From Patescibacteria group bacterium (lineage in GTDB: Bacteria > Patescibacteriota > Minisyncoccia > JAHIHE01 > JAGLIN01): a stretch of DNA of 64,000 bases. The position numbers were made by a program, and so were the translations under genes. Every line of letters starts with the position of its first letter. Position 1 is the first letter of the stretch. Shown here in pieces: positions 1 through 64,000 of the stretch. The notes beneath the pieces were generated by a model, which saw only the letters and a program-made list of their open reading frames with translations, ran no database searches and was not told where the DNA came from. The DNA is taken from assembly GCA_019428855.1 (NCBI GenBank), contig JAHYJV010000002.1:1917-65916 (forward strand), read 5' to 3'.

Positions 1-858
1 GCTGACGTACACATTATTGGCAAAGATATTTTGAGATTTCATGCTGCCATTTGGCCAGCTATACTCCTTTCTGCTGGACTTTCTTTGCCTAAAAAATTAT
101 TCGTTCATGGATTTATCACTTCGGATGGTCAGAAAATAAGTAAATCTTTGGGAAATGTTATTGATCCAATTGCAGTTGCTAAAAAATATGGGGTTGATGC
201 CCTGCGATATTATTTGCTTAAAGAAATTCCTTCTGGTGGAGACGGCAACTTTTCTTTCGAAAGGTTTGAGGAAATTTATAAATCAGATTTGCAAAATGGA
301 CTTGGAAATTTAATAGCCAGAACACTAACCATGCCAGAAAAATACTTTTATAATCAAGTTCCAAATATTAATTTGGAAAAAACGGGGCAGGCGGAAACAT
401 ATTCAAAGAATGATGAAAATAGAACTTTTGGCTCAAGTAGAAGTGATATTGAAAAAGTGTGGGAATTGATTGATGGCAGTATAAATGATTTTAAACTGGA
501 TCGAGCTTTGGGGCTTATTATTTCTTTTGGTGATATCAAAAAAGAAGATATAAATGGTGTAGTTCCAAAATTAAATAATTATATTGATTATTCAGAGCCC
601 TGGAAGTTAATCAAAGAAGATAAAGAACAAACAGCCATCGTAGTATATAATTTACTTGAATCTCTTCGCCAAATCGCCTGGATGATTCGCCCATTTTTGC
701 CAGAAACATCAGACAAAATTTTTGCTCAATTATTTGCAGATGAAAAAGAAAGAGAACATGAGCTTCATAGAACCTTAAAAGAAGCACAAAAATGGGGCGG
801 ATTAAAACCTGGCACGAAAATAAAAAAAGGCGAGATTATGTTCCCACGCTTAGTTTGA
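1..858 (+). CDS. metG: methionyl-tRNA synthetase, C-terminal part (5' end outside window)
   Basis: Frame is open from nt 1 and in frame with track ORF 31..858. 'GKDILRFHAAIWPA' and the KMSKS-type loop 'KISKSLGN' are typical of the end of the MetRS catalytic core, followed by a helical anticodon-binding region. TGA stop at 856-858. Confidence 0.9.
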   Translation, partial: ADVHIIGKDILRFHAAIWPAILLSAGLSLPKKLFVHGFITSDGQKISKSLGNVIDPIAVAKKYGVDALRYYLLKEIPSGGDGNFSFERFEEIYKSDLQNGLGNLIARTLTMPEKYFYNQVPNINLEKTGQAETYSKNDENRTFGSSRSDIEKVWELIDGSINDFKLDRALGLIISFGDIKKEDINGVVPKLNNYIDYSEPWKLIKEDKEQTAIVVYNLLESLRQIAWMIRPFLPETSDKIFAQLFADEKEREHELHRTLKEAQKWGGLKPGTKIKKGEIMFPRLV

Positions 859-972
859 TGCGATAGCCAGAGCAACTAGTATTAATAATATCAACATTAA
901 TATTTCTAGTCTCACTATTATTTCACATAATGCAAATCCAATATTTTTTGTGTTGATTATCTCATTGTTCAT
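850..972 (-). CDS. candidate 40-aa hydrophobic small protein (MNNEIINTKNIGFALCEIIVRLEILMLILLILVALAIASN)
   Basis: ATG at 972-970 lies 6 nt downstream of a strong SD AAGGAGAG (reverse complement of 979-986). The C-terminal half is a hydrophobic, TM-like stretch. It lies in the 168-bp metG/tatD gap and overlaps the metG stop by 9 nt. Track ORF 850..1218 is a longer extension that would run antisense through the tatD start. No homology evidence. Confidence 0.3.
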   Translation of the reverse strand: MNNEIINTKNIGFALCEIIVRLEILMLILLILVALAIASN

Positions 973-1026
973 AATTAACTCTCCTTTTTTGATTATAGCA
1001 TAAAAATAATTAAATATTAAATTTAT

Positions 1027-1809
1027 ATGATAGATACACATGCACATCTTGATTTCAATGAATTTGATGATGACCGAGAGGAAATTATCAAACGGTTTTT
1101 TGACAGTGGTGGTGAAAAGTTTGTAAATGTCGGTTGCACTATGCAGTCCAGTAAGCGTAGTTTTGAACTTGCTAAGAATCACGAAAATATTTTCGCTTCC
1201 GCTGGTATTCATCCGCATGATGCCGACACTGTCAATGAGACTTCGTTAAAAAAAATAGAAGAACTTGCTCAACATTACAAAGTTATTGCCATTGGTGAAA
1301 TTGGTCTTGATTTTTTCAAAAGCACATCTTCTCGTGAAGTTCAAATTACAGCACTTAAAGCTCAACTTGAACTGGCTGAAAATCACAAAATGCCAGTTAT
1401 TATTCATTGCCGAGATGCCTATAATGAATTACTTGATATTCTGAGAGAATATAAAACCTCCAATTGGAAAGGCGTAATTCATTGTTATACTGCCAGTTGG
1501 TCTATTGCCAGTGAATTTATTAACCTCGGATTTACCCTCGGATTTACAGGAATTGTCACATATTACAAGGATAAAAATGAATTTGACGGCGAGCCAGAAA
1601 TCTACAAGACTATTAAAAAGATGCCACTTGAACGAATTCTCGTTGAAACTGATTGCCCTTATCTATCCCCTGTTCCTGAACGAGGAAAAAGAAACGAACC
1701 ACTCTTCGTCAAATATGTCATTGAAAAAATTGCCGAAATCAGAAATTTAAGTTTTGACGAAATTGAAAAATTGACGAGTGAGAATGCGGAAAAGTTGTTT
1801 AATATTTGA
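1027..1809 (+). CDS. tatD: TatD-family metal-dependent hydrolase/DNase
   Basis: 260 aa. N-terminal 'IDTHAHLDF' metal-binding motif, 'GEIGLDF', 'PVIIHCRDA' and 'ETDCPYL' are the canonical TatD motifs. Confidence 0.9.
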   Translation: MIDTHAHLDFNEFDDDREEIIKRFFDSGGEKFVNVGCTMQSSKRSFELAKNHENIFASAGIHPHDADTVNETSLKKIEELAQHYKVIAIGEIGLDFFKSTSSREVQITALKAQLELAENHKMPVIIHCRDAYNELLDILREYKTSNWKGVIHCYTASWSIASEFINLGFTLGFTGIVTYYKDKNEFDGEPEIYKTIKKMPLERILVETDCPYLSPVPERGKRNEPLFVKYVIEKIAEIRNLSFDEIEKLTSENAEKLFNI

Positions 1810-1864
1810 AACTGAATTGCACATAAAATATCATTAGACTTATTTTGAATTATTTTTATAAAAA

Positions 1865-2701
1865 ATGAAGAAAAAATATAAGATTTTTACATTTATAATA
1901 AGTATAGGATGTCTTTTGATCACTTATGCTTATTTTGTTGAACCTAATATTCTGAAAGTTGAAAACCAAACAATAACACTAACCTGTCTTAAATCTGATA
2001 TTTCAGACATTAATTTTCTTCAAATTTCTGATTTGCATTTTTCAGAAGATACGCCAAAAGAAAAAATTGACCGACTTATAAACGAAATTACAAAACAGAA
2101 AGCTGTGGCGATTTTCATCACAGGAGATTTAATTACTAATAAAAATGGAATTGATAATATTTCATACTTTTTAGGAAATATTTCAAAATCTTTTCCAACA
2201 TTTATCGTTCTCGGAAATTGGGACTATTCAGCGTTAAATTATAAGGTAAAAGATTTTAAAAATATTCTAGAGAAAGCTGGTGCAAAAGTTCTTTTGAATG
2301 ATTCTTTTAATCTTAGTGTTGACAAGGAAAATATTGAATTAGTTGGTATTATTGATCCTGATTCAAGCGAAGATAGCAAAAAAGATTTAACTGAAGCTTT
2401 CGGCACAATTAATGACAGTAGATGTAAAATTCTATTATCCCATTCTCCAGGAATTATAAAAATTGCAACAGAAAAAGACATAGACTTAGTATTAGCAGGA
2501 CACACTCATGGCGGACAAGTCTATATTCCTTTTTTAAGTGAAACATTAATACCTTCTAACGAAGACGGAAAAGGTTTTGTAAAAGGGTCATACCAATATG
2601 AAAATACTCAGATGTATATTAATCGCGGAATTGGCATATCAGGATTACCATTTAGGTTTCTAAATTCGCCAGAAATAACATTGATTAATCTGACAAATTA
2701 A
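1865..2701 (+). CDS. membrane-anchored metallophosphoesterase (calcineurin-like)
   Basis: 278 aa. N-terminal TM helix, then 'ISDLHF', 'TGDL', 'GNWD' and 'GHTHGGQ', the conserved phosphoesterase motifs. Confidence 0.85.
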   Translation: MKKKYKIFTFIISIGCLLITYAYFVEPNILKVENQTITLTCLKSDISDINFLQISDLHFSEDTPKEKIDRLINEITKQKAVAIFITGDLITNKNGIDNISYFLGNISKSFPTFIVLGNWDYSALNYKVKDFKNILEKAGAKVLLNDSFNLSVDKENIELVGIIDPDSSEDSKKDLTEAFGTINDSRCKILLSHSPGIIKIATEKDIDLVLAGHTHGGQVYIPFLSETLIPSNEDGKGFVKGSYQYENTQMYINRGIGISGLPFRFLNSPEITLINLTN

Positions 2702-2731
2702 TTATTTCTTTCTTGTCAATTCACAAATTTT

Positions 2732-2767
2732 AAGATAAACTAAAAGCATAAGTTTATCTTTTTTGTT
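2732..2767 (+). terminator. intrinsic terminator after the phosphoesterase gene
   Basis: Stem aagataaac (2732-2740) pairs with gtttatctt (2752-2760), followed by TTTTGTT. Confidence 0.6.
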
Positions 2768-2917
2768 AACTAATTTGCAAAAAAATAAGAAATGAAAGTA
2801 TGTTTAATTTCTATGGAGATAAAGTTGAGAACGAAGAAAAAAATACAGAAAAAACCACTCAAGGAAATGAACTCAACTAAGCTGAATAGAAAATTATACT
2901 CCACAAACAACCACGAA

Positions 2918-2969
2918 TTTACATATATCCTTTTTTCTCACGGCCGTGAGAAAAAAGGATATATGTAAA
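2918..2969. repeat. 52-nt perfect palindrome P1 (core TCTCACGGCCGTGAGA)
   Basis: tttacatatatccttttttctcacgg|ccgtgagaaaaaaggatatatgtaaa: 26-nt arms that are exact reverse complements. It shares the core with palindrome P2 at 3543-3582. Confidence 0.95.
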
Positions 2970-3016
2970 AAATAAATTAATAATCGATATAATTATAATA
3001 TTTAATAAAAAATATT

Positions 3017-3547
3017 ATGAAGTTACTAATTACTGACAAATTTTTACTAAATTTATATAGCTATACTGAAAAGCTAGATAAAACTTTTGATATTTTTGCA
3101 TATAAAACAATTCAAGAAGCCTACTGTCCGTCTCTTTATGACTTAAAAAAACAATACGAAAGAGAAAAGAACAAACAAATATTTAGTCAATTAATTTATC
3201 GTCTGAAAAAAAATGGGTATATCAAAATTACAAATTTAAAAAACAATAAAGGAGTCGTCTTGACCCAAAAAGGAGCTGAAAAAGTTTTAAGAGCTAAACT
3301 CAAGACGGAAAAGAAAAGGAAAAGAGCCGACAAAAAATGGCAAATGATAATTTTTGACATTCCTGAAGAAAAAAGATACCTAAGAGATTTACTTCGAGAG
3401 AAGCTTCGAGCACTAGAGTATCAAATGCTTCAGCAAAGTATCTGGGTTTGTCCATACGATGTTCAAAAAGAAACTGAGATTTTATTAAGAGAGCACTCTA
3501 TCGATCCATATGTGAAAATATTTTTAATAGAGGAAATAGAGTTATAA
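3017..3547 (+). CDS. winged-helix plus Cas2-like/PaaX-C-like domain protein (orphan; no CRISPR array nearby)
   Basis: 176 aa. The middle region 'FSQLIYRLKKNGYIKITN...VLTQKGAEKVL' looks like a wHTH. The C-terminal 'WQMIIFDIPEEKRYLRDLLREKLRALEYQMLQQSIWVCPYD' resembles the N-terminal ferredoxin-fold strand-helix of Cas2 and the PaaX C-terminal domain. The functional call rests on motif recall only. Confidence 0.55.
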   Translation: MKLLITDKFLLNLYSYTEKLDKTFDIFAYKTIQEAYCPSLYDLKKQYEREKNKQIFSQLIYRLKKNGYIKITNLKNNKGVVLTQKGAEKVLRAKLKTEKKRKRADKKWQMIIFDIPEEKRYLRDLLREKLRALEYQMLQQSIWVCPYDVQKETEILLREHSIDPYVKIFLIEEIEL

Positions 3548-3582
3548 CCTTTTTACTCACGGCCGTGAGTAAAAAGGTTATA
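3543..3582. repeat. 40-nt perfect palindrome P2 (core ACTCACGGCCGTGAGT)
   Basis: tataacctttttactcacgg|ccgtgagtaaaaaggttata: exact 20-nt arms. The left arm contains the TAA stop (3545-3547) of the preceding gene. P1 and P2 share CC-TTTTT(T/A)CTCACGGCCGTGAG(A/T)AAAAA-GG. Confidence 0.95.
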
Positions 3583-3611
3583 GTAAAAATCAATTAAAAT
3601 AACGAATAATT

Positions 3612-6600
3612 ATGGAAAAATATAATCACAAAAAAATTGAAAAAAAATGGCAAAATGTTTGGGATGAAAGTGAAATATATCAAGCCAAAGATTCATCAAA
3701 AAAACCGAAATATTATTGTCTGATTGAATTCCCTTATCCATCTGGCGCAGGACTTCATGTGGGACATCTTCGTTCTCATATCGCCATTGATATTGTCGCT
3801 CGCAAAAAAAGAATGGATGGGTTTAATGTGATGTATCCGATTGGATGGGATGCTTTTGGCTTACCAACCGAAAATTTTGCCATCAAAACAAAAACACATC
3901 CAAAAGTTGTAACAAAAAATAATATCAAAAACTATAATCGTCAAATCAAAAGCTATGGCCCAAGTTTTGATTGGTCAAGAGAAATCAATACTACTGACCC
4001 AGAATATTATAAATGGACCCAGTGGATTTTTTTGAAGTTATTTAATAGTTTTTATGATGAAAAGCTAGACAAAGCAAGATTAATTGAAGAACTGAAAGTG
4101 CCAAAGAATTTCAATGAATTTGAAAAAAAAAGATATATTGATAATCACAGACTTGCTTATGAAAAAGAGATGGCGATTAATTGGTGTCCCAGTTGTAAAA
4201 TTGGACTTGCCAACGAAGAAGTTGTCAATGGAAATTGCGAAAGATGTGGTGCCTTGGCCGAGAGAAAAGTGATGAGACAATGGATGCTTCGCATTACAAA
4301 ATATGCCGACCGCTTAATCAAGGATTTGAAGACAGTTGATTATTTGGAAAAAATTAAATCTCAACAAATTAATTGGATTGGAAAATCAGAAGGAGTAACT
4401 ATTAAGTTCAAAGTGAAAAGTGGAAAAATAAAAGATACGAATGACTGCATTGCCACATCGAAAAAAACTCCTCACGATAATAACGAGATTATTGAAGTTT
4501 TCACTACGCGTCCAGACACTTTATTCGGATGCACATATATAGTTCTTTCACCTGAACATCCTTTAATTGAAAAATATAAAAATCAAATAGAAAATTTTAA
4601 GGAGGTTGAAAAATATCAAGATAAAGCTAGCAATAAATCAGATTTGGAAAGAACGGATTTGGCCAAAGAAAAAACAGGAGTGGAACTGAAGGGAATCGAG
4701 GCTATCAATCCAGCAAACAATGAAGAAATTCCCATTTGGATTGCTGATTATGTTCTGGCTTCCTATGGTACTGGTGCGATTATGGCAGTTCCAGCACACG
4801 ATGAAAGAGATTTTGAGTTTGCAGAAAAGTTTGGTATTGCAATTAGGGATGTAGTCGCTCCATTTTTTCAGGCAGATATTGGAAATGAGAACGCCTTACG
4901 ACCTGACAAGAAAACAGTTCGCCGAAGACTAGTTACTGCTTTTGTAAAACATTGGAAAGAAGACAAATATCTTTGTCTTGATTGGAAGAAATTTAAGTGG
5001 CATACCCCAATTATTGGAGGGATTGAAGGGGGAGAAACTCCCGAAGAAGCAGGCTTGCGAGAGATCAGAGAAGAAACTGGTTTTCAAAATATGAAATTTG
5101 TGCATTATCTAGGAGGTGAGCTGCATAATTCTTTTTTTGCTAGACATAAAGATGAAAATCGATATTCAATTGAATATGGAGTATTATTTGAATTGATTGA
5201 TGATAAATGGGAAAAACCAAGTGAAGAAGAAATAAAAAATCATAAAGCTGTTTGGATTAATGCGAAGGAAATGGAAACTTTTTTGAATTTGGAAAGTAAA
5301 AAAATATTATGGCACCGATTGAATGGTAATTTTGAATGTTTTAAAGGAGACGGTGTTAATATAAACTCTGGTTTTTTGGACGGAATGGAAACTATTAAAG
5401 CGAAAAAAGAAATTTCCAATTGGCTCGTAAAAAATAAGCTTGGTCAAAAAGCAGTGAATTTCAAACTTCGCGATTGGATTTTTTCGCGCCAACACTATTG
5501 GGGTGAGCCAATCCCGATTATCAAATGCCGAGAGTGTGGCTTGAAAAAATTAAACATTAAAATGGAATTAAATTTTCGAGTAAATAAAGCTTGGAATCAA
5601 ATAATTGATAATAAAAAAACAATTGAAACTCGAGCACTAAATCCACAAGAAAAAGATAAATTCTTCGGCGATATCAAAGTTGGAGATTTAGTGCGGTTTA
5701 ATAACAAGAATACCCAGGAATTTGAAATTGTCAGAATCAACAAGGTCTATAATTTCAAAAACTTAAGCGAATTATTTGAAACGCAAAAAATAGTTAAAAA
5801 AATATTTACTGATGTAAAAATTAAAAATATATCAGAACTAAAAAAATGCTTTAGCTTTACGGAAGATTATCTAGACCGAATTGAAAAAAATGGTCTAGTT
5901 GGATGGGAATTTGAAAAGATAGACATTACTGAAAATATTTCTCTCTCAGAAAAAGAACTTCCACTGGAACTTCCTAATGTCAAAAATTACGAGCCAACGG
6001 AAACTGGAGAATCGCCACTAGCTAATATAAAAAAATGGGTTGAGATTAAATGTCCAATTTGTGGTGGCAATGCCAAAAGAGAAACAGACACCATGCCAAA
6101 TTGGGCTGGTTCAAGCTGGTATTTTTTGAGATACACAGATCCTGATAATTCAAAAGAATTTGCTTCACAAAAAAATTTACAGCAATGGATGCCAGTTGAT
6201 TTATATAACGGCGGAATGGAACATACCACTCTTCATCTTCTCTATTCTCGATTTTGGCATAAATTTTTATTTGACCTTGAATTTGTCCAGACTTCAGAGC
6301 CATATAAAATGCGTCGCTCGCACGGAATGGTTTTGGCAGAAGATGGTCAGAAGATGAGCAAATCGCGAGGAAACGTCGTCAATCCTGATGAAGTTATTGG
6401 CGAATATGGAGCAGACACTGTTAGATTATATGAAATGTTTATGGGTCCTTATAGCGATGCTATTCCCTGGAACACAACCAGTTTAATTGGTATGAATCGA
6501 TTTTTGCAAAGGATTTGGAATCTACAATCGAAAATTTCAAATACCAAATTACCAAAAAAAGAAACAATTCTGATTGCGACAAATAATCCCGGAAAATTAA

Positions 6601-7610
6601 AAGAACTAAAAAGACATTTTAAAAATTTCCAGATTATTTCTTTAAATGATATTGATAAATCTATTGAAGAACCAGAAGAAAATGAAAAAACATTTGCAGA
6701 TAATTCACTTCTCAAAGCAAGATATTATGCCCAGAAAACAGGCTATCTGACAGTTGCAGATGATAGTGGACTTTGCGTTAATGCACTTGATGGAAGACCA
6801 GGAGTCTTTTCAAGTCGCTATGCTGAGGGTAATGACAAGAAAGGTTGCGTAAAGCTTTTGAAAGAGTTGGAAGGTCTTTCCGACCGATCAGCACACTTTG
6901 AAGCTGTAGTGACGATATATGACTCCAAAAAGGATGAATATCATCAATTTGAGGGTCAGTGTGACGGTGAAATTTTAAGAAAATTCGAGGGAGATAGTGG
7001 GTTTGGATATGATCCAATTTTTATGCCAAATGGTTTTGCAAAATCCTTCGGGCAGTGTTCCATTGAGGAGAAATATTTATTTGATCACAGACAAAAAGCT
7101 ACAAAAAAACTAATCGCTTATCTTGAGAATAATTCGAATAATGATGAAAATAAAATCGAATCATTAATCCACAAAACCATCAAAAAAGTTTCAGAAGATA
7201 TTGATAACTTGAAGTTCAACACTGCCATTTCTCAACTAATGATTTTGGCTAATGAAATAGAAAAAGAAGATAAAATATCATCGGCCAACTTTAAAATATT
7301 TTTGAATTTGCTGTCCCCTTTTGTTCCGCACATCACGGAAGAAATCTGGAAAAATCTAGATGAGAGGCAAAGCATTCACTTGCAGACTTGGCCACAATTC
7401 AATCCACAATTTATCAAAGATACAGAAATAAATTTCGTCATTCAAATCAACGGAAAACTTCGCGATCAAATCATAGTCCCCACTGATATCTCAAAAGAAG
7501 AAGCAAAAAAACTCGCTCTGGAAAGCGAGAAAGTTCAAAAATGGGTTGCAGGAAAGGAAATTAGAAAAGTGTTTTTTGTGAAAGGGAGACTGGTTAATAT
7601 AGTTATCTAA
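3612..7610 (+). CDS. leuS: leucyl-tRNA synthetase with three nested extra domains (1332 aa)
   Basis: All LeuRS landmarks are present and in order: HIGH-type 'HVGH', Zn knuckle 'CPSCK...CERCG', CP1 editing motif 'TTRPDTLFG', 'AVPAHDERDFEFA', 'RDWIFSRQHYWGEPIP', 'KMSKSRGN', and anticodon-binding 'FNTAISQLM'. One uninterrupted frame. Confidence 0.95.
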   Translation: MEKYNHKKIEKKWQNVWDESEIYQAKDSSKKPKYYCLIEFPYPSGAGLHVGHLRSHIAIDIVARKKRMDGFNVMYPIGWDAFGLPTENFAIKTKTHPKVVTKNNIKNYNRQIKSYGPSFDWSREINTTDPEYYKWTQWIFLKLFNSFYDEKLDKARLIEELKVPKNFNEFEKKRYIDNHRLAYEKEMAINWCPSCKIGLANEEVVNGNCERCGALAERKVMRQWMLRITKYADRLIKDLKTVDYLEKIKSQQINWIGKSEGVTIKFKVKSGKIKDTNDCIATSKKTPHDNNEIIEVFTTRPDTLFGCTYIVLSPEHPLIEKYKNQIENFKEVEKYQDKASNKSDLERTDLAKEKTGVELKGIEAINPANNEEIPIWIADYVLASYGTGAIMAVPAHDERDFEFAEKFGIAIRDVVAPFFQADIGNENALRPDKKTVRRRLVTAFVKHWKEDKYLCLDWKKFKWHTPIIGGIEGGETPEEAGLREIREETGFQNMKFVHYLGGELHNSFFARHKDENRYSIEYGVLFELIDDKWEKPSEEEIKNHKAVWINAKEMETFLNLESKKILWHRLNGNFECFKGDGVNINSGFLDGMETIKAKKEISNWLVKNKLGQKAVNFKLRDWIFSRQHYWGEPIPIIKCRECGLKKLNIKMELNFRVNKAWNQIIDNKKTIETRALNPQEKDKFFGDIKVGDLVRFNNKNTQEFEIVRINKVYNFKNLSELFETQKIVKKIFTDVKIKNISELKKCFSFTEDYLDRIEKNGLVGWEFEKIDITENISLSEKELPLELPNVKNYEPTETGESPLANIKKWVEIKCPICGGNAKRETDTMPNWAGSSWYFLRYTDPDNSKEFASQKNLQQWMPVDLYNGGMEHTTLHLLYSRFWHKFLFDLEFVQTSEPYKMRRSHGMVLAEDGQKMSKSRGNVVNPDEVIGEYGADTVRLYEMFMGPYSDAIPWNTTSLIGMNRFLQRIWNLQSKISNTKLPKKETILIATNNPGKLKELKRHFKNFQIISLNDIDKSIEEPEENEKTFADNSLLKARYYAQKTGYLTVADDSGLCVNALDGRPGVFSSRYAEGNDKKGCVKLLKELEGLSDRSAHFEAVVTIYDSKKDEYHQFEGQCDGEILRKFEGDSGFGYDPIFMPNGFAKSFGQCSIEEKYLFDHRQKATKKLIAYLENNSNNDENKIESLIHKTIKKVSEDIDNLKFNTAISQLMILANEIEKEDKISSANFKIFLNLLSPFVPHITEEIWKNLDERQSIHLQTWPQFNPQFIKDTEINFVIQINGKLRDQIIVPTDISKEEAKKLALESEKVQKWVAGKEIRKVFFVKGRLVNIVI
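4854..5342 (+). other. Nudix hydrolase domain inserted in LeuRS (about aa 415-577)
   Basis: Perfect Nudix box GX5EX7REUXEEXGU: 'GGIEGGETPEEAGLREIREETGF' (aa 469-491, nt 5016-5084). It lies between 'ERDFEFAEKFGIAIRDV' and 'GVNINSGFLDG', which are contiguous in ordinary bacterial LeuRS. Confidence 0.8.
5541..5927 (+). other. ASCH/PUA-like domain inserted in LeuRS (about aa 644-772)
   Basis: 'WNQIIDNKKTIETRALNPQEKDKFFGDIKVGDLVRFNN...EFEIVRINKV' matches the ASCH pattern (G-K-K-T-hEhR ... hKhGD). It lies between 'GEPIPIIKCRECG' and 'ELPLELPNV'. Assigned by motif recall; weaker than the other two. Confidence 0.5.
6561..7127 (+). other. RdgB/Ham1 (ITPase) domain inserted in LeuRS (about aa 984-1172)
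   Basis: 'ILIATNNPGKLKEL', 'EENEKTFADNSLLKARYYA', 'VADDSGLCVNALDGRPGVFSSRYA', 'GFGYDPIF' and 'FDHRQKA' align along the whole length with E. coli RdgB motifs (ATGNxGKxxE, ExGxTFxENAxxKA, ADDSGLxVxxLxGxPGxYSARY, GFGYDPxF, SHRxxA). Confidence 0.85.
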
Positions 7611-7636
7611 ATATTAAAATATAATTTACACAAAAT

Positions 7637-7669
7637 AAAATCGAGGATTAAATAATCTTCGATTTTATT
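7637..7669 (+). terminator. intrinsic terminator after leuS
   Basis: aaaatcgagga (7637-7647) pairs with tcttcgatttt (7656-7666), with one G.U, followed by ATT. Confidence 0.55.
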
Positions 7670-7824
7670 GATATCTATAAGTTACGAATATCACCCTAAA
7701 GCAAAAAAATCAAATCCTATAATTAAAATAGATGAGTTAAATTATGAAATTCAATCACCTACTAGCTCTAGAATGAAAGTTATTTTTCGCGTTTTGTAAT
7801 TCAAACATACCTCACTACATATTA

Positions 7825-7852
7825 ATAAAAAACAAGGCAGTTAATTTCCTTG
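7825..7852 (-). terminator. intrinsic terminator of the 348-aa/62-aa cassette
   Basis: Minus strand reads CAAGG-AAATTAACTG-CCTTG followed by TTTTTTATT. The stem overlaps the stop codon of the 62-aa gene. Confidence 0.6.
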
Positions 7853-8029
7853 CTTTAATGTATCTTTAATTTTACTAGATGCACTATTATAAGTTGTTCG
7901 ACAGTCCACGCAAACCTGCAAATGAACTTGAAATGCTTCAACCGAAAAAGGATATAGAACTTCATCTTTTTGCATTTTTTTTATTAGTTCTCTTACCTTT
8001 TTGCAGCTTATCTTTTTATTTATTTCCAT
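7841..8029 (-). CDS. stand-alone zf-HC2 (anti-sigma-type zinc finger) small protein, 62 aa
   Basis: 'SCKKVRELI...(21 aa)...HLQVCVDCR' follows the C-x2-V-x-E-L ... H-L-x2-C-x2-C pattern of the anti-sigma-factor N-terminal zinc finger. No TM segment. Lies 53 nt downstream of the 348-aa gene on the same strand. Confidence 0.5.
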   Translation of the reverse strand: MEINKKISCKKVRELIKKMQKDEVLYPFSVEAFQVHLQVCVDCRTTYNSASSKIKDTLKQGN

Positions 8030-8082
8030 TTTTTTCTCCTACTTTTACTTGTAAATACATTTTACCATTTTTACTGTTTTTG

Positions 8083-9129
8083 TCAATACTTACGAAATTT
8101 TACTGAAAATTGCTTAAAGAATTGATCTTTTATAATCTCATGAGCTTCTCCACTTTTATCTAAAAGGTTGATTTTTGTCCTTCTCCTTTTTTGCTTTCCT
8201 GTTCTATAAGAAGCCTCTCCGTCTGGAATTATTACAAACAAACCTTCATCATATTTATCTAAAGCCTTAATTTTAAATTCTTCTAATTCAGAAACAACTT
8301 TTTCCTCAAAAAATGAAGGAATCTTATTTCCATCTGACTCCAAGAACTTCTGATTTTCACTTTTTTTTACATAAGTAATTAAGTTTTTACATACAAAATC
8401 AGCTGTACTAGAATCATATCTTCTGGTTTTAACCTGGCATGGTATTTTAGATATATTATTTCCTACGGTTACAATTATAAAAAAGTCAATTTTTTCATCA
8501 ACATCTTCCTCTGCTGTAGATGATTCAATCCTAAAACTGTCAACTTTTGATAATTGAGTAATATTATTTAACCCTTCTATAAGACTTTCTGCTGCCAATT
8601 GACCACAAATACCTCGTTTGTTTGCCTTATATGATAAATCATATTTATCCCCTTTCTCTTTCAATAATTCAAAATATTCCTGATTATTACTATATTGTTT
8701 TTCTAAATCGTTCCAAATATTATTTATTGCTATAATTTTATCTTTCTCAGGTAAATTATTATCGTTTTTTATAGATTTAATTATATTTGTAATTTTATCC
8801 ATCCAAATTGCATCTTCTATCGCAAGCTCTCTTAAAATCTTAAAATCCTTTCCTTCCTTTCCTTTCTCTATTTTAAGCCTTGTGAAATTTCTTTGCATAT
8901 TAGCCCGTACTCCTAACATGGCATCTAAAATAATAATATCTTTTTCTTCTTTTATTCCCAACTTTTCAATTATTTTTTCAGTTATTTGTTCCAAATTATC
9001 AGACTTTATCTCTGGACATAATTCTAATTCAGCTTTAATTCCTTCATAAATAGCATCATCAACGATTTCATGATTTCCTTCTGTTTCCAATGAAATATCG
9101 ATTGTAGGCGGTATATCAAATTTTTGCAT
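8083..9129 (-). CDS. hypothetical protein with C-terminal PD-(D/E)xK-like motif set
   Basis: 348 aa, clean ORF. The N-terminal ~170 aa are helical with no recognisable motif. The C-terminal half has 'QLAAESL...', 'DEKIDFFIIV' and, about 10 aa later, 'PCQVKT', an E...D...(Q/E)xK arrangement like restriction-endonuclease-fold nucleases. Inference only. Confidence 0.4.
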   Translation of the reverse strand: MQKFDIPPTIDISLETEGNHEIVDDAIYEGIKAELELCPEIKSDNLEQITEKIIEKLGIKEEKDIIILDAMLGVRANMQRNFTRLKIEKGKEGKDFKILRELAIEDAIWMDKITNIIKSIKNDNNLPEKDKIIAINNIWNDLEKQYSNNQEYFELLKEKGDKYDLSYKANKRGICGQLAAESLIEGLNNITQLSKVDSFRIESSTAEEDVDEKIDFFIIVTVGNNISKIPCQVKTRRYDSSTADFVCKNLITYVKKSENQKFLESDGNKIPSFFEEKVVSELEEFKIKALDKYDEGLFVIIPDGEASYRTGKQKRRRTKINLLDKSGEAHEIIKDQFFKQFSVKFRKY

Positions 9130-9230
9130 AAAATATATTTCTTAGTTTCTAGAATTTAACGCAATAGTGTTATTATTAATTAAAATTCGAAATATTAAAT
9201 TAAAACTATTTCATCTAACAAATTTACTTA

Positions 9231-10502
9231 TTATATTTTCAACATTTTTACAAACTCTCTCTCTTCTTTCCTTTTAAAAGGTCCGACAAGCACCAAATTC
9301 AATTTTTTATTCATGAATATATCCTTTGCCACGCGTTGGATGTCTTCAATTTTCACTTTGTCTAGTAAAGCGAATTTTTCTTCTGGTGTTTGTATATTTT
9401 CTGTTAAAAGCTCTTGGTCGGCAAAATAATTTGCCATCGCTGAAGAAGATTCAAGACGCATAATTGTCCTACTCTTTATTTGATCTTTAACCTTTTTCAA
9501 TTCTTCTTTAGAAACTCCTTTAACGGCAATCTTCTTGTATTCTGTTAATATTACATTAATTGCCTTTTGAACATTTTTTATATCAACCCCAGCCTGAGTG
9601 GTCAAATATCCAGTATCAGTATAAAATTCTGGACTAGAAAAAATATAATAAGCCAAACCTAGTTTTTCTCTGACAGAAATGAAAAGGCGTGAACTCATTC
9701 CTCCGCCGAGAATTACTGAAAGTAAAGTTAGTGCATGCTTATCTGGATGTTTTGTATCATATCCCCTAACTCCGATACTCAAGTGAACTTGATTAGTTTG
9801 CTTGGGATAGATAAGTATTTTTGATTTGCTTTGATTTTCACAAATCTCTATCGCCTTTTCTCTTTTACCTTCTTTAAAATTCTGAAAATATTTTCTTGCC
9901 ATTTTAACAGCTGAATTGCTTTCAATCGCGCCCGCAATAACTAAAGTTGCATTACTTGCTACATAATGATTTCTGAAATAGCTGATTAATTCTTTTCGAT
10001 TTATTGAGTTTACAGTTTCAGGTGTGCCGATAATTTCTCGTCCCATTGGGGTTTTTCCATACAAGAGCGTTTCAAATAAATCAGCCACATATCTCGGTGG
10101 ATCATCTTTAACCATTTTAATCTCTTCCTGAATAGTACCTCTTTCTCTTTCAATCTCTTTTGACAAAAAAAGGGAATTAAAAAGCATATCAGAAATAACA
10201 TCCAAGGCGACATCAAGATGAAAAACTGGAACCTTAACATAAAAACCAGTATATTCTTTTGAAGTAAAAGCATTAAAATCCGCTCCAATCCTTTCTAGTT
10301 CTTCAGAAATCATTAGGGCATTAGGTCTTTTCTTCGTCCCTTTAAAGAATAAATGCTCTAAATAATGTGAAATTCCACTAATTTTTTCCGTTTCAAACCG
10401 AGAACCTGTTCCGACAAGAACAAGAACTGTCACAGTTTTTGTTCCTTCCATTGGCACAGTAATAATTCTTAGGCCATTTGAGAGTTTGTTTTTCTTGAAC
10501 AT
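9231..10502 (-). CDS. M16-family (insulinase/pitrilysin-like) zinc peptidase
   Basis: 423 aa. Inverted zinc motif 'HYLEHLFFKGT' (HxxEH) and a downstream 'E...E' region. Confidence 0.9.
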   Translation of the reverse strand: MFKKNKLSNGLRIITVPMEGTKTVTVLVLVGTGSRFETEKISGISHYLEHLFFKGTKKRPNALMISEELERIGADFNAFTSKEYTGFYVKVPVFHLDVALDVISDMLFNSLFLSKEIERERGTIQEEIKMVKDDPPRYVADLFETLLYGKTPMGREIIGTPETVNSINRKELISYFRNHYVASNATLVIAGAIESNSAVKMARKYFQNFKEGKREKAIEICENQSKSKILIYPKQTNQVHLSIGVRGYDTKHPDKHALTLLSVILGGGMSSRLFISVREKLGLAYYIFSSPEFYTDTGYLTTQAGVDIKNVQKAINVILTEYKKIAVKGVSKEELKKVKDQIKSRTIMRLESSSAMANYFADQELLTENIQTPEEKFALLDKVKIEDIQRVAKDIFMNKKLNLVLVGPFKRKEEREFVKMLKI

Positions 10503-10547
10503 TTATTTAATATTAATTTAAAAATTTTTATCCATAATAACAAACAA

Positions 10548-11654
10548 CTAAAAATATTTATGAGCAGATTTAATACATTCAGCGATTAAGTTAGCACATT
10601 GTTTGAGATCTTTCAAATCAAGAACTTCGACTGGAGAATGTATATATCTAGTAGCAACGCAAAGTCCGCCAGAAGGTATCCCTTCTTTGGTCATGTTTAT
10701 AATCGCCGCGTCGGTCATTCCTCCTTCAGTAACACTTAGCTGATATGGAATTTTGGCATTTTCAGACGTTTCTTTCATCCATTCTAGAACTGATTGTGAA
10801 ACCACAATACCCACCCCTTGAGCATCGCTTACTGTAATCGACGGACCTTCTCCAATCGAAAGCGAAGATTGTTTCTTTTCCACGCCAGGATGATCTCCGG
10901 GTATATTCACATCAGTTGCAATAGCGACATCTGGATTCAAGCTATATGCTGAAGTTCTCGCTCCTTTGAGGCCTACTTCTTCTTGAACTGTACCGACAAA
11001 ATGAACTTTTGCTTTTACTTTACTTTTACTTATAAGTCTTGCAGCTTCAATCATCATTACAATTCCAGCGCGATTATCAAACGCTTTTCCAGTAACCATA
11101 TCCCCTGCTAATGATTCAAATTTTCGATCCAAAGTTATCGTATCACCAACTCGAACTCCAATTTTTTCAGCATCTTTTTTGTCATTTGCTCCAATATCGA
11201 GATACATATCTCCAATTGAAATGACTTTTTTTGATTCCTCTGCTTTCATAATATGAGGAGGTTTTGAACCCACAACGCCTATAATTGATTTATTTTTGGT
11301 ATGAATAAGAACCCTTTGATTCAAGAGCGTTTGATCGAACCATCCACCAGATTTTGAAAAATATATAAAACCATTGTCGTCAATATATTTTACCATAAAT
11401 CCAATTTCATCCATATGAGCTGCAATCATAACCACCGGACCATCTCCATTTTTGGTAGCGATTAAATTACCAAGCTTGTCCGTGTAAACTTCATCAACAT
11501 AAGGACTTATCTCTTTTTCTAAAATAGCCCTTACTTTTTTCTCATGTCCTGAAATTCCATGAGCATTAGAAAGTTTTTCCAATAAATTTTTGATTTCCAC
11601 TAAATTTTCCTTTTTTGGTACTGATTTTGCTGTGTTCTTCTTTTTTGATTCCAT
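10548..11654 (-). CDS. M42-family aminopeptidase (FrvX/glutamyl aminopeptidase-like)
   Basis: 368 aa. 'ISGHEKKVR', 'AAHMDEIGF', 'KAFDNRAG', 'VQEEVGLKGA' and 'IHSPVE' are typical of M42 peptidases. Confidence 0.85.
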   Translation of the reverse strand: MESKKKNTAKSVPKKENLVEIKNLLEKLSNAHGISGHEKKVRAILEKEISPYVDEVYTDKLGNLIATKNGDGPVVMIAAHMDEIGFMVKYIDDNGFIYFSKSGGWFDQTLLNQRVLIHTKNKSIIGVVGSKPPHIMKAEESKKVISIGDMYLDIGANDKKDAEKIGVRVGDTITLDRKFESLAGDMVTGKAFDNRAGIVMMIEAARLISKSKVKAKVHFVGTVQEEVGLKGARTSAYSLNPDVAIATDVNIPGDHPGVEKKQSSLSIGEGPSITVSDAQGVGIVVSQSVLEWMKETSENAKIPYQLSVTEGGMTDAAIINMTKEGIPSGGLCVATRYIHSPVEVLDLKDLKQCANLIAECIKSAHKYF

Positions 11655-11685
11655 ACTTTATTATTTTAAATTAATTATAGATCTA

Positions 11686-12792
11686 TTAAATCTCCAATAC
11701 CTTTGGAAATTTTGTCAGATTCTGACATCCTGTTTTTGTCACCACCACTAAATCTTCAATTCGAACGCCGCCAATTTCAGGATAATATATTCCTGGTTCG
11801 ACAGTTACAACATTGCCAACTTTTAATGGTTTTTTATTCCCATTCCCAATATTGGGCAGTTCGTGGATATTAAGTCCCACACCATGCCCCGTTCCATGAA
11901 AAAATCCATTCATTTTTCCATTTTTTTCACCTGTTTGAAATCCTGCTTTTACAAAATATTTCTCAACTTTCTGATGAATTAAATTTGGTTTGGCACCTTT
12001 TTTAATTTTTCTAAGAGCAATTTTCTGTGCCTTCAAAACCGCCTCGTACATTTTTTTCATTTCATCAGTCGCCTTCCCTTTCACAACTGTCCGAGTCATA
12101 TCCGCAAAATATCTCTGAGTTTTTGATTTCGGAAATATATCAATTATAATTAATTGATTCGCTAATAACGGTCCACTACCGAGGTTATGAGGCTGAGCAC
12201 TATCTTTCCCACAAGAAACTATATTAGACTCAGAATAACAATCATTTTTCAAGAATTCAATATTGATGATATTTTTCAGATACTCAGAAGTGAGAATATT
12301 TTTTTGATAAAGTAATTTTCCGTCCTTTCTAATTTTTGATTTTTTAATAATATTCAATGCTTTTTTCATAGCTTTCTCGTTCACTCTTTGAACTGCAGTA
12401 ATTTTTTTAATTTCATTATCTTTTTTTATCTCTCGTTCATAAAAAAATGGCTCCTTTACATCAATTTCAATTCCGTTTTCAATTAATATTTTGGCATATT
12501 TTATTTTCAAATTTCCAGGAACTTGCACAATTTTAATCTTACTATCTTTCAAAATATTTATCAAGATATTGCCAAATGTATTTCGATTAATTCCTGAAGT
12601 ATATTCTGAATAATTCCGAACTTCACAGTCTTTCGCCTCTAATTTTGCTCTGTCAAATTCAAAATCATCAATATAAATTATCTTCTTTTTTGCATTCTCT
12701 GAATAAATAAAATCATCTGATGCCAAAAATCCAGTTGCATAAAACATGTTTGAATCGTTTTGGCTATTTGAGATTATTAATTTTGCTGGCAT
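11686..12792 (-). CDS. M24-family Xaa-Pro aminopeptidase
   Basis: 'DIFPKSK..YFADMTRT', 'HGTGHGVGLNIHE', 'VTVEPGIY' and 'GGVRIEDLV' form the pita-bread metal-ligand set. Start placed at ATG 12792 (MPAKL); the track ORF starts 13 codons upstream at 12831. Confidence 0.85.
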   Translation of the reverse strand: MPAKLIISNSQNDSNMFYATGFLASDDFIYSENAKKKIIYIDDFEFDRAKLEAKDCEVRNYSEYTSGINRNTFGNILINILKDSKIKIVQVPGNLKIKYAKILIENGIEIDVKEPFFYEREIKKDNEIKKITAVQRVNEKAMKKALNIIKKSKIRKDGKLLYQKNILTSEYLKNIINIEFLKNDCYSESNIVSCGKDSAQPHNLGSGPLLANQLIIIDIFPKSKTQRYFADMTRTVVKGKATDEMKKMYEAVLKAQKIALRKIKKGAKPNLIHQKVEKYFVKAGFQTGEKNGKMNGFFHGTGHGVGLNIHELPNIGNGNKKPLKVGNVVTVEPGIYYPEIGGVRIEDLVVVTKTGCQNLTKFPKVLEI

Positions 12793-12983
12793 GGATTTGT
12801 AATGTTTAATTTTTATAATTATCAAACTCACTAATTAATAGAGATTTATAGATCATATTCCTGGAGTAGCTCCAATAAATTTAAAAACTATACTTTTAAA
12901 ATTTATTATTTGCATTAAATCATAAATTCCCTGCAGAATACTATACTTTAGCACAAATAATATCAAATGGAAACAAAAAGTGA

Positions 12984-14099
12984 CTATTGTTCTTCTTTGA
13001 TTAATTCATAATTACGACCCTTCAGATACACGCTTTGGACAATTCCAATTCCCATTAAAAAGGCAAAAAGAGAGCTTCCTCCGTAGCTGATAAACGGTAA
13101 TGGAATTCCAGTGACAGGCATAATTCCTAAATTCATGCCAATATTAATAAGCACATGAAAACCAAGTAACACTGCTATTCCAATAATAAGCAATTTGCCA
13201 AAGTTATCCTGCACTTCGTCAATTATTTTAAATATTCTATAAAATAAAATGGCAAATAAAATTAAAACTATCACCACACCAATAAATCCCAGTTCCTCAG
13301 CAATAACTGCAAATATGAAATCTGTATGCTTTTCAGGCAAGAAATTTAATTGACTTTGAGAACCATGTCCAAGTCCTTTGCCCCAAAATTGTCCAGATCC
13401 GATAGCAATAATCGATTGATTGACATTATATCCTGCTCCTTGCAAATCTATTTGAGGATTAATAAATGTTGTGATTCTGTTTTTTTGATAGTCTGCTAAA
13501 AAAAATGACCAACCTAAAACAAAAATGATAATTGCCGAACACAGAATTATGTATAAACTAGATTTATTTAGTCCAGAAATTAGGAGCATTGAAAACCAAA
13601 TTACCAAGACCACAATTGCACTTCCAAAATCTGGTTGTAATAAAATTAACAAAACAGGTAATGAAACATATATAGCTGATACCAGCATTTTTTTTATATC
13701 AACCATTATGTTTTTTAGAGCAGCTAAATATTTAGCCATCACAATAATTATGATTATTTTTACAAATTCAGCAGGTTGAACATTAAACATTCCAAAGCTA
13801 AACCAACTAGATGTCCCGCGCACAAATGAACCATAAAAAAGAACGATAATTAAAATAAAACAGGCAAATAAATAAAATATGCCTGTATAATTCTTTAGAG
13901 ATCTATAATCGATATTACTGACAAAAATCATTACAATTATCCCGAGGAGCGCGAAATACAATTGTTTATTAAAATTTATAAAATCAACCCCGCCTGAACT
14001 ATACGAAGTACTGAGTATGACAATCAATCCAATCAAAATTAGAGCAATCGTAGAAAATAATAATGCTTTATCGAGTTTATTAACAAAGTTTAAATTCAT
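12984..14099 (-). CDS. FtsW/RodA/SpoVE-family SEDS glycosyltransferase
   Basis: 371 aa, about 10 TM segments. 'QPAEFVK', 'PDFGSA', 'LPEKHTDFIFA' and 'GIPLPFISYGGSS' are SEDS signatures. Confidence 0.9.
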   Translation of the reverse strand: MNLNFVNKLDKALLFSTIALILIGLIVILSTSYSSGGVDFINFNKQLYFALLGIIVMIFVSNIDYRSLKNYTGIFYLFACFILIIVLFYGSFVRGTSSWFSFGMFNVQPAEFVKIIIIIVMAKYLAALKNIMVDIKKMLVSAIYVSLPVLLILLQPDFGSAIVVLVIWFSMLLISGLNKSSLYIILCSAIIIFVLGWSFFLADYQKNRITTFINPQIDLQGAGYNVNQSIIAIGSGQFWGKGLGHGSQSQLNFLPEKHTDFIFAVIAEELGFIGVVIVLILFAILFYRIFKIIDEVQDNFGKLLIIGIAVLLGFHVLINIGMNLGIMPVTGIPLPFISYGGSSLFAFLMGIGIVQSVYLKGRNYELIKEEQ

Positions 14100-14123
14100 T
14101 GCTCAAAGAATACTGATTAGGAA

Positions 14124-14993
14124 CTACCTAGGAATTGAATATGACTCCCCTGTACCATATTCCTTCATAAAATTAAATCCGTTAAAAATATTGGTTTGTG
14201 CTTCATAATCAATATGATCAATTTCATTTTTAAATTCATTAAGCCAGAATATTCTGAATTCCCAACCATCTCCAGAAGCCATTGTTGCTTGTTCCGTAAT
14301 ACCAGCACCTATAACATCATCATTCTCATCAAAAACAACAACTGCTATATCTACATTATAAAAACTATATCTTGAATTATTTTTTGTTTCTCCATAGACA
14401 TAATATTGTTCTGGTCCTTCTTCAACAAATTCACCGTAAGTATTTTTAATTTGAATAATCTCAACATTATAATCTAGAAGTTCTCGGGAGTCCTTGATTT
14501 CATTCCAAACATAATCAAATAGTTGAATTTTAATATCGCTGATTTCCCCTTCATATTTAAAATTATCATATATCACATATTTCCCAGTCTCGTCTTTAAT
14601 AAAACCACTTGGCATAATATATGTTTCTCTGTCTTCAGAATTCGTCAAATTACCATTTTCATCAAATATTTGAAATCTGTATCCTAAAGAAGATAAACCC
14701 CAAGATACATTACTGTTTGAAATTCTAGCAACTAGATCATAGCTTCCTTCACCGTCTTGGACATAATCAATAAATTTCAGACTAATATCACTGGCATCAG
14801 GAGGCATTAGTGGAGGTGGACATTTCTTCGCGCAAATTCCACCACAATCAATTTTTTCTTCGCCTAAATCAAGCAAAGAATTGAAACAAATTTCAATAAC
14901 TGGAGGAAATAATATCTTATATAGCATAATTAAGCTGGTGATGAAAATCGCCAATATCATTGACTGTTTTATTAATCTTTGACCTTTTGACAT
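14124..14993 (-). CDS. hypothetical membrane-anchored protein
   Basis: 289 aa. N-terminal TM helix, Cys-rich 'CFNSLLDLGEEKIDCGGICAKKCPPP', then a beta-rich region. No recognisable catalytic motif. Confidence 0.7.
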   Translation of the reverse strand: MSKGQRLIKQSMILAIFITSLIMLYKILFPPVIEICFNSLLDLGEEKIDCGGICAKKCPPPLMPPDASDISLKFIDYVQDGEGSYDLVARISNSNVSWGLSSLGYRFQIFDENGNLTNSEDRETYIMPSGFIKDETGKYVIYDNFKYEGEISDIKIQLFDYVWNEIKDSRELLDYNVEIIQIKNTYGEFVEEGPEQYYVYGETKNNSRYSFYNVDIAVVVFDENDDVIGAGITEQATMASGDGWEFRIFWLNEFKNEIDHIDYEAQTNIFNGFNFMKEYGTGESYSIPR

Positions 14994-15020
14994 TTTTTAT
15001 TTTTTATATATTATAAATCT

Positions 15021-15049
15021 ATTATACTATTTTAAAAAAATATGGTCAA
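15021..15049 (-). promoter_or_regulatory. sigma70-type promoter for the 14993 operon (TTGACC-17-TATAAT)
   Basis: Reverse complement of ggtcaa (15044-15049) and attata (15021-15026), with an exact 17-nt spacer. It lies 28 nt upstream of the ATG at 14993. Confidence 0.65.
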
Positions 15050-15057
15050 TAAATCGA

Positions 15058-15108
15058 GGCTCTGCACTAATAACTGTGGTGGATAACTTAAGAAGTGGTA
15101 GAATAATA
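15058..15108 (-). repeat. promoter-proximal conserved module, copy A
   Basis: ggctctgcactaataactgtggtggataacttaagaagtggtagaataata. Starts exactly 8 nt from the -35 hexamer. Homology to copy C continues to about 15232. Confidence 0.9.
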
Positions 15109-15340
15109 TTTATAAATTAACAATTCACACTACTTCTCTGAAAAATGAGGTCAAAAAACTGTTTAATGATGTTCTTCCGAGTGAAGAAAGGAGCCGAGGA
15201 ATTCCTTTCAATCGGATATAAGTATCAAATCATTTAACTATGAAACCAAAATCCTCTTTTTGAGGCATGTGGTGAAATGACGCCATAGAAGGAATTAGTT
15301 TGTTGGTTAGATTAATATTTTCTTGACCTTTTTTATTTTT

Positions 15341-15660
15341 TTAAATTCTATAAAGATTATCTAATTTTTTATCACTTATTCTTTTTAGCTCCGCTAGGTT
15401 GAGTGATTGATGATTATTCTTAGTTTTTCTTTTTTTGATATTATATCTAAATCCATCAAGCGGCGGTAAAAAGTTTTTTCGATCGTATTTTCTCTTGATG
15501 CGTCCCCCGATTCTTTCTTTGGAAATTAATTTAATCACGGGTTGAAAAAAGTTCTTGTACAACCTTAATTCATTTTTGTTAAGATGTTTAAACAATCTAA
15601 TTCTTCTTGTGTGTTATATCGCAGATACCCAATCACTTGCCTAATATGCGTATAGTAATT
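15341..15660 (-). pseudogene. C-terminal remnant of an integrase-core (rve-type) IS transposase
   Basis: Track ORF 15341..15595 ('LYKNFFQPVIKLISKERIGGRIKRKYD') resembles the conserved C-terminal tail of rve-family transposases. Upstream sequence shows related fragments only in other frames with stops. No catalytic domain is present. Family assigned from memory. Confidence 0.4.
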
Positions 15661-15763
15661 TTTAACATTTCAGTTGATAAGAACGATTAAATTTCTGGAA
15701 GTGTCAAATGTAGAAAGTGCGGAATTTGACTGAAATATTACTTTATTCCCGCTTTCAAGTAGA

Positions 15764-15792
15764 ATTTCATTTCATTTCATTTCATTTCATTC
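15764..15792. repeat. (ATTTC)5 microsatellite
   Basis: Five perfect tandem ATTTC units at 15764-15788 plus a partial unit. Confidence 0.95.
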
Positions 15793-15994
15793 TATACTTC
15801 AAAACTATAAACCCTTGTCGTTGATTTCATATATTTTATTACACTTCTATGATTAACCATCTCACATTTTGATTCCTTTCAGGTATAATTCACCGCCCCC
15901 TGGGGCGTAATCTCTTTTTGTGATTTTCGACTTAAGTTATTATTTCGAAGATACCCCGTCTGCTTGCGGCGCAGTATAATTCATTTAAAACGCT

Positions 15995-16024
15995 AAAAAA
16001 AGACATATAAAATGTCTTTTTTTT
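15995..16024 (-). terminator. terminator of the 23S-5S transcription unit (bidirectional hairpin)
   Basis: aaagacat (15999-16006) pairs with atgtcttt (16012-16019), flanked by A and T runs. It lies about 20 nt downstream of the 5S 3' end on the minus strand. Confidence 0.7.
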
Positions 16025-16041
16025 AAATTTAGTATACAAAA

Positions 16042-16161
16042 TCTCCGGCGATGACCTACTCTCCCAACCCCGTACGGGGCAAGTACCATCAGCGCTAATG
16101 AGCTTAACTTCTGAGTTCGGAATGGTATCAGGTGTAACATCACCGCTAAAATCACCAGAGA
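16042..16161 (-). rRNA. rrf: 5S rRNA
   Basis: Reverse complement contains 'CCTGATACCATTCCGAACTCAGAAGTTAAGC' and 'GGGAGAGTAGGTCATCGCCGGAGA'. The terminal helix pairs UCUCUGGUGAU with AUCGCCGGAGA. Confidence 0.9.
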
Positions 16162-16317
16162 ATTTGTATACTAAATTATAATAGTGTATATAAAATTTTC
16201 AATATGTCAAATATAAAATTTTTTACATTCAATTGAATTATATAAATAGTTTTACAAACATTAAATGCCAGTTAATCCTTTTATTGCATTTTAATTTAAA
16301 AATGCAATTACATTAAA

Positions 16318-19375
<3,058 letters not shown>

Positions 19376-19683
19376 TAATGTAAGATTAACTAGCAATTAA
19401 AATTTGCAATTTAATATTTTATAATATTTTTTACCTATTTATATATATTCAATTGTCAATGATCATTCAAATCTTATATCTTCCGTTCATCTTCTAAATA
19501 TTAGAAAATGAATTAAAACTATAATTTTAAAAAATAAAACCGCCTTGTTCAGAGGCGATTTTAATCTTGTGATAATCACAAAATTAACCGCCATTTAATC
19601 ACTTAAATTCAATTCCATTTTTTTCATAACTTTATATTATGAATTAATGATTTTGCAAAATTAAAACTAAACATTACTTACAT

Positions 19684-19711
19684 AGAATAGCACAACTAAT
19701 AATACTGTCAA
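19684..19711 (-). promoter_or_regulatory. candidate promoter of the 23S-5S unit (TTGACA-16-TATTCT)
   Basis: Reverse complement of tgtcaa (19706-19711) and agaata (19684-19689). Same architecture and the same GTGCTATT -10 context as the 16S P2 promoter. Confidence 0.5.
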
Positions 19712-19782
19712 GTCTTAATTAATAATGCTTAAAACATAGAAAAAAAATTATTTTTTCAAGGAAGATTATACCTATTTATTGC

Positions 19783-19821
19783 TAAAATAAAAGAAGATAG
19801 ATAAGATTGATCTATCTTCTT
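19783..19821 (-). terminator. intrinsic terminator after the 227-aa membrane-protein gene
   Basis: Perfect 12-bp stem aagaagatagat (19791-19802) / atctatcttctt (19810-19821), followed on the minus strand by TTATTTTA. Confidence 0.7.
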
Positions 19822-19857
19822 TTTAGTGCTGTTAGACAAGTATTGAACAACAAGTTT

Positions 19858-20541
19858 CTATTTTAACTTATCTTTCAATTCATCCAGTAGTTCTTTCGCA
19901 TGGTATTGTCCACCCAATCCAAATGCAAGTCCTCCTGCAATGGCAAGCATTAAAGATAAACCACCTGCAAAAATCTTAATAATTTCCATACCAATTTGAA
20001 TTTGCTCCAGTACAACTAAGAATGTAAATATAATAATCGTCCACTTAAATAAAAATGCAACCAAATGATACATTCGAATTCCACTAGCTTTTGCCAGACC
20101 GTCTGTTGATTCGTACACAAGTTGAGAAATAATAACACCAATTGTCAAGCTAATAATCGCTAGAAATAAACTAGGTAGATAACTTAATATTTGTGCTAGA
20201 AATTCCGATACTTGTGGGATATCCATTATATCTACTACAAACTTTAAAGTAAATATCAGAATAAACCATTTAACCAACCAGCCTACGAGTTTCGAAATCG
20301 AAAAATTTATATTAATTCTTTTAAAACATTTTTTTATCCCAGCTTTTTCCAGCGATTTATCAATACTCATTTTTTCAAAAAGAATTTTTGTTAATTTTTC
20401 AAGTTCAACTGCAAACATCAAACCAATGAAGAAAACAAAGACTGCCGAAAAGATAGAACCCTCTATAAGAAATGCTTGATAAAAATTATAGATCGAACTT
20501 GGAATCTCGTAATAAACATCTGTAAATAAATTATATTGCAT
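19858..20541 (-). CDS. multi-pass membrane protein with repeated TM-helix motifs (MscS-associated 'conserved TM helix'-like)
   Basis: 227 aa, at least 4 TM segments with a repeated pattern, and a C-terminal 'GLGGQYHAKELLDELK'. The functional call is tentative. Confidence 0.6.
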   Translation of the reverse strand: MQYNLFTDVYYEIPSSIYNFYQAFLIEGSIFSAVFVFFIGLMFAVELEKLTKILFEKMSIDKSLEKAGIKKCFKRININFSISKLVGWLVKWFILIFTLKFVVDIMDIPQVSEFLAQILSYLPSLFLAIISLTIGVIISQLVYESTDGLAKASGIRMYHLVAFLFKWTIIIFTFLVVLEQIQIGMEIIKIFAGGLSLMLAIAGGLAFGLGGQYHAKELLDELKDKLK

Positions 20542-20785
20542 TTATAACACCCCCTTTCTTTTTATTTTTTTAATTAAATGTTATTAATTTTTTAAGAAAT
20601 TTATGAAAAAATATTATCTAAAATTGTTTTTATGTCTATGATAATATTATAACACATATTAATTATACTGCAATTTTATTTCGCAAGTTCTATATTGATT
20701 TTAAAATTATATTTTTTAGAAATAAAATCTTAGAAAGTTATCTCTGAGATTTTATTTGTGAACATTAAATTTTGGTGGTGTTTGT

Positions 20786-21191
20786 TTGAAAAAGTCAGAA
20801 CTCATTTTGAACAAAATACAGATTATGCTTGTTCAGAATAGAAAACCCCGCAAAAAGCGAGGGGCAAAAAATTTTCAATATTTAGGTTTTGCTACTTGTG
20901 GGATTTGTGGCTATGCCATAACCGCCGAAAGACATATTAAAAAAAGTGGTTTGAAATTTGTTTATTATTATTGCAACCACAAAAGCAAAACTGTTGCTCG
21001 CACTGAAAATTGTTTTTTTGCGGGAAGAAGCTTTAACCGAACAAGTAAAAAACCTTTGTCAAAAAGTTTCTTTGCCTGATGAGTGGTGGAAAAGAAAACA
21101 ATTGAGGAAAAATTATCGGATTTTGAACGAAAAGGTAATCATTGGCTCGAACTCATGCGAAACTGAATTATTGAAGCCAACCAAGCCGTAA
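20786..21191 (+). pseudogene. frameshifted fragment of a large serine recombinase (zinc-ribbon region only)
   Basis: Frame A: 'FATCGICGYAITAERHIKKSGLKFVYYYCNHKSK', the recombinase Zn-ribbon pattern CGxCG...YYxC. It continues only in another frame as 'FLREEALTEQVKNLCQKVSLPDEW'. The N-terminal resolvase catalytic domain is absent. Confidence 0.6.
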
Positions 21192-21199
21192 ATCTCTAT

Positions 21200-21239
21200 A
21201 AACAAGAAAATCCCTCAAGGATGAGAGATTTTCTTGTTT
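21200..21239 (-). terminator. hairpin downstream of tRNA-Ala (candidate terminator)
   Basis: aaacaagaaaatc (21200-21212) pairs with gattttcttgttt (21227-21239). The T-rich segment is inside the stem, so strength is uncertain. Confidence 0.35.
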
Positions 21240-21367
21240 CCATCGGCTCGAACCGTAGAATTTTGGCGGGAATTATTTCGGCGGAATTCAAAACCCCCTG
21301 GAATTTCTTGGAGAAAACCAATGCCGAGGGGCGAAGCCCCGAGGCAACTTCTTTAACAAATTCGGAC

Positions 21368-21444
21368 TGGTGGACCCAACAGGATTCGAACCTGCGACCC
21401 CCTGCTTGCAAAGCAGGTGCTCTAGCCAACTGAGCTATGGGCCC
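21368..21444 (-). tRNA. tRNA-Ala (UGC), CCA encoded
   Basis: Reverse complement GGGCCCATAGCTCAGTTGGCTAGAGCACCTGCTTTGCAAGCAGGGGGTCGCAGGTTCGAATCCTGTTGGGTCCACCA. Cloverleaf fits, with anticodon loop TTTGCAA. Confidence 0.95.
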
Positions 21445-21555
21445 ATAATTTTTTTCGTTTTATATAATAATATTTGAACATCTTATACTGCTTGATTATT
21501 ATATCAAAATCAACTGTATTCGACTATATCTTAAATATATAAAAGCTAAAACGAG

Positions 21556-21629
21556 TGGGCGTACCTGGACTCGAACCAGGGACCTTTACATTATCAGTGT
21601 AACGCTCTAACCAGCTGAGCTATACGCCC
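21556..21629 (-). tRNA. tRNA-Ile (GAU)
   Basis: Reverse complement GGGCGTATAGCTCAGCTGGTTAGAGCGTTACACTGATAATGTAAAGGTCCCTGGTTCGAGTCCAGGTACGCCCA. Anticodon loop CTGATAA. No encoded CCA. Confidence 0.95.
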
Positions 21630-21954
21630 GGATGCTAATTTCTAATTTTAAATCAATTTCTAATAACTGAATTTTTTATATTAAAAATTAAGACATTAGT
21701 TAAAAATAATGAAATTCACTTCTCTATTATAACAAAAATCGCATCTTATGCAATACTATTGTATAGATGCGATTTTTGTTTTCACTTTTATTACAAACTT
21801 TGTGCAATTGTCCTGAAGGCAATTTTGTTCCTATCTACTCGAAAATAGATAAGCCTGTATTACCAACAGCCAAACATGTAGATGATATTAAAATCATTCT
21901 ACAGACGATCTCGGTGAGTGTATTTCTTTAGACTAAAGAAATAACTTTCTCCCT

Positions 21955-23421
<1,467 letters not shown>

Positions 23422-23636
23422 AATGATAATCTATTCATTGAAGAATAATTTATCTCAAAATATAATAAAGCATAATCAATGGACATAAAAATGTCAATGT
23501 AATTATGCATAAAAGTTTTATCTTGGAATTGTCTATAACCGGATAAGTTTATAGACTCGCAGGACAACTGCACAAAGTTTATATAATTGTGTGTGATTTA
23601 TATTTAATTGTTAATGAACAATTTAATTACTAAGTC

Positions 23637-23664
23637 ATAATAGCACAAACAAAACACGTGTCAA
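23637..23664 (-). promoter_or_regulatory. candidate 16S promoter P2 (TTGACA-16-TATTAT)
   Basis: Reverse complement of tgtcaa (23659-23664) and ataata (23637-23642). The -10 context GTGCTATTAT parallels the 23S promoter GTGCTATTCT. Confidence 0.5.
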
Positions 23665-23740
23665 GCCTTTTGAAAACTTAACAAAATACTTCTGATTTCT
23701 GTATTTAATTTTTGTGATTTTTATTAATAACCTTATTTAT

Positions 23741-23769
23741 ATACTATAGCAATAAATGATTTGTGTCAA
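23741..23769 (-). promoter_or_regulatory. candidate 16S promoter P1 (TTGACA-17-TAGTAT) with upstream conserved module
   Basis: Reverse complement of tgtcaa (23764-23769) and atacta (23741-23746), with an exact 17-nt spacer. Confidence 0.5.
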
Positions 23770-23777
23770 ATTAGGTG

Positions 23778-23829
23778 GGCTCTACACTAATAACTGCGGT
23801 GAAGAACTAAAAAAAATTATTGGATTATA
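23778..23829 (-). repeat. promoter-proximal conserved module, copy B (most diverged)
   Basis: ggctctacactaataactgcggtgaagaactaaaaaaaattattggattata. The first 24 nt are nearly identical to the other copies. Starts 8 nt from the -35 hexamer. Confidence 0.8.
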
Positions 23830-24008
23830 CTGATAAATAATTTAATTAGATATTATGAATTCTAACATTTGCTTATTTAAACAATTCTTCCGCTCCATTT
23901 CAAAGCGGGCGGAATAATAATTCAAAAATTGTAATTTATAGATTTCATTCAAAACAACAGCTAAAAGATTCTGAAACAAATTTGTAGTGACATCTTTAAT
24001 TTTCAATT

Positions 24009-24584
24009 TTACTTCACAATCTTATCGACGATTCCATATTTCTTAGCTTCTTCAGCATTCATATAATAATCACGGTCAGAATCTTTTTCGATTTTATCGA
24101 GAGATTGACCAGTATTTTTTACTAATATTCTATTTAGCTTTTCCTTGATTTTCAAAATATGACGAGCTGAAATTTCAATGTCACTTGCTTGTCCTTCGGT
24201 GCCACCCATTACTTGATGAATCATGATTTCTGAATTTGGCAGAGTTAATCTCTTTCCTTTTGTTCCAGAAGAAAGAAGAAGCGACGCAGCCGAGGCGGCC
24301 ATACCAATACAAACTGTGGAAACATCACACTTTACATAATTCATCGTGTCATAAATCGCGAGTGCTGATGTTACAACTCCACCCGGGGAATTAATATAAA
24401 TCATCACATCCGCTTTTTCATCTTGTTTTTCCAAAAACAAAAGCTGTGCAATCACCGTATTGGCTACGGCATCATTAATTGGACCACCAAGAAAGATAAT
24501 CCGATCTTTTAAAAGTCTTGAATAAATATCATAGGCTCTTTCGCCATCTGATGATTTTTCAATTACGGTTGGTATCAGGTTCAT
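24009..24584 (-). CDS. clpP: ATP-dependent Clp protease proteolytic subunit
   Basis: 191 aa. 'RIIFLGGPI', 'INSPGG', catalytic '[11 protein letters not shown]', 'IMIHQ' and 'DRDYYM'. Confidence 0.95.
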
Positions 24585-24719
24585 ATGTTTTAAATTATGA
24601 AATTATAAATATGACATATAAGTTAGCTTCATTTAATATTATACTCCTATTTTAACATAGTTTCTGATGGTTTAGAGCCTATTTCGTTCTAACTTTATAT
24701 TTTTTAAAGCATTAAACAG

Positions 24720-26015
24720 TTATAATAATTTTTCGTTCTTTTCTGCAATTTTAACCAAAACATCGAAAACTTTTTCGTTTATAATAATACTGGTAACATG
24801 GTTCTTGAATTTTTCAATATCAATTGTTTTACGAACTTCATCTTCGTTCGGATAATGCTTCAAAGTGTCATTAACTCTTTGCTCAATTTCCTCATCGCTG
24901 ATTTTAATTTCCTCCTTTAATGAAATTTCTCTCATACAAAGTCCAGTCTTCACTCTTTTTTCAGCAAGCTCTTTCCACTCATTACGCAATTTTTCTTCGT
25001 TCGTATTTACACTTTGCAGATAATCTTCAAACTTAACTCCTGTCTGAGAAACATTGTTTCGAAATTCATTCAACATATTTTCTATTTCTGAGCTCACAAG
25101 AATTTCAGGAATTTCCACTTCTGACTTTTCGCAAACTTGTTCAATCAATTTTGCTTTCAATTTTTCACTGGCCTTATTCTCTTCTTCAGCAGTTAATCCC
25201 TCTCGGACACTCTTTTTTACCTGATCGATATTTTCAAACTTACCAAGACTTTTGGCGAAATCATCATCCAATTTAGGCAGTTCCACTTTTTGAACAATTT
25301 TTATCTCAACCTTAAAATCAGCACTTTTCCCGGCTAATTCTTTTTTACTATATTCTTCTGGAAATTTCAAACTAAATTCTTTAATTTCATCTTTTTTCAT
25401 TCCAATGAGCTTATCTTCAAACCCTGGAATAAATTGTCCCTGACCTATGACTAGTGGATGATTTTTACTTTCTCCACCCTCAATCTTCACACCCGCAACT
25501 CTAGTTTCAAAATCAATTTCAACTCGATCACCTTTTTTCGCTTCCTCTTCTTTTGTTAAAAAAATTGCTCTCTTTTTTTGAATGGTTTCTAATTCCAAAT
25601 CAATCCTTTTTTCATCAATAGACACTTTTTCAGCTTTTCCTTTTATTTTTGAATAATCTCCCAATTTAACCTGGGGCATTATATTTAGCAAAATCTTAAA
25701 TTCTAGTGGATTTCCAACTGCCGATTTTGTAAAATCTACCTGCGGTTGCCCGATTGGACCAAGCTTGTTCTCCTTGATTATATCAAAATATGATTTTTCG
25801 ACTGCACTATGGATTGCCTCTTCAAAAATTGCTTCTTGACCAATTTGTTTTTCTGCAACATCTGCTGGCACTTTGCCAGCACGAAATCCGTCCACTTTTA
25901 CATTTTTGGACATTTTATCCAAAGCTTTCTTCATATAAACTTTCATCTCTTCAACCGAGATAATAACATTAATTTCTTTTTGTGATTTAGGTAAATCCTT
26001 AATTTCAATCTGCAT
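24720..26015 (-). CDS. tig: trigger factor
   Basis: 431 aa. N-terminal ribosome-binding 'GFRAGKVP', a central FKBP-like 'GQGQFIPGFEDKLIGMK', and a helical C-terminal arm. Lies directly upstream of clpP. Confidence 0.9.
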   Translation of the reverse strand: MQIEIKDLPKSQKEINVIISVEEMKVYMKKALDKMSKNVKVDGFRAGKVPADVAEKQIGQEAIFEEAIHSAVEKSYFDIIKENKLGPIGQPQVDFTKSAVGNPLEFKILLNIMPQVKLGDYSKIKGKAEKVSIDEKRIDLELETIQKKRAIFLTKEEEAKKGDRVEIDFETRVAGVKIEGGESKNHPLVIGQGQFIPGFEDKLIGMKKDEIKEFSLKFPEEYSKKELAGKSADFKVEIKIVQKVELPKLDDDFAKSLGKFENIDQVKKSVREGLTAEEENKASEKLKAKLIEQVCEKSEVEIPEILVSSEIENMLNEFRNNVSQTGVKFEDYLQSVNTNEEKLRNEWKELAEKRVKTGLCMREISLKEEIKISDEEIEQRVNDTLKHYPNEDEVRKTIDIEKFKNHVTSIIINEKVFDVLVKIAEKNEKLL

Positions 26016-26071
26016 TATTTTTATTGTTAATTTTAAATTTATAAATTTCCCCTTTTACTTTTTAAGTTCCT

Positions 26072-27007
26072 TTATTCTCTACTTAACTTGTCCATCAATG
26101 GTGGGACTAATTGTTTTTTTCTCGAAACTACTCCTCTGAGGAATATTAAACCTTCTTTTTTATTTCCTGAAAAAACACTTTTTGCCAATTCTGCTTCTTC
26201 TTGTCCAACAATATATAAATCAGAATTATTTTTGATAATATCTACGACAGCAAAAAAAAGATAATCCATTTTTTCCTCACTTTTTTTCTCCAGCAAAGCT
26301 TGAATAATTTTATCCTTTTGAACATTAACCGTCTCAGGAGATGTTGTTTCCCAAACCCCAATTCCAACTTTAATCCTCCCCATATCAAATTGCTTATAGT
26401 CCTTACTGATTATATCATCAACTGAAATTCCTTTCAAATTTGATTTCGCAGTAAAGATTTCATTGACAAAATTTTTCACATCCAATTTTACAATTTTGTT
26501 CAACTCACGAAATATCTTTTTGTCATCTGCAGTTGTTGTCGGAGAATTAAAATTCAAAGTATCCGAAATAATACAGGTAATTATTAATGTGGCGGAAATC
26601 TTATCAACCTTGATGTTCCTTTCCTGCAAAATCTTATATATTACAGAGCCAGTGCATCCAAGGGCTTCCACGCGCGCAAAAATTGGCTTTGATGATTTAA
26701 GTCCACCAAAATTATGATGATCAATTATTGCCAACAAATTATTCTCCATCAGTCCATCAATAATTTGCTTGGGCTCCGTCGTATCAACAAGAATAACGGC
26801 TTCTTTTTTGATGATTTTCAAAATTCTTGGTTTTTTCAACTTCAACTTTTCGAGAATATAATTTGTTTCATTATTTATCTTACCCGCCACAACAGCATCA
26901 ATTTCAAAACCAAATATTTTTTTTGCAAATCGCGAGATTAGAATAGCGGATAATACAGAATCAGTGTCAGGATTTTTATGTCCAATCGCAATAATTTTAT
27001 AGTTCAT
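26072..27007 (-). CDS. ppaC: family II (DHH) manganese-dependent inorganic pyrophosphatase
   Basis: 311 aa. 'GHKNPDTDSV', 'VDTTE', 'IIDHHN', 'SDTLNFNSPTTT' and C-terminal 'GVVSRKKQLVPPL' match PpaC end to end. Confidence 0.85.
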   Translation of the reverse strand: MNYKIIAIGHKNPDTDSVLSAILISRFAKKIFGFEIDAVVAGKINNETNYILEKLKLKKPRILKIIKKEAVILVDTTEPKQIIDGLMENNLLAIIDHHNFGGLKSSKPIFARVEALGCTGSVIYKILQERNIKVDKISATLIITCIISDTLNFNSPTTTADDKKIFRELNKIVKLDVKNFVNEIFTAKSNLKGISVDDIISKDYKQFDMGRIKVGIGVWETTSPETVNVQKDKIIQALLEKKSEEKMDYLFFAVVDIIKNNSDLYIVGQEEAELAKSVFSGNKKEGLIFLRGVVSRKKQLVPPLMDKLSRE

Positions 27008-27088
27008 TTTTTAATAAGGTTAAGTGTTATTTTTTTTATTTTAGCAATAATAATATTTACTAATGTTTATTTTTTCTCAGATTTTTTA

Positions 27089-28342
27089 CTATTTTTTTAT
27101 AGCTTTCTTTCCTTTGGTATCATCTTGAGATTTATCATCAGCACTTTCCTTTGACAATGTTTCTTTATTCTTTTTTTCCTGAATAATGTCAGCTTTTAAT
27201 TCTTCGTCTTGAGATTTATCGTCTGCCGCGTCATCGGCAATTTTCTTTTTTGCTTCTTCTTTGATATCAATCTTCCAATTAGTTAATTTTGCTGCCAATC
27301 GAACATTTTGACCTTGCTTCCCAATTGCAAGTGAAAGTTGGTCTTCTTCAACATGAGCAACTGCAGAGCTGTTCTTCTTATCTATCGTCAGGTGTGAAAT
27401 TTTTGCTGGAGACAAGGCATGCTGGATATATTTGTCAATGTCTTTATTCCATTCAACAATATCTATCTTTTCCCCACCAAGCTCATTAATTATTGTTTGA
27501 ATTCTTGAACCACGCTGTCCAACACATGATCCAACAGGATCAATTCCCTCTTCATTTGAATACACGGCAACTTTTGTTCTTGAACCAGCCTCTCTGGCAA
27601 TTGCTTTAATTTCCACAGTATTTGAAAATATTTCTGGTACTTCAAGTTCAAATAACTTTTTTATAATTTCTGAATTTGTTCGAGACAGAATCAAACTAGC
27701 TTCCTTAGTTTCTTTATCTAATTTAAGAATATATACTTTTATTCTTTGACCAACTTGATATCTTTCGCTAGTAATTTGCTCAGCTGGATATAATATACCG
27801 ACAGCCTTTCCAATATCAATAAAGATATTACGACCTTCTATTCTTTGCACCGTACCGCTCACAACTTCCCCAACTTTATCCTTAAATTCGTCAAATATTG
27901 CTTCTTTTTCAGCCTCTCTTATTTTCTGAATCATGACTTGTTTTGCAGTTTGAGCAGCAATCCGTCCAAAATCAGTTTTTGAGGGAAGTTCAATTTCAAT
28001 TTCATCATCAATTTCAGGCTCTTTTTTAAATTCTTTCGCTTCGGAAATTGTAATATTTTTGTCTAGATTAAACTTCTTTTTAATTTCGCCATCTTCTTCT
28101 GTTATATTGTTTTCCTCATCATTAACAAGATCATTTTCTTCCGCCACAACCTTAATTTGATATACTTTAATATCGCCGGTCACTTCATCCAATTTTACTT
28201 TGATGATTTGCCCCTTTTTACCATATTCTTTTTTATAAGCTGCAGCTAAAGATGCTTCTACAATCTCAATTGCTGCCTCCTTAGAGATTCCCTTTTCTTC
28301 ACAAATTTGATTCATTGCTGATATAAATTGTTTTTGTTCCAT
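27089..28342 (-). CDS. nusA: transcription termination/antitermination factor NusA
   Basis: N-terminal 'FISAMNQICEEKGISKE', S1 domain 'GEVVSGTVQRIEGRNIFIDIG', KH domains 'REAGSRTKVAV...DPVGSCVGQRGSRIQ' and 'LAIGKQGQNVRLA', and an acidic/lysine-rich tail. Start placed at ATG 28342 (MEQKQF); the track ORF is 27 codons longer. Confidence 0.92.
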   Translation of the reverse strand: MEQKQFISAMNQICEEKGISKEAAIEIVEASLAAAYKKEYGKKGQIIKVKLDEVTGDIKVYQIKVVAEENDLVNDEENNITEEDGEIKKKFNLDKNITISEAKEFKKEPEIDDEIEIELPSKTDFGRIAAQTAKQVMIQKIREAEKEAIFDEFKDKVGEVVSGTVQRIEGRNIFIDIGKAVGILYPAEQITSERYQVGQRIKVYILKLDKETKEASLILSRTNSEIIKKLFELEVPEIFSNTVEIKAIAREAGSRTKVAVYSNEEGIDPVGSCVGQRGSRIQTIINELGGEKIDIVEWNKDIDKYIQHALSPAKISHLTIDKKNSSAVAHVEEDQLSLAIGKQGQNVRLAAKLTNWKIDIKEEAKKKIADDAADDKSQDEELKADIIQEKKNKETLSKESADDKSQDDTKGKKAIKK

Positions 28343-28427
28343 TTTTTTTATTAATTTAATTAAAGTAATGTTCAAAAAAACCTGTCCATTTCTGTGGCAG
28401 GCAATCGTAACTTCCAAATACAATTTA

Positions 28428-28455
28428 ATTGTAGCATATTATAAATTTATGTCAA
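28428..28455 (-). promoter_or_regulatory. candidate nusA promoter (TTGACA-16-TACAAT)
   Basis: Reverse complement of tgtcaa (28450-28455) and attgta (28428-28433). It lacks the conserved upstream module. Confidence 0.45.
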
Positions 28456-28839
28456 TAATAGAAATTATCACACCCCTCTGTGCTAGAACCTCAATACTAG
28501 AATTCAGAATTCAAGTTGCCAAACAACACTTTGGGTGTATAATTTGGTAAAAATTAACCTAAAGAATATCTCAAATAAAAATATCAATCCAAGGAGCGAT
28601 TTAAGCTATTACGAGCGACAAATAATTGAAACCCGATTAAGAAGAAACAGGAGCAGAAAAAAGTGATAATCAGCCGAGAAAAAAAATATGTTATTCCAAT
28701 CCGAATGAAAAATTTAATTCTTTTTTGCAAAATCAACAAAGCGTTGCACTAAATTCTTGAATTTATCGTTGCTTTAGAATAAAACAAAGGAAACATTTCA
28801 GCAGTGCTTCTTTTATTAAATTAAATATTTTAATCAATT

Positions 28840-30294
28840 TTATAACCCACCTAAATCTAAAACTTCATCAATACGGATTTGTTCAATAAATTCCTCCATG
28901 TGACTGACAATAATCATTGTTCCTTCATATTTACTGAGAGCTTTGGCAATCACAGGAATATGACGAAAATTAATGTGATTGGTCGGCTCATCAAGAATCA
29001 AAAGCCCAGGTTTCATCAATACTAAGCGAGCAAAACTCAATAATCCTTTTTGTCCTTCTGATAAATCAGAAACCTTGTGTCCCATTAATTCACCGGTAAT
29101 CAAAAAACCAGCCGCAATCGATCTCATTTGCTGAATATCATTTTCGCCAATCATCGCCTCAGACAAAGAATCTATCACAGTTTGATCATAATCTAAGGAT
29201 GAAAAATCCTGACTATAGTACCCCACACGAACTCCTTCTAAAATTTTGTGCTCCGGTGAATTGCCAGAAATCAAACTCTTCAAAAAAGTACTTTTTCCGA
29301 CACCGTTTGGACCACTAACCAAAACATGCGTATCTTTTCTGAGTGTCAATTCTCTTTCCTTTGTCACTTTTTCACCATTTATCAAAGCTTTCACAGAGCT
29401 AATCTCCACAATTTTTCCCACAATATCTTGAGTCGGAATCGTGAAATCTCTAATTGTCTTATCTTCTTTCCTAACATCAATTTTATTTTCTTCATCTTCT
29501 TCTAGTTCTTCTTTCATTTTCTTGGCCAGTTTTCTCATCTTTCCACCTTTGTGTGCAAAGAAATTCACTTTCTCTTTTCGATCTTGAATGTTTCGTTCCA
29601 ATTGTGCATTTTTTTTCTTCTCTCTTTCAATTCGATTTTCAATTTCAGACATTACCGAATAATAATCTCCTACATATTGCTCCGTCTTGTGTGTGAAAAC
29701 ATCAAGATAGATAACTCCATCCGTAAAACAATTCAAAAAATCAGCATCATGTGAAATAACAATTACCGTTTTTTCATACATCATGATAAAATTTATCAAA
29801 TGGGTAATCCCATCTTCGTCAAGATTATTTGTCGGCTCATCTAGCAAAAGAATACTAGGTTTTTGAATCAATGCAAAAGCAAGAAGCAATCGTGCTTGCT
29901 GGCCACCCGAAAGGTCTTCTACAATTTTTTCAATTGGCACATTCAAATTTACTGCATCGAGAACTTTTTTCATTTCACCGGGAGCATTATGAGGTACTTC
30001 ATCATAAGATCTTTCAAAATATTTTTGAACTGAAAGTTTCAAATCATCCTTTTCAATTACCTGTTTAGCAATTCCAATTGTAACATCCCCTGTGATAGAA
30101 ATTTGCCCTTTTTGTGGCTTCAGCTTTCCAGTAAGCAATTCAAACATCGTACTTTTCCCCGCACCATTTTGCCCCATTAAAGTTATTTTTGACCCATCGC
30201 GCACTGCAAAACTAGCCTCATTGTAGATAGGTTTTTTGTGTAAATATTCAAATGAGACTTCATCAAATCTTAAAATAACATCACCTTTAGACAT
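28840..30294 (-). CDS. ABC-F family ATPase (two ABC domains, no TM domain)
   Basis: 484 aa. Two Walker A motifs ('GQNGAGKST', 'GPNGVGKST'), two signature motifs ('LSGGQQ', 'LSEGQK') and two Walker B motifs ('LLLDEPTN', 'LILDEPTN'), with a charged inter-domain linker. Confidence 0.9.
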   Translation of the reverse strand: MSKGDVILRFDEVSFEYLHKKPIYNEASFAVRDGSKITLMGQNGAGKSTMFELLTGKLKPQKGQISITGDVTIGIAKQVIEKDDLKLSVQKYFERSYDEVPHNAPGEMKKVLDAVNLNVPIEKIVEDLSGGQQARLLLAFALIQKPSILLLDEPTNNLDEDGITHLINFIMMYEKTVIVISHDADFLNCFTDGVIYLDVFTHKTEQYVGDYYSVMSEIENRIEREKKKNAQLERNIQDRKEKVNFFAHKGGKMRKLAKKMKEELEEDEENKIDVRKEDKTIRDFTIPTQDIVGKIVEISSVKALINGEKVTKERELTLRKDTHVLVSGPNGVGKSTFLKSLISGNSPEHKILEGVRVGYYSQDFSSLDYDQTVIDSLSEAMIGENDIQQMRSIAAGFLITGELMGHKVSDLSEGQKGLLSFARLVLMKPGLLILDEPTNHINFRHIPVIAKALSKYEGTMIIVSHMEEFIEQIRIDEVLDLGGL

Positions 30295-30411
30295 AATTAT
30301 TATATTTATCGATTACCAAAACATAGTATCAGAAATTAAGCAAAATGTAAAGAATTGGAACGATTATACTTCTTGCCATAAAAAAATCTTATCGCTTTGA
30401 TAAAATTTTTT

Positions 30412-30939
30412 CTATTGAATACTTAGTAACTCAATCTCAAAGATTAAAGTAGCATTTGGTGGGATAACTCCCCCTGCTCCGTTTGCACCATAACCTAATT
30501 CTGCTGGAATTGTCAGTTTTCTTTTTTCTCCCACTTTCATATCAAGCGTTCCTAGTTCCCAGCCCTGGATAACATGACCTGTGCCAATCGTGAAAGAAAA
30601 TGGCTCATTTCGATCAACGCTTGAATCAAACTTTGTTCCATCTACTAATGTTCCTGTGTAATGAACATTAATTGTATCACCCTTTTTGGTCACAACTTTA
30701 CCAGTTCCCTCTTGTAAAACTTCGATTGTTAATTCCATAGTTTCTTCATTTAATTGATTGTCTTCCAAAGTTACTTCAATTTCATTCATCTTATCTATCT
30801 GACCCTCTTGTATTATATTATCATATTCGACAAAAGCAGGTTCAAAAGATTCGCCTTTTTTGTTTCCTCTACCCAAAAGCAAAGCTCCAACTACCAATGT
30901 CATAATAACCACTACAAAAGTAAGTTTTTTGTATTCCAT
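30412..30939 (-). CDS. FKBP-type peptidyl-prolyl cis-trans isomerase, membrane-anchored
   Basis: TM helix followed by the FKBP core '[21 protein letters not shown]', 'VIQGW' and '[14 protein letters not shown]'. Start placed at ATG 30939 (MEYKKL). Confidence 0.88.
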
Positions 30940-31163
30940 ATTATCTCTTATTAATTGATTATTTTTAATTTTTATTTTAGCAAATATTTTTATGTTTATC
31001 AAGGTACCTTTATTGTTTCCATTTTACAGTGAAGCTTTTTGCGATTTTGACATTTTTTAGAAGAACTATTCTTTTGAAAATAAACGTCTTTTTCTATTGA
31101 CATATATATAAATGAGTTATTTTATATACGATTTCCACTAAAAAGAGTAGGAGGTAAAAGAAG

Positions 31164-31333
31164 GTGATAAAATTAAAACAACAAAAGACAAAAAAAGAAG
31201 ATGGACATCAATATTGTTAGTGGTGATAGGAGCCTTGCTCTTAACTATTCAAACATCAATCGGTAATACAATGAGTTATTCATATTGTCAGGCCTATATG
31301 GTCTGTGAAACTCATCAGGAACATGGAGCATAA
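31164..31333 (+). other. small SD-led ORF interrupted at an A7 run (frameshifted or slippery small secreted-peptide gene)
   Basis: AGGAGG (31149-31154) lies 9 nt upstream of GTG 31164. Frame 0 stops after 18 codons (TAG 31218-31220). The -1 frame entered at A AAA AAA (31190-31196) stays open to TAA 31331-31333 and would give MIKLKQQKTKKKRRWTSILLVVIGALLLTIQTSIGNTMSYSYCQAYMVCETHQEHGA. Confidence 0.3.
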
Positions 31334-31395
31334 AATCGAGGTTATGCGATCAAAGAATCGCAAAAAAAATCCAATCGATGGATAAAGGATAAAGC

Positions 31396-32700
31396 CTAGC
31401 CCTTATCCCCTTTTTTTATCTTCTTTCTCATCACACTCGAAATTTCCGGTATCTTAGTAATTTCAAGATAAACCATTCGATTTTGTCCGCCATGAGCGGA
31501 TTTTAATTTTTCTAGGTTTTTATCATCAAAAATATTTTTGATTTTACAAAAAATATTATCACCAATTGGCTGAATAAATTCAACTTTGTCACCACATAAA
31601 AGAGAGTTGTGAACTCTTATTTTTATTAATTTTTTCTCTTTGAAATATTCCATAACTTCTCCCACAAACATATATTCCTCTTCTGTGTGTGAAAACTTTG
31701 TCTCTTGTCCTTTTTCTCGACATTTACCAAAAAGAAAACCCGTTGTATATGTCCTGTTTACCAGCTTATTTAAATCTCCTTTCAATTTTTTCAGCACACT
31801 CTTCTTCTTTTTATCCATAGTGTCTTTTGATGCTGTCGCATGCCAAGACACTATTGCTTTATTATCTGGTTTGATGTTAAGGGCGATGCGATAGGATTTT
31901 ACAACCTGAGAAAGATAATAAATGCTTTTTGCTCTACCTTCAATCTTAAACGATGTAATGCCGGCTTCTTTCAACTCATCAAGATGTTCAATTAAACATA
32001 AATCCTTTGAATTCAAAAGATATGAACCATGAGAATCTTGATCAACGGGTATATACTCATTATTCCTTTTTTTCTCCACTAGCTTATACTCCCACCGACA
32101 ATTTTGGGCACAATCTCCAAGATTTGAACTCCTTCCAATAACCCAAGAACTAAGCAAACATCTACCAGAATAGGCCATACACATCGCCCCATGTACAAAA
32201 TATTCCAATTCCAATTTTGGGACTTTCCGATGAATTTCTTGAATTTCCTCCAAAGTCAGTTCTCGTGCCAGTACGATTCTCTTCACTCCCTGCTCAAACC
32301 AAAATTTCGCCGTTTGCCAGTTAGTAGTATTAGCTTGTGTAGAAAGATGAATCGCAACATTTGGTAAAATCTTTTTTATCATCTGTATAACTCCCACATC
32401 AGAAGCAATAAACGCATCTGGTGGATTTTTTTTGAAAAACATTAAATGTTTTTGCAAAATATCAAAGTGATAGTTATGTGCAAAAATATTGGTCGTGATA
32501 TAAATTTTCTTATTTTTCTGATGTACATAATCAATCGCCTCAAGCATTTGAGTTTGATCAAATTTATTAATTCTCGCACGCAAAGACAAATCTGGAATAC
32601 CAGCATAAACAGCATCCGCTCCATATTTAATTGCACAGTCTAATTTTTCGAAACTTCCAGCAGGGGCGATTAGTTCATTTTGATTATTTTTTTTTGTCAT
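31396..32700 (-). CDS. U32-family peptidase / RlhA-TrhP-like protein
   Basis: 434 aa. 'ELIAPAGS', 'GADAVY', 'ELEYFVHGAMCMAYSGRCLLS' and 'SFKIEGR' are U32 signatures. Confidence 0.85.
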   Translation of the reverse strand: MTKKNNQNELIAPAGSFEKLDCAIKYGADAVYAGIPDLSLRARINKFDQTQMLEAIDYVHQKNKKIYITTNIFAHNYHFDILQKHLMFFKKNPPDAFIASDVGVIQMIKKILPNVAIHLSTQANTTNWQTAKFWFEQGVKRIVLARELTLEEIQEIHRKVPKLELEYFVHGAMCMAYSGRCLLSSWVIGRSSNLGDCAQNCRWEYKLVEKKRNNEYIPVDQDSHGSYLLNSKDLCLIEHLDELKEAGITSFKIEGRAKSIYYLSQVVKSYRIALNIKPDNKAIVSWHATASKDTMDKKKKSVLKKLKGDLNKLVNRTYTTGFLFGKCREKGQETKFSHTEEEYMFVGEVMEYFKEKKLIKIRVHNSLLCGDKVEFIQPIGDNIFCKIKNIFDDKNLEKLKSAHGGQNRMVYLEITKIPEISSVMRKKIKKGDKG

Positions 32701-32734
32701 AAAATATCTAAATAGAAATTTAAAATCTTATTAT

Positions 32735-34240
32735 TTAAAATAAGCATATCTTTGACGCAAGATAGTTTACCGGAGCATAATCATCGGTAAAAATATTAAG
32801 TTTTTCTGTCTCAATTGGATTATTCCATAAGTGATTTAACATCTCTTTTTCTTGCTTGCTCTCGCCCTTTTTAAGAACTTCCCGAATATCAATATCACCT
32901 TTCACCGCTATTACGATAATATTTTGCACATTCTCAGATTCACTTTCGCTAACGGAACTCACCGGAAATACATACACATTTTCAAAAATTTCCTGGATTG
33001 TTTTATATTCTGATCGAAAAAATATCGACTTTTCACCACTCAATGAAGATATAACATTAACCATATAAATGCCTCCTGGTTTAAGCGTACTAGATATATT
33101 TTCTAAAGCTTCTCTAGTTGTCAATTGAAATGGGGCTGAGCAAGTCGAGCTAAATGCATCGTTATAGATCACATCGTATTTATTTTTATTATCCTTACTA
33201 TTTCTATTGATGAATATTCGCGCATCTTCATGAAAAACATTAATTCTGCCACTTTCAAGACTTAAGCGAAAATATTTTTTAGCAAGCTCAGTTGTTTTCG
33301 AATCAATTTCGACGACATCAATTATTCCGTTTTCATTTCTCCTGATGAAGTCTTTCGGCACCGAATAAGCCGCTCCACCAAACATGGCAACCCGATTTAT
33401 ATCTTTTTTAAAAAATTTATCTAACTGAAAATATTTCGTGTACTCAAAGACCAGGTCATCAGATTCAAGATACATCGCAGAATCAAAAAAACTCTCAACT
33501 GACATTATTCTCATTGTCTTTCCATTTTGGTCCGCTCTGTCATATACAGTAATATTGCTATATTCACTATCCTCATCAGCAATATAAATGTTTGTCTCTG
33601 TTGCATTTGAGATAAATGCTACACAGAAAAAAAGAAAAAAGAAGACAAACATTCTTATAAATATTGCTTTTTCATAAAAACTATAAGCTGAAACTAAAAA
33701 CAAAATCAAAGACAAGCCATATAATATATTAATACTTCCAAAAGTTGGAATCAAATAAAAACCTGCCAAAAAAGTACCGAAGATACTTCCAAAGGTTGAA
33801 ATTGCATACAAATTACCAATCGTACTTCCTGAACTTTCAATTTTTATCATTGCCATTCTAGCAGCATACGGAGAAACCATTCCCAACATTATTGAAGGTA
33901 GTGCAAATAATAAAGTTGCTGCCACAATAGCTCCATATTTAATACCAAAAAATAAGCTAAATTCAAGAACGGGATTTTTAATTATAATAATTACAAACAT
34001 CAATAATCCCGAGATAAATATAATTAAAGAAAAATTTTGAATACTAGGATTTTTATCAGCAGCTTTGCCACCGAGATAATAACCCAAACTCATTGAACCA
34101 AGAACAATGCCTATAAGACTTGTCCAAATGAATATTGACGTACCAAGAATTGGAGCCAATATTCGAGATCCAATTAACTCCATTACCATAATTACCGCTC
34201 CAGTTGTGAAAACTATTAAATATAATTTTTTTTTAAACAT
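32735..34240 (-). CDS. fused membrane domain / spermidine-synthase-like methyltransferase-fold protein
   Basis: 501 aa. About 7 N-terminal TM helices, then 'VAMFGGAAYSVPKDF' and 'YDVIYNDAFSS', matching the aminopropyltransferase-fold GGG and D-x-D-like motifs. Confidence 0.75.
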   Translation of the reverse strand: MFKKKLYLIVFTTGAVIMVMELIGSRILAPILGTSIFIWTSLIGIVLGSMSLGYYLGGKAADKNPSIQNFSLIIFISGLLMFVIIIIKNPVLEFSLFFGIKYGAIVAATLLFALPSIMLGMVSPYAARMAMIKIESSGSTIGNLYAISTFGSIFGTFLAGFYLIPTFGSINILYGLSLILFLVSAYSFYEKAIFIRMFVFFFLFFCVAFISNATETNIYIADEDSEYSNITVYDRADQNGKTMRIMSVESFFDSAMYLESDDLVFEYTKYFQLDKFFKKDINRVAMFGGAAYSVPKDFIRRNENGIIDVVEIDSKTTELAKKYFRLSLESGRINVFHEDARIFINRNSKDNKNKYDVIYNDAFSSTCSAPFQLTTREALENISSTLKPGGIYMVNVISSLSGEKSIFFRSEYKTIQEIFENVYVFPVSSVSESESENVQNIIVIAVKGDIDIREVLKKGESKQEKEMLNHLWNNPIETEKLNIFTDDYAPVNYLASKICLF

Positions 34241-34340
34241 AAATTAATTATTATAAAAAATTAATCATCAAAATCATAAATTTGATTTTAAATCGATTTT
34301 ATCATATTATATATGTATAATTGATAAAAGTAAATTAGCT

Positions 34341-35687
34341 ATGGTAAATAAGAAATTTGATGCAATAGTTGTCGGTGCAGGAATTAGTGGAATTCTCAGC
34401 ACACTAGCACTTGCAAGAGAAGGAAAAACGGTGCTTGTGATTGAGAAAAATTCAGTTCTTGGTGGCAATTGCCGAACGTACGAGATTGAAGGATATCAAG
34501 TTGACACAGGACCCCATGCCATCACAGATTTAATAAATGGACCTTTAAAAAAACTAATAAATGATTACTTCCGTGTCGTTCCCAGGTTTTTCCCGATAGG
34601 ATCATATTATGTTCGTGATAATGGGAAATTACAGGAATTTCCACTTACCCTGCTACAACTTGCAAAATTTGATATACTTCCTAAAAAAGAAAGACTAATT
34701 ATGTCAAGTGCGATGATAGATGCTGTGGCCAATTTTTCTCTTAACAGAGAATTATTAGACAAAAGTATTTATGAATTTATGAAAAAATACAAACCATCGT
34801 CCCAAACATGGAAATTAATAAATACAGTTTCATATTTTTTGAGTGGCAAATCAATGAAAGAAACTCCAACTTGGAGAATACTAGGCGGGTCAGGATATGT
34901 TGATGAAAATTCAAGTCACAAAAAAAACCAATTAAAATCACTAATCAAATTTAAGAAAAATAATTATTCATCCCATGGCTACCCGCTTGGAGGAATTCAG
35001 AGTATAACCGATTGTGCTCTAAACTCAATTCCAAAGAATAGTACAATCTTCAAGCTCAACGAAAAGGTCGTTAAGATAATTACCGAAAAGAATATAACTA
35101 AAGGTGTTCAAACAGACAAAAATATTTATAATTCAGATATCGTAATTTATTCCGGATTTATGACAAATTTACCCAATCTAATCGATAATCTGAGTAAGGT
35201 TTATACTTGTGAGCTGGAAAAATTAAAACAAACCAAAAGCCTGACAATTTGGTTTGGTTTGAAAAAAAAATTACTTGAACTATCGTACATTGGCTCAGAA
35301 ATATATTTTAATACTGAAACACCTTACTGGGCAATCCCAGTTTCAAATCTAGATTCTCATCTTGCACCAAAGAATAAGCAATTAGTTGGATTTTCAACTA
35401 TAATTGAAAATGAAAAATCAGAAGAAAAAATTAATAATTTCAAAAAAACTATTTTTACTGCGATACCAAATCTATTTGAAAACATTGACTTTGAGCATGT
35501 CCAAATCACAGTTCCAGAAAAAGCTGCCGTAACAACGGGGGTCAAGTTTCCTTCTCCGAGATCAACAATAAAAAATTTATACCTCGTCGGAACTGATACA
35601 GACATGAGAAGTATGGGAATTACAAGAGCGTCTCATTCGGTCATTGAAGCGTTAAAATTCATGAGGGAAGATAATATTTTAGATTAA
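34341..35687 (+). CDS. FAD/NAD(P)-dependent oxidoreductase (phytoene-desaturase-like)
   Basis: 448 aa. N-terminal Rossmann motif 'DAIVVGAGISGILSTLALAREGKTVLVIEKNSVLGG' and C-terminal 'LYLVGTDT'. Confidence 0.8.
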   Translation: MVNKKFDAIVVGAGISGILSTLALAREGKTVLVIEKNSVLGGNCRTYEIEGYQVDTGPHAITDLINGPLKKLINDYFRVVPRFFPIGSYYVRDNGKLQEFPLTLLQLAKFDILPKKERLIMSSAMIDAVANFSLNRELLDKSIYEFMKKYKPSSQTWKLINTVSYFLSGKSMKETPTWRILGGSGYVDENSSHKKNQLKSLIKFKKNNYSSHGYPLGGIQSITDCALNSIPKNSTIFKLNEKVVKIITEKNITKGVQTDKNIYNSDIVIYSGFMTNLPNLIDNLSKVYTCELEKLKQTKSLTIWFGLKKKLLELSYIGSEIYFNTETPYWAIPVSNLDSHLAPKNKQLVGFSTIIENEKSEEKINNFKKTIFTAIPNLFENIDFEHVQITVPEKAAVTTGVKFPSPRSTIKNLYLVGTDTDMRSMGITRASHSVIEALKFMREDNILD

Positions 35688-36241
35688 CACAAACTATTGC
35701 AAAAACTGGCTTGGTCCAGTTTTCTTTGTTTTTAAGATTAATAAATATTATTTATGGATATTGAAATGTTTATGTCTTATATTAATCATAAAAGGATCCA
35801 TTCAGAAGACACATAGCTAATGGAAAAATTACGGTTTGAGAGCGTAAAGCGAAACGAAGTGAAGTTTTACGAAAAAGAAGTGTGTTTTGAAATTGCAGTA
35901 AAATCCCGCTCTCGCTGAACTTGACACTCTATGAAATTTAATCGCTCTTGATTGAGTTTTGATGCTTGATTAGTTTTAGCGGGTTTGACAGAGACCCTTT
36001 AAATCCTACCTCCACCTGGAATAATATCTTAAAAAAGTTTTTTATATTTTTTTACAGATGTTGTATGAATTACTTGTTTTTCAATATAATTCTATTTATT
36101 TAGTTTTTTACCACACCAATCAATATAAAACTAGAATACATTTACCAAGAAATCGTTTTTATCTCATTTAAAGATAATAAAACTACAATTCCTTTAAAAT
36201 GTAGTTGTGTTGCATATAAACAAAGTATATTAGATTTATTT

Positions 36242-36772
36242 TTACTTAAATAATATTTTTAATTCTAAAAATCTTTGGAAAGATTCTTTTCCAAAACCTT
36301 TCATCTCTTTTTCAATGCTAGCTAGGGTGTCAATTTTTCCGCTTTTGCTATGAAATTTATCAGCATAACAAATTAATTTTTGCTCCAAAGTAATAGGTAG
36401 AAAATCTCTTTTGGGGAGAGGGAGGTTTTTTTTGATAATATATTCTTTTGACAAGCCAGAACCAATATGTCTTTCAGCTATCAATGCCTCTTTGTTTAAA
36501 CCTTCGCTTCTTAATATTTCTCCACCTATAATTCCATGCCGAAGATAATCAATTTGAAGCTTGTGAATACTTTTCATAAATTCAAAGGTACCTATATCAT
36601 GCAGCAAGCAACCAGAAACGATTAAATCTGCATTAATATTACTAGACAGATTTTTTCGTGCGATGATTTCAAAGGACTTTGCTAAAACTACCAAGCTATG
36701 ATTTAAAACTACATTAAAATTATTTTTTGAATCAGAATATTTTTTTAAAATATTTATATATTTTTTCATCAT
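36242..36772 (-). CDS. HD-domain phosphohydrolase
   Basis: 176 aa. 'HSLVV', 'LLHDIG' and 'ERHIGSG' form the H...HD...H set. Confidence 0.75.
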   Translation of the reverse strand: MMKKYINILKKYSDSKNNFNVVLNHSLVVLAKSFEIIARKNLSSNINADLIVSGCLLHDIGTFEFMKSIHKLQIDYLRHGIIGGEILRSEGLNKEALIAERHIGSGLSKEYIIKKNLPLPKRDFLPITLEQKLICYADKFHSKSGKIDTLASIEKEMKGFGKESFQRFLELKILFK

Positions 36773-36868
36773 AAAGACTCAATTTAGTGTGAATAAAAGT
36801 GAAATGCTTATTGGCTCTCTTAACAATAAATGATATAATAAAACAAGTCAATTAATTAAATATCTAAA

Positions 36869-38440
36869 ATGAAAAAGAAAGCAATTTTAATAATTCTCGA
36901 TGGATGGGGAGTTAGTGCAGAAACAAGTGGCAATGCAATTGCAAATGCTTCAACGCCAGTTATGGATGAGTTTGCAAAATTCTATCCTAGCACGCTACTT
37001 CAAGCATCAGGAATAGCGGCGGGGCTTCCTTGGGGCGAAATGGGTAATTCTGAAGTCGGTCATATGATTATGGGTGCAGGAAAAATCTTATACCAAAATC
37101 TTCCCAAAGTTTCTTTATCAATTCAAGATAAAAGTTTCTATGAGAATATTGTGCTGCTTAATTCAGTGAAGCATGCCAAACAAAACAATTCAAACATCCA
37201 TATTATGGGTCTTGTCAGCGATGGTGGTGTTCATTCTCACATAGACCACCTATACGCTATCTTAGAATTTCTTAAAATTGAGGGGGTTGAAAAAAATCGC
37301 GTCTTCATTCACATTTTTACGGACGGAAGAGACGCTGAGCCAAAATCAGCAGTTAAATATGTAGCTGACCTTATAAAAAATATAAAGGAAGAAAATTGGC
37401 CAGGAAAAATTGCTAGTATTATGGGAAGATATTATGCAATGGATCGCAATCAAAACTGGGATAGAATTGCATTATCCTACTATTGTCTGGTAAATGCAGT
37501 AGGCGAGAAAGAAAGCGATGCTAAGCTTGCACTTGAAAAATACTACAACAACGACATGACTGACGAATTCATTAAGCCTACACTAATTTTGGACGAAAAT
37601 AATAATTATAATCTTATTAAGGCGAATGATTCAATAATATTTTTTAATATTAGAGAGGATAGAGCAAGACAAATAACGAAAGCATTCGTTCAAGAAGATT
37701 TTCATGATTTTGACAGAGGCAATAAATTGCAAAACATAAATTTTTCTACGATGATTGAATACGAAAAAGATCTTGATGCTAATGTTATATTTTTCTCAGA
37801 GAATGTTGCCTATCCGCTTGGCAAAGTTATTTCTGATTCAGGGCTCACGCAACTGAGAATTGCTGAAACTGAAAAATATGCTCATGTGACATATTTTTTT
37901 AATGGTGGAAAAGAAGAACCGTTTGAAGGTGAATCCAGAACGCTCGTCCCTTCTCCATCGGTTGCAAAATATGATGAAGTTCCAGAAATGAGTGCTGATT
38001 TAATTACAGACCAAGTCATAAAAGCAATCGAACTTAATAAATATGATTTTATTCTAGTTAATTTTGCGAATGCAGACCTAATTGGTCACACTGGAAACTA
38101 TATGGCAACTATTGAGGCAATAGAATTCATCGACAAATGCCTTGCTAGAATATATAATTCGGCTATGAATTACAATGTCACTCTTATGATTACGGCAGAT
38201 CACGGCAACGCTGAAGAAATGTATAATGTTAGAACAGGCGAAAAGGTAACTGAACACTCAACAAATCCAGTCCCCTTTCTTTTGATAACAAATTCTAATA
38301 AACTTGAAAAAGAAAATATTCAATCCTTCTTTAAAAAAAGTGGAGGAATGTTAAGTGATATCTCGCCGACTGTTATTGATGTTTTAGATTTACAAAAGCC
38401 TGACGAGATGGCAGGCGAAAGTCTATTAGATACACTATAA
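36869..38440 (+). CDS. gpmI: 2,3-bisphosphoglycerate-independent phosphoglycerate mutase
   Basis: 523 aa. 'LIILDGWG', 'GNSEVGH', 'SDGGVHSH', 'FTDGRD', 'ETEKYAHVT.FFNGG', 'NFANADLIGHTG' and 'ITADHGNAE'. Confidence 0.95.
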   Translation: MKKKAILIILDGWGVSAETSGNAIANASTPVMDEFAKFYPSTLLQASGIAAGLPWGEMGNSEVGHMIMGAGKILYQNLPKVSLSIQDKSFYENIVLLNSVKHAKQNNSNIHIMGLVSDGGVHSHIDHLYAILEFLKIEGVEKNRVFIHIFTDGRDAEPKSAVKYVADLIKNIKEENWPGKIASIMGRYYAMDRNQNWDRIALSYYCLVNAVGEKESDAKLALEKYYNNDMTDEFIKPTLILDENNNYNLIKANDSIIFFNIREDRARQITKAFVQEDFHDFDRGNKLQNINFSTMIEYEKDLDANVIFFSENVAYPLGKVISDSGLTQLRIAETEKYAHVTYFFNGGKEEPFEGESRTLVPSPSVAKYDEVPEMSADLITDQVIKAIELNKYDFILVNFANADLIGHTGNYMATIEAIEFIDKCLARIYNSAMNYNVTLMITADHGNAEEMYNVRTGEKVTEHSTNPVPFLLITNSNKLEKENIQSFFKKSGGMLSDISPTVIDVLDLQKPDEMAGESLLDTL

Positions 38441-38456
38441 AAAAAGCATAAGAAAA

Positions 38457-39149
38457 TTAATCTTCTATTATCTTGCTGTGTTTTTTTCTCCATTCTTCAA
38501 TTTTACGATGATTGCCGCTCAACAAAACATCGGGCACTTTCCAGCTAAGACCCTTTTTCACCAAGAATGATTCTGGTTTTGTATAATGTGGGTGCTCAAC
38601 TAGGCCGTTTGAGTATGATTCACTCTCTAAGGATTTTTCATTTCCCAAAACCCCCTCGACTAATCTTGACACAGAATCAACAATAATCATTGAAGCAAGT
38701 TCGCCCCCCATTAAAATATATTTACCTATTGATATTTCACCATCAATTAGATTTTCTTTAACTCTTTCATCAACCCCTTCATATCGTCCACAGATTAACA
38801 CAATCCTGTCCAGATCAGCTAAACAACTAGCTGTTTTTTGATTATAAATAGCTCCTTTTGCAGACATTAGAAATATTCTTGTTTTTGAATGAGTCTTCTT
38901 ACGCTTACCGTCTACATTAATTACACTAATATCTCTTAAAGCATTATATATGGGCTCTAATTTCAAAACCATTCCCGCACCGCCTCCATAAGGTGTGTCA
39001 TCTGTAGTCTTGTGTTTATCGTTGGTATATTTTCGTAAATTGTAAATTTTTATTTTTACTAAATTTTTCTTTTGAGCTCGTCCTAAAATACTTTCATTAA
39101 AATATGAGCTAAACATCTCTGGAAAAATTGTAATTATATCAAACTGCAT
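38457..39149 (-). CDS. trmD: tRNA (guanine37-N1)-methyltransferase
   Basis: 230 aa. 'FDIITIFPEMF', 'DDTPYGGGAGMV', 'CGRYEGVDERV', 'EISIGKYILMGGE' and 'LLSGNH..IE.WR'. Confidence 0.95.
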   Translation of the reverse strand: MQFDIITIFPEMFSSYFNESILGRAQKKNLVKIKIYNLRKYTNDKHKTTDDTPYGGGAGMVLKLEPIYNALRDISVINVDGKRKKTHSKTRIFLMSAKGAIYNQKTASCLADLDRIVLICGRYEGVDERVKENLIDGEISIGKYILMGGELASMIIVDSVSRLVEGVLGNEKSLESESYSNGLVEHPHYTKPESFLVKKGLSWKVPDVLLSGNHRKIEEWRKKHSKIIED

Positions 39150-39241
39150 ATATTGCTAGGTAATGTATAAATAATTTATTCAAAAAAACCATACTATCTA
39201 AAAATAGCACGGTTTTTTTATATTGTAAATCTAAAAGATGA

Positions 39242-39595
39242 TTACAAATTTAAATCGTTTACAGCATCTTCAACATTTTCAGTAGTAGTAGCTGATATAT
39301 TTGACACTGGTCTATCAGTAACTGGTCTTTGGGGTCTTACTGATCCTTCTGGCTCCACGATTTTGAAATTGACTCGTGCATTATTTTTAGCACCAATTAC
39401 TCTTAAAAGGGTTCTGATTGATTTTGCAGTTGAACCTTGACGACCAATCACTTGTCCCATATCTTCTGGATTAATATTAAGTGAGATCAAAACTCCCATT
39501 TCATCAACCGTTCTTTCGATTTTTACATCTTCTGGATTGTCAACGATTGACTTGACAATGTATTCTACGAAATCTTTATCTTTTGTATTATTCAT
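39242..39595 (-). CDS. KH-domain RNA-binding protein (KhpA/YlqC-like) with C-terminal extension
   Basis: 'VEYIVKSIVDNPEDVKI' and 'GQVIGRQGSTAKSIRTLL' (GxxG KH motif). Classical rpsP-KH-trmD neighbourhood. Start at ATG 39595 or 39622. Confidence 0.85.
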   Translation of the reverse strand: MNNTKDKDFVEYIVKSIVDNPEDVKIERTVDEMGVLISLNINPEDMGQVIGRQGSTAKSIRTLLRVIGAKNNARVNFKIVEPEGSVRPQRPVTDRPVSNISATTTENVEDAVNDLNL

Positions 39596-39790
39596 TACTG
39601 TTTTCCTTTTATCTTCAAGCAAATATATTTGTTTGAATAAGTTAACTTATTATTGAATTCTTTCTTTTTTAATCATTCTCACCAGGTCGACCATAATTAT
39701 TTGATTTCACTTTAGTAAAATAAACAAAACTATATCTATATTATATAACAGCACATTATTTTGTCAACACAATTATTCTACTTATTGTGT

Positions 39791-40141
39791 TTATTTTGTT
39801 TCCCCTGTGTTAGACTCTTTTACTTCATCGGTCTTTTTCTCAGACGAAGCTTCAGTTTTAACATCGCCTTCTTTTTTCTTTGAACTCCACGCTTTTATTT
39901 TATCTCCCTTGATTATGCCAGCATCCACCAAAAGATTATTCACCGTCGTGGAAGGTTGAGCTCCTTTGGAAATCCAATATTCAACCCTATCTTTTTTAAA
40001 TACTTTTTCCTTCGTGTGAGGATTATAATGACCCAAAATTTCAATAAACTTTCCAGTTGGAGATCTTCTAACATCAGCTAATGTTATTCTGAATTGAGCT
40101 GTGTTTTTCTTTCCTACTCTACTTAATCTAATTCTTAACAT
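39791..40141 (-). CDS. rpsP: 30S ribosomal protein S16 with Lys/Glu-rich C-terminal tail
   Basis: 'MLRIRLSRVGKKNTAQFRI...GHYNP'. Start placed at ATG 40141, the canonical S16 N-terminus. Confidence 0.93.
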   Translation of the reverse strand: MLRIRLSRVGKKNTAQFRITLADVRRSPTGKFIEILGHYNPHTKEKVFKKDRVEYWISKGAQPSTTVNNLLVDAGIIKGDKIKAWSSKKKEGDVKTEASSEKKTDEVKESNTGETK

Positions 40142-40178
40142 ATTGATCAATTTGATTAATTATTAAATCTACTTATTC

Positions 40179-40207
40179 ATATTAATCCATATAACAATAA
40201 ATGTCAA
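40179..40207 (-). promoter_or_regulatory. rpsP operon promoter (TTGACA-17-TAATAT)
   Basis: Reverse complement of tgtcaa (40202-40207) and atatta (40179-40184), with an exact 17-nt spacer. It lies 38 nt upstream of the rpsP ATG. Confidence 0.65.
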
Positions 40208-40215
40208 TAAATTGT

Positions 40216-40266
40216 GGCTCTACACTAATAACTGTGGTGGATAACCAAAGAAGTGATAGAATTATA
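40216..40266 (-). repeat. promoter-proximal conserved module, copy C
   Basis: ggctctacactaataactgtggtggataaccaaagaagtgatagaattata. 100% identical to copy D. Starts 8 nt from the -35 hexamer. The extended element, shared with copy A, runs to about 40395. Confidence 0.95.
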
Positions 40267-40338
40267 TGGAAGAATTAACAATTCACACCACTCCTATTAA
40301 AATGATATTAAAAAAAAACTGTTTTAAGCTATCATCCA

Positions 40339-40395
40339 AGCGACGAGAGGAGTCGAGAGATCCCTCTTAGTCGCGCTAAATATTATCAAATATTA
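40339..40395 (-). repeat. GC-rich hairpin module (second module of the intergenic element), copy C
   Basis: agcgacgagaggagtcgagag is identical to 44001-44021. Imperfect hairpin GCGAC..AGAGG/CCTCT..GTCGC. A degenerate relative lies at 15178-15210. Confidence 0.8.
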
Positions 40396-40469
40396 ATTCC
40401 AAATAAGAGTGATTTAACGAGGATGCCCCTCATCTTGGGAGACATCTGCTTGATTTCTTGCTTTTGCGT

Positions 40470-40500
40470 AACAAAGATGCCCTGCAAGATGCAGGGCATC
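40470..40500 (-). terminator. candidate smc terminator
   Basis: Perfect 10-bp stem gatgccctgc (40476-40485) / gcagggcatc (40491-40500), followed on the minus strand by TTTGTT. It lies about 145 nt downstream of the smc stop. Confidence 0.55.
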
Positions 40501-40643
40501 TTCAAATACAAAATGTAAGACACTCTCAAACATTTAGGCCAGTCGAGAACGATTCATCCACTTCACTATTATGCGGTCAGAATAAAAGATATACATTACT
40601 ACACTCAACCACCACACATTTTGACAAAGGGCCAAAATTCGTA

Positions 40644-42902
40644 TTACTTATTAATTTCATCTAGTTGCAAGGAAATAATTTTTGATACACCATCATTTTG
40701 CATTGTGACCCCATAGAGAACTCCTGCCTGCTTCATCATTTCACGATTATGGGTAATGATAATAAATTGAGTTTTTTGAGAAATTTCACCAATAATTTTA
40801 GACAGTTTAGATGAGTTTGCCTCGTCTAGAGCTGCATCAATTTCATCTAAGACTGAAAAAGGAGGTGGATTGTTAGATATTATGGCAAATAGTATAGCAA
40901 TAGATGTCAAAGCTCTCTCACCACCAGAAAGCATATTTAAGCTGCTAATCTTTTTTCCAGGTGGCTCGGCATTAATTTCAATTCCTGCAATCTTTTTCGC
41001 GAATTCTTTTGTGATACTATCTTCACTAGCTTCCTGATTTTCCTGCCTATCTTCATCTGCCTTGTCAGTATATTTGATAGACAATCCTGCCTTACCACCA
41101 GCAAAAATCATTTTGAAATATTTATTTAATTCCGTATTAATTCTTCTAAAAGATTCTTTAAAAATCTTTTCAATCTTCTTGTCAAGCTCAGTAATAACAT
41201 CTCTTAGCGAGCTTGATGCCTTGATCAAATCCTCATACTGCACATTTAAAAAATCGAATCTTTTTTGAGTTTCATCAAACTCTTCCACAATTAAAGGATC
41301 TATTCCTCCGATTTGCTCAAGCTGAAATTTTAATTTTCGGACTCTTGATCTCGACTCCTCCTGATTAAAATAATTATTTTCAGTTATAGTTTCAGTTTTA
41401 GCTTCCTGTAAACTATCCAAGAACTCACTTGAATTAAACTCTTCCCTTATCTCACTTATCAAATCCTCTTTTCGAACTTCAAACTTAGCAAGTTCAATAT
41501 TAATAGTATTCAAATTGTCTTTTAATCGGTTCAATTCTTCCTGTTTTGCTTGAAGCTTTCTTTCAAATTCAAAAAACAATCTTCTTCGATCTTGTTCTTC
41601 TTGATTTAGAAGAACAATTTTTCCATTAATTTCTTGGTATTTTTTCGATTTTTGTGAAAGTTGAATATTCAATTTCTCTTTTTCAGAAATATATTTCTTT
41701 AACTCTTCATCATTAAATACTTGTTTTTTTTCATTCAAATTAATTTTTCCTTCACTAACTTCTGAAAACAAATGCTCAACATCAATTTTAATTAATTTCC
41801 CACTTTCTTTTAGGCGCTCAATATTGTTCAAATCATTTAAACTATTGATATTAGCCAATAATTTTTTATATCTATTCAAAATGTTAGTCAGCTTTCCTTT
41901 GACATAACCAAGGTTAATTGGAACAAATTCGGGGTTTTCTGTCGTGTCTTTTTTTTCATTTTCAATCTGAATTCGACCTTCAAGAACAGAAAGATTTTTT
42001 TGTAATTCATTAATAACAACTTGAATATCGGAAGTTTCCTTTTGATACCCGCTTAAAGTAGGTTGATATTCTTCATTTTTATTATCATTTTTTGAAAGGT
42101 TGTCTTTGATAATTAAAATATCATTTGCAGCATTATCCACTAATTTATCAATATTTATTTTATCAACGGTATTTTTAATATTTTTTTTTAATAAATTCCG
42201 CCACATATTAGAGTACAATAGTTCTTGCTCTGTCTTCAAGCTAGCTTCAATCAACCCTCTTTTTTGAGCTCTGCTTGCTAAACGCTTCAGAGAACTCAAA
42301 CGAGGTTCGATTTCATTTAAGAGGTCTGTTATTCTTTGGAGATTTCTTTTTGTAGCCTCAAGTTTTTTTATTGTTTGTTGTTTTTTAATCTGAAACATTC
42401 GAACTCCAGTCGCTTCTTCAAAAATTACCATTCTCTCAGCTGGAGTGGCTGACAAGATTGAATCGGCCATACCTTGAGTTATAACACAATAACCCCTCTG
42501 ACTCACTCCTGCACTTGTTAATAAATCAACTACATCAGATAATCTCACTTTCGATTTATTAATCAAATATTCACTCTCTCCACTTCTAAAAAACTTCCTC
42601 GTCACGATAACCTCTTCGTAATCTATGGGGATTTTTTTATCTTTATTATCAAGATAAAGAGAAACAACTGCAGCACTCATCTTTGCTTTCTTGTCTGTTC
42701 CCGTGAAAATTATATCTTCACTTTTCTTTCCTCGCAAACTTTTCATGCTTTGCTCACCAAGAACCCATCTGACAGCATCAGCTACATTTGATTTTCCAGA
42801 ACCATTTGGTCCGACAATTGCCGTCACACCTTGAGGAAAATCCAAAATAGTCTTATTCGCAAATGACTTGAACCCAGTTGTCTCAATTTTTCTTAGATAC
42901 AT
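40644..42902 (-). CDS. smc: SMC-family chromosome segregation ATPase, unusually short (752 aa)
   Basis: N-terminal head 'FKSFANKT...GPNGSGKSNVADAVRWVLGEQS'. C-terminal head 'LSGGERALTSIA', 'LDEIDAALD' and 'IIITHN'. Long heptad-like middle region; no hinge-type glycine-rich motif seen by eye. Confidence 0.85.
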   Translation of the reverse strand: MYLRKIETTGFKSFANKTILDFPQGVTAIVGPNGSGKSNVADAVRWVLGEQSMKSLRGKKSEDIIFTGTDKKAKMSAAVVSLYLDNKDKKIPIDYEEVIVTRKFFRSGESEYLINKSKVRLSDVVDLLTSAGVSQRGYCVITQGMADSILSATPAERMVIFEEATGVRMFQIKKQQTIKKLEATKRNLQRITDLLNEIEPRLSSLKRLASRAQKRGLIEASLKTEQELLYSNMWRNLLKKNIKNTVDKINIDKLVDNAANDILIIKDNLSKNDNKNEEYQPTLSGYQKETSDIQVVINELQKNLSVLEGRIQIENEKKDTTENPEFVPINLGYVKGKLTNILNRYKKLLANINSLNDLNNIERLKESGKLIKIDVEHLFSEVSEGKINLNEKKQVFNDEELKKYISEKEKLNIQLSQKSKKYQEINGKIVLLNQEEQDRRRLFFEFERKLQAKQEELNRLKDNLNTINIELAKFEVRKEDLISEIREEFNSSEFLDSLQEAKTETITENNYFNQEESRSRVRKLKFQLEQIGGIDPLIVEEFDETQKRFDFLNVQYEDLIKASSSLRDVITELDKKIEKIFKESFRRINTELNKYFKMIFAGGKAGLSIKYTDKADEDRQENQEASEDSITKEFAKKIAGIEINAEPPGKKISSLNMLSGGERALTSIAILFAIISNNPPPFSVLDEIDAALDEANSSKLSKIIGEISQKTQFIIITHNREMMKQAGVLYGVTMQNDGVSKIISLQLDEINK

Positions 42903-43117
42903 TTATTTAGATTATCAGTTACACAAAATATCACTTTGAATTGTAATATTTTACAAGCAATTCTCAATGAACTACATATGCGTAGAAGATCCTTATTGAC
43001 ACATAAAAACTTAGCCATTTCAAATTAATTCTCACAGCCAAAGACGCAACGCTTTTGTGTCTCACACGGCAAGAAAAAAGACTTCACAATAATTCAAAAT
43101 ATTTCTTTCCTTTGAAA

Positions 43118-43726
43118 TTACTCCGTAATTCCATCTAAATTGACATCATACAAAATTTCTTCAGCGATTAAGCGATAATCAAAAATTTCTTCTGCCGAAA
43201 ACCAATGAGCAATTTCCGCTTTCGCATCATCAAGAGAACCAGAAGAGTGAATCAAATTTCGAATTGGTCGTTGATCAACATCTGCTATTTGATATGAATC
43301 TAATGTATAATCTCCTCGAATTGTACCTACATCCGATGAAAGTGGCTCTGTTCCACCCGTAATTTTTCGCACCAAACCAACAGCTTGATTTCCCTCCCAA
43401 ACCATGGCGATTACAGGACCAGAAGTCATATATTTTTTCAAGCCATCCAATACTTTTTGTCCCACTGCTTTTTTGTCTCTTGAAGGCGGTTCAACTCCTC
43501 TTCTTTCATAAGAAGAAATTGACTTTTTTCCCACCTTCTCAACCCACTCTGGATCAATCAAATAGTGCTGTTCAACTTTTTCCTCAGTTGCTTGAATCAT
43601 TTTCAAGGCTTTCAACTTCAAACCCGTTCTTTCATATTTCTTGATTATCTCGCCAATCAATGTCCTTTGAATTCCGTCTGGTTTTATGATTACCAATGTT
43701 TTCTCTTTCTTTGGGTGATTTTCCAT
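43118..43726 (-). CDS. ndk: nucleoside diphosphate kinase (long form, 202 aa)
   Basis: 'KTLVIIKPDG', 'TSGPVIAMVWEG', 'GTIRGDY' and 'NLIHSSGS' (active-site His). Compared with ~140-aa enzymes it has an internal insertion of about 30 aa and a C-terminal extension. Confidence 0.85.
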   Translation of the reverse strand: MENHPKKEKTLVIIKPDGIQRTLIGEIIKKYERTGLKLKALKMIQATEEKVEQHYLIDPEWVEKVGKKSISSYERRGVEPPSRDKKAVGQKVLDGLKKYMTSGPVIAMVWEGNQAVGLVRKITGGTEPLSSDVGTIRGDYTLDSYQIADVDQRPIRNLIHSSGSLDDAKAEIAHWFSAEEIFDYRLIAEEILYDVNLDGITE

Positions 43727-43874
43727 TTTTTTTTACTTATTATTTAATTATTATACTACTTACCTATAAGCTATATTATATCATCTAAATTGTTTTTCTC
43801 ATAATCAAAAACTCCATTCGCCTCTTTATTCAATTTATTACTCTAATTATTACTTTCGATTATTTCATAATCTC

Positions 43875-43903
43875 TTTATATCACAATTTTTCTTATTTTA
43901 CAA
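43875..43903 (-). promoter_or_regulatory. ndk promoter (TTGTAA-17-TATAAA)
   Basis: Reverse complement of ttacaa (43898-43903) and tttata (43875-43880), with an exact 17-nt spacer. Confidence 0.5.
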
Positions 43904-43911
43904 TAAATTGT

Positions 43912-43962
43912 GGCTCTACACTAATAACTGTGGTGGATAACCAAAGAAGTGATAGAATTATA
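43912..43962 (-). repeat. promoter-proximal conserved module, copy D
   Basis: Identical to copy C over 62 nt (43900-43962 region, caataaattgtggctc...gaattata). Starts 8 nt from the -35 hexamer. Confidence 0.95.
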
Positions 43963-44000
43963 CTTAAAATAATATCAAAATGTTTATATTTGTCATTTCG

Positions 44001-44057
44001 AGCGACGAGAGGAGTCGAGAGCCACCCTCTTAATCACTCTAAATCTTATCCAATATC
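44001..44057 (-). repeat. GC-rich hairpin module, copy D
   Basis: agcgacgagaggagtcgagag..cctctta..ctaaat.ttatc.aatat, collinear with 40339-40395. Confidence 0.8.
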
Positions 44058-44117
44058 ATTTCCCATAAAGCGATTTGTCGACGACTCTACTACCCTGATT
44101 GGAATAAAAGCTTAAAA

Positions 44118-44984
44118 TCACTCAAACACTAAATCACCAGCCTCATCCGTGCGAAAAAATTCAATATTCAAATTCTTAAGACGATTCAATAATTCTTCTG
44201 TGGGATGACCATAGCTATTTTTCCCCACGGGTATAATAGCTGTCTGAGGATTAACCTTTCTTAAAAATTCATTTGAAGTGGCATTTTTGCTGCCGTGATG
44301 GGCAATTTTGAGAATAGTTGCTTCGATATTAATATTTTTTTCTAATAATTTCTCCTCAAGCACAAACCCCGCATCGCCCGTTAATAAATATGAATTATCT
44401 TCCATATCAATCCGAAGAATAATTGAAGCATCATTATCATCTTTCATTTTCACATCTTTAAGATTATCGAATGGATAAAGGATTTTAATGTCTATACCAT
44501 TTACATTAATTCTCTGTCCGAACTCGGCGTATTTGATGGGAATATTTTTTTCCTCCACGAGCTTATCCCACTGCTGACAAATCGCCGTTTCGCACGCAAT
44601 TCCTGTTTCTAAAATCTGCCGAACTTCATAATATTTCAAAACCTCAACTAAACCACCCATATGATCCTTGTCTGGATGCGTCAAAATTAACAATTCTATC
44701 TTCCGATCCAGCAGGGGCATATACTGGCCAAGCTTTTCTAAAATTTTTTCCCCGTCTCCCCCGTCAATTAAAATCTGCACACTACCTCCTGCATCAACAA
44801 TTGTGGCATCGCCTTGCCCTACATCTAAAAATATAATTTTTACATCATCAATTTTACTCTGATTATCATCTAAAAACAACAAAAAAACATTCGATGTAAT
44901 CAACATTAAAAAGATTATAAATATATATTTTTTTGAAATGATTGACATTTTTATCAGAATAAGTATGTTGAACTTTTTAATCAC
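44118..44984 (-). CDS. MBL-fold metallo-hydrolase (stand-alone ComEC C-terminal-type domain)
   Basis: 288 aa. Signal/TM helix, then 'LDVGQGDA', 'THPDKDHMGG', 'LLTGD' and 'AHHGS', the motif set of the ComEC beta-lactamase-like domain. Confidence 0.85.
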   Translation of the reverse strand: MIKKFNILILIKMSIISKKYIFIIFLMLITSNVFLLFLDDNQSKIDDVKIIFLDVGQGDATIVDAGGSVQILIDGGDGEKILEKLGQYMPLLDRKIELLILTHPDKDHMGGLVEVLKYYEVRQILETGIACETAICQQWDKLVEEKNIPIKYAEFGQRINVNGIDIKILYPFDNLKDVKMKDDNDASIILRIDMEDNSYLLTGDAGFVLEEKLLEKNINIEATILKIAHHGSKNATSNEFLRKVNPQTAIIPVGKNSYGHPTEELLNRLKNLNIEFFRTDEAGDLVFE

Positions 44985-45040
44985 AAGAACAGTTGTAATA
45001 AAAAATAATTACACCCATAAACTAATGAAGAAATACTTTC

Positions 45041-46648
45041 TTACTTTTTTATATTTAGCAATAATATCAGAATTCCATAATAAACTATCCCGAACCAAAT
45101 ACTAATTTTTTCAAAACTAAAAAAGCCAAACTCAACTCCTGCAAAAAAATTAATGATAGCAAGCTGGAGAGATAGAATTAGCCAAACGGGAACTACCAAA
45201 ATTTGTCCAATTACAAGATTTACAAATCCCGCCATAATAGAAATTATACCTCCAATCATCACCACTGGCACAAAAGGTAAAACCAAAATATTGGCAAAAA
45301 CAGAAAGAACAAAAAACTGTCCAAAGCTTTTCATTATAATGGGCAAAGTGGCAATTTGTGCTGAAATAGTAATTAAAAACATACTTTTTATTTTCAAAAA
45401 ATCAGGATATTTTTTGAAAAGCGAATCTAGTTTTGGGAATATATATATTATACCAAGCACTGCTAAAAAAGAAAGTTGGAAACCTGTATCATACCGCAAT
45501 AAATTTGGATTAAATAGAAGCATTAAAGAACCTGCAAAAATTACCGCAATTCCAGCACTTGAGATCCGACCGACCTTAACTGCCAATAAAATCATCACAC
45601 TCATTACAGATGCCCGCACAGCTGAGGGAGGAAAACCAACTAATGTCACATAGAAAAAAATACCCAGAACTGCAAGATAAAAGGCAAAATTTCGATTCAA
45701 CCCAAAGGCAAGCAAGAGAAACATAATCAACACCCCTATAATCGTCATATGTAGCCCCGAGATAGCGATTATATGCCTCGTGCCAGTTCGATTAAAGCCC
45801 TCTAGAGTTTCGTCGCTTAAATCAGATTTTTCACCCAAGACCATTGCGTTAATAATTCCCGCTTGAGGTTGTGAATATATTTTTCGGGCAACCTCACTCG
45901 CCCTTTTCCTATAAATAGCAATTTGTAATTGTATATCTTTGTCCGCATTTTCTATAAGCTCGACTTTTGGATAATATACAACAAAATATATTCCCTGAGC
46001 AAATAAATAATCTTGATATTCAAAACCATCAAAATCTTCGGGAACATTTAATTTTCCTTTAAGGCTAATTTCATCTCCCCTGTTATATTCCGGATATCTC
46101 TCAAGATAAACTATTACATTTCCCAACCTAGACAAACTATTTTCAATCTGCTCGTTTTTAATATTGCTTAACACAATCTTCTGTTTACCATTCCTGATGG
46201 ATGGTGCTTCCGATATTTTTCCCTGCAATAAAATTTCCTCTCCGTTGAGATTTTCGATAAATGAAATATCATTATTCGTCAGCTTATTTATTTCAATTCT
46301 GATCAAACCTAAGGAAAAGAAAATAATAAATACAAACAAGGCAAGAGGAAATAGATTACGAAATGAAGCTAAATTAATGATTTTGGTCCCCTGACCCATC
46401 TCATCAGAAAAAATATTTTTTATATCTTTCAGGTTATTTTTATCGCAGGCGGTATTTTTTAAGCCCCTCTCATAATTCGTATTGGAGGATATTTTCTTGT
46501 TTTTAAGCAAAAAAATAAGTGCAATACAAAATCCCACTATCAAAAACAAAATCCAAACCTCAACCGCATAAAAAGACCCGACCGCAATTCCCATAATAAA
46601 AGAAAGGCAACTTAACAAAAAATATTTTGATTTAGTCATAAATCTCAA
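45041..46648 (-). CDS. comEC: ComEC/Rec2 DNA-uptake channel protein (OB-fold plus competence domain, no MBL domain)
   Basis: 535 aa polytopic membrane protein. 'FNRTGTRHIIAISGLHM', 'GFPPSAVRA' and 'GFQLSFLAV' are ComEC competence-domain signatures. Possible start at 46639. Confidence 0.85.
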   Translation of the reverse strand: MRFMTKSKYFLLSCLSFIMGIAVGSFYAVEVWILFLIVGFCIALIFLLKNKKISSNTNYERGLKNTACDKNNLKDIKNIFSDEMGQGTKIINLASFRNLFPLALFVFIIFFSLGLIRIEINKLTNNDISFIENLNGEEILLQGKISEAPSIRNGKQKIVLSNIKNEQIENSLSRLGNVIVYLERYPEYNRGDEISLKGKLNVPEDFDGFEYQDYLFAQGIYFVVYYPKVELIENADKDIQLQIAIYRKRASEVARKIYSQPQAGIINAMVLGEKSDLSDETLEGFNRTGTRHIIAISGLHMTIIGVLIMFLLLAFGLNRNFAFYLAVLGIFFYVTLVGFPPSAVRASVMSVMILLAVKVGRISSAGIAVIFAGSLMLLFNPNLLRYDTGFQLSFLAVLGIIYIFPKLDSLFKKYPDFLKIKSMFLITISAQIATLPIIMKSFGQFFVLSVFANILVLPFVPVVMIGGIISIMAGFVNLVIGQILVVPVWLILSLQLAIINFFAGVEFGFFSFEKISIWFGIVYYGILILLLNIKK

Positions 46649-46904
46649 TTATTTTTTCACTCTTTTTTTCTCCTTTTATTATCGTAATTTTACTCTTTGC
46701 AATTTTTAGTTCTTTTGCCAATAATTTTACCAATTCTTTATTCGCTTTTCCATCTACTGGAACTGCAGTTAGATATATTTTTAAAAATGGTAAATCATCT
46801 TCACCCTTATTTTTTTTAAAATTTAAATCCAGCTTAAATAAACTATCTAAACCAACTACTTCATTTCTAGAAGACCTTGTTATGACTTTGCAATTAACTT
46901 TCAT
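46632..46904 (-). CDS. DUF167/YggU-family protein
   Basis: 90 aa. 'LKIYLTAVPVDGKANKELVKLLAKELKIAKSKITIIKGEKKSEK' matches the YggU pattern (PxxGxAN..L...LA..L.V.KS.V.I..G..SR.K). Confidence 0.8.
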   Translation of the reverse strand: MKVNCKVITRSSRNEVVGLDSLFKLDLNFKKNKGEDDLPFLKIYLTAVPVDGKANKELVKLLAKELKIAKSKITIIKGEKKSEKIIEIYD

Positions 46905-46938
46905 AAAATTCTATAAATCCATTTATTGTTCCAAATAA

Positions 46939-47658
46939 CTACGAGATAACAACATTTTTACAGCTAGTGCGTATTTTTTTTGCTATCTCCTCTAAATATT
47001 CGTTTTGATGAGGTATAACTTTTTCAAAGTCCCGATGAAGAGTTTTTTCCGGTTTAAAATTCTGAACTGAATACCGATATAATTTTGAAAATGTTTTTTT
47101 ATTAATTCCGTTTATCCATTCCATAATTTCGTCAAAATCATTGAGATTAACATATCCAGGAACAACTGTAGTTCGAAGCTCTAATTCACTTCTACTTTTG
47201 GTAATTAAGTCTATACAGTTTTCGATTTCTTCTATAACATCATTTCCTTTAGTCATAATCTTATATTTTTGCGGAGTTGTCTTTATGTCAATGGCCCAAT
47301 AGTCAACCAAGTCTTTATTTAATAAATTTCCAACAACATTTGAGTGTGATGCGTTGGTATCGAGTTTTATTAAAAATCCCATTTCTTTTACATTTGTCAG
47401 AAATTTAATCAAGCCAGATTGCAATGTTGGTTCTCCACCAGTTACACAAATTCCGTCTAAATCCCCTTTTCTCGAAACCAAAAAATCAAGCACATCCTCT
47501 TCACTGATTTGATTATCATAATTTATTAATTTTGGATTTACAATTTCCGAATTATGACAAAAGGGACAACGAAAATTACAACCCGAGGTAAAAACAGTTG
47601 CCGCAATTTTTTCTGGATAATCAAGCATTGTAAATTTTTGAAATCCTCCAATTAACAT
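46939..47658 (-). CDS. nrdG: anaerobic ribonucleotide reductase activating protein (radical SAM)
   Basis: 239 aa. 'GCNFRCPFCHN' CxxxCxxC cluster motif and 'GICVTGGEP'. Immediately downstream of nrdD. Confidence 0.88.
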   Translation of the reverse strand: MLIGGFQKFTMLDYPEKIAATVFTSGCNFRCPFCHNSEIVNPKLINYDNQISEEDVLDFLVSRKGDLDGICVTGGEPTLQSGLIKFLTNVKEMGFLIKLDTNASHSNVVGNLLNKDLVDYWAIDIKTTPQKYKIMTKGNDVIEEIENCIDLITKSRSELELRTTVVPGYVNLNDFDEIMEWINGINKKTFSKLYRYSVQNFKPEKTLHRDFEKVIPHQNEYLEEIAKKIRTSCKNVVIS

Positions 47659-47834
47659 AAAAGTAAATCAATTAATTAATTTGATTACAAATAATACAGA
47701 TTATTTCCTCTTTCTGGCAAAAATTAGTTTTTCAAAAAAATTAAGCAACAAAAAAATCACAAACATAAAAAACATTTGAGATTTTATTTATAACAATTTT
47801 ATTTTTCAATAACATAATCGTATTGATAATAACT

Positions 47835-49577
47835 TTATACTTCCGTGGTTGCAGTGATAATATCGGGATATTTTTTAGTATCTTTTCGAGCCAAACTATA
47901 GGATGTTCCCTCTCCTGGAGTTGCTTCTAGATTGAATAATCCGCCTGTTTCTTCTTGATATTTAATCATTCTCTCACGCATAAACTCCAGAATATCTTGA
48001 GCAAATTTATTTCCTTTTTTTGTGGCGACATTCGTTCTTGTTCCTTTAAAATTTAGCAAAGCCTCATTCATACCAATAATTCCAATTGTGGAAAAATGAT
48101 TTCCCCAATATTCCCCTCTTTGAAGTTTTATATTTGAAAGAAAATATTTTGAATACGGATACAATCCCTTTTCCGTAAAAACTTCCAGATTCTTACGTTT
48201 AATTTCAAGACTTTCTTTTGCTAAATCCATATTCTTCCCTAATCGTGCATAAAATTCCTTCTTATCTTTTGAGAGATAACCGATTCGAGGAAGATTAATC
48301 GTTACTACTCCAATCGAACCTGTCAGTGGATGTGCCCCAAAAAGTCCACCTCCTCGTTTGTAAAGCTCACGATTATCAAGACGCAATCTACAACACATTG
48401 ATCTGGCATCTTCTGGTTTCATATCAGAACCGATATAATTTGCAAAATAAGGAATTCCATATTTTGCCGTCATTTCCCAAATTGGATCTAGATTTGGATC
48501 ATCCCAATTGAAGTCCTTTGTAATATTATAAGTGGGAATTGGAAAAGTAAATACACGACCACTAGCATCACCTTCAAGCATTACTTCTGCGAAAGCTCTA
48601 TTCAAAAGACTCATTTCATCTGTAAAATCTTTGTACTGTTCTTTTTGTGCAACACCTCCAATAATTACGAATTCGTTCGCAAGTGTAGAAGGAACTACCA
48701 AATCCATCGTGATATTTGTAAATGGAGTTTGAAATCCAACTCTCGTAGGAACATTCATATTAAAAACAAATTCCTGTATTGCTTGTTTTACATCTCGATA
48801 GGTCAATTGATCATATTTAATAAAGGGAGCCAAAAGAGTGTCAAAACTAGAAAAAGCTTCCGCTCCAGCTGCCTCTCCTTGAAGTGTATAGAAAAAATTT
48901 ACAACTTGACCTAAGGCAGAACGGAAATGCTTTGGAGCTTTACTTTCAATTTTTCCACTAACACCACCAAAACCGTGGGTTATCAACTCTTTTAAATCCC
49001 ATCCACAGCAATAAACTGCCAGTAGTCCCAAGTCATGTATATGAAAATCACCGCTTTCATGAGCTTCTCTAATTTTTGGCGGATAAATTTTTTCAACCCA
49101 ATACTTTGCAGTAATAATTGTCGAGATATGATTATTCAAGCCTTGTAAAGAAAAAGCCATATTGCTATTCTCTTTCACTCTCCAGTCAATTTCCTTTAAA
49201 TAATCATCAACCAAATCGATTGATTTTTTCATTACATCCTGACTTTCTCTTATTAACCTATGTTGCTCGCGATAAATTATATAAGACTTTGCTGTTTCGA
49301 TATAATTTTCCCTAATGAGGAATGTTTCCACGATGTCCTGCACTTCCTCCACAGTCGGAATTTCAACTTTCAGCTTTCCTCCACCATTTCTAACGGTAAA
49401 CCTTTTGTTAATTTCACATTCAACTTTTTTCGCAAGATTAACTGCATTCCTTTTGGAACCTTCTTCTGTGGCAATAAAAGCTTTAGAAATCGCATTAATG
49501 AGTTTCTTTTTTTCAAATTTAACAACTCTGCCGTCACGCTTTCTAATTTCCTTAACTTTTATTTTTTTTGAATCCAT
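47835..49577 (-). CDS. nrdD: anaerobic (class III) ribonucleoside-triphosphate reductase, lacking the C-terminal glycyl-radical domain
   Basis: 580 aa. N-terminal ATP-cone ('KRDGRVVKFEKKKLINAI'), 'GDFHIHDL', finger-loop 'SMCCRLRLD' at about aa 394, and 'NLEATPGE'. It ends '...ITATTEV' at a TAA stop, with no Cys4 Zn site or RxCGY motif. Confidence 0.85.
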   Translation of the reverse strand: MDSKKIKVKEIRKRDGRVVKFEKKKLINAISKAFIATEEGSKRNAVNLAKKVECEINKRFTVRNGGGKLKVEIPTVEEVQDIVETFLIRENYIETAKSYIIYREQHRLIRESQDVMKKSIDLVDDYLKEIDWRVKENSNMAFSLQGLNNHISTIITAKYWVEKIYPPKIREAHESGDFHIHDLGLLAVYCCGWDLKELITHGFGGVSGKIESKAPKHFRSALGQVVNFFYTLQGEAAGAEAFSSFDTLLAPFIKYDQLTYRDVKQAIQEFVFNMNVPTRVGFQTPFTNITMDLVVPSTLANEFVIIGGVAQKEQYKDFTDEMSLLNRAFAEVMLEGDASGRVFTFPIPTYNITKDFNWDDPNLDPIWEMTAKYGIPYFANYIGSDMKPEDARSMCCRLRLDNRELYKRGGGLFGAHPLTGSIGVVTINLPRIGYLSKDKKEFYARLGKNMDLAKESLEIKRKNLEVFTEKGLYPYSKYFLSNIKLQRGEYWGNHFSTIGIIGMNEALLNFKGTRTNVATKKGNKFAQDILEFMRERMIKYQEETGGLFNLEATPGEGTSYSLARKDTKKYPDIITATTEV

Positions 49578-49738
49578 AATTTTTGATTAATTTATTTATA
49601 ATATACTTTAATTTAAAAAAGCTCCAATAAAAAAACGCCCTTAACAACAATTAACTACCGTGTTGATCTATACTTTCCGATAAAGACTGGTTTTGTTTTT
49701 AAAACATCTCTTAACGAATAAAATATTTTTATTTTTAT

Positions 49739-51004
49739 TTATTCATCTTTGCTCATTTTTTTTCTTATAAATGCCGGCACATCATATTCATCATCAGATT
49801 TGACTGGATTAATATTTGATGTGAATATTCTCTCTTCTTTTTTCTCCTCAAAATCATCTCTAGAAATATTTAAATTATCAGCTTCGTCTGTGTTGTTGTT
49901 ATTATCTTCATTTTTATTTTCTTCTTCATAATTAAAATCATCTTTTTTCTTAAATATTTCATTATTAATTACCGAACTTAAATTTGCAACTTTTGATGAT
50001 GTTTTGAATGAATTAGCATTAACACCGATTCTTTTGCTTGTATTATTTTTTTCTGAAAATCCCGTTGCAATGACAGTTATCTTTATTTCCCCCTGTTTTA
50101 AATTTTCATCTGTAATTGCTCCAAAAATAACTTTAGCATCATCATCAATAAATTCAGTAATGACATTTGCCGCCTCATTTACTTCCATCATGGTTAAATC
50201 AGGTCCACCACTAACATTGAACAAAACTCCTCTTGCTCCATCAATTGACATCTCCAATAGCGGACTATTAATTGCTTGTTTAGCGGCTTCAATCGCTCGA
50301 TTCTCACCAGATGCAATTCCGATACCCATTAATGAAGATCCAGCACCCTGCATAATAGCTTTTACATCTGCAAAATCTACATTAACAATACCTGGAATAG
50401 TAATTAAATCAGATATTCCTTGAACGCCCTGTCGCAAAATATCATCTGCAATCTTGAATGATTCAAGTAGAAGTGTTTTCTTATCAATCACTTGCAAAAT
50501 TTTATCGTTTGGTATAGTAATAATTGTGTCAACTTGATTCATTAAATTTTCTAATCCTTCATCTGCGATTCTCCTTCTTTGTATTCCCTCGAAAATAAAT
50601 GGTTTTGTTACAACTGCAACCGTAAGTGCTCCTGCTTCTCGTGCGGCCTCTGCGATAATTGGTGCAGCACCTGTTCCAGTTCCGCCACCAAGCCCGCAAG
50701 TTATAAAAACCATGTCTGTATTTTTTAACACATCTTGGATTTCATCTTTATTCTCTTCAGCAGCTTGTCGTCCAACATCTGGATTCATACCCGCACCCAA
50801 GCCTCTAGTCAGATTTTTACCAATATGAATTTTTTCACCTGCTTTGCAATGATGAAGATCTTGAGAGTCAGTATTAATCGCAATAAATTCTACTCCACTC
50901 AAACCCGCTTCAACCATTCTACTTATTGCATGGTTACCGCTTCCACCAACACCAACAACTTTTATTCTGGCGAATGTTTCAAATTCTGGTTTAATTTCTT
51001 TCAT
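49739..51004 (-). CDS. ftsZ: cell division protein FtsZ
   Basis: 421 aa. 'GVGGSGNHA', '[12 protein letters not shown]', 'NVDFADV' and a C-terminal 'DVPAFIRKK' peptide. Confidence 0.97.
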
Positions 51005-51477
51005 ATAATTAATAACTTAAATTATTTTACTTTGACTGTTTATATTTTACCTTTTTTAGAAAATTTAGGCAAGACATGTTTACAAGCTTTATTAAGATGT
51101 CTATCTCTAATAATTATATGTAGGGATTTGTAATAGCATAAACAATTAACAAAACAATCAATACTACTAAGTCATATGAAATCATTTTTCCATATTTTAT
51201 TTCTTCCTTTTTATCTCTTCTTTCTAAAAAATATTTAATACCGCCATATATGAATTCAAAAAAAATCCATGTCAACCCCAAAAACCAATTAATTACACTG
51301 AAAATTAAATTATCCGCAACAACTCCTCTTAGTTTTAGAAATTTATCTTTAATATGATTTAAAACATTTTCCGTGCTTCTCTTTGTGTCCTTCGTATTCT
51401 TTTGTTTAATTTTGTTTAATTTTTGAATTTTTTAAACGTTATACAAAATTATTTTTTAAATTTTATCTATCAAGATT

Positions 51478-52722
51478 TTATGGTAGAAAAGTTTTGAATA
51501 CACTTCTTATTTTCTGTAAAATATCCTTGATTTGTGGTAATTTTATACCGCCACTATCTTGAGAAAAAAATCCATTTTCATCAGTTTCCCACAACAAAAG
51601 TCCAATCACGGTCGCAAACGATGGATCATCCACTTTGTCAATTATACCATTTAGTTCAGATGGAATTCCAATTTGTGCTGGTAGACGCAATTTTTCTTTA
51701 GCCATGGAAACCATACCCTGCATTTTTGCACCACCGCCAGTTAGAACTACACCAGCTGGAAGCATTCCACTTTTGTCGATTTTCTTAAGCTCTTTATTAA
51801 CCAGAAAAAATATTTCCTCAACCCTAGCTTCAATAATTTCTGCTAAATATTTTCTAGTAAAAATTCCTTCTTCACTTGAATCAATCTTTGAAATGTCAAT
51901 CTTATCTTTTTTGGCAATTTCCTTGGAACTTACAGTTCCATATTCGAGTTTAATTTTTTCAGCCACATCAATTGATGTTCGCAGTCCAATAGCAATATCA
52001 TTGGTAATATGACCAGATCCAATAGGTATAACTGTTGAGTGTAATATATTCCCATCTTCGTATACAGATATTCCCGTAGTTCCTTTACCAATATCAATTA
52101 TCACAACACCAAGTTCTTTTTGTCTTTTTGTCAGAACTGCCTTTGCTGCTGCAAGTGGTGCAAAAATTAAATCATCGATATCAATCCCCGCTCTTTGTAC
52201 ACACTTTGAAAGATTCTTAATGAAAGGAGCCATGCCTTCAATTACAAGAGAACTAACCTCAAGCCTTACCCCATTCATACCGATAGGATCCTTAATTTGA
52301 TCCTGACCATCTATTGTATAATTACAGGGTATTACTGCGATAATCTCTTTATTATTAGGCATTGAAATCGCTTGTGATGCGTTTATAACCCTAGTAACAT
52401 CCTCTTCGCTAATTTCGCCATCAGCCCTTGAAACAGCAACAACGCCTTTTGATGGCTGGGTGCATAAGTGACTTCCATTAATACTTATAAAAGCATGCTC
52501 AACTGGAACACCGGAGGTTTGTTCCGCGAGCTCCTTTGATTTATTTATGGCCGAAATTGTTTCATCAATATCAACTATAACTCCATTGTTAAGTCCAAAA
52601 GATGGAGCAATCCCAACACCTAAAATTAACGGTTTTGATTCATTCCCTTGTTTTTGAGAAATTACAGTTCTCACAAAACTGCTTCCAATGTCAATACCAA
52701 CTAATATATTATTTCGTGACAT
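51478..52722 (-). CDS. ftsA: cell division protein FtsA
   Basis: 414 aa actin-fold protein. 'GIDIGSS', 'DIGKGTT' and 'VLTGGGA'. Upstream of ftsZ. Confidence 0.93.
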   Translation of the reverse strand: MSRNNILVGIDIGSSFVRTVISQKQGNESKPLILGVGIAPSFGLNNGVIVDIDETISAINKSKELAEQTSGVPVEHAFISINGSHLCTQPSKGVVAVSRADGEISEEDVTRVINASQAISMPNNKEIIAVIPCNYTIDGQDQIKDPIGMNGVRLEVSSLVIEGMAPFIKNLSKCVQRAGIDIDDLIFAPLAAAKAVLTKRQKELGVVIIDIGKGTTGISVYEDGNILHSTVIPIGSGHITNDIAIGLRTSIDVAEKIKLEYGTVSSKEIAKKDKIDISKIDSSEEGIFTRKYLAEIIEARVEEIFFLVNKELKKIDKSGMLPAGVVLTGGGAKMQGMVSMAKEKLRLPAQIGIPSELNGIIDKVDDPSFATVIGLLLWETDENGFFSQDSGGIKLPQIKDILQKIRSVFKTFLP

Positions 52723-52834
52723 AAGTTTTTATTAAATCAAAATTATTATTTGTTTTTTATTTTCAATTATAGAAGAAAATCAATATACATTATTATAACA
52801 CTATTTTTAAAATATAAGAAATGTATTAAATTTC

Positions 52835-53206
52835 CTACATGAAATATATTAATATATGTGGCCATAGAATTAGGAAACCAACTAAAAAAGCCCCAAATGA
52901 AGCTATTAATACAGCTGCAGCCATCATATCCTTGATTGTTTTGGCATACGGATGAACTCTTGGTTTGAGTATATCCACAATACGCTCAAAAATTGAATTT
53001 ATAATCTCTAGAACAAGCACCAAGGTAACCATCATTAACAAGGCGACCGTTTCCCAAACTTTAAGTCTGAATATTAATATAAGTATAATTATACAGAAAG
53101 TTGAAAATATTTGAATTCGAAAATTTTGCTCTCTGGAAACAAATTTTAATCCTCTAATTGCATGAGAAATACTTTTTGTCAATTTTTTAAAACTAAATGA
53201 CATCAT
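52835..53206 (-). CDS. dgkA: diacylglycerol/undecaprenol kinase family protein
   Basis: 123 aa, 3 TM helices. 'ISHAIRGL', 'EQNFRIQ', 'LEIINSIFE' and 'KDMMAAAVL'. Confidence 0.85.
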   Translation of the reverse strand: MMSFSFKKLTKSISHAIRGLKFVSREQNFRIQIFSTFCIIILILIFRLKVWETVALLMMVTLVLVLEIINSIFERIVDILKPRVHPYAKTIKDMMAAAVLIASFGAFLVGFLILWPHILIYFM

Positions 53207-53216
53207 TATATATGAT

Positions 53217-53663
53217 TTATAATTTCTTTAAAACATCAATTTCGATTTCTTTCATCACTGAATTCTCATAGCTCTCCAAATGATCAAATCCAGCTAGATG
53301 TAATATACCATGAATCAACAAAATTGAAAACTCTTTTTTAGTTGAATGCTTTTTTTCTCTAGCTTGTTTTTGGATTTTTGGATAGCAAATAAAAATTTCT
53401 CCAAAAGAAATGACATTATTAGAAGGAAACACGAATTTCACACTGTTATCAGTGTCTTCATTCCCGAATGACAAGACATCTGTTACTTTGTCTATCTTGC
53501 GGTATTTTTTATTTAAAGTTCGTATCCTTTTTTCTCCCGAAATTACTAAACTAATTTCAACAGTTTTTTTTAGTTTAAGTGTTTTTAAAGTTTCTTGAGC
53601 AACTTTATCTAAAAATTTTTTTTCAATTCTATTTTTTGTAAAGTTTTTAATTTGTAATGACAT
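53217..53663 (-). CDS. ybeY: rRNA maturation endoribonuclease YbeY
   Basis: 148 aa. 'TDVLSF' and 'HGILHLAGFDH' zinc motif. Confidence 0.92.
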   Translation of the reverse strand: MSLQIKNFTKNRIEKKFLDKVAQETLKTLKLKKTVEISLVISGEKRIRTLNKKYRKIDKVTDVLSFGNEDTDNSVKFVFPSNNVISFGEIFICYPKIQKQAREKKHSTKKEFSILLIHGILHLAGFDHLESYENSVMKEIEIDVLKKL

Positions 53664-54186
53664 ATTAAATATTTTAAATAAAACAAATTCAACCGCACGA
53701 CAAAACCATTTAACCTGTCACGAACAATAATATTTCAATAAGTTTTTCAATATTTAAAGACTCTCGTAAAAAATTACTCTTAGAAAAATAGCAACCACAA
53801 TAGTACCACCTTCGACCATTGTTATTCCTCTAGAGATTGGAACATTCTTTAAACACATTAATAAATATAATCTATACTTCTCATCAACAATTCCGCAAAA
53901 ATGAAAGAGAAATTTTATTTCTTAATGTTATGATATTTTGACCAATTAATTAAAAAAAAGTAGAAATCATAGCTACTAAAAAAGGCTGTTCCAGAAATAA
54001 ATATCAGAGCAATAGTCAAACTTAATCTCTCATTAGAAATCTAAATAAAATAACTACAAAAAACAAAACTGAATAGAGCTAAAAAAGAAATACAATATGG
54101 ACGCTTATAAATTAAATAAATTTAGCATAAGAATGTATTGCACAATACACGCTAATTAATATAATAATAAAGAGAACAAAATAAAT

Positions 54187-54633
54187 CTATTTATTCAACA
54201 ATTCTTTCACAAGTTTACTAACTAAATTACCATCAGCCATTCCTTTCGTTTCTCTCATCGCTAACCCAATAATTTTTCCAAAATCTGAAGCGTTAGCATC
54301 TCCAAAATTTTCTATTATTTCTTTGATTATATTTCTAGTCTCGTCTTCAGTCATCTGTTTCGGCATATATTTCTGCAAAATAGCAAGTTCGTTATTCTCC
54401 TTATCAGCTAAATCTTTTCTACCACCCTTTAAATATTGATCGATTGAATCTTTTCTTCTTTTGACATTTTTTTTAATAATCAAAATGATTTCTTCATCGG
54501 TAGATTTCTTCCTCTGCTCAATTTCAGCATTTTTTATATCAGAAACAAGCATTCTCAAAACATCGCGGACATCCTTGTTTCCTTTTTTAATCGCAATTTT
54601 TAAATCGTTTTTTATAGTTATTTCTGTATTCAT
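54187..54633 (-). CDS. GatB/YqeY-domain protein
   Basis: 148 aa. 'LKIAIKKGNKDVRDVLRML...KNAEIE', 'AILQKYMP' and 'GKIIGLAMRETKGMADG'. Confidence 0.85.
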   Translation of the reverse strand: MNTEITIKNDLKIAIKKGNKDVRDVLRMLVSDIKNAEIEQRKKSTDEEIILIIKKNVKRRKDSIDQYLKGGRKDLADKENNELAILQKYMPKQMTEDETRNIIKEIIENFGDANASDFGKIIGLAMRETKGMADGNLVSKLVKELLNK

Positions 54634-54803
54634 ATTTTAATTAAATAATCAGGCAATTTTATCTATAAAAGAAAGCTCTGATAGACTTATAAAATTACGC
54701 TTTTTATAATGTATTCTAAGAGTTAAATGCCAGATTTCTTGCATAATTTATACACAATATAGCAAAGCAAGAAAATTAAGAAAACTCTGTTTAGAAGAGA
54801 CTC

Positions 54804-55034
54804 TTATGATCGATAATCATCTTCAAGCAGTCCGAGTTTTCGAAGTTTTTCTCTTTCTTTGACCATCTCTTTTCTTCGCAAAGCACTTTTTCTTCTCTCA
54901 GTTTTGCTCTGATTTTTTTCTTGAAACCTTGAATTTCTCGCTTGAAAAAGCACGCCACTTTGTTGTACTTTTTTTGAAAAACGTCTTAAAAAACTGCCTA
55001 TACTTTCATTGTCTTTTTTTTTAATTTCAATCAT
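54804..55034 (-). CDS. rpsU: 30S ribosomal protein S21
   Basis: 76 aa, basic. 'ESIGSFLRRFSKKVQQSGVL' and 'RRKSALRRK'. Confidence 0.9.
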   Translation of the reverse strand: MIEIKKKDNESIGSFLRRFSKKVQQSGVLFQARNSRFQEKNQSKTERRKSALRRKEMVKEREKLRKLGLLEDDYRS

Positions 55035-55146
55035 TATTTTTCACTCTCGCTTTCTATTTAATATATTAATTATAAAACTAACTGGACCCAGTATAACATA
55101 TAACTACATTTTTGCAAGACCCTGTACCAAAGATTGCTTTTATTTT

Positions 55147-55476
55147 TTATTTAGGTGCTTTACCACCCAATAAATGTAAATGGATATGTTGTACTTCCTG
55201 TCCACCTTCTTTTCCAACTCGAAAAAGAAGCTTATATCCTTTTTTTGCTATGTCATTTCTTTCTGCTATTATCTTGGCAGTAAAAATCAATTTACCCATC
55301 AGCAGAGTATCATCTTCAGAAATATCTGTAACTGATTTAATATGAGTTTTAGGAATAATCAATATGTGAATTAGTGCAATTGGTCTAATATCAGAAAATG
55401 CAATTATTTTATCATCCTCGTAAAAAATTTCAGCAGGAATATTTTTTTTTACAATTTGACAAAATATACATTCCAT
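55147..55476 (-). CDS. HIT-family (histidine triad) nucleotide hydrolase
   Basis: 109 aa. 'CIFCQIV' and the triad 'QHIHLHLLGG'. Confidence 0.92.
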   Translation of the reverse strand: MECIFCQIVKKNIPAEIFYEDDKIIAFSDIRPIALIHILIIPKTHIKSVTDISEDDTLLMGKLIFTAKIIAERNDIAKKGYKLLFRVGKEGGQEVQHIHLHLLGGKAPK

Positions 55477-55486
55477 AATACTGAAA

Positions 55487-56812
55487 TTAATTTCTTAATC
55501 TTTTTTGTACCTCTTCAACAATATCTTGTAGCGTAACCACTTCCTGCATTCCACTCTCCATATCTCGGATAATCACAGTATCATCAAGTGCCTCTTTTTG
55601 CCCGACAATTAAGGCCAGCTTAGAATTAGTTTTATTTGCTAATCGAAGTTGAGATTTTATACTTCCTCTGCCAAGTGACTCACCAACTGCAATATCACAG
55701 TCAATCAACTTATCAAATATTCTAAGAATTTTTTTCCGAGCCAGATTTCCAAGTTGCACTAAAAATACATCTTTTTTAATTCTTTTATTGATCTTAATTC
55801 CTTTTCTTTGAATACTTTCCACAACTCTTTCTATGCCAAAGGAAAATCCGATTGCTGGTGCATCTTCGCCACCCATTAATTTAATCATATTATCGTATCT
55901 TCCTCCACCTCCAAGAGAATTTTGGTTTCCTTCACTATCACATTCCCAAATTTCAAAAACAGTCTGCGTATAATAATCAAGACCACGAACAAGGTTTGAA
56001 TTCAATACATATGGTATTTCTAATTCATCTAAAAATTCAAGAACATTCTTAAAGTGATCGTGGCAAGGCTCACAGAGATGATCAATAATCTGTGGTGCTG
56101 AAAATGAAACCTGCGTACATTTTTCCTCTTTGCAATCCAAAAGTCGAAGTGGATTTTCGTCTAGTCTTCTTTTGCAATCATGACATAATTTATTGATTTT
56201 CATTTCATAATAATCTACTAGCATTTTTTTATATGCTAATCGACATTCACTACATCCAATACTGTTCAGTTGGATTATCGTATCATTGATTTCAGATTTT
56301 TGTAATATTTTCCATGCTAAATATATTACTTGTGCATCAATTGCTGGACAATTGTCTCCTATAATTTCAAAACCAAACTGATAGAATTGTCTATATCGTC
56401 CTGCCTGAGGCTTCTCATATCTAAACATTGGTCCTTCGTAAAACAGTTTTACGGGCTGAGGCCACTTACTCATTCCGTTTTCAACATAAGCTCTAACAAC
56501 ACCTGCCGTTCCCTCTGGTCTCATTGAAACATCGTCACCTCCCTTAGTCTCAAAAGAAAACATTTCTTTTTCAACTATATCTGTAATATTTCCGACTCCC
56601 CGTTGAAATAATTCTGTTTTCTCTAAAATTGGCGTAGAAATTCGACCAAATCCCAATTCAGTACATAATTTTCGAGCATGATCTAGCACATAATCCCAGA
56701 CTAATTGGTCTGTCGGCAAAATGTCATTCATGCCTTTAATTGCTTGAATCTGCTTTAATCTTTTTTTAGGCTTTCTTACTTCGTTCTTAGTTTCTTTTTT
56801 AACCCTTGTCAT
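55487..56812 (-). CDS. hisS: histidyl-tRNA synthetase
   Basis: 441 aa. 'GMNDILP', 'LRPEGTAGVVR', 'GPMFRYEKPQAGRYRQFYQ', 'GGGRYDN' and 'GFSFGIER'. Basic N-terminal extension of about 25 aa. Confidence 0.95.
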   Translation of the reverse strand: MTRVKKETKNEVRKPKKRLKQIQAIKGMNDILPTDQLVWDYVLDHARKLCTELGFGRISTPILEKTELFQRGVGNITDIVEKEMFSFETKGGDDVSMRPEGTAGVVRAYVENGMSKWPQPVKLFYEGPMFRYEKPQAGRYRQFYQFGFEIIGDNCPAIDAQVIYLAWKILQKSEINDTIIQLNSIGCSECRLAYKKMLVDYYEMKINKLCHDCKRRLDENPLRLLDCKEEKCTQVSFSAPQIIDHLCEPCHDHFKNVLEFLDELEIPYVLNSNLVRGLDYYTQTVFEIWECDSEGNQNSLGGGGRYDNMIKLMGGEDAPAIGFSFGIERVVESIQRKGIKINKRIKKDVFLVQLGNLARKKILRIFDKLIDCDIAVGESLGRGSIKSQLRLANKTNSKLALIVGQKEALDDTVIIRDMESGMQEVVTLQDIVEEVQKRLRN

Positions 56813-56843
56813 ATGTACAAAAAATTACTATTTAATATCCTCT

Positions 56844-57377
56844 TTAGATAAATATATTTTGTGTAAATTGATCTATTTGTGCTATTTTTTCATTATCATT
56901 CTCAATATCTCGAGACCCCTTTGCGATTAAGCTCATATCTCCAGAAAGATTTAGACCAAATTCACCCCCAATATGTTCTAGATATCCTGTCACACTATAG
57001 TTTACCGATTTTAATTCCTCTCCAATGGCTACTGTATACAATTTTTTACCGCTTAATTTCTTATCACTAAAAAGCGGGAGAAGTCTGTCAATAAAATTTT
57101 TCATCAACCCTGTCACATTATCAAAATAAGTCGGACTTCCGAAAATTATCGTATCGCAATCATCTAATTTTGAATATATCATTTGCATATCATCTCTAAC
57201 ATTACAACTTTTGGTTAACTCACAAGTTAAACAACCATTACAATATTCGATTCTTTTGTCTTTCAAAAGTATCAAATCCGTAGCTAAACCGTGTTTTTCA
57301 GCCTCAGTTAAGATTCTTTTTAGCACGAATTCTGTATTCCCAGTTCTTGCACTTCCACAAATTGCAATTATTTTCAT
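56844..57377 (-). CDS. NADPH-dependent FMN reductase / iron-sulfur flavoprotein-like
   Basis: 177 aa. 'KIIAICGSARTGNT', Cys cluster 'CNGCLTCELTKSC' and 'IIFGSPTYF'. Confidence 0.8.
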   Translation of the reverse strand: MKIIAICGSARTGNTEFVLKRILTEAEKHGLATDLILLKDKRIEYCNGCLTCELTKSCNVRDDMQMIYSKLDDCDTIIFGSPTYFDNVTGLMKNFIDRLLPLFSDKKLSGKKLYTVAIGEELKSVNYSVTGYLEHIGGEFGLNLSGDMSLIAKGSRDIENDNEKIAQIDQFTQNIFI

Positions 57378-57391
57378 ATTAACCTTCTTAA

Positions 57392-57988
57392 TTAATAATC
57401 TATACCTGCAAAAACTGAAAAATTATCAAAAGGCCAAGCCCGTATCCAAGCACGGCCAACTATATAATGTTTCTCTAGCACCCCCCAAATTCTTGAATCA
57501 GCACTGGCTGTTCGATTGTCTCCTAGAACATAATATTCATCATTTTTAAGCTCTCTGGTATATGTACCTGTTGTAATCGTTGTTTCAGGGATATATAGTT
57601 GTTCAGATATTTCAAATCCCTCTGGATTATTAACATTATAAATCTTGATTTTGTTTTCAAAAATTTCAACTTTTTCACCCGGTAAACCAATTATTCTTTT
57701 TATATAATATTCTTTAAAATTATTTGGATAGTGAAAAACAATTACATCCCCGCGAGAAGGCTCACCAAGACGATAGCTAATTTCATCCACTATTAAATAA
57801 TCTCCATCACGAAAATTTGGTTCCATGCTTTTCCCACTTACAAAAAAAGGCTGCATTATATATGTTCTAATTCCAATAATAACTATCAAACTTAAAATGA
57901 CAATTTTAATACTTTCAATTGAAAAATCTTTTAGCTCAAAAAAGAATGACCTCTGCTTATTAATCTTTTGAGTATTATTACTGTTCAT
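57392..57988 (-). CDS. lepB: signal peptidase I
   Basis: 198 aa. TM helix, 'SGKSMEPNF' (catalytic Ser), 'GDVIVF', 'IKRIIGLPGE' (catalytic Lys) and 'VLGDNRTASADSR'. Confidence 0.93.
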   Translation of the reverse strand: MNSNNTQKINKQRSFFFELKDFSIESIKIVILSLIVIIGIRTYIMQPFFVSGKSMEPNFRDGDYLIVDEISYRLGEPSRGDVIVFHYPNNFKEYYIKRIIGLPGEKVEIFENKIKIYNVNNPEGFEISEQLYIPETTITTGTYTRELKNDEYYVLGDNRTASADSRIWGVLEKHYIVGRAWIRAWPFDNFSVFAGIDY

Positions 57989-58030
57989 TTTTTATTATAT
58001 TTACAAATAAATTTAACTAAGCATATTTTC

Positions 58031-58059
58031 AGAATACAACTTTTTTAACAACTAGTCAA
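58031..58059 (-). promoter_or_regulatory. lepB operon promoter (TTGACT-17-TATTCT)
   Basis: Reverse complement of agtcaa (58054-58059) and agaata (58031-58036), with an exact 17-nt spacer. It lies 43 nt upstream of the lepB ATG. Confidence 0.55.
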
Positions 58060-58067
58060 ACAAGACA

Positions 58068-58118
58068 GGCTCTACACTAATTAGTGTGGTGGATAACTAA
58101 TAAAGTGGTAAAATTATA
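58068..58118 (-). repeat. promoter-proximal conserved module, copy E
   Basis: ggctctacactaattagtgtggtggataactaataaagtggtaaaattata. Contains the perfect 14-bp palindrome ACACTAATTAGTGT. Starts 8 nt from the -35 hexamer. Confidence 0.9.
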
Positions 58119-58160
58119 TTGATAAATTATTTTTGAATTACGAAATTCAAAATACTTATC

Positions 58161-58259
58161 ACCCTGAGCCTCCCAACTTGTTACCCTGAGCTTATCGAAG
58201 GGTTGAAGTCTCACCATAATATAATCAATCATATGACAATGGTTCGATAAGCTCACCAT
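58161..58259. repeat. REP-like GC-rich repeat cluster
   Basis: 12-bp perfect inverted repeat gagcttatcgaa (58188-58199) / ttcgataagctc (58243-58254). Direct 8-mers accctgag (58161, 58183) and ctcaccat (58210, 58252). Confidence 0.8.
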
Positions 58260-58769
58260 GACAAATTTATTAAAGTGAAATTCACAACAACCCCTGCCCC
58301 TTCTTACTTAAAAATGGAATTATTTGGAACTGACACTAATTTGTTATAAAAAAAGAAACACAATGCTTACTCCATACTCCTGTGTAAAGTATTTTGTAAT
58401 TTTTAACAAACTTTATCGTTTCACACAAGGCTCTACAGGGCTACCGCTACAATGGAGCCAGCTTCGAATACAAAATGCCAGGCATCAAATCATTTTGGCA
58501 AAGATCCTAAAATAGGAATTATCGCTATAAGCAACAATTTAATATAATCCGAATATATAGTCAAAATAACTGTACAAAAATTACTTTTTTTATATATTTG
58601 AATTAAGAAATTGCTAATATTACATATTTAACTTTTCCCTTCGGTGTTTCAACATCAACATTTTCATTTCACGTTTCCTTCTTCAATAAATCAATTTTGT
58701 TTCCGTATATAATTGTTTATATATCATTTAGTGTTCTTGCTACGCCAAGTCAAAGTTGTCAACTCCGAT

Positions 58770-58800
58770 AATAAAAAGACACGAATAAATCCGTGTCTTA
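58770..58800 (-). terminator. terminator after tRNA-Lys
   Basis: Minus strand reads AAGACACG-GATTTATT-CGTGTCTT followed by TTTAT. It starts 8 nt after the tRNA 3' end. Confidence 0.7.
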
Positions 58801-58807
58801 CTTTTTG

Positions 58808-58880
58808 TGGGGCGTACAGGATTCGAACCTGTGACCATCAGCTTAAAAGGCTGTTGCTCTACCAACTGAGCTAACGCCCC
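58808..58880 (-). tRNA. tRNA-Lys (UUU)
   Basis: Reverse complement GGGGCGTTAGCTCAGTTGGTAGAGCAACAGCCTTTTAAGCTGATGGTCACAGGTTCGAATCCTGTACGCCCCA. 73 nt, with positions 34-36 = TTT. No encoded CCA. Confidence 0.95.
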
Positions 58881-58973
58881 CTGACTAGAATTTTTATTTA
58901 CATAATACCTTTCCTTTATATCACACTTTTTATTTCAAGGCAAGCCCTAAATTATATTATAAATTAGAAAATC

Positions 58974-59018
58974 TAAAAAAACAAACAACCAGAGTTTTTC
59001 ACAAAACTCTGCTTGTTT
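58974..59018 (-). terminator. terminator after the SPFH gene
   Basis: Long stem 58983-58998 / 59003-59018 with one mismatch, followed on the minus strand by a T7 run (A-run at 58975-58981 on plus). Confidence 0.7.
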
Positions 59019-59039
59019 TTTGTCTAAAACTTTCAAAAA

Positions 59040-59789
59040 TTATTTTGCTCTATTTTCAAAAGCCCTAAGAATTTCAAGAGGTACAGCGAAAATAACTGTG
59101 TTTGATTGATCAGAACTAAGGTCATTTAAAGATTGCAAAGTTCGAAGATGAAGTGCTCCTGGAGCAGAGGCTAGTATAGTCGCTGCTTTTGACATATTAT
59201 CAGCAGAAACTACTTCTCCTTCAGCCTTGATAATGACGGCTCTTTTTTCTCGTTCTGCCTCGGCTTGCTTGGCAATCGTTCTTTTCATATTTTCTGGAAG
59301 TTCGATGTGTTTCAAATCAACGGAAACAATCTTAATCCCCCATGGATCAGTAGCCTTGTCCACAATCTCTTGAATTCGAAGTGAAATTTCATCTCGATTA
59401 GAGAGCAATTCATCAAGACTTACTTCTCCAACAACATCTCTCATGGTTGTTTGTGCAAGTTGTGAAACTGCATAATCAAAATATTCAACCTTCAAAATTG
59501 CAAACTCTGCGTTGGCAACTTTATAATAAAGAACCGCATTAACATTCAAAGAAACATTGTCTTTTGTGATTGCATCTTGATCAGGAACATCTACTGCCTT
59601 AACCCTAATGTCAACTTTTTGATAAGACTGCAAAACAGGAATCACAATTCTCCATCCCGGCTCCATTATCCCAATATATTTTCCAATTTGAAATTTGATT
59701 CCTCTTTCATATTCATTAATTTGTTTAATGCTAATTAAGAAAATAAAAATTACCGTAATAATTAAAAAAAATAAGATAATTCCAAACAT
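59040..59789 (-). CDS. SPFH/band-7 (stomatin/prohibitin-like) membrane protein
   Basis: 249 aa. N-terminal TM helix, 'EYERGIKFQIGKY', 'TKDNVSLNVNAVLYY' and 'AEAEREKRAVIIKAEGE'. Confidence 0.9.
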   Translation of the reverse strand: MFGIILFFLIITVIFIFLISIKQINEYERGIKFQIGKYIGIMEPGWRIVIPVLQSYQKVDIRVKAVDVPDQDAITKDNVSLNVNAVLYYKVANAEFAILKVEYFDYAVSQLAQTTMRDVVGEVSLDELLSNRDEISLRIQEIVDKATDPWGIKIVSVDLKHIELPENMKRTIAKQAEAEREKRAVIIKAEGEVVSADNMSKAATILASAPGALHLRTLQSLNDLSSDQSNTVIFAVPLEILRAFENRAK

Positions 59790-59876
59790 AGTTTTAAATT
59801 AAAATGAGTAAAAAAATTTCGACCTTTATTTATTATTATATTATATACAATAACGCTATTCTACACCCTAAAAAAA

Positions 59877-61496
59877 TCATTGAAATTTTAGCCTTGCTTC
59901 TCCAGGAATCAAAGGATCATAACCATTATTAACCTCATCCCCATCACTAAACCCATCTCCGTCAGAATCAGGATTATTTACATCAGTTCCATAAATTGAT
60001 TCCATATCATCGGTTAAACCATCATTATCAGAATCAACTGAAATCAAAAGGTTGTTCCTAAAACTTTCCATTAAAAATATTAGCAAATTTTCATAATTTT
60101 TCGGCTTTTCTATAATAACCTGCTGATTAAATTCAGATAGATTCAATTCCACATTCACATTAAAAAAGATTATTTTTTTTCTAAAATCTAAAGAAATGTC
60201 ATCAAAATCATCTTTAATTTCTTCTGTCCTTTTCTCTATATCCTTTATAAAATCCTCATCCATTTCCAAGTGAATATGTATTTTATAAACGAAATTATCA
60301 CTCTTTCCTATCCACAGCTCGGTTTCTATTTGTTTTGCAAAGTCTTCTATTATCTCTCTGTACTCAGGATTTTCTTCAAATCTAGCAATCTCCCCGTCAA
60401 AACTTTTTATTAAACCTCCTAAAAAACCTTCTTCTTGCATTAACAAATTCTCTTTCATAAGTTCAATATAAAAATCAATTAATGCATTGCTATCAACCTC
60501 AACGAGATAATGATAAGTGTTAATATCCCCTATTTTTTCATCTCCTAAATCACTTTTAAATTTAATGTAGCTATATTTTTCATTAATACTTTTGATATCA
60601 AATTTATTTTTTTCCGTACTATTTATAAAATCCAACAACTCTGGACTAATAATACTCATATCTTTGAAATCATTCATTCTTAATCCATACCACTTATTTT
60701 TTAGAGAGTCTAATTGAATTCCTGGGATTAATTCTAAGAGTTCAGAATTTATATCTTTCAAATTAATATATATCTCTGCCTCTTCGCTTTTACCAAAACT
60801 CATTATACCTAAATCGAGAAAAAAAGAGGTTTTTTCTAGTTTAATCTCAGATTCACTATCTATTTCAAAATTATAAGCAGCTTTTGGATAATTTTTATTC
60901 GCATTATCCACCTTTCCAGAAGCTGCTAATTTCATTAACATTACTGAATTAATTGCTTCTTTAGACTCAATACTACTCAATTTAGATTCAATTTTTACAG
61001 TGAAGCTATATGTTTCCAAATTTTTCATTGCTTCAAATGCGGACACTATATTTTGCTGATGAAAGACAATTTCAGCTGATTCAGATAAATTTTTATCTGC
61101 ATTTAAAACATAATAACACACACCACTAATAAGCACAACCAAAAAAATAAATAGAATAAGTATTATTCTATTTATCGATTTCTTGTTGTTAGTTTTTTTT
61201 GAACTATTTTTTTGAGAAAAAGGCATATTCAGTTCTTCATTGTTTTTTGCTTCGACATCTATATTATTTGAAATATGCCAAACCACATCATCACGACTAT
61301 CTAAAATTTTCCTCTTTATATCCTCTTTATCACTCTTCAGACTAGAAAAAAATTTTTTATTTTCAGTTAAATCATCGACACTTCTATCGATATGTTTAGA
61401 AATCGGAATATCATTTTTAATTTCATCTAATGGATTAATCTCCGGAACAAGAAAATCATCATTTGATTTTTTAATTGAATTTTCATCCTGCTTCAT
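59877..61496 (-). CDS. hypothetical membrane-anchored extracellular protein with C-terminal Asp-rich calcium-binding (TSP3-type) repeats
   Basis: 539 aa. TM helix at about aa 108-130 ('INRIILILFIFLVVLISGVCYYVL') and C-terminal 'DSDNDGLTDDMESIYGTDVNNPDSDGDGFSDGDEVNNGYDP'. Confidence 0.75.
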   Translation of the reverse strand: MKQDENSIKKSNDDFLVPEINPLDEIKNDIPISKHIDRSVDDLTENKKFFSSLKSDKEDIKRKILDSRDDVVWHISNNIDVEAKNNEELNMPFSQKNSSKKTNNKKSINRIILILFIFLVVLISGVCYYVLNADKNLSESAEIVFHQQNIVSAFEAMKNLETYSFTVKIESKLSSIESKEAINSVMLMKLAASGKVDNANKNYPKAAYNFEIDSESEIKLEKTSFFLDLGIMSFGKSEEAEIYINLKDINSELLELIPGIQLDSLKNKWYGLRMNDFKDMSIISPELLDFINSTEKNKFDIKSINEKYSYIKFKSDLGDEKIGDINTYHYLVEVDSNALIDFYIELMKENLLMQEEGFLGGLIKSFDGEIARFEENPEYREIIEDFAKQIETELWIGKSDNFVYKIHIHLEMDEDFIKDIEKRTEEIKDDFDDISLDFRKKIIFFNVNVELNLSEFNQQVIIEKPKNYENLLIFLMESFRNNLLISVDSDNDGLTDDMESIYGTDVNNPDSDGDGFSDGDEVNNGYDPLIPGEARLKFQ

Positions 61497-61634
61497 ATCT
61501 TTGAATATAAAAATTTTAATAAATAACTTAATTTATTTTAAATTACAATCATATTATATCACGAATAAAATAAAAAAAAATAATATTTTTTTAATAATCA
61601 CTTTTTAGTGACTAGCACTAAAAAATAATTATTT

Positions 61635-62750
61635 TTATAAGCCCTCTTTTTTCAGTTCTTCTAATATTTTTCTTTGTTTTCTTGAAATATTTCTAGGAGT
61701 TCTAACTAAAACTACTACGAACATATCGCCCTTCCCCCTGCTTTGTAAGTGTGGCAAGCCTCTGTCTTTCAAACTTATAATTTTTCCAGATTGAATTCCA
61801 GCTGGAATCTTAAGACTTATATCACCAGATATTGTTGGAATTTTAATCTTATCTCCCAAAACTGCCTGGGAGTAATTTATTTCGAGATCATAAATAAGGT
61901 CATCTTCCTTTCTTCTGAAAAGACTATGCGTTCTAACATGCACAGTAATATACAAATCACCTGCAACAGATTTTCCCGAAGCTGGACGGAAACCCGATTC
62001 TCCCTGTCCAGATAAGCGAATTGTTTGTCCATCAGCAATACCAGCTGGAATTTTAATTTTAATTGTCTTATTTTCCTTTACCTTTCCGTCTCCTCCACAT
62101 TTATCACAACTTTTTTCAGGTTTTTCACCATATCCCTGGCAATCTTGGCAAACTTCCATCTGTGCAAAAAACCCCAGCATCGTTCGTCTTTCTTTTTTAA
62201 TTTGACCTAAACCATGACAAGTTTTACATTTAACCCAATTACTACCACTTCTTGCTCCTGCTCCCTTACATTGAGAACAAGCTGATGCTAAATATACATT
62301 TAAATCCTTTTCAGTGTCAACCACCGCCTCTTCTAGAGTAATTTCAATATCAAGAGATATATCATTCCCTTTTTTTTGAGTTTGCCTTTGACCTCTTCCG
62401 CCTCCTCCAAAGATATCTCCAAAAATATCTCCAAATCCGCCACCATCACCGCCAAATTCAAAATTAAATCCATTTTGACCTCCCGCAAATCCAGAGAAAT
62501 CAAATCCTCCAAAACCTTGGCCTCCTCCTGCTCCTGCCTGCTCAAATCCAGAACCGAACTGGTCATATTGAGATCTTTTTTGTTTATCTGAAAGAACTTG
62601 ATACGCTTCATTTATTTCCTTAAATTTCGCTTCATCTCCACCTTCTTTGTCTGGATGATGTTTATGCGCCGCCTTCCGAAAAGCCTTTTTAATTTCATCA
62701 TCAGTTGCATTCTTTGAAACTCCTAAAATATCATAATAATCTTTTGCCAT
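61635..62750 (-). CDS. dnaJ: molecular chaperone DnaJ
   Basis: 371 aa. J domain 'DYYDILGV...HPD', a G/F-rich region, and four CxxCxGxG repeats ([32 protein letters not shown]). Confidence 0.96.
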
Positions 62751-62839
62751 ATATATTGAAATATTTAATAATTTAAACCAATTTACTGATTTATTTTAGC
62801 ATCAAATCAGTAATTTATCAAGATATAAAATTTCTAGAA

Positions 62840-64000
62840 TCAAAACCTCTTCTCTAATTTCCGCAATTCCAAAATCTCATCGCGCAACATCGCCGCTTGT
62901 TCAAATTTCAAATCTTGAGAATATTTTCTCATTTCTTTTTCTTTCATCTTAATTATTTTCGGAATATTTTCAAAACTTTCAATCTTCAAATATTCTTCCA
63001 AAACTTTCGGCTCAATTTCTTGATCAACAATGCTTTTAATTTTTTTCTGAATTGTGGCCGGTGTAATTTTGTGTTTCACATTATAAACGACCTGCTTTTT
63101 TCTTCTTCGGTTCGTTTCCTCAATCGCCCTTTTCATTGACCCAGTTATATTATCAGCATACATAATGACCTTGCCAGACACATTTCGTGCCGCCCTACCA
63201 ATTGTCTGAATGAGTGATGTTTCACTTCTTAAAAATCCTTCCTTGTCCGCATCCAAAATTCCAACCAAGGTAACTTCGGGTAAATCCAATCCTTCTCTAA
63301 GTAAATTTACTCCTACCAGACAATCAAATTTCCCTCTTCGCAAATCTTCCAAAATTCTTATGCGGTCAAGTGTATCAACTTCACTATGCAAGTAATTTGA
63401 TTTTATACCCATATCTCGCAAATATTCATCCAAGTCTTCCGCCATTTTTTTGGTCAAAGTCGTCACCAATACCCTTTCTTTCTTTTTGGCGCAAATCTCA
63501 ATTTCTTGCGCCAAATCGTCCACTTGATTTTCAATTGGCCTAACTTCAATTTCTGGATCAATTAAACCAGTCGGTCGAATGATTTGCTCCACGATTTGCG
63601 AGGATATTTCTTTTTCATAATCAGATGGTGTGGCTGAGATATAAATCACCTTTTTAACTCTCTTGCAAAACTCATCAAATCTCAAAGGACGATTATCAAA
63701 AGCCGATGGCAATCGAAAACCATGATCAACTAAATTTTTTTTCCGCGCGCGATCGCCCGCATACATCGCTCTGATTTGAGGAATAGCGACATGAGATTCA
63801 TCAATAACCACCAGATAATCCTTGGGAAAATAATCCATTAAAGTATAGGGTGGTTCCCCTTTTTTTCGGCCTGTCAAATATCGGGAATAATTTTCAATTC
63901 CGTTACAATACCCTACTTCTCGAATCATCTCCAAATCATACTTCGTTCTTCTTTTCAGTCGGTCAGCTTCCAATAATTTTCCTTCTTCTTGAAAAACTTT
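62840..64000 (-). CDS. uvrB: excinuclease ABC subunit B, C-terminal part (5' end outside window)
   Basis: The frame is open to the window edge. '[36 protein letters not shown]', helicase motifs 'VIDESH', 'TATP..YE' and 'QTIGRAARN', and the C-terminal UVR domain '[17 protein letters not shown]'. Confidence 0.95.

Follow-up and report, generated by a model that had tools for sequence, protein, structure and literature searches.

Intergenic repeats in a Patescibacteria group bacterium are probably non-autonomous remnants of an ISL3-family insertion sequence

The modular cassette that recurs between genes in the window (the whole 64-kb stretch of DNA analysed here) is, with a probability of roughly 0.9, non-autonomous mobile DNA, namely MITE-like and one-ended remnants in which the left end of an ISL3-family insertion sequence (IS) found in Patescibacteria (CPR) persists together with a decayed interior. 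Judged from sequence comparison, its conserved core corresponds to the left terminal inverted repeat (IRL; GGCTCT...TGTGGTGG) followed by the mRNA leader of such an IS. A MITE-like element with modular decay had been one of the options raised in a previous sequence-only reading of this DNA, and both the identity of the core and the presence of two inverted repeats in one of the copies, copy C, indicate that it is essentially right.

The core is repeated far above chance, since a 22-nt core gave five matches in the window at up to three mismatches, versus 0/100 in shuffled controls. Self-BLAST with exact extension showed a 62-nt stretch of 100% identity shared by the smc/rpsP and MBL/ndk gaps (40205-40266 and 43901-43962), its starts lying one nucleotide away from those given in the sequence-only reading, while the 21-nt GC core reported there was recovered as described in both gaps (40339-40359 and 44001-44021). 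Copy A aligned with copy C at 74% over 221 nt (14997-15214 versus 40156-40373, self-BLAST); it has the core in common with C, and also, as noted in the earlier reading, the middle segment and a GC module in degenerate form. The family is nevertheless larger than was first described, as copies B, E and F have to be added and the conserved unit of copy C reaches rightwards to 40633. The further members that a pairwise comparison had been expected to recover do exist: six copies were obtained in the 64-kb window by self-BLAST and core scan, A to E in the same orientation and F inverted and decayed (Table 1), and others in metagenomes. Copies A, C and D follow the proposed order of GC hairpin, T-run, core and promoter, F does so weakly, and B and E, in which that GC module is missing, do not.

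Table 1. Coordinates of the repeat copies, their parts and the putative host promoters next to them (positions counted in the window; IRR, right inverted repeat)
Feature	Position	Strand	Remarks
Copy A	15058-15873	+	IRL 15058-15086; leader and dead start; degenerate GC hairpin 15178-15215
Copy B, old IRL-only remnant	23778-23830	+	Upstream of 16S rRNA, 8 bp upstream of the rRNA operon promoter -35
Copy C, complete 418-bp MITE (transposase-less ISL3 derivative)	40216-40633	+	Both inverted repeats present; fills the smc-rpsP gap
IRL of copy C	40216-40244	+	GGCTCTACACTAATAACTGTGGTGGATAA; inverted image of IRR; heart of the 62-nt core
Leader hairpin of the former transposase mRNA	40247-40297	+	Pairing statistics in alignment
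Decayed start codon and first ~12 transposase codons	40296-40337	+	Alignment with full-length L017, L028 and L034
GC-rich hairpin, internal MITE module	40338-40376	+	Only beside IRL; order constant
Hairpins H2 (40421-40446) and H3 (40474-40503)	40421-40510	.	Second small repeat nested in copy C
IRR of copy C	40609-40633		CCACCACACATTTTGACAAAGGGCC
Copy D, left-end fragment	43912-44075	+	IRL 43912-43940; leader left arm; GC hairpin ~44000-44040; ctaaatcttatccaatatcatttcccataaagcgatt
Copy E	58068-58507	+	IRL 58068-58096; upstream of lepB; interior replaced by other repeats
Copy F, decayed, opposite orientation	35937-36145	-	Self-BLAST versus 40417-40203, 66% over 217 nt
Host rpsP promoter	40179-40207	-	Consensus scan; -35 TTGACA (40207->40202), 17-nt spacer, -10 TAATAT (40184->40179)
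Host ndk promoter	43875-43903	-	Adjoins copy D; -35 TTGTAA (43903->43898), 17 nt, -10 TATAAA (43880->43875)
Host promoter beside copy A	15021-15049	-	Drives ORF 14124-14993; TTGACC (15049->15044), 17 nt, TATAAT (15026->15021)
rRNA operon promoter			Beside copy B; -35 TTGACA (23769->23764)
lepB promoter			Beside copy E; TTGACT (58059->58054), 17 nt, TATTCT

Copy C, which lacks a transposase and has both IRL and IRR, qualifies as a MITE, and it is the one copy in the window whose right end is clear. Its right tip lies 10 nt from the smc stop codon (40644-40646), and the 8-mers flanking it, TAAATTGT (40208-40215, between its left tip and the rpsP -35) and AAAATTCG, match at 5 of 8 positions. Copies B and D are one-ended left fragments, D being without a recognisable right end and without the right arm of the leader, and the two-endedness of A and E is doubtful. 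Copy A is probably a two-ended decayed copy, in which the GC hairpin is followed by ~460 nt of extra DNA and then by a tail ending in CCATCTCACATTTTGA, the inner half of IRR (15857-15872; moderate support, with 2 window matches versus 0.42 expected by chance). For copy E, a possible decayed right end, TTGGCAAAGATCC, was a weak match at 58495-58507. No transposase ORF or convincing remnant of one was found within the window.

The same left end is carried by full-length ISL3 elements (L017, L028, L029, L031, L034, L036, L046, L049 and L071). The full-length relatives from metagenomes are 1277-1341 bp long, have a single ORF of 395-409 aa starting 80-101 nt from the tip, and finish at the far end with ...TTGACA.AGAGCC. 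The ORF matched DDE_Tnp_ISL3 (E=1.5e-54 and 1.9e-56) as well as Zn_ribbon_ISL3, and precomputed Pfam domains on 120 homologues were of the DDE_Tnp_ISL3 type. Identity of the transposase to the characterised ISL3 transposases carried on plasmids does not exceed 31%. In at least 15 elements, the IRL GGCTCTAyACTAAT.AGTGTGGTGG pairs with the IRR (reverse complement, GGCTCTTTGTCAAA..GTGTGGTG). Perfect 8-bp target duplications were observed at L047 and at L072, L073/L079, L080, L082, L083 and L084-87, the latter all retrieved by protein and not by DNA motif; they abut GGCTCT and AGAGCC, fixing the boundaries of the element. With the transposase domain plus zinc ribbon, inverted repeats at both ends, the 8-bp duplication, and the length with a single ORF, the full-length relatives have the features of the ISL3 family. 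MITEs with both inverted repeats, besides copy C, are L001 and L006 (231 bp), L047 (267 bp) and L007 (455 bp). Some metagenome copies have unmatched flanks, which we interpret as recombination or chimeric assembly; many contigs end ~100-118 nt into the repeat, and many of ~1.28 kb consist of the IS alone.

What had been described as the middle segment, A-run and T-run of the cassette is an arm of the leader hairpin plus a dead transposase start. The left arm of this hairpin (40247-40263) lies within the 62-nt core, and the right arm (40280-40297, the earlier ttaacaattcacaccact) continues into the dead start codon (40296-40298), where alignment with L017, L028 and L034 indicates a change of ATG to ATT, followed by ...GATAT.AAA.AACTG.... 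The leader is base-paired: paired cells reached 85% in the alignment versus 35-49% with the partners slid, four pairs were changed on both sides, and one pair, U.G in 13 of 13 sequences, pairs on the + strand only. In intact elements, the hairpin buries the start codon. The same stretch might be taken for an extended -10 (TGnTAGAAT) from which a multi-copy + strand small RNA gene is transcribed, with the hairpins as its body, given that A, C, D and E all have a conserved TGnTAGAAT-like box, that the + strand interior folds well and that several stems have G.U pairs valid on the + strand only. However, the TAGAAT box itself forms the left arm in the leader stem, pairing and co-varying with AATTCACACCAC (GAAUU/AAUUC to GGAUU/AAUCC), and therefore a transcript starting past the box would be without that arm. 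Since, in addition, the + strand is the sense strand of the transposase, the supposed body is modular and often missing, and no Rfam match was obtained, we consider a small RNA gene extremely improbable.

The GC hairpin belongs to the interior of the MITE as one of its modules and is not a canonical terminator. The module of copy C is also present in L002 and L007, with a related gatgtcatcctgagcga module in the MITEs L035, L044 and L047, and the H2/H3 repeat lies inside the MITE in copy C, L002 and L007 and outside the IRR in L001. An intrinsic (rho-independent) terminator was rejected, because a consensus scan of both strands of 40100-40700 gave 0 sites and the U-run lies ~20 nt from the GC hairpin rather than immediately after the stem. 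A known structured RNA was discarded as well: at the gathering threshold, Rfam 15 matched only rRNA and tRNA, and a sensitive scan of 39950-40700 gave sub-threshold noise, with no match on the core.

These results bear on the other proposal of the sequence-only reading, a terminator/insulator-plus-promoter cassette separating operons, taken here as a host-encoded unit in which the GC hairpin ends the upstream operon, the adjacent promoter restarts transcription and selection maintains the similarity. It is true that the copies separate genes read in the same direction, that what looks like a real promoter stands to one side of them and hairpins to the other, and that both strands of the copy C interior (H2/H3 region) fold well (z ~ -6). 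Nevertheless, terminator-like sites are lacking on either strand of 40100-40700, the U-run is a decayed coding start, elsewhere this core precedes a transposase gene, and a sister genome retains its rRNA promoter although the core is missing there. Moreover, the promoter is not within the repeated unit, and apart from the hexamers its sequence varies from copy to copy. It is host DNA and not part of the element, because the perfect 8-bp duplications abut GGCTCT and AGAGCC, which sets the unit boundary at GGCTCT. A host-encoded cassette of this kind is thus very unlikely.

In the DNA flanking the repeats, the pattern outward from the element is 8 bp (the duplicated target), TTGAC(A), 17 nt and TAnnAT, firing away into a housekeeping gene, as with rpsP, whose ATG is at 40141. 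Among 44 unique flanks collected by DNA motif, the counts were T40 T38 G38 A30 C29 at positions 9-13 outward and T30 A38 .. A27 T34 at positions 32-37, and TAnnnT at a spacer of 16-18 nt occurred in 35/44 flanks versus 5-14/44 at shifted positions. In the 8 flanks found independently by protein, the hexamer was on the IRL side at 7 of the 8 unique sites; in the remaining one, L083, the IRR side carries it, with an identical offset. The element clade thus sits exactly 8 bp upstream of a host -35 box in a set of more than 50 insertions. No good -35 or -10 was present in ~10-20% of flanks. Of 37 loci, 32 have an outward ORF next to the flank, named examples being rRNA, rpsP, ndk, lepB, rplU, rpoB, glyS, sodA and RNase J; no promoter-gene pair adjoins copy F. 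We found no published description of this insertion rule at the -35 box.

In genomes that share only 48-81% identity in their orthologous proteins, copies of the element agree at 80-81% (core 92-96%) and occupy non-orthologous sites. This is the case for copy C and MITEs of another MAG (80-81% over ~300-330 nt), and MAG C14-28 has 9 copies at non-orthologous sites. The comparison with a sister genome that had been suggested did reveal presence/absence differences: the closest relative (L012) retains the rRNA promoter, with the copy B remnant and core block absent, and in the orthologous ndk-operon gap, where the -10 region ctctttatatcaca is conserved, it has a more decayed remnant than copy D. 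Absence and decay at orthologous sites, together with the L047 duplication, are the signs of mobility for the dispersed copies, and the window copies may themselves have been mobile. A weak Y1_Tnp gene was also seen in L012, with no link to the repeats.

The constant distance to the -35 of rRNA and ribosomal-protein promoters might instead reflect exaptation, with the host using solo left ends, at -44 to ~-100, as a transcription factor site or UP-like element that tunes housekeeping promoters. Within the core are a near-palindrome (ACACTAAT.AGTGT) and a DnaA-box-like TTATCCAC, the left end outlasts the rest in B, D and L009, and that of copy D is perfect while the interiors of D and C are ~74% identical. 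This seems unlikely to us, since the distance is already explained by insertion target choice, recent copies with perfect duplications show the same spacing, and the closest relative has no core at the rRNA promoter and a decayed one at ndk. We know of no protein that binds the core. As to the perfect tract, 11 of the 62 identical bases (40205-40215) are host DNA beyond the element tip. With the C/D identity reaching this far past the element, recent gene conversion would be its simplest explanation, which fits the homogenisation by recombination raised in the sequence-only reading. Some use by the host might account for the retention of left ends alone at B, D and L009.

For the origin of the ISL3 remnants, we propose that the DDE transposase of a full-length element would act in trans, binding GGCTCT...TGTGGTGG at both ends (the predicted binding and cleavage site), and that insertion would occur through an 8-bp staggered cut, placed on the 8 bp that directly precede a sigma70 -35 hexamer. 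Nearly always, the left end would point toward the promoter; the element would then be oriented divergently from the gene downstream, its right end abutting the 3' end of the gene upstream, and copies would later decay by deletion, nested insertion and recombination. It is conceivable, at somewhat less than even odds, that this uncharacterised ISL3 clade of CPR uses the -35 hexamer (TTGACA), or RNA polymerase on it, as an integration landmark, inserting exactly on the 8 bp before it and with the left end almost always promoter-facing. Our best guess for the recognition, about an even bet, is direct reading of TTGAC by the transposase, and tethering to promoter-bound RNA polymerase seems a rather outside chance. 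In yeast, Ty3 and Tf1 target promoters. If the landmark were real, this would be a bacterial DDE IS with promoter-directed safe-haven targeting, functionally comparable to Ty3/Tf1, and each insertion would flag a genuine promoter in unculturable organisms.

Like the elements studied here, known ISL3 elements have one DDE_Tnp_ISL3 transposase with an N-terminal zinc ribbon, ~1.3 kb in length, inverted repeats and 8-bp duplications (PMC13216065, PMC7643977), the 8-bp direct repeats being described for CLJ-ISL3 (PMC7643977). In Enterococcus faecium, ISL3 has an outward TTGACA at the 3' end and inserts intergenically near genes (PMC13216065), and ISL3 is over-represented between co-directional genes and in proximal promoters (PMC9208149); a perfect outward TTGACA near the 3' end and an intergenic preference between co-directional genes near the gene start are shared by our elements. 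These differ from characterised ISL3 in the low transposase identity and the Patescibacteria (CPR) hosts, and from published descriptions in the fixed 8-bp offset from a host -35 and the strong orientation bias. Bacterial MITEs such as Correia/NEMIS of Neisseria, RUP of pneumococcus and MITEAba12 (PMC6382973) are likewise short, non-coding, multi-copy and intergenic, with inverted repeats of a parent IS, mobilisation in trans, internal hairpins and decay into mosaics, whereas here the window holds mostly one-ended fossils, the parent belongs to the ISL3 family and insertion is linked to promoters. Mosaic repeats (pneumococcal BOX; E. coli REP/BIME; PMC2817692, PMC3333891) also consist of modular intergenic hairpin units, some nested, but have no DDE-type inverted repeats or 8-bp duplications, and REPs are tied to Y1 (RAYT) transposases. 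A REP/BIME system with RAYT (Y1) was rejected, because our modules occur only with the ISL3 left end, as parts of one IS-derived unit in constant order, and DDE-type inverted repeats and 8-bp duplications are present. Insertion at a fixed position relative to a short recurrent landmark, a safe-haven strategy, is shared with the site-selective REP-targeting IS1397/ISKpn1 (PMC1525189) and RNA-guided IS110/IS1111 (PMC11187229). Here, in contrast, the landmark would be the -35 hexamer and the enzyme an ordinary DDE transposase, with no guide RNA evident. Finally, mobile promoters, or promoter propagation, are said to have been described by Matus-Garcia et al. in 2012 as near-identical upstream sequences before unrelated genes, unlike the present case, in which the repeat is not itself the promoter but a transposon end landing beside pre-existing promoters.

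The 62-nt stretch of perfect identity that a sequence-only reading had described between the smc/rpsP gap (copy C) and the MBL/ndk gap (copy D) was found again, although one base to the right of the positions it had been assigned. The GC-rich module with its 21-nt identical core was also located in both gaps, the neighbouring genes (smc, rpsP, an MBL-fold gene and ndk) were correctly named, and copy A aligns with copy C at 74% identity over 221 nt, middle segment and degenerate GC module included. The size of the family had been understated, since six copies, A to F, are present in the window. A 22-nt piece of the 62-nt stretch (hereafter the core), searched with up to 3 mismatches, gave 5 matches, versus 0 in 100 shuffles.

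Positions of the ISL3-derived copies and of other features in the window
Feature	Position	Strand or orientation	Description
Copy A	15058		aligned with copy C over 14997-15214
Copy A, extra DNA	15215-15678		~460 nt, between GC module and tail
Copy A, ORF in extra DNA	15341-15595	-	84 aa, no Pfam match
Copy A, right repeat	15857-15872		inner half, probably retained
Copy B	23778		left-end fragment, upstream of 16S rRNA
Copy C	40216		complete 418-bp MITE
Copy C, right repeat	40609-40633		matches the left one
Copy C, further hairpins	40421-40510		two, part of a second small repeat
Copy D	43912		left-end fragment
Copy E	58068		upstream of signal peptidase gene; right end at best degraded
Copy F	~36145-35937	inverted	decayed sixth copy
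22-nt core piece	15066, 23786, 40224, 43920, 58076	+	up to 3 mismatches
62-nt identity	40205-40266, 43901-43962		copies C and D
21-nt GC-rich core	40339-40359, 44001-44021		copies C and D
TTGACA-17-TAATAT	40207->40179		promoter, independent consensus scan
Repeat common to window and MAG C14-28	58132-58269
Perfect palindromes	2918-2969, 3543-3582		52 and 40 nt, flanking the 176-aa ORF
Similar segments	2924-2996, 3543-3613		82%
ORF	3017-3547	+	176 aa, PaaX_M / Cas2-like domain
ISL3 transposase C-termini, tblastn	3308-3394	-	E ~1
rRNA operon	16043-23423	-	16S, tRNA-Ile, tRNA-Ala, ORF, 23S, 5S
ORF in rRNA operon	19858-20541		227 aa, mechanosensitive-channel TM helix

A first metagenome scan with the pattern GCTCTNCACTAATNANTGNGGTG gave 0 matches because most relatives carry GGCTCTATACT or GGCTGTAC. 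With the pattern moved to the other half of the core, a second scan returned 55 loci, of which ~38 are true copies, and a scan of a viral collection gave a single chance match within coding DNA. For many of the metagenome copies, the contig stops 100-118 nt away, as is typical of repeats at which assemblies break. In the relatives, an ORF of 395-409 aa, whose product matches both DDE_Tnp_ISL3 (E=1.5e-54 and 1.9e-56) and the ISL3 zinc ribbon, begins 80-101 nt from GGCTCT. The full unit measures 1277-1341 bp and ends in ...CAC..TTTGACA.AGAGCC, the right end being the inverted image of GGCTCT...TGTGGTGG. The core therefore comprises the leader and the left terminal inverted repeat of an insertion sequence from the ISL3 family; transposase domains, terminal inverted repeats, 8-bp duplication and size of the full-length relatives are all those of the family. 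We put the probability that the window elements are remnants and MITEs of such an insertion sequence at about 0.9. The observation has an ordinary explanation, and the copies are partly homogenised by recombination. The suggestion of a MITE-like element with recombination was therefore upheld, by the two inverted repeats of copy C and by the ISL3 transposase on relatives with the same ends.

No transposase gene was found in the window, and tblastn of ISL3 transposases against it gave noise only (E ~1). The right tip of copy C lies 10 nt from the smc stop codon. In copy A, the inner half of a right repeat has probably survived, and ~460 nt of extra DNA lie inside the copy. Four metagenome loci (L074, L075, L076 and L081) carry one identical insertion sequence whose left and right flanks come from different insertion sites; these mixed flanks are likely chimeric assembly joins, or recombination, via the repeat. 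The insertion sequence alone makes up many metagenome contigs of ~1.28 kb, and metagenomes with identical copies include Ga0209211 and ERZ27257507. ISL3 repeats explain assembly breaks in intergenic gaps and occasional wrong joins of flanks.

In copies A to E, the reverse complement of a -35 hexamer lies 8 nt left of GGCTCT, with a TAnnnT box 17 nt beyond, and the promoter points leftwards into the neighbouring minus-strand gene. The same arrangement predominates among 44 unique left flanks from many samples. Counted outward from the tip (the GGCTCT end), nucleotides 1-8 form a variable, AT-rich stretch, positions 9-13 read T40 T38 G38 A30 C29 and positions 32-37 read T30 A38.. A27 T34 (counts out of 44). 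A TAnnnT box with a 16-18 nt spacer was present in 35/44 flanks, versus 5-14/44 at shifted positions, and an outward ORF came next at 32 of the 37 loci with enough flank. In one MITE (L047), a perfect 8-bp duplication, ACAAATCA, abuts both GGCTCT and AGAGCC.

An independent set of full-length elements, with transposases 56-61% identical, was fetched by protein homology. Perfect 8-bp duplications were found at six distinct insertions (ATTTTTTT, AAAACCAG, AATAAAAT, CTTAAGCA, AATTGAGA and ATTTTTAT), and at seven of eight unique sites the duplication is followed directly, on the side of the left end, by TTGACA, TTGATT or TTGTAT; at the eighth (L083), TTGACA lies just past the duplication on the right-end side. 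At every locus of this set, both neighbouring genes are opposite in strand to the transposase. The duplications prove both the 8 nt and the hexamer to be part of the target DNA. Since the pattern is already present in recent insertions, with identical copies and perfect duplications, it stems from the choice of target rather than from flank changes that came afterwards. Selection on its own might favour the survival of copies between genes, yet could not yield a single fixed offset. With 52 unique sites in support, we consider it quite probable that insertion at promoter edges is a genuine target choice of this ISL3 clade in CPR bacteria. The right repeat also carries a TTGACA, which faces outward at 7 nt from the tip; mimicry of this repeat as the cause of -35 targeting was rejected by reasoning, the relative orientation being opposite and the geometry unfitting.

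The sequence-only reading had also proposed a terminator-promoter cassette. This had to be abandoned, as the 8-bp duplications assign the promoter to target DNA and there are 0 terminator-like sites on either strand of 40100-40700. The consensus scan was likewise negative for the GC module and for H3, a hairpin of copy C, as terminators. A divergent sRNA promoter (TGnTAGAAT) was discarded, its box being a stem arm of the transposase leader. That the core is a DnaA box or a transcription-factor operator is a minor possibility, unneeded given its identity as an insertion sequence end. With Rfam, only rRNA and tRNA were found in the window, and the element had no match at gathering or permissive thresholds. 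Both strands of copy C's interior fold well (z = -6.35 and -5.74), which is expected of DNA palindromes and gives no indication of the strand. In annotation, such blocks should be entered as MITEs or solo ends derived from ISL3 rather than as RNA genes or regulatory cassettes.

An alignment of 13 distinct leaders supports two stems, the first of which lies within the inverted repeat. In the second, long stem, the inner core (..AAGTGGTAGAATT) pairs with AATTCACACCAC..CTATG, running into the start codon. Of the cells assigned to stems, 85.3% are paired, versus 35-49% with the partners slid; four pairs are altered on both sides (e.g. GAAUU/AAUUC to GGAUU/AAUCC), and one is U.G in 13/13 sequences and pairs only on the transposase-sense strand. 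Leader hairpins that bury the start codon are common among insertion sequences for limiting transposase translation. What had been described as a middle segment is the right arm of the long stem, and the A-run/T-run is a dead start codon (ATT, ATC or CTG in place of ATG) with ~12 decayed codons, as seen in the alignment of the window copies with the full-length elements L017, L028 and L034. The GC hairpin follows directly after the decayed codons and only there, in constant order beside the left end, and related 'gatgtcatcctgagcga' modules occupy the same place in other MITEs; it is treated as an internal module of the MITE.

The second small repeat to which the further hairpins of copy C belong is nested in the MITE in copy C and at loci L002 (~7340-7420) and L007 (~3780-3860) and lies beyond the right repeat in L001 (~1700-1740). 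Its AUCUU loop is conserved, its stems vary from copy to copy, and it includes a GC stem of 13 bp. The three copies within the MITE are flanked by duplicated 'ataagagYgatt'-like sequences and the fourth lies outside it, which suggests an independent nested element. Another repeat family, common to the window and MAG C14-28 (L001 3446-3482 and 7591-7714; L002 7472-7573), includes both the palindrome TTGAATTACGAAATTCAA and an inverted repeat of 12 nt, GAGCTTATCGAA/TTCGATAAGCTC, and is located within or beside ISL3-derived copies.

The tract of identity between copies C and D begins 11 nt outside the tip, with the flanking 8 nt (N8, TAAATTGT) and CAA of the -35, and ends in the left arm of the leader. 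The interior of D is only ~74% identical to that of C, and the orthologous remnant of D in the sister genome is decayed. From the extension of the tract into host flank, the divergent interiors and the decayed remnant, gene conversion from another copy would be the simplest reading. A coincidence after fresh insertion at the same hot spot keeps a small likelihood, as N8 has a preferred AT-rich pattern and reads TAAATCGA in copy A. If one site was hit repeatedly and the copies then recombined, this would account for their mosaic and partly homogenised state; operon boundaries may be rearranged by the same process.

When one genome per species was scanned, the core turned up 9 times in C14-28, a Patescibacteria MAG, and a single time in a MAG of Doudnabacteria. 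The genes left of the relatives' copies are housekeeping ones (rplU, rpoB, glyS, sodA and RNase J). C14-28 is only distantly related to the window genome, with orthologous proteins 48-81% and coding DNA 66-77% identical. The element, although it occupies non-orthologous gaps, nevertheless shows 80-81% identity over ~300-330 nt, with 92-96% in the core. In the closest relative found, a Pacebacteria MAG (L012) with an NDK 92% identical, the rRNA promoter is kept while the core upstream is absent, and the promoter of the ndk operon has only a decayed remnant with a degraded GC module. Therefore, presence of the element varies between close relatives. Synteny with L012 is lost exactly at copy B, a few bases from the rRNA -35 on its upstream side (L012 14212-14260 versus window 23764-23777); ISL3 ends may mark, or even mediate, rearrangement breakpoints. 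Between comEC and the MBL gene, L012 also carries a weak Y1_Tnp gene of IS200/IS605-like type (4813-5379), and the orthologous place in the window (44984-45041) is without one.

The 8-bp duplication has been called classical for ISL3 (PMC7643977). Intergenic insertion near opposite-strand genes with an outward -35 has been reported, as has an outward TTGACA in the right end of Enterococcus ISL3 (PMC13216065), and ISL3 elements are enriched between co-directional genes and within proximal promoters (PMC9208149). A fixed offset from the -35 is not described in these three papers, nor did a full-text literature search return a description; we give even odds that the promoter-edge rule is previously undescribed. 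Compared with characterised plasmid-borne ISL3 transposases, that of the CPR clade is at most 31% identical; the ends of the plasmid elements differ, and all Enterococcus matches represent one conserved merA-linked insertion. A transposon that lands precisely at the upstream edge of a promoter, divergent to the gene, leaves genes intact, which illustrates how mobile DNA can persist in very small, gene-dense CPR genomes. The insertions also amount to a natural inventory of over 50 promoters, in which the uncultured hosts use the canonical TTGACA-17-TATAAT. If targeting is encoded by the transposase, it would be a potential tool for promoter-proximal integration.

Elsewhere in the window, two perfect palindromes flank the ORF with a PaaX_M / Cas2-like domain, and the weak match of several ISL3 transposase C-termini in this region is probably due to chance. 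In the rRNA operon, the 23S gene is expanded at two places, by 59 and 52 nt, with respect to the Rfam model.

What the first reader, a model, noticed from the sequence alone, without database searches (positions are those of the whole stretch)
47659..49577. Class III ribonucleotide reductase NrdD ends before the glycyl-radical domain while its activase NrdG is intact
**Seen in sequence**
- The nrdD ORF is 580 aa, with an ATP-cone and a finger-loop SMCCRLRLD at about aa 394.
- It stops at TAA right after '...EATPGEGTSYSLARKDTKKYPDIITATTEV'.
- No Cys4 zinc site and no RxCGY-type motif occurs after the finger loop.
- The 176-bp AT-rich gap to nrdG (47659-47834) could encode at most about 58 aa and shows no such motif in any frame.
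- nrdG (CNFRCPFCHN) looks intact.

**Established knowledge**
- In characterised NrdD enzymes the radical-bearing glycine lies in a conserved C-terminal segment, about 260-290 residues after the thiyl-radical cysteine. It is G681 of 712 aa in E. coli and G580 of 605 aa in phage T4.
- This glycine is indispensable for catalysis and is the substrate of NrdG.

**Inference**
- The gene may be a recent pseudogene, which would be serious for a genome where this may be the only RNR.
- The C-terminal domain may be supplied in trans from elsewhere, analogous to GrcA/YfiD rescuing PFL.
- There may be an assembly or sequencing problem at the 3' end.
Basis: partly seen in the sequence, partly recalled or inferred. 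Interest (0 to 1): 0.55.

Follow-up and report, generated by a model that had tools for sequence, protein, structure and literature searches.

The report
Two-gene anaerobic ribonucleotide reductase
The anaerobic ribonucleotide reductase gene here really stops before its radical-bearing end, but this is a conserved gene split in a large group of Patescibacteria whose missing 130-residue end is made from a separate small gene, so it is neither a dead gene nor an assembly error.

Summary
nrdD (47835-49577, minus strand) encodes 580 aa and ends at TAA. It lacks the last ~127 positions of the NrdD profile, which hold the zinc site and the glycyl-radical loop. nrdG is intact. No missing piece lies in the 176-bp spacer or anywhere else in the 64-kb window.

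It is not a recent pseudogene or an artefact. About 89 of the 120 closest protein clusters, from many independent assemblies, stop at the same seam (YPDIITA plus 2-40 residues). dN/dS against relatives is 0.03-0.06, with synonymous sites saturated.

The missing part exists as a stand-alone gene of 129-160 aa with its own ATG. It carries PFYTNS...CPxH...CPKC...YSRVVGYLRPV. The two pieces tile the NrdD models exactly (NF006126 positions 2-553 and 549-683).

- In a sister clade the halves are adjacent on one contig: ftsZ, nrdD-N, 153 bp, nrdD-C, nrdG.
- In the window's own clade the small gene has moved to prfB-[nrdD-C]-ftsE-ftsX. It co-occurs with the large gene in five metagenomes.

Best reading: a two-chain class III RNR whose radical domain is a separate polypeptide. 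The small gene of this particular genome lies outside the window and was not seen. I found no published description of a split cellular NrdD.

The parts
47835..49577 (-). nrdD large chain (N-fragment, 580 aa): ATP-cone plus the first eight strands of the catalytic barrel with the thiyl-radical finger loop; it ends at the conserved seam
   Evidence: ORF and translation. PF13597 profile 1-435/562 and PF03477. NF006126 871 bits (cut-off 548), positions 2-553/684. dN/dS 0.03-0.06 against relatives.
49257..49550 (-). ATP-cone (aa 10-107), the allosteric activity site
   Evidence: PF03477, E = 2.2e-17; coordinates.
49158..49172 (-). ENSNM (aa 136-140), which corresponds to the NxN flap over the substrate described for P. 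copri NrdD
   Evidence: Sequence. N142 and N144 of P0073 are invariant in the 34-sequence alignment. The flap is described in PMC11226230.
49032..49046 (-). FHIHD (aa 178-182), the HxHD substrate-phosphate motif
   Evidence: Sequence. H184 and H186 of P0073 are invariant. The motif is described in PMC11226230.
48375..48401 (-). Finger loop SMCCRLRLD (aa 393-401) with the radical cysteine pair Cys395/Cys396
   Evidence: The S-M-C-C-R-L motif is invariant across split and full-length relatives.
47850..47870 (-). YPDIITA (aa 570-576), the last conserved segment before the seam. In full-length relatives a 4-12-residue linker and PFYTNS follow.
   Evidence: In the AlphaFold model of full-length P0073 this lies at the start of a coil (residues 575-606) with pLDDT below 50.
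47835..47837 (-). TAA stop codon at the seam
   Evidence: A second in-frame stop follows 11 codons later.
47659..47834 (.). 176-bp AT-rich spacer between nrdD-N and nrdG. No coding remnant and no known RNA family. It holds promoter-like hexamers for nrdG (weak evidence).
   Evidence: 17.6% G+C, stops in all frames, and spacers in relatives of 33-139 bp that are not conserved. No Rfam match at E <= 1. Promoter-like sites at 47809-47781 and 47720-47691, no terminator-like site.
46939..47658 (-). nrdG, the radical-SAM activase (239 aa) expected to install the glycyl radical on the separately encoded small chain
   Evidence: CNFRCPFCHN. PF04055. TIGR02495 NrdG2 191 bits, cut-off 131.
49739..52722 (-). 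ftsA (51478-52722) and ftsZ (49739-51004) directly upstream; conserved synteny that identifies the orthologous locus in relatives
   Evidence: The order ftsA-ftsZ-nrdD(N)-nrdG-DUF167-comEC recurs in L011-L021, L102-L113 and L114.
45041..46904 (-). DUF167/YggU gene (46632-46904) and comEC (45041-46648) downstream; conserved context
   Evidence: the same genes lie downstream in relatives.

Best explanation
The window carries the large chain of a naturally split class III ribonucleotide reductase.

**Origin.** An ancestral single-chain nrdD was cut in a flexible surface linker. The cut lies after the third-last barrel strand, the phosphate-binding loop LEATPGEGTS and the following helix.

**The two chains.**
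- The 580-aa chain keeps the ATP-cone, NxN flap, HxHD motif, cysteine finger loop and eight of the ten barrel strands.
- A separately encoded chain of about 150 aa supplies the last two barrel strands, the Cys/His zinc ribbon, the glycyl-radical loop (YSRVVGYLRPV) and the C-terminal helix.

**Proposed mechanism (inferred).** The two chains assemble non-covalently to complete the barrel. NrdG, encoded beside the large chain, abstracts hydrogen from the glycine of the small chain. That radical is then passed to Cys395/396 of the large chain for nucleotide reduction.

**Shown here:** the conserved truncation under purifying selection; the existence, completeness and conservation of the small gene; exact tiling of the NrdD models by the two pieces; adjacency of both halves in a sister clade; relocation to prfB-[C]-ftsE-ftsX in the window's clade; and co-occurrence in the same samples.

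**Inferred:** that this particular genome has the small gene (it lies outside the window), that the chains assemble without being joined, and that NrdG activates the free small chain.
For: 1. **Recurrent seam.** About 89 of the 120 best hits end 2-40 residues after YPDIITA; 28 are full length.
2. **Purifying selection.** For the N-fragment, dN/dS is 0.02-0.06 with dS of 0.4 to above 3. For the one C-fragment pair whose synonymous sites were not saturated (L001 against L022), it is 0.028.
3. **Stand-alone small genes.** A search with the C-terminal 143 aa of the nearest full-length relative (P0073) returned stand-alone proteins as its top 27 hits (142-160 aa, 70-81% identity). Each has its own Met, a Lys-rich leader and all motifs. 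G127, Y128, C97, H100, C110 and C113 are invariant in 15 sequences.
4. **Exact tiling.** The N piece covers PF13597 1-435, TIGR02487 1-453 and NF006126 2-553. The C piece covers PF13597 426-562, TIGR02487 450-579 and NF006126 549-683.
5. **Both halves on one contig.** L114 reads ftsZ' - nrdD-N 593 aa - 153 bp - nrdD-C 151 aa - 167 bp - nrdG'.
6. **Relocated small gene in the window's clade.** It sits in a conserved housekeeping locus, prfB-[C]-ftsE-ftsX, inside long contigs and with in-frame upstream stops.
7. **Co-occurrence.** The exact N protein P0006 and the exact C protein P0139 share five of six metagenome samples. N protein P0242 (MCK5412971.1) and C protein P0244 (MCK5412756.1) are 215 accession numbers apart, so they are very probably from one MAG.
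8. **Seam in a flexible linker.** It falls in a low-confidence coil of the full-length model, between helix 565-574 and helix 607-624. The C piece aligns to T. maritima NrdD 516-645 and P. copri NrdD 607-736. The glycyl-radical domain is known to be mobile in P. copri NrdD (PMC11226230).
9. **Intact partner.** A bona fide nrdG is retained next to the large chain.
Against: - The small gene of this very genome was not observed. It is not in the 64-kb window, and the genome is absent from the gene-position index.
- Same-genome linkage in the window's own clade rests on sample co-occurrence and accession proximity, not on one contig.
- The small gene belonging to the 831-kb scaffold that carries N-fragment P0022 was not among the 120 C-fragment hits listed in either search; 1235 and 1710 proteins passed the thresholds.
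- No biochemical, transcript or proteomic evidence exists that the chains assemble or that the enzyme is active.
- The AlphaFold model of the small chain alone has low confidence (pLDDT 62). No complex could be modelled with the tools.
Confidence: 0.85

Rival explanations
1. Recent pseudogene: nrdD has lost its 3' end and is decaying, leaving the organism without a working class III RNR.
For: The ORF lacks the indispensable glycine, and nothing in the window replaces it.
Against: - The same end point recurs in about 89 related clusters, down to 66% identity.
- dN/dS is 0.03-0.06 with saturated synonymous sites.
- All catalytic motifs in the retained part are invariant.
- nrdG is retained.
- The matching small gene is itself conserved.
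Confidence: 0.03
2. Assembly or sequencing artefact at the 3' end, such as a frameshift, a chimeric join or a collapsed region.
For: None beyond the unusual length.
Against: - Identical architecture appears in independent assemblies from ENA, NCBI, JGI and Logan.
- The stop is followed by AT-rich non-coding DNA with stops in all frames.
- Spacers of 33-176 bp cannot hold about 130 codons.
Confidence: 0.01
3. The halves are rejoined after transcription or translation, by a split intein (protein trans-splicing) or a bipartite group I/II intron (RNA trans-splicing), giving a normal single-chain NrdD.
For: - RNR genes are favoured sites for inteins and introns. Phage nrdD genes interrupted by group I introns or inteins are documented (PMC3653736).
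- Relatives of this very protein carry an intein at VGFQ|C.
- A relative fragment (P0156) shows an intein at EATPGEG|TSY, about 20 residues before the seam.
Against: - The large chain ends only 2-8 residues after the last NrdD-homologous position. It has no Hint/intein match.
- The small chain has only a 10-25-residue Lys-rich, non-conserved leader. It has no intein match and no conserved +1 nucleophile.
- No Rfam intron family matches the nrdD 3' end at E <= 1. None reaches the gathering score in L114, L001 or L009.
- Each small gene has its own ATG after in-frame stops.
Confidence: 0.03
4. The 580-aa protein works without any NrdD-type glycyl-radical chain. It might have a new function or a different radical source, and the stand-alone small genes would belong to other organisms or serve another purpose.
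For: The small gene was not seen in this genome, and in this clade the two genes are unlinked.
Against: - A sister clade keeps both halves side by side, between ftsZ and nrdG.
- The nearest full-length relative of both pieces is the same protein, P0073.
- Exact N and C proteins co-occur in five samples.
- The small-chain residues that contact the barrel and the radical loop are invariant.
- nrdG would have no substrate otherwise.
Confidence: 0.05

Closest known systems
Canonical single-chain class III RNR NrdD with activase NrdG (E. coli, phage T4, Thermotoga maritima 4COI, Prevotella copri 8P23)
   Same: - The same family models are matched above their cut-offs.
- It has the ATP-cone, NxN flap, HxHD motif, Cys finger loop, zinc ribbon and RVVGY glycyl loop.
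- An NrdG2-type activase is encoded alongside.
   Different: - The polypeptide is cut about 105 residues before the radical glycine.
- The last two barrel strands and the whole glycyl-radical domain are on a second chain.
- In the window's clade that chain is encoded at an unlinked locus.
Split class II RNR NrdJa/NrdJb (Pseudomonas aeruginosa, Crona et al. 2015, as cited in PMC9669993; Thermus phage phiYS40 nrdJ-a/nrdJ-b, PMC3653736)
   Same: An RNR catalytic subunit is encoded as two polypeptides that must associate. The C-terminal piece carries a zinc-finger-type module.
   Different: - It belongs to a different RNR class, B12-dependent and with no protein radical on the small piece.
- The two genes are consecutive.
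- The NrdJ split separates accessory C-terminal domains. Here the split removes barrel strands and the radical cofactor itself.
Aeromonas phage Aeh1 NrdA split into NrdA-a and NrdA-b by the homing endonuclease gene mobE (as described in PMC3653736 and PMC7344957)
   Same: An RNR large subunit is translated as two peptides that reassemble into an active enzyme without splicing. This is a precedent that a cut RNR barrel can work.
   Different: - It is class I and viral, and was caused by a recognisable mobile endonuclease gene lying between adjacent halves.
- Here no endonuclease is present, the split is cellular and clade-wide, and the halves are unlinked in the window's clade.
GrcA/YfiD (and T4 Y06I), the autonomous glycyl-radical 'spare part' for oxygen-damaged pyruvate formate-lyase (PMC8683613)
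   Same: A small free-standing protein carries a glycyl-radical loop, is activated by the cognate activase, and docks into a large glycyl radical enzyme core that lacks a functional radical domain.
   Different: - GrcA is homologous to PFL, not NrdD. The small chain here matches only NrdD models.
- GrcA rescues a full-length enzyme after oxygen cleavage.
- Here no full-length enzyme is encoded in the sampled relatives, so the small chain would be an obligate subunit that also supplies two barrel strands.
Phage nrdD genes interrupted by group I introns or inteins (T4 I-TevII intron; Lactococcus phage 949 nrdD-a/nrdD-b; Clostridium phage c-st intein; PMC3653736)
   Same: nrdD appears as two coding pieces in the DNA.
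   Different: - Those pieces are adjacent and are rejoined by RNA or protein splicing.
- Here no intron or intein signature is found, and each piece is an independent gene.

Membership tests
Class III RNR catalytic subunit NrdD (TIGR02487 / NF006126 / PF13597) | Family HMM score above the curated cut-off | tested here: met
   NF006126 871.1 bits (cut-off 548). TIGR02487 419.6 bits (cut-off 326.35). PF13597 477 bits.
Class III RNR catalytic subunit NrdD (TIGR02487 / NF006126 / PF13597) | Thiyl-radical cysteine on the finger loop, with the substrate-binding NxN and HxHD motifs | tested here: met
   SMCCRLRLD aa 393-401, ENSNM 136-140 and FHIHD 178-182. These are invariant in the alignment.
Class III RNR catalytic subunit NrdD (TIGR02487 / NF006126 / PF13597) | C-terminal zinc site and glycyl-radical loop (RxxGY) in the same polypeptide | tested here: not met
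   The ORF stops at profile position 435/562. There is no motif anywhere in the window. The feature is present on a separate ~150-aa protein in relatives.
Class III RNR catalytic subunit NrdD (TIGR02487 / NF006126 / PF13597) | Cognate radical-SAM activase NrdG encoded nearby | tested here: met
   nrdG lies 176 bp downstream. TIGR02495 scores 191.2 bits (cut-off 131.15). CNFRCPFC cluster motif present.
Class III RNR catalytic subunit NrdD (TIGR02487 / NF006126 / PF13597) | Glycyl-radical formation and NTP reduction in vitro | not testable with these tools
   Needs anaerobic reconstitution of the large chain, small chain and NrdG.
Split (two-gene) NrdD, as proposed here | Large chain ends at the YPDIITA seam and is under purifying selection | tested here: met
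Split (two-gene) NrdD, as proposed here | A separate gene in the same genome encodes NrdD profile positions ~430-562 | tested here: inconclusive
   - Met in relatives: on one contig in L114, in the same samples, and probably in the same MAG by accession proximity.
Split intein (protein trans-splicing) | N-intein at the C-terminus of the first piece, C-intein at the N-terminus of the second, and a +1 Cys/Ser/Thr | tested here: not met
   - The tail after the last NrdD residue is 2-8 aa.
- There is no Hint/intein Pfam match in the N or C pieces.
- The leader is Lys-rich and not conserved.
Group I/II intron-interrupted nrdD | Intron RNA structure at the break | tested here: not met
   No Rfam match at E <= 1 in window 47400-48100. 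Nothing at gathering score in L114, L001 or L009 apart from tRNAs.
GrcA/YfiD autonomous glycyl radical cofactor (PF01228 Gly_radical type) | Small protein homologous to the PFL C-terminus that rescues an oxygen-cleaved full-length enzyme | tested here: not met
   The small chains match only NrdD models. No full-length nrdD accompanies them in the loci examined.

The most novel reading that the evidence does not exclude
This Patescibacteria clade runs an obligately two-subunit glycyl radical enzyme. The oxygen-labile radical module is a small protein made from its own gene and exchanged independently of the core, like a replaceable radical cartridge. A 66-kDa catalytic core could then be re-armed by making a 17-kDa chain, giving class III RNR a class-I-like large/small subunit architecture.

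The two genes sit in different cell-division clusters. The large chain follows ftsA-ftsZ and the small chain precedes ftsE-ftsX. That placement would allow dNTP supply to be gated by division-linked expression of the radical chain.
Probability: 0.25. Interest if true: 0.8.

Novelty: new variant of a known kind. Interest (0 to 1): 0.62.

Why it matters
- **A natural experiment for enzymology.** Glycyl radical enzymes are thought to need their radical loop tethered to the barrel. The loop must swing out to meet the activase and back in to reach the cysteine. A natural enzyme whose radical domain, with two barrel strands, is a free polypeptide could show how the domain is presented to NrdG. It could also show how the domain re-docks, and whether it can be exchanged after oxygen damage.
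- **Annotation.** These genes are currently named as an ordinary or 'partial' reductase, and the small chain as a 'hypothetical protein'. Metabolic reconstructions of Patescibacteria could therefore wrongly score the only RNR as broken, or miss the small subunit.
- **Evolution.** The full-length, adjacent-halves and relocated-half arrangements were all found here among close relatives.

Tried and rejected
- **Motif and tblastn search of the whole window** for the missing domain found nothing.
- **Locating the window's own genome** with the look-up of encoding contigs, using the window's NrdD and NrdG, failed. Neither is on record, so the genome's other contigs could not be reached.
- **Genome-contig scan with the small-chain alignment.** The 80 kept loci were almost all full-length nrdD. 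Only L022 was a stand-alone small gene.
- **The 831-kb scaffold carrying N-fragment P0022.** I hoped to find a small chain on it, but none of the C-fragment clusters listed in either search had that contig length.
- **Chimeric query (last 150 aa of the window protein plus P0139) against metagenome contigs**, meant to catch both halves in one scan. Full-length genes matched both parts and filled the list, so the scan was wasted.
- **Charge complementarity between the large-chain tail and the small-chain leader.** I dropped this idea because in the 591-593-aa clade both are Lys-rich.
- **AlphaFold of the small chain alone** gave pLDDT 62, too poor for a fold search.
- **Representative search at 50% clustering** mixed fragments and full-length proteins and did not quantify how widespread the split is.
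- **tblastn of the small chain against phage genomes** hit only full-length phage nrdD, so there is no sign of a phage origin.
- **Literature searches** for a split NrdD or for NrdD in the candidate phyla radiation found nothing specific.
Full report
**1. The observation.** The window is AT-rich (32.8% G+C). On the minus strand, ORF 47835-49577 encodes 580 aa starting at ATG and ending ...EATPGEGTSYSLARKDTKKYPDIITATTEV, followed by TAA. Pfam finds an ATP-cone (aa 10-107) and NRDD (aa 136-575). The NRDD match covers only profile positions 1-435 of 562. NCBIfam agrees: NF006126 scores 871 bits over positions 2-553 of 684, and TIGR02487 scores 420 bits over 1-453 of 581, both above their cut-offs. 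The finger loop SMCCRLRLD is at aa 393-401.

The spacer to nrdG (47659-47834) is 176 bp and 17.6% G+C, with stops in every forward frame. nrdG (46939-47658) has the CNFRCPFC cluster motif and scores 191 bits against TIGR02495, whose cut-off is 131. A six-frame motif scan and tblastn with three NrdD C-termini found no glycyl-radical domain anywhere in the 64 kb; the best E-value was 0.49.

**2. Not a pseudogene and not an artefact.** The homologue search returned the window's own protein, MBW6440516.1 from a 'Patescibacteria group bacterium'. It also returned dozens of clusters from Pacebacteria and Parcubacteria MAGs and metagenomes that are 77-92% identical and 577-585 aa long. Classifying the 120 best hits gave these groups:
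- About 89 stop 2-40 residues after the YPDIITA motif.
- 28 are full length, at 699-730 aa.
- Three are other partial proteins.

The ~900-aa relatives carry an intein at VGFQ|C, yet they end at the same seam. Loci from ENA, NCBI and Logan all show the same gene order as the window: ftsA-ftsZ-nrdD(577-581 aa)-nrdG-DUF167-comEC. Their spacers to nrdG are 33-139 bp.

Nei-Gojobori dN/dS between the window gene and five relatives is 0.03-0.05 at dS of 1.3-2.2. Across all N-fragment pairs it is 0.02-0.06. A truncated gene held at constant length under this much purifying selection over saturated synonymous divergence is a functional gene.

**3. Where the missing part is.** Full-length relatives continue after YPDIITA with a short linker. 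Then comes PFYTNS(S/T)QLPV...KYTGGTV...PTFSxCPxHGY...CPKC...CEVYSR(V/I)VG(Y/F)LRPV. I searched with the last 143 aa of P0073, the nearest full-length relative at 74% identity to the window protein. The top 27 hits were all stand-alone proteins of 142-160 aa at 70-81% identity. Further stand-alone proteins of 129-140 aa ranked lower.

Each begins with Met and a 10-25-residue Lys-rich leader, then carries the whole segment. In a 15-sequence alignment the following residues are invariant:
- the radical Gly-Tyr (G127, Y128);
- the zinc ligands (C97, H100, C110, C113);
- the YTNS, TGGTV and PTFS strands.

The small protein P0139 covers PF13597 426-562, TIGR02487 450-579 and NF006126 549-683. It therefore tiles the family models edge to edge with the window protein.

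**4. Genomic arrangement.**

*Sister clade, large chains of 591-593 aa.* The 3292-bp contig L114 reads ftsZ' - nrdD-N (593 aa, P0091) - 153 bp - nrdD-C (151 aa, P0165) - 167 bp - nrdG'. This is the window's locus with the small gene still in place.

*The window's own clade.* The small gene sits elsewhere, between prfB and ftsE-ftsX. It lies inside contigs of up to 98 kb and has in-frame stops upstream of its ATG. This was seen in three lineages (L001-L008, L009-L010, L022).

*Linkage of the two genes.* The exact large protein P0006 was found in samples SAMN18200489, 490, 491, 493, 495 and 496. The exact small protein P0139 was found in 490, 491, 493, 494, 495 and 496. Five samples are shared, always on different scaffolds. 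In NCBI, small protein P0244 (MCK5412756.1, JAGLJF01) and large protein P0242 (MCK5412971.1) are 215 accession numbers apart. That fits one MAG, but I could not verify it directly.

*The window itself.* It has no prfB or ftsX orthologue, so the expected locus lies outside it and there is no counter-evidence. No other RNR class was found among the 23 window ORFs scanned with Pfam, which covers 21 of the 28 ORFs of at least 250 aa.

**5. Where the cut falls in the structure.** The small-chain profile aligns to T. maritima NrdD 516-645 (4COI) and P. copri NrdD 607-736 (8P23). In P. copri the barrel core is residues 123-671 and the glycyl-radical domain is 676-739. The loop after the third-last strand binds the substrate phosphates, and the radical domain is highly mobile (PMC11226230).

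An AlphaFold model of full-length P0073 (mean pLDDT 70.7) gives the following order of elements:

| Element | P0073 residues |
|---|---|
| Strand LYNLEAT | 552-558 |
| Helix | 565-574 |
| Seam: unstructured stretch, pLDDT below 50 | 575-606 |
| Helix | 607-624 |
| Strand | 629-633 |
| Helix | 641-654 |
| Strand | 659-669 |
| Zinc ribbon | from 673 |
| Glycine loop | 692-703 |
| Final helix | 704-720 |

The large chain therefore ends after the third-last barrel strand, the phosphate loop and its helix. The small chain supplies the last two barrel strands and the whole radical domain. All catalytic motifs of the large chain are invariant between split and unsplit relatives.

**6. Mechanism.** The most likely mechanism is non-covalent assembly of the two chains into a normal NrdD fold. 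NrdG would activate the small chain's glycine, and the radical would pass to Cys395/396. This is inferred.

I tested for splicing and found no support:
- There is no intein or Hint match in either piece.
- Only 2-8 residues follow the last NrdD position in the large chain.
- The leader of the small chain is not conserved.
- No Rfam intron family matches the break at E <= 1, and none reaches the gathering score in the small-gene loci.

Precedents that cut RNRs work as separate peptides are phage Aeh1 NrdA-a/NrdA-b and NrdJa/NrdJb. GrcA shows that a free glycyl-radical module can be activated and can dock into a glycyl radical enzyme core.

**7. Evolution.** A neighbour-joining tree of the N-parts puts all truncated proteins in two sister clades. 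One holds the 577-585-aa proteins and includes the window. The other holds the 581-614-aa proteins. Full-length P0073 branches at the base of the first clade. This implies either two fissions at the same seam or one fission followed by a re-fusion. The tree is too crude to decide.

Three arrangements are seen among these relatives: unsplit, adjacent halves (L114), and a small gene relocated to prfB-ftsEX (the window's clade). The order in which they arose is inferred.

**8. Novelty.** Full-text searches found no description of a split NrdD in cellular organisms or in the candidate phyla radiation. A 2026 review of glycyl radical enzymes mentions only the GrcA spare part. Interrupted nrdD genes in phages are known, but they are intron- or intein-based and adjacent. 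The literature library is limited, and RNRdb could not be consulted, so prior notice elsewhere cannot be excluded. I class this as a new variant of a known kind.

**9. Limits.**
- The small gene of this particular genome was not seen.
- Complex formation and activity are untested.
- Same-genome linkage in the window's clade is indirect.

Noticed in passing
window 3612-7610 (+): A 1332-aa leucyl-tRNA synthetase ORF carries two extra domains inside it. A NUDIX domain (aa 462-561) follows the editing domain. A Ham1/ITPase-like domain (aa 986-1169) lies between the catalytic core and the anticodon-binding domain. Finding two nucleotide house-cleaning domains embedded in an aminoacyl-tRNA synthetase is unusual.
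   Followed up: no
relatives P0029, P0034, P0048, P0054, P0062 (~900 aa); corresponds to window aa ~289, about 48710: Some close relatives of the large chain carry a ~320-aa intein with an endonuclease-like middle part, inserted at VGFQ|C...HN|TPFTN. They still end at the same seam. The window gene has no intein. Another fragment (P0156) shows an intein C-terminus fused at EATPGEG|TSY, about 20 residues before the seam.
   Followed up: partly
L114 2529-2599 and 3120-3233: In the contig with adjacent halves, both spacers share copies of one palindromic repeat (arms such as TTGRATYATGAATCAnGRATCATGAAT and ATTCATRATTCYnnATTCAT). One spacer lies between nrdD-N and nrdD-C, the other between nrdD-C and nrdG. 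It could be a shared operator or terminator, or a small inserted element linked to the fission. L019 has a different perfect inverted repeat (TTCGTGATTCGTG...CACGAATCACGAA) in its nrdD-nrdG spacer.
   Followed up: partly
window 49739-52722 and relatives L001-L010: Both halves of the split gene sit beside cell-division genes. The large chain lies directly downstream of ftsA-ftsZ, and the small chain directly upstream of ftsE-ftsX. Whether this reflects co-regulation with division is unknown.
   Followed up: no
relatives P0076-P0093 (606-614 aa): A second truncated clade has a conserved ~37-residue tail after the seam. The tail is not homologous to NrdD and ends ...(V/A)QKQ(A/T)VCA. Its role and the location of its small chain were not determined.
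   Followed up: no
proteins P0304 (245 aa) and P0353 (836 aa): P0304 starts at the same seam (NRDD profile 429-562) and has a glutaredoxin/thioredoxin-like domain fused to its C-terminus. P0353 is a full NrdD fused to a radical-SAM NrdG-like domain. Their contexts could not be checked, so P0304 may be a partial gene call.
   Followed up: partly
window 16043-23423 (-): A complete rRNA operon reads 16S (21957-23423), tRNA-Ile, tRNA-Ala, 23S (16313-19376) and 5S (16043-16159). The 23S match spans 3064 nt against a 2925-position model, so it may hold about 140 nt of insertions.
   Followed up: no
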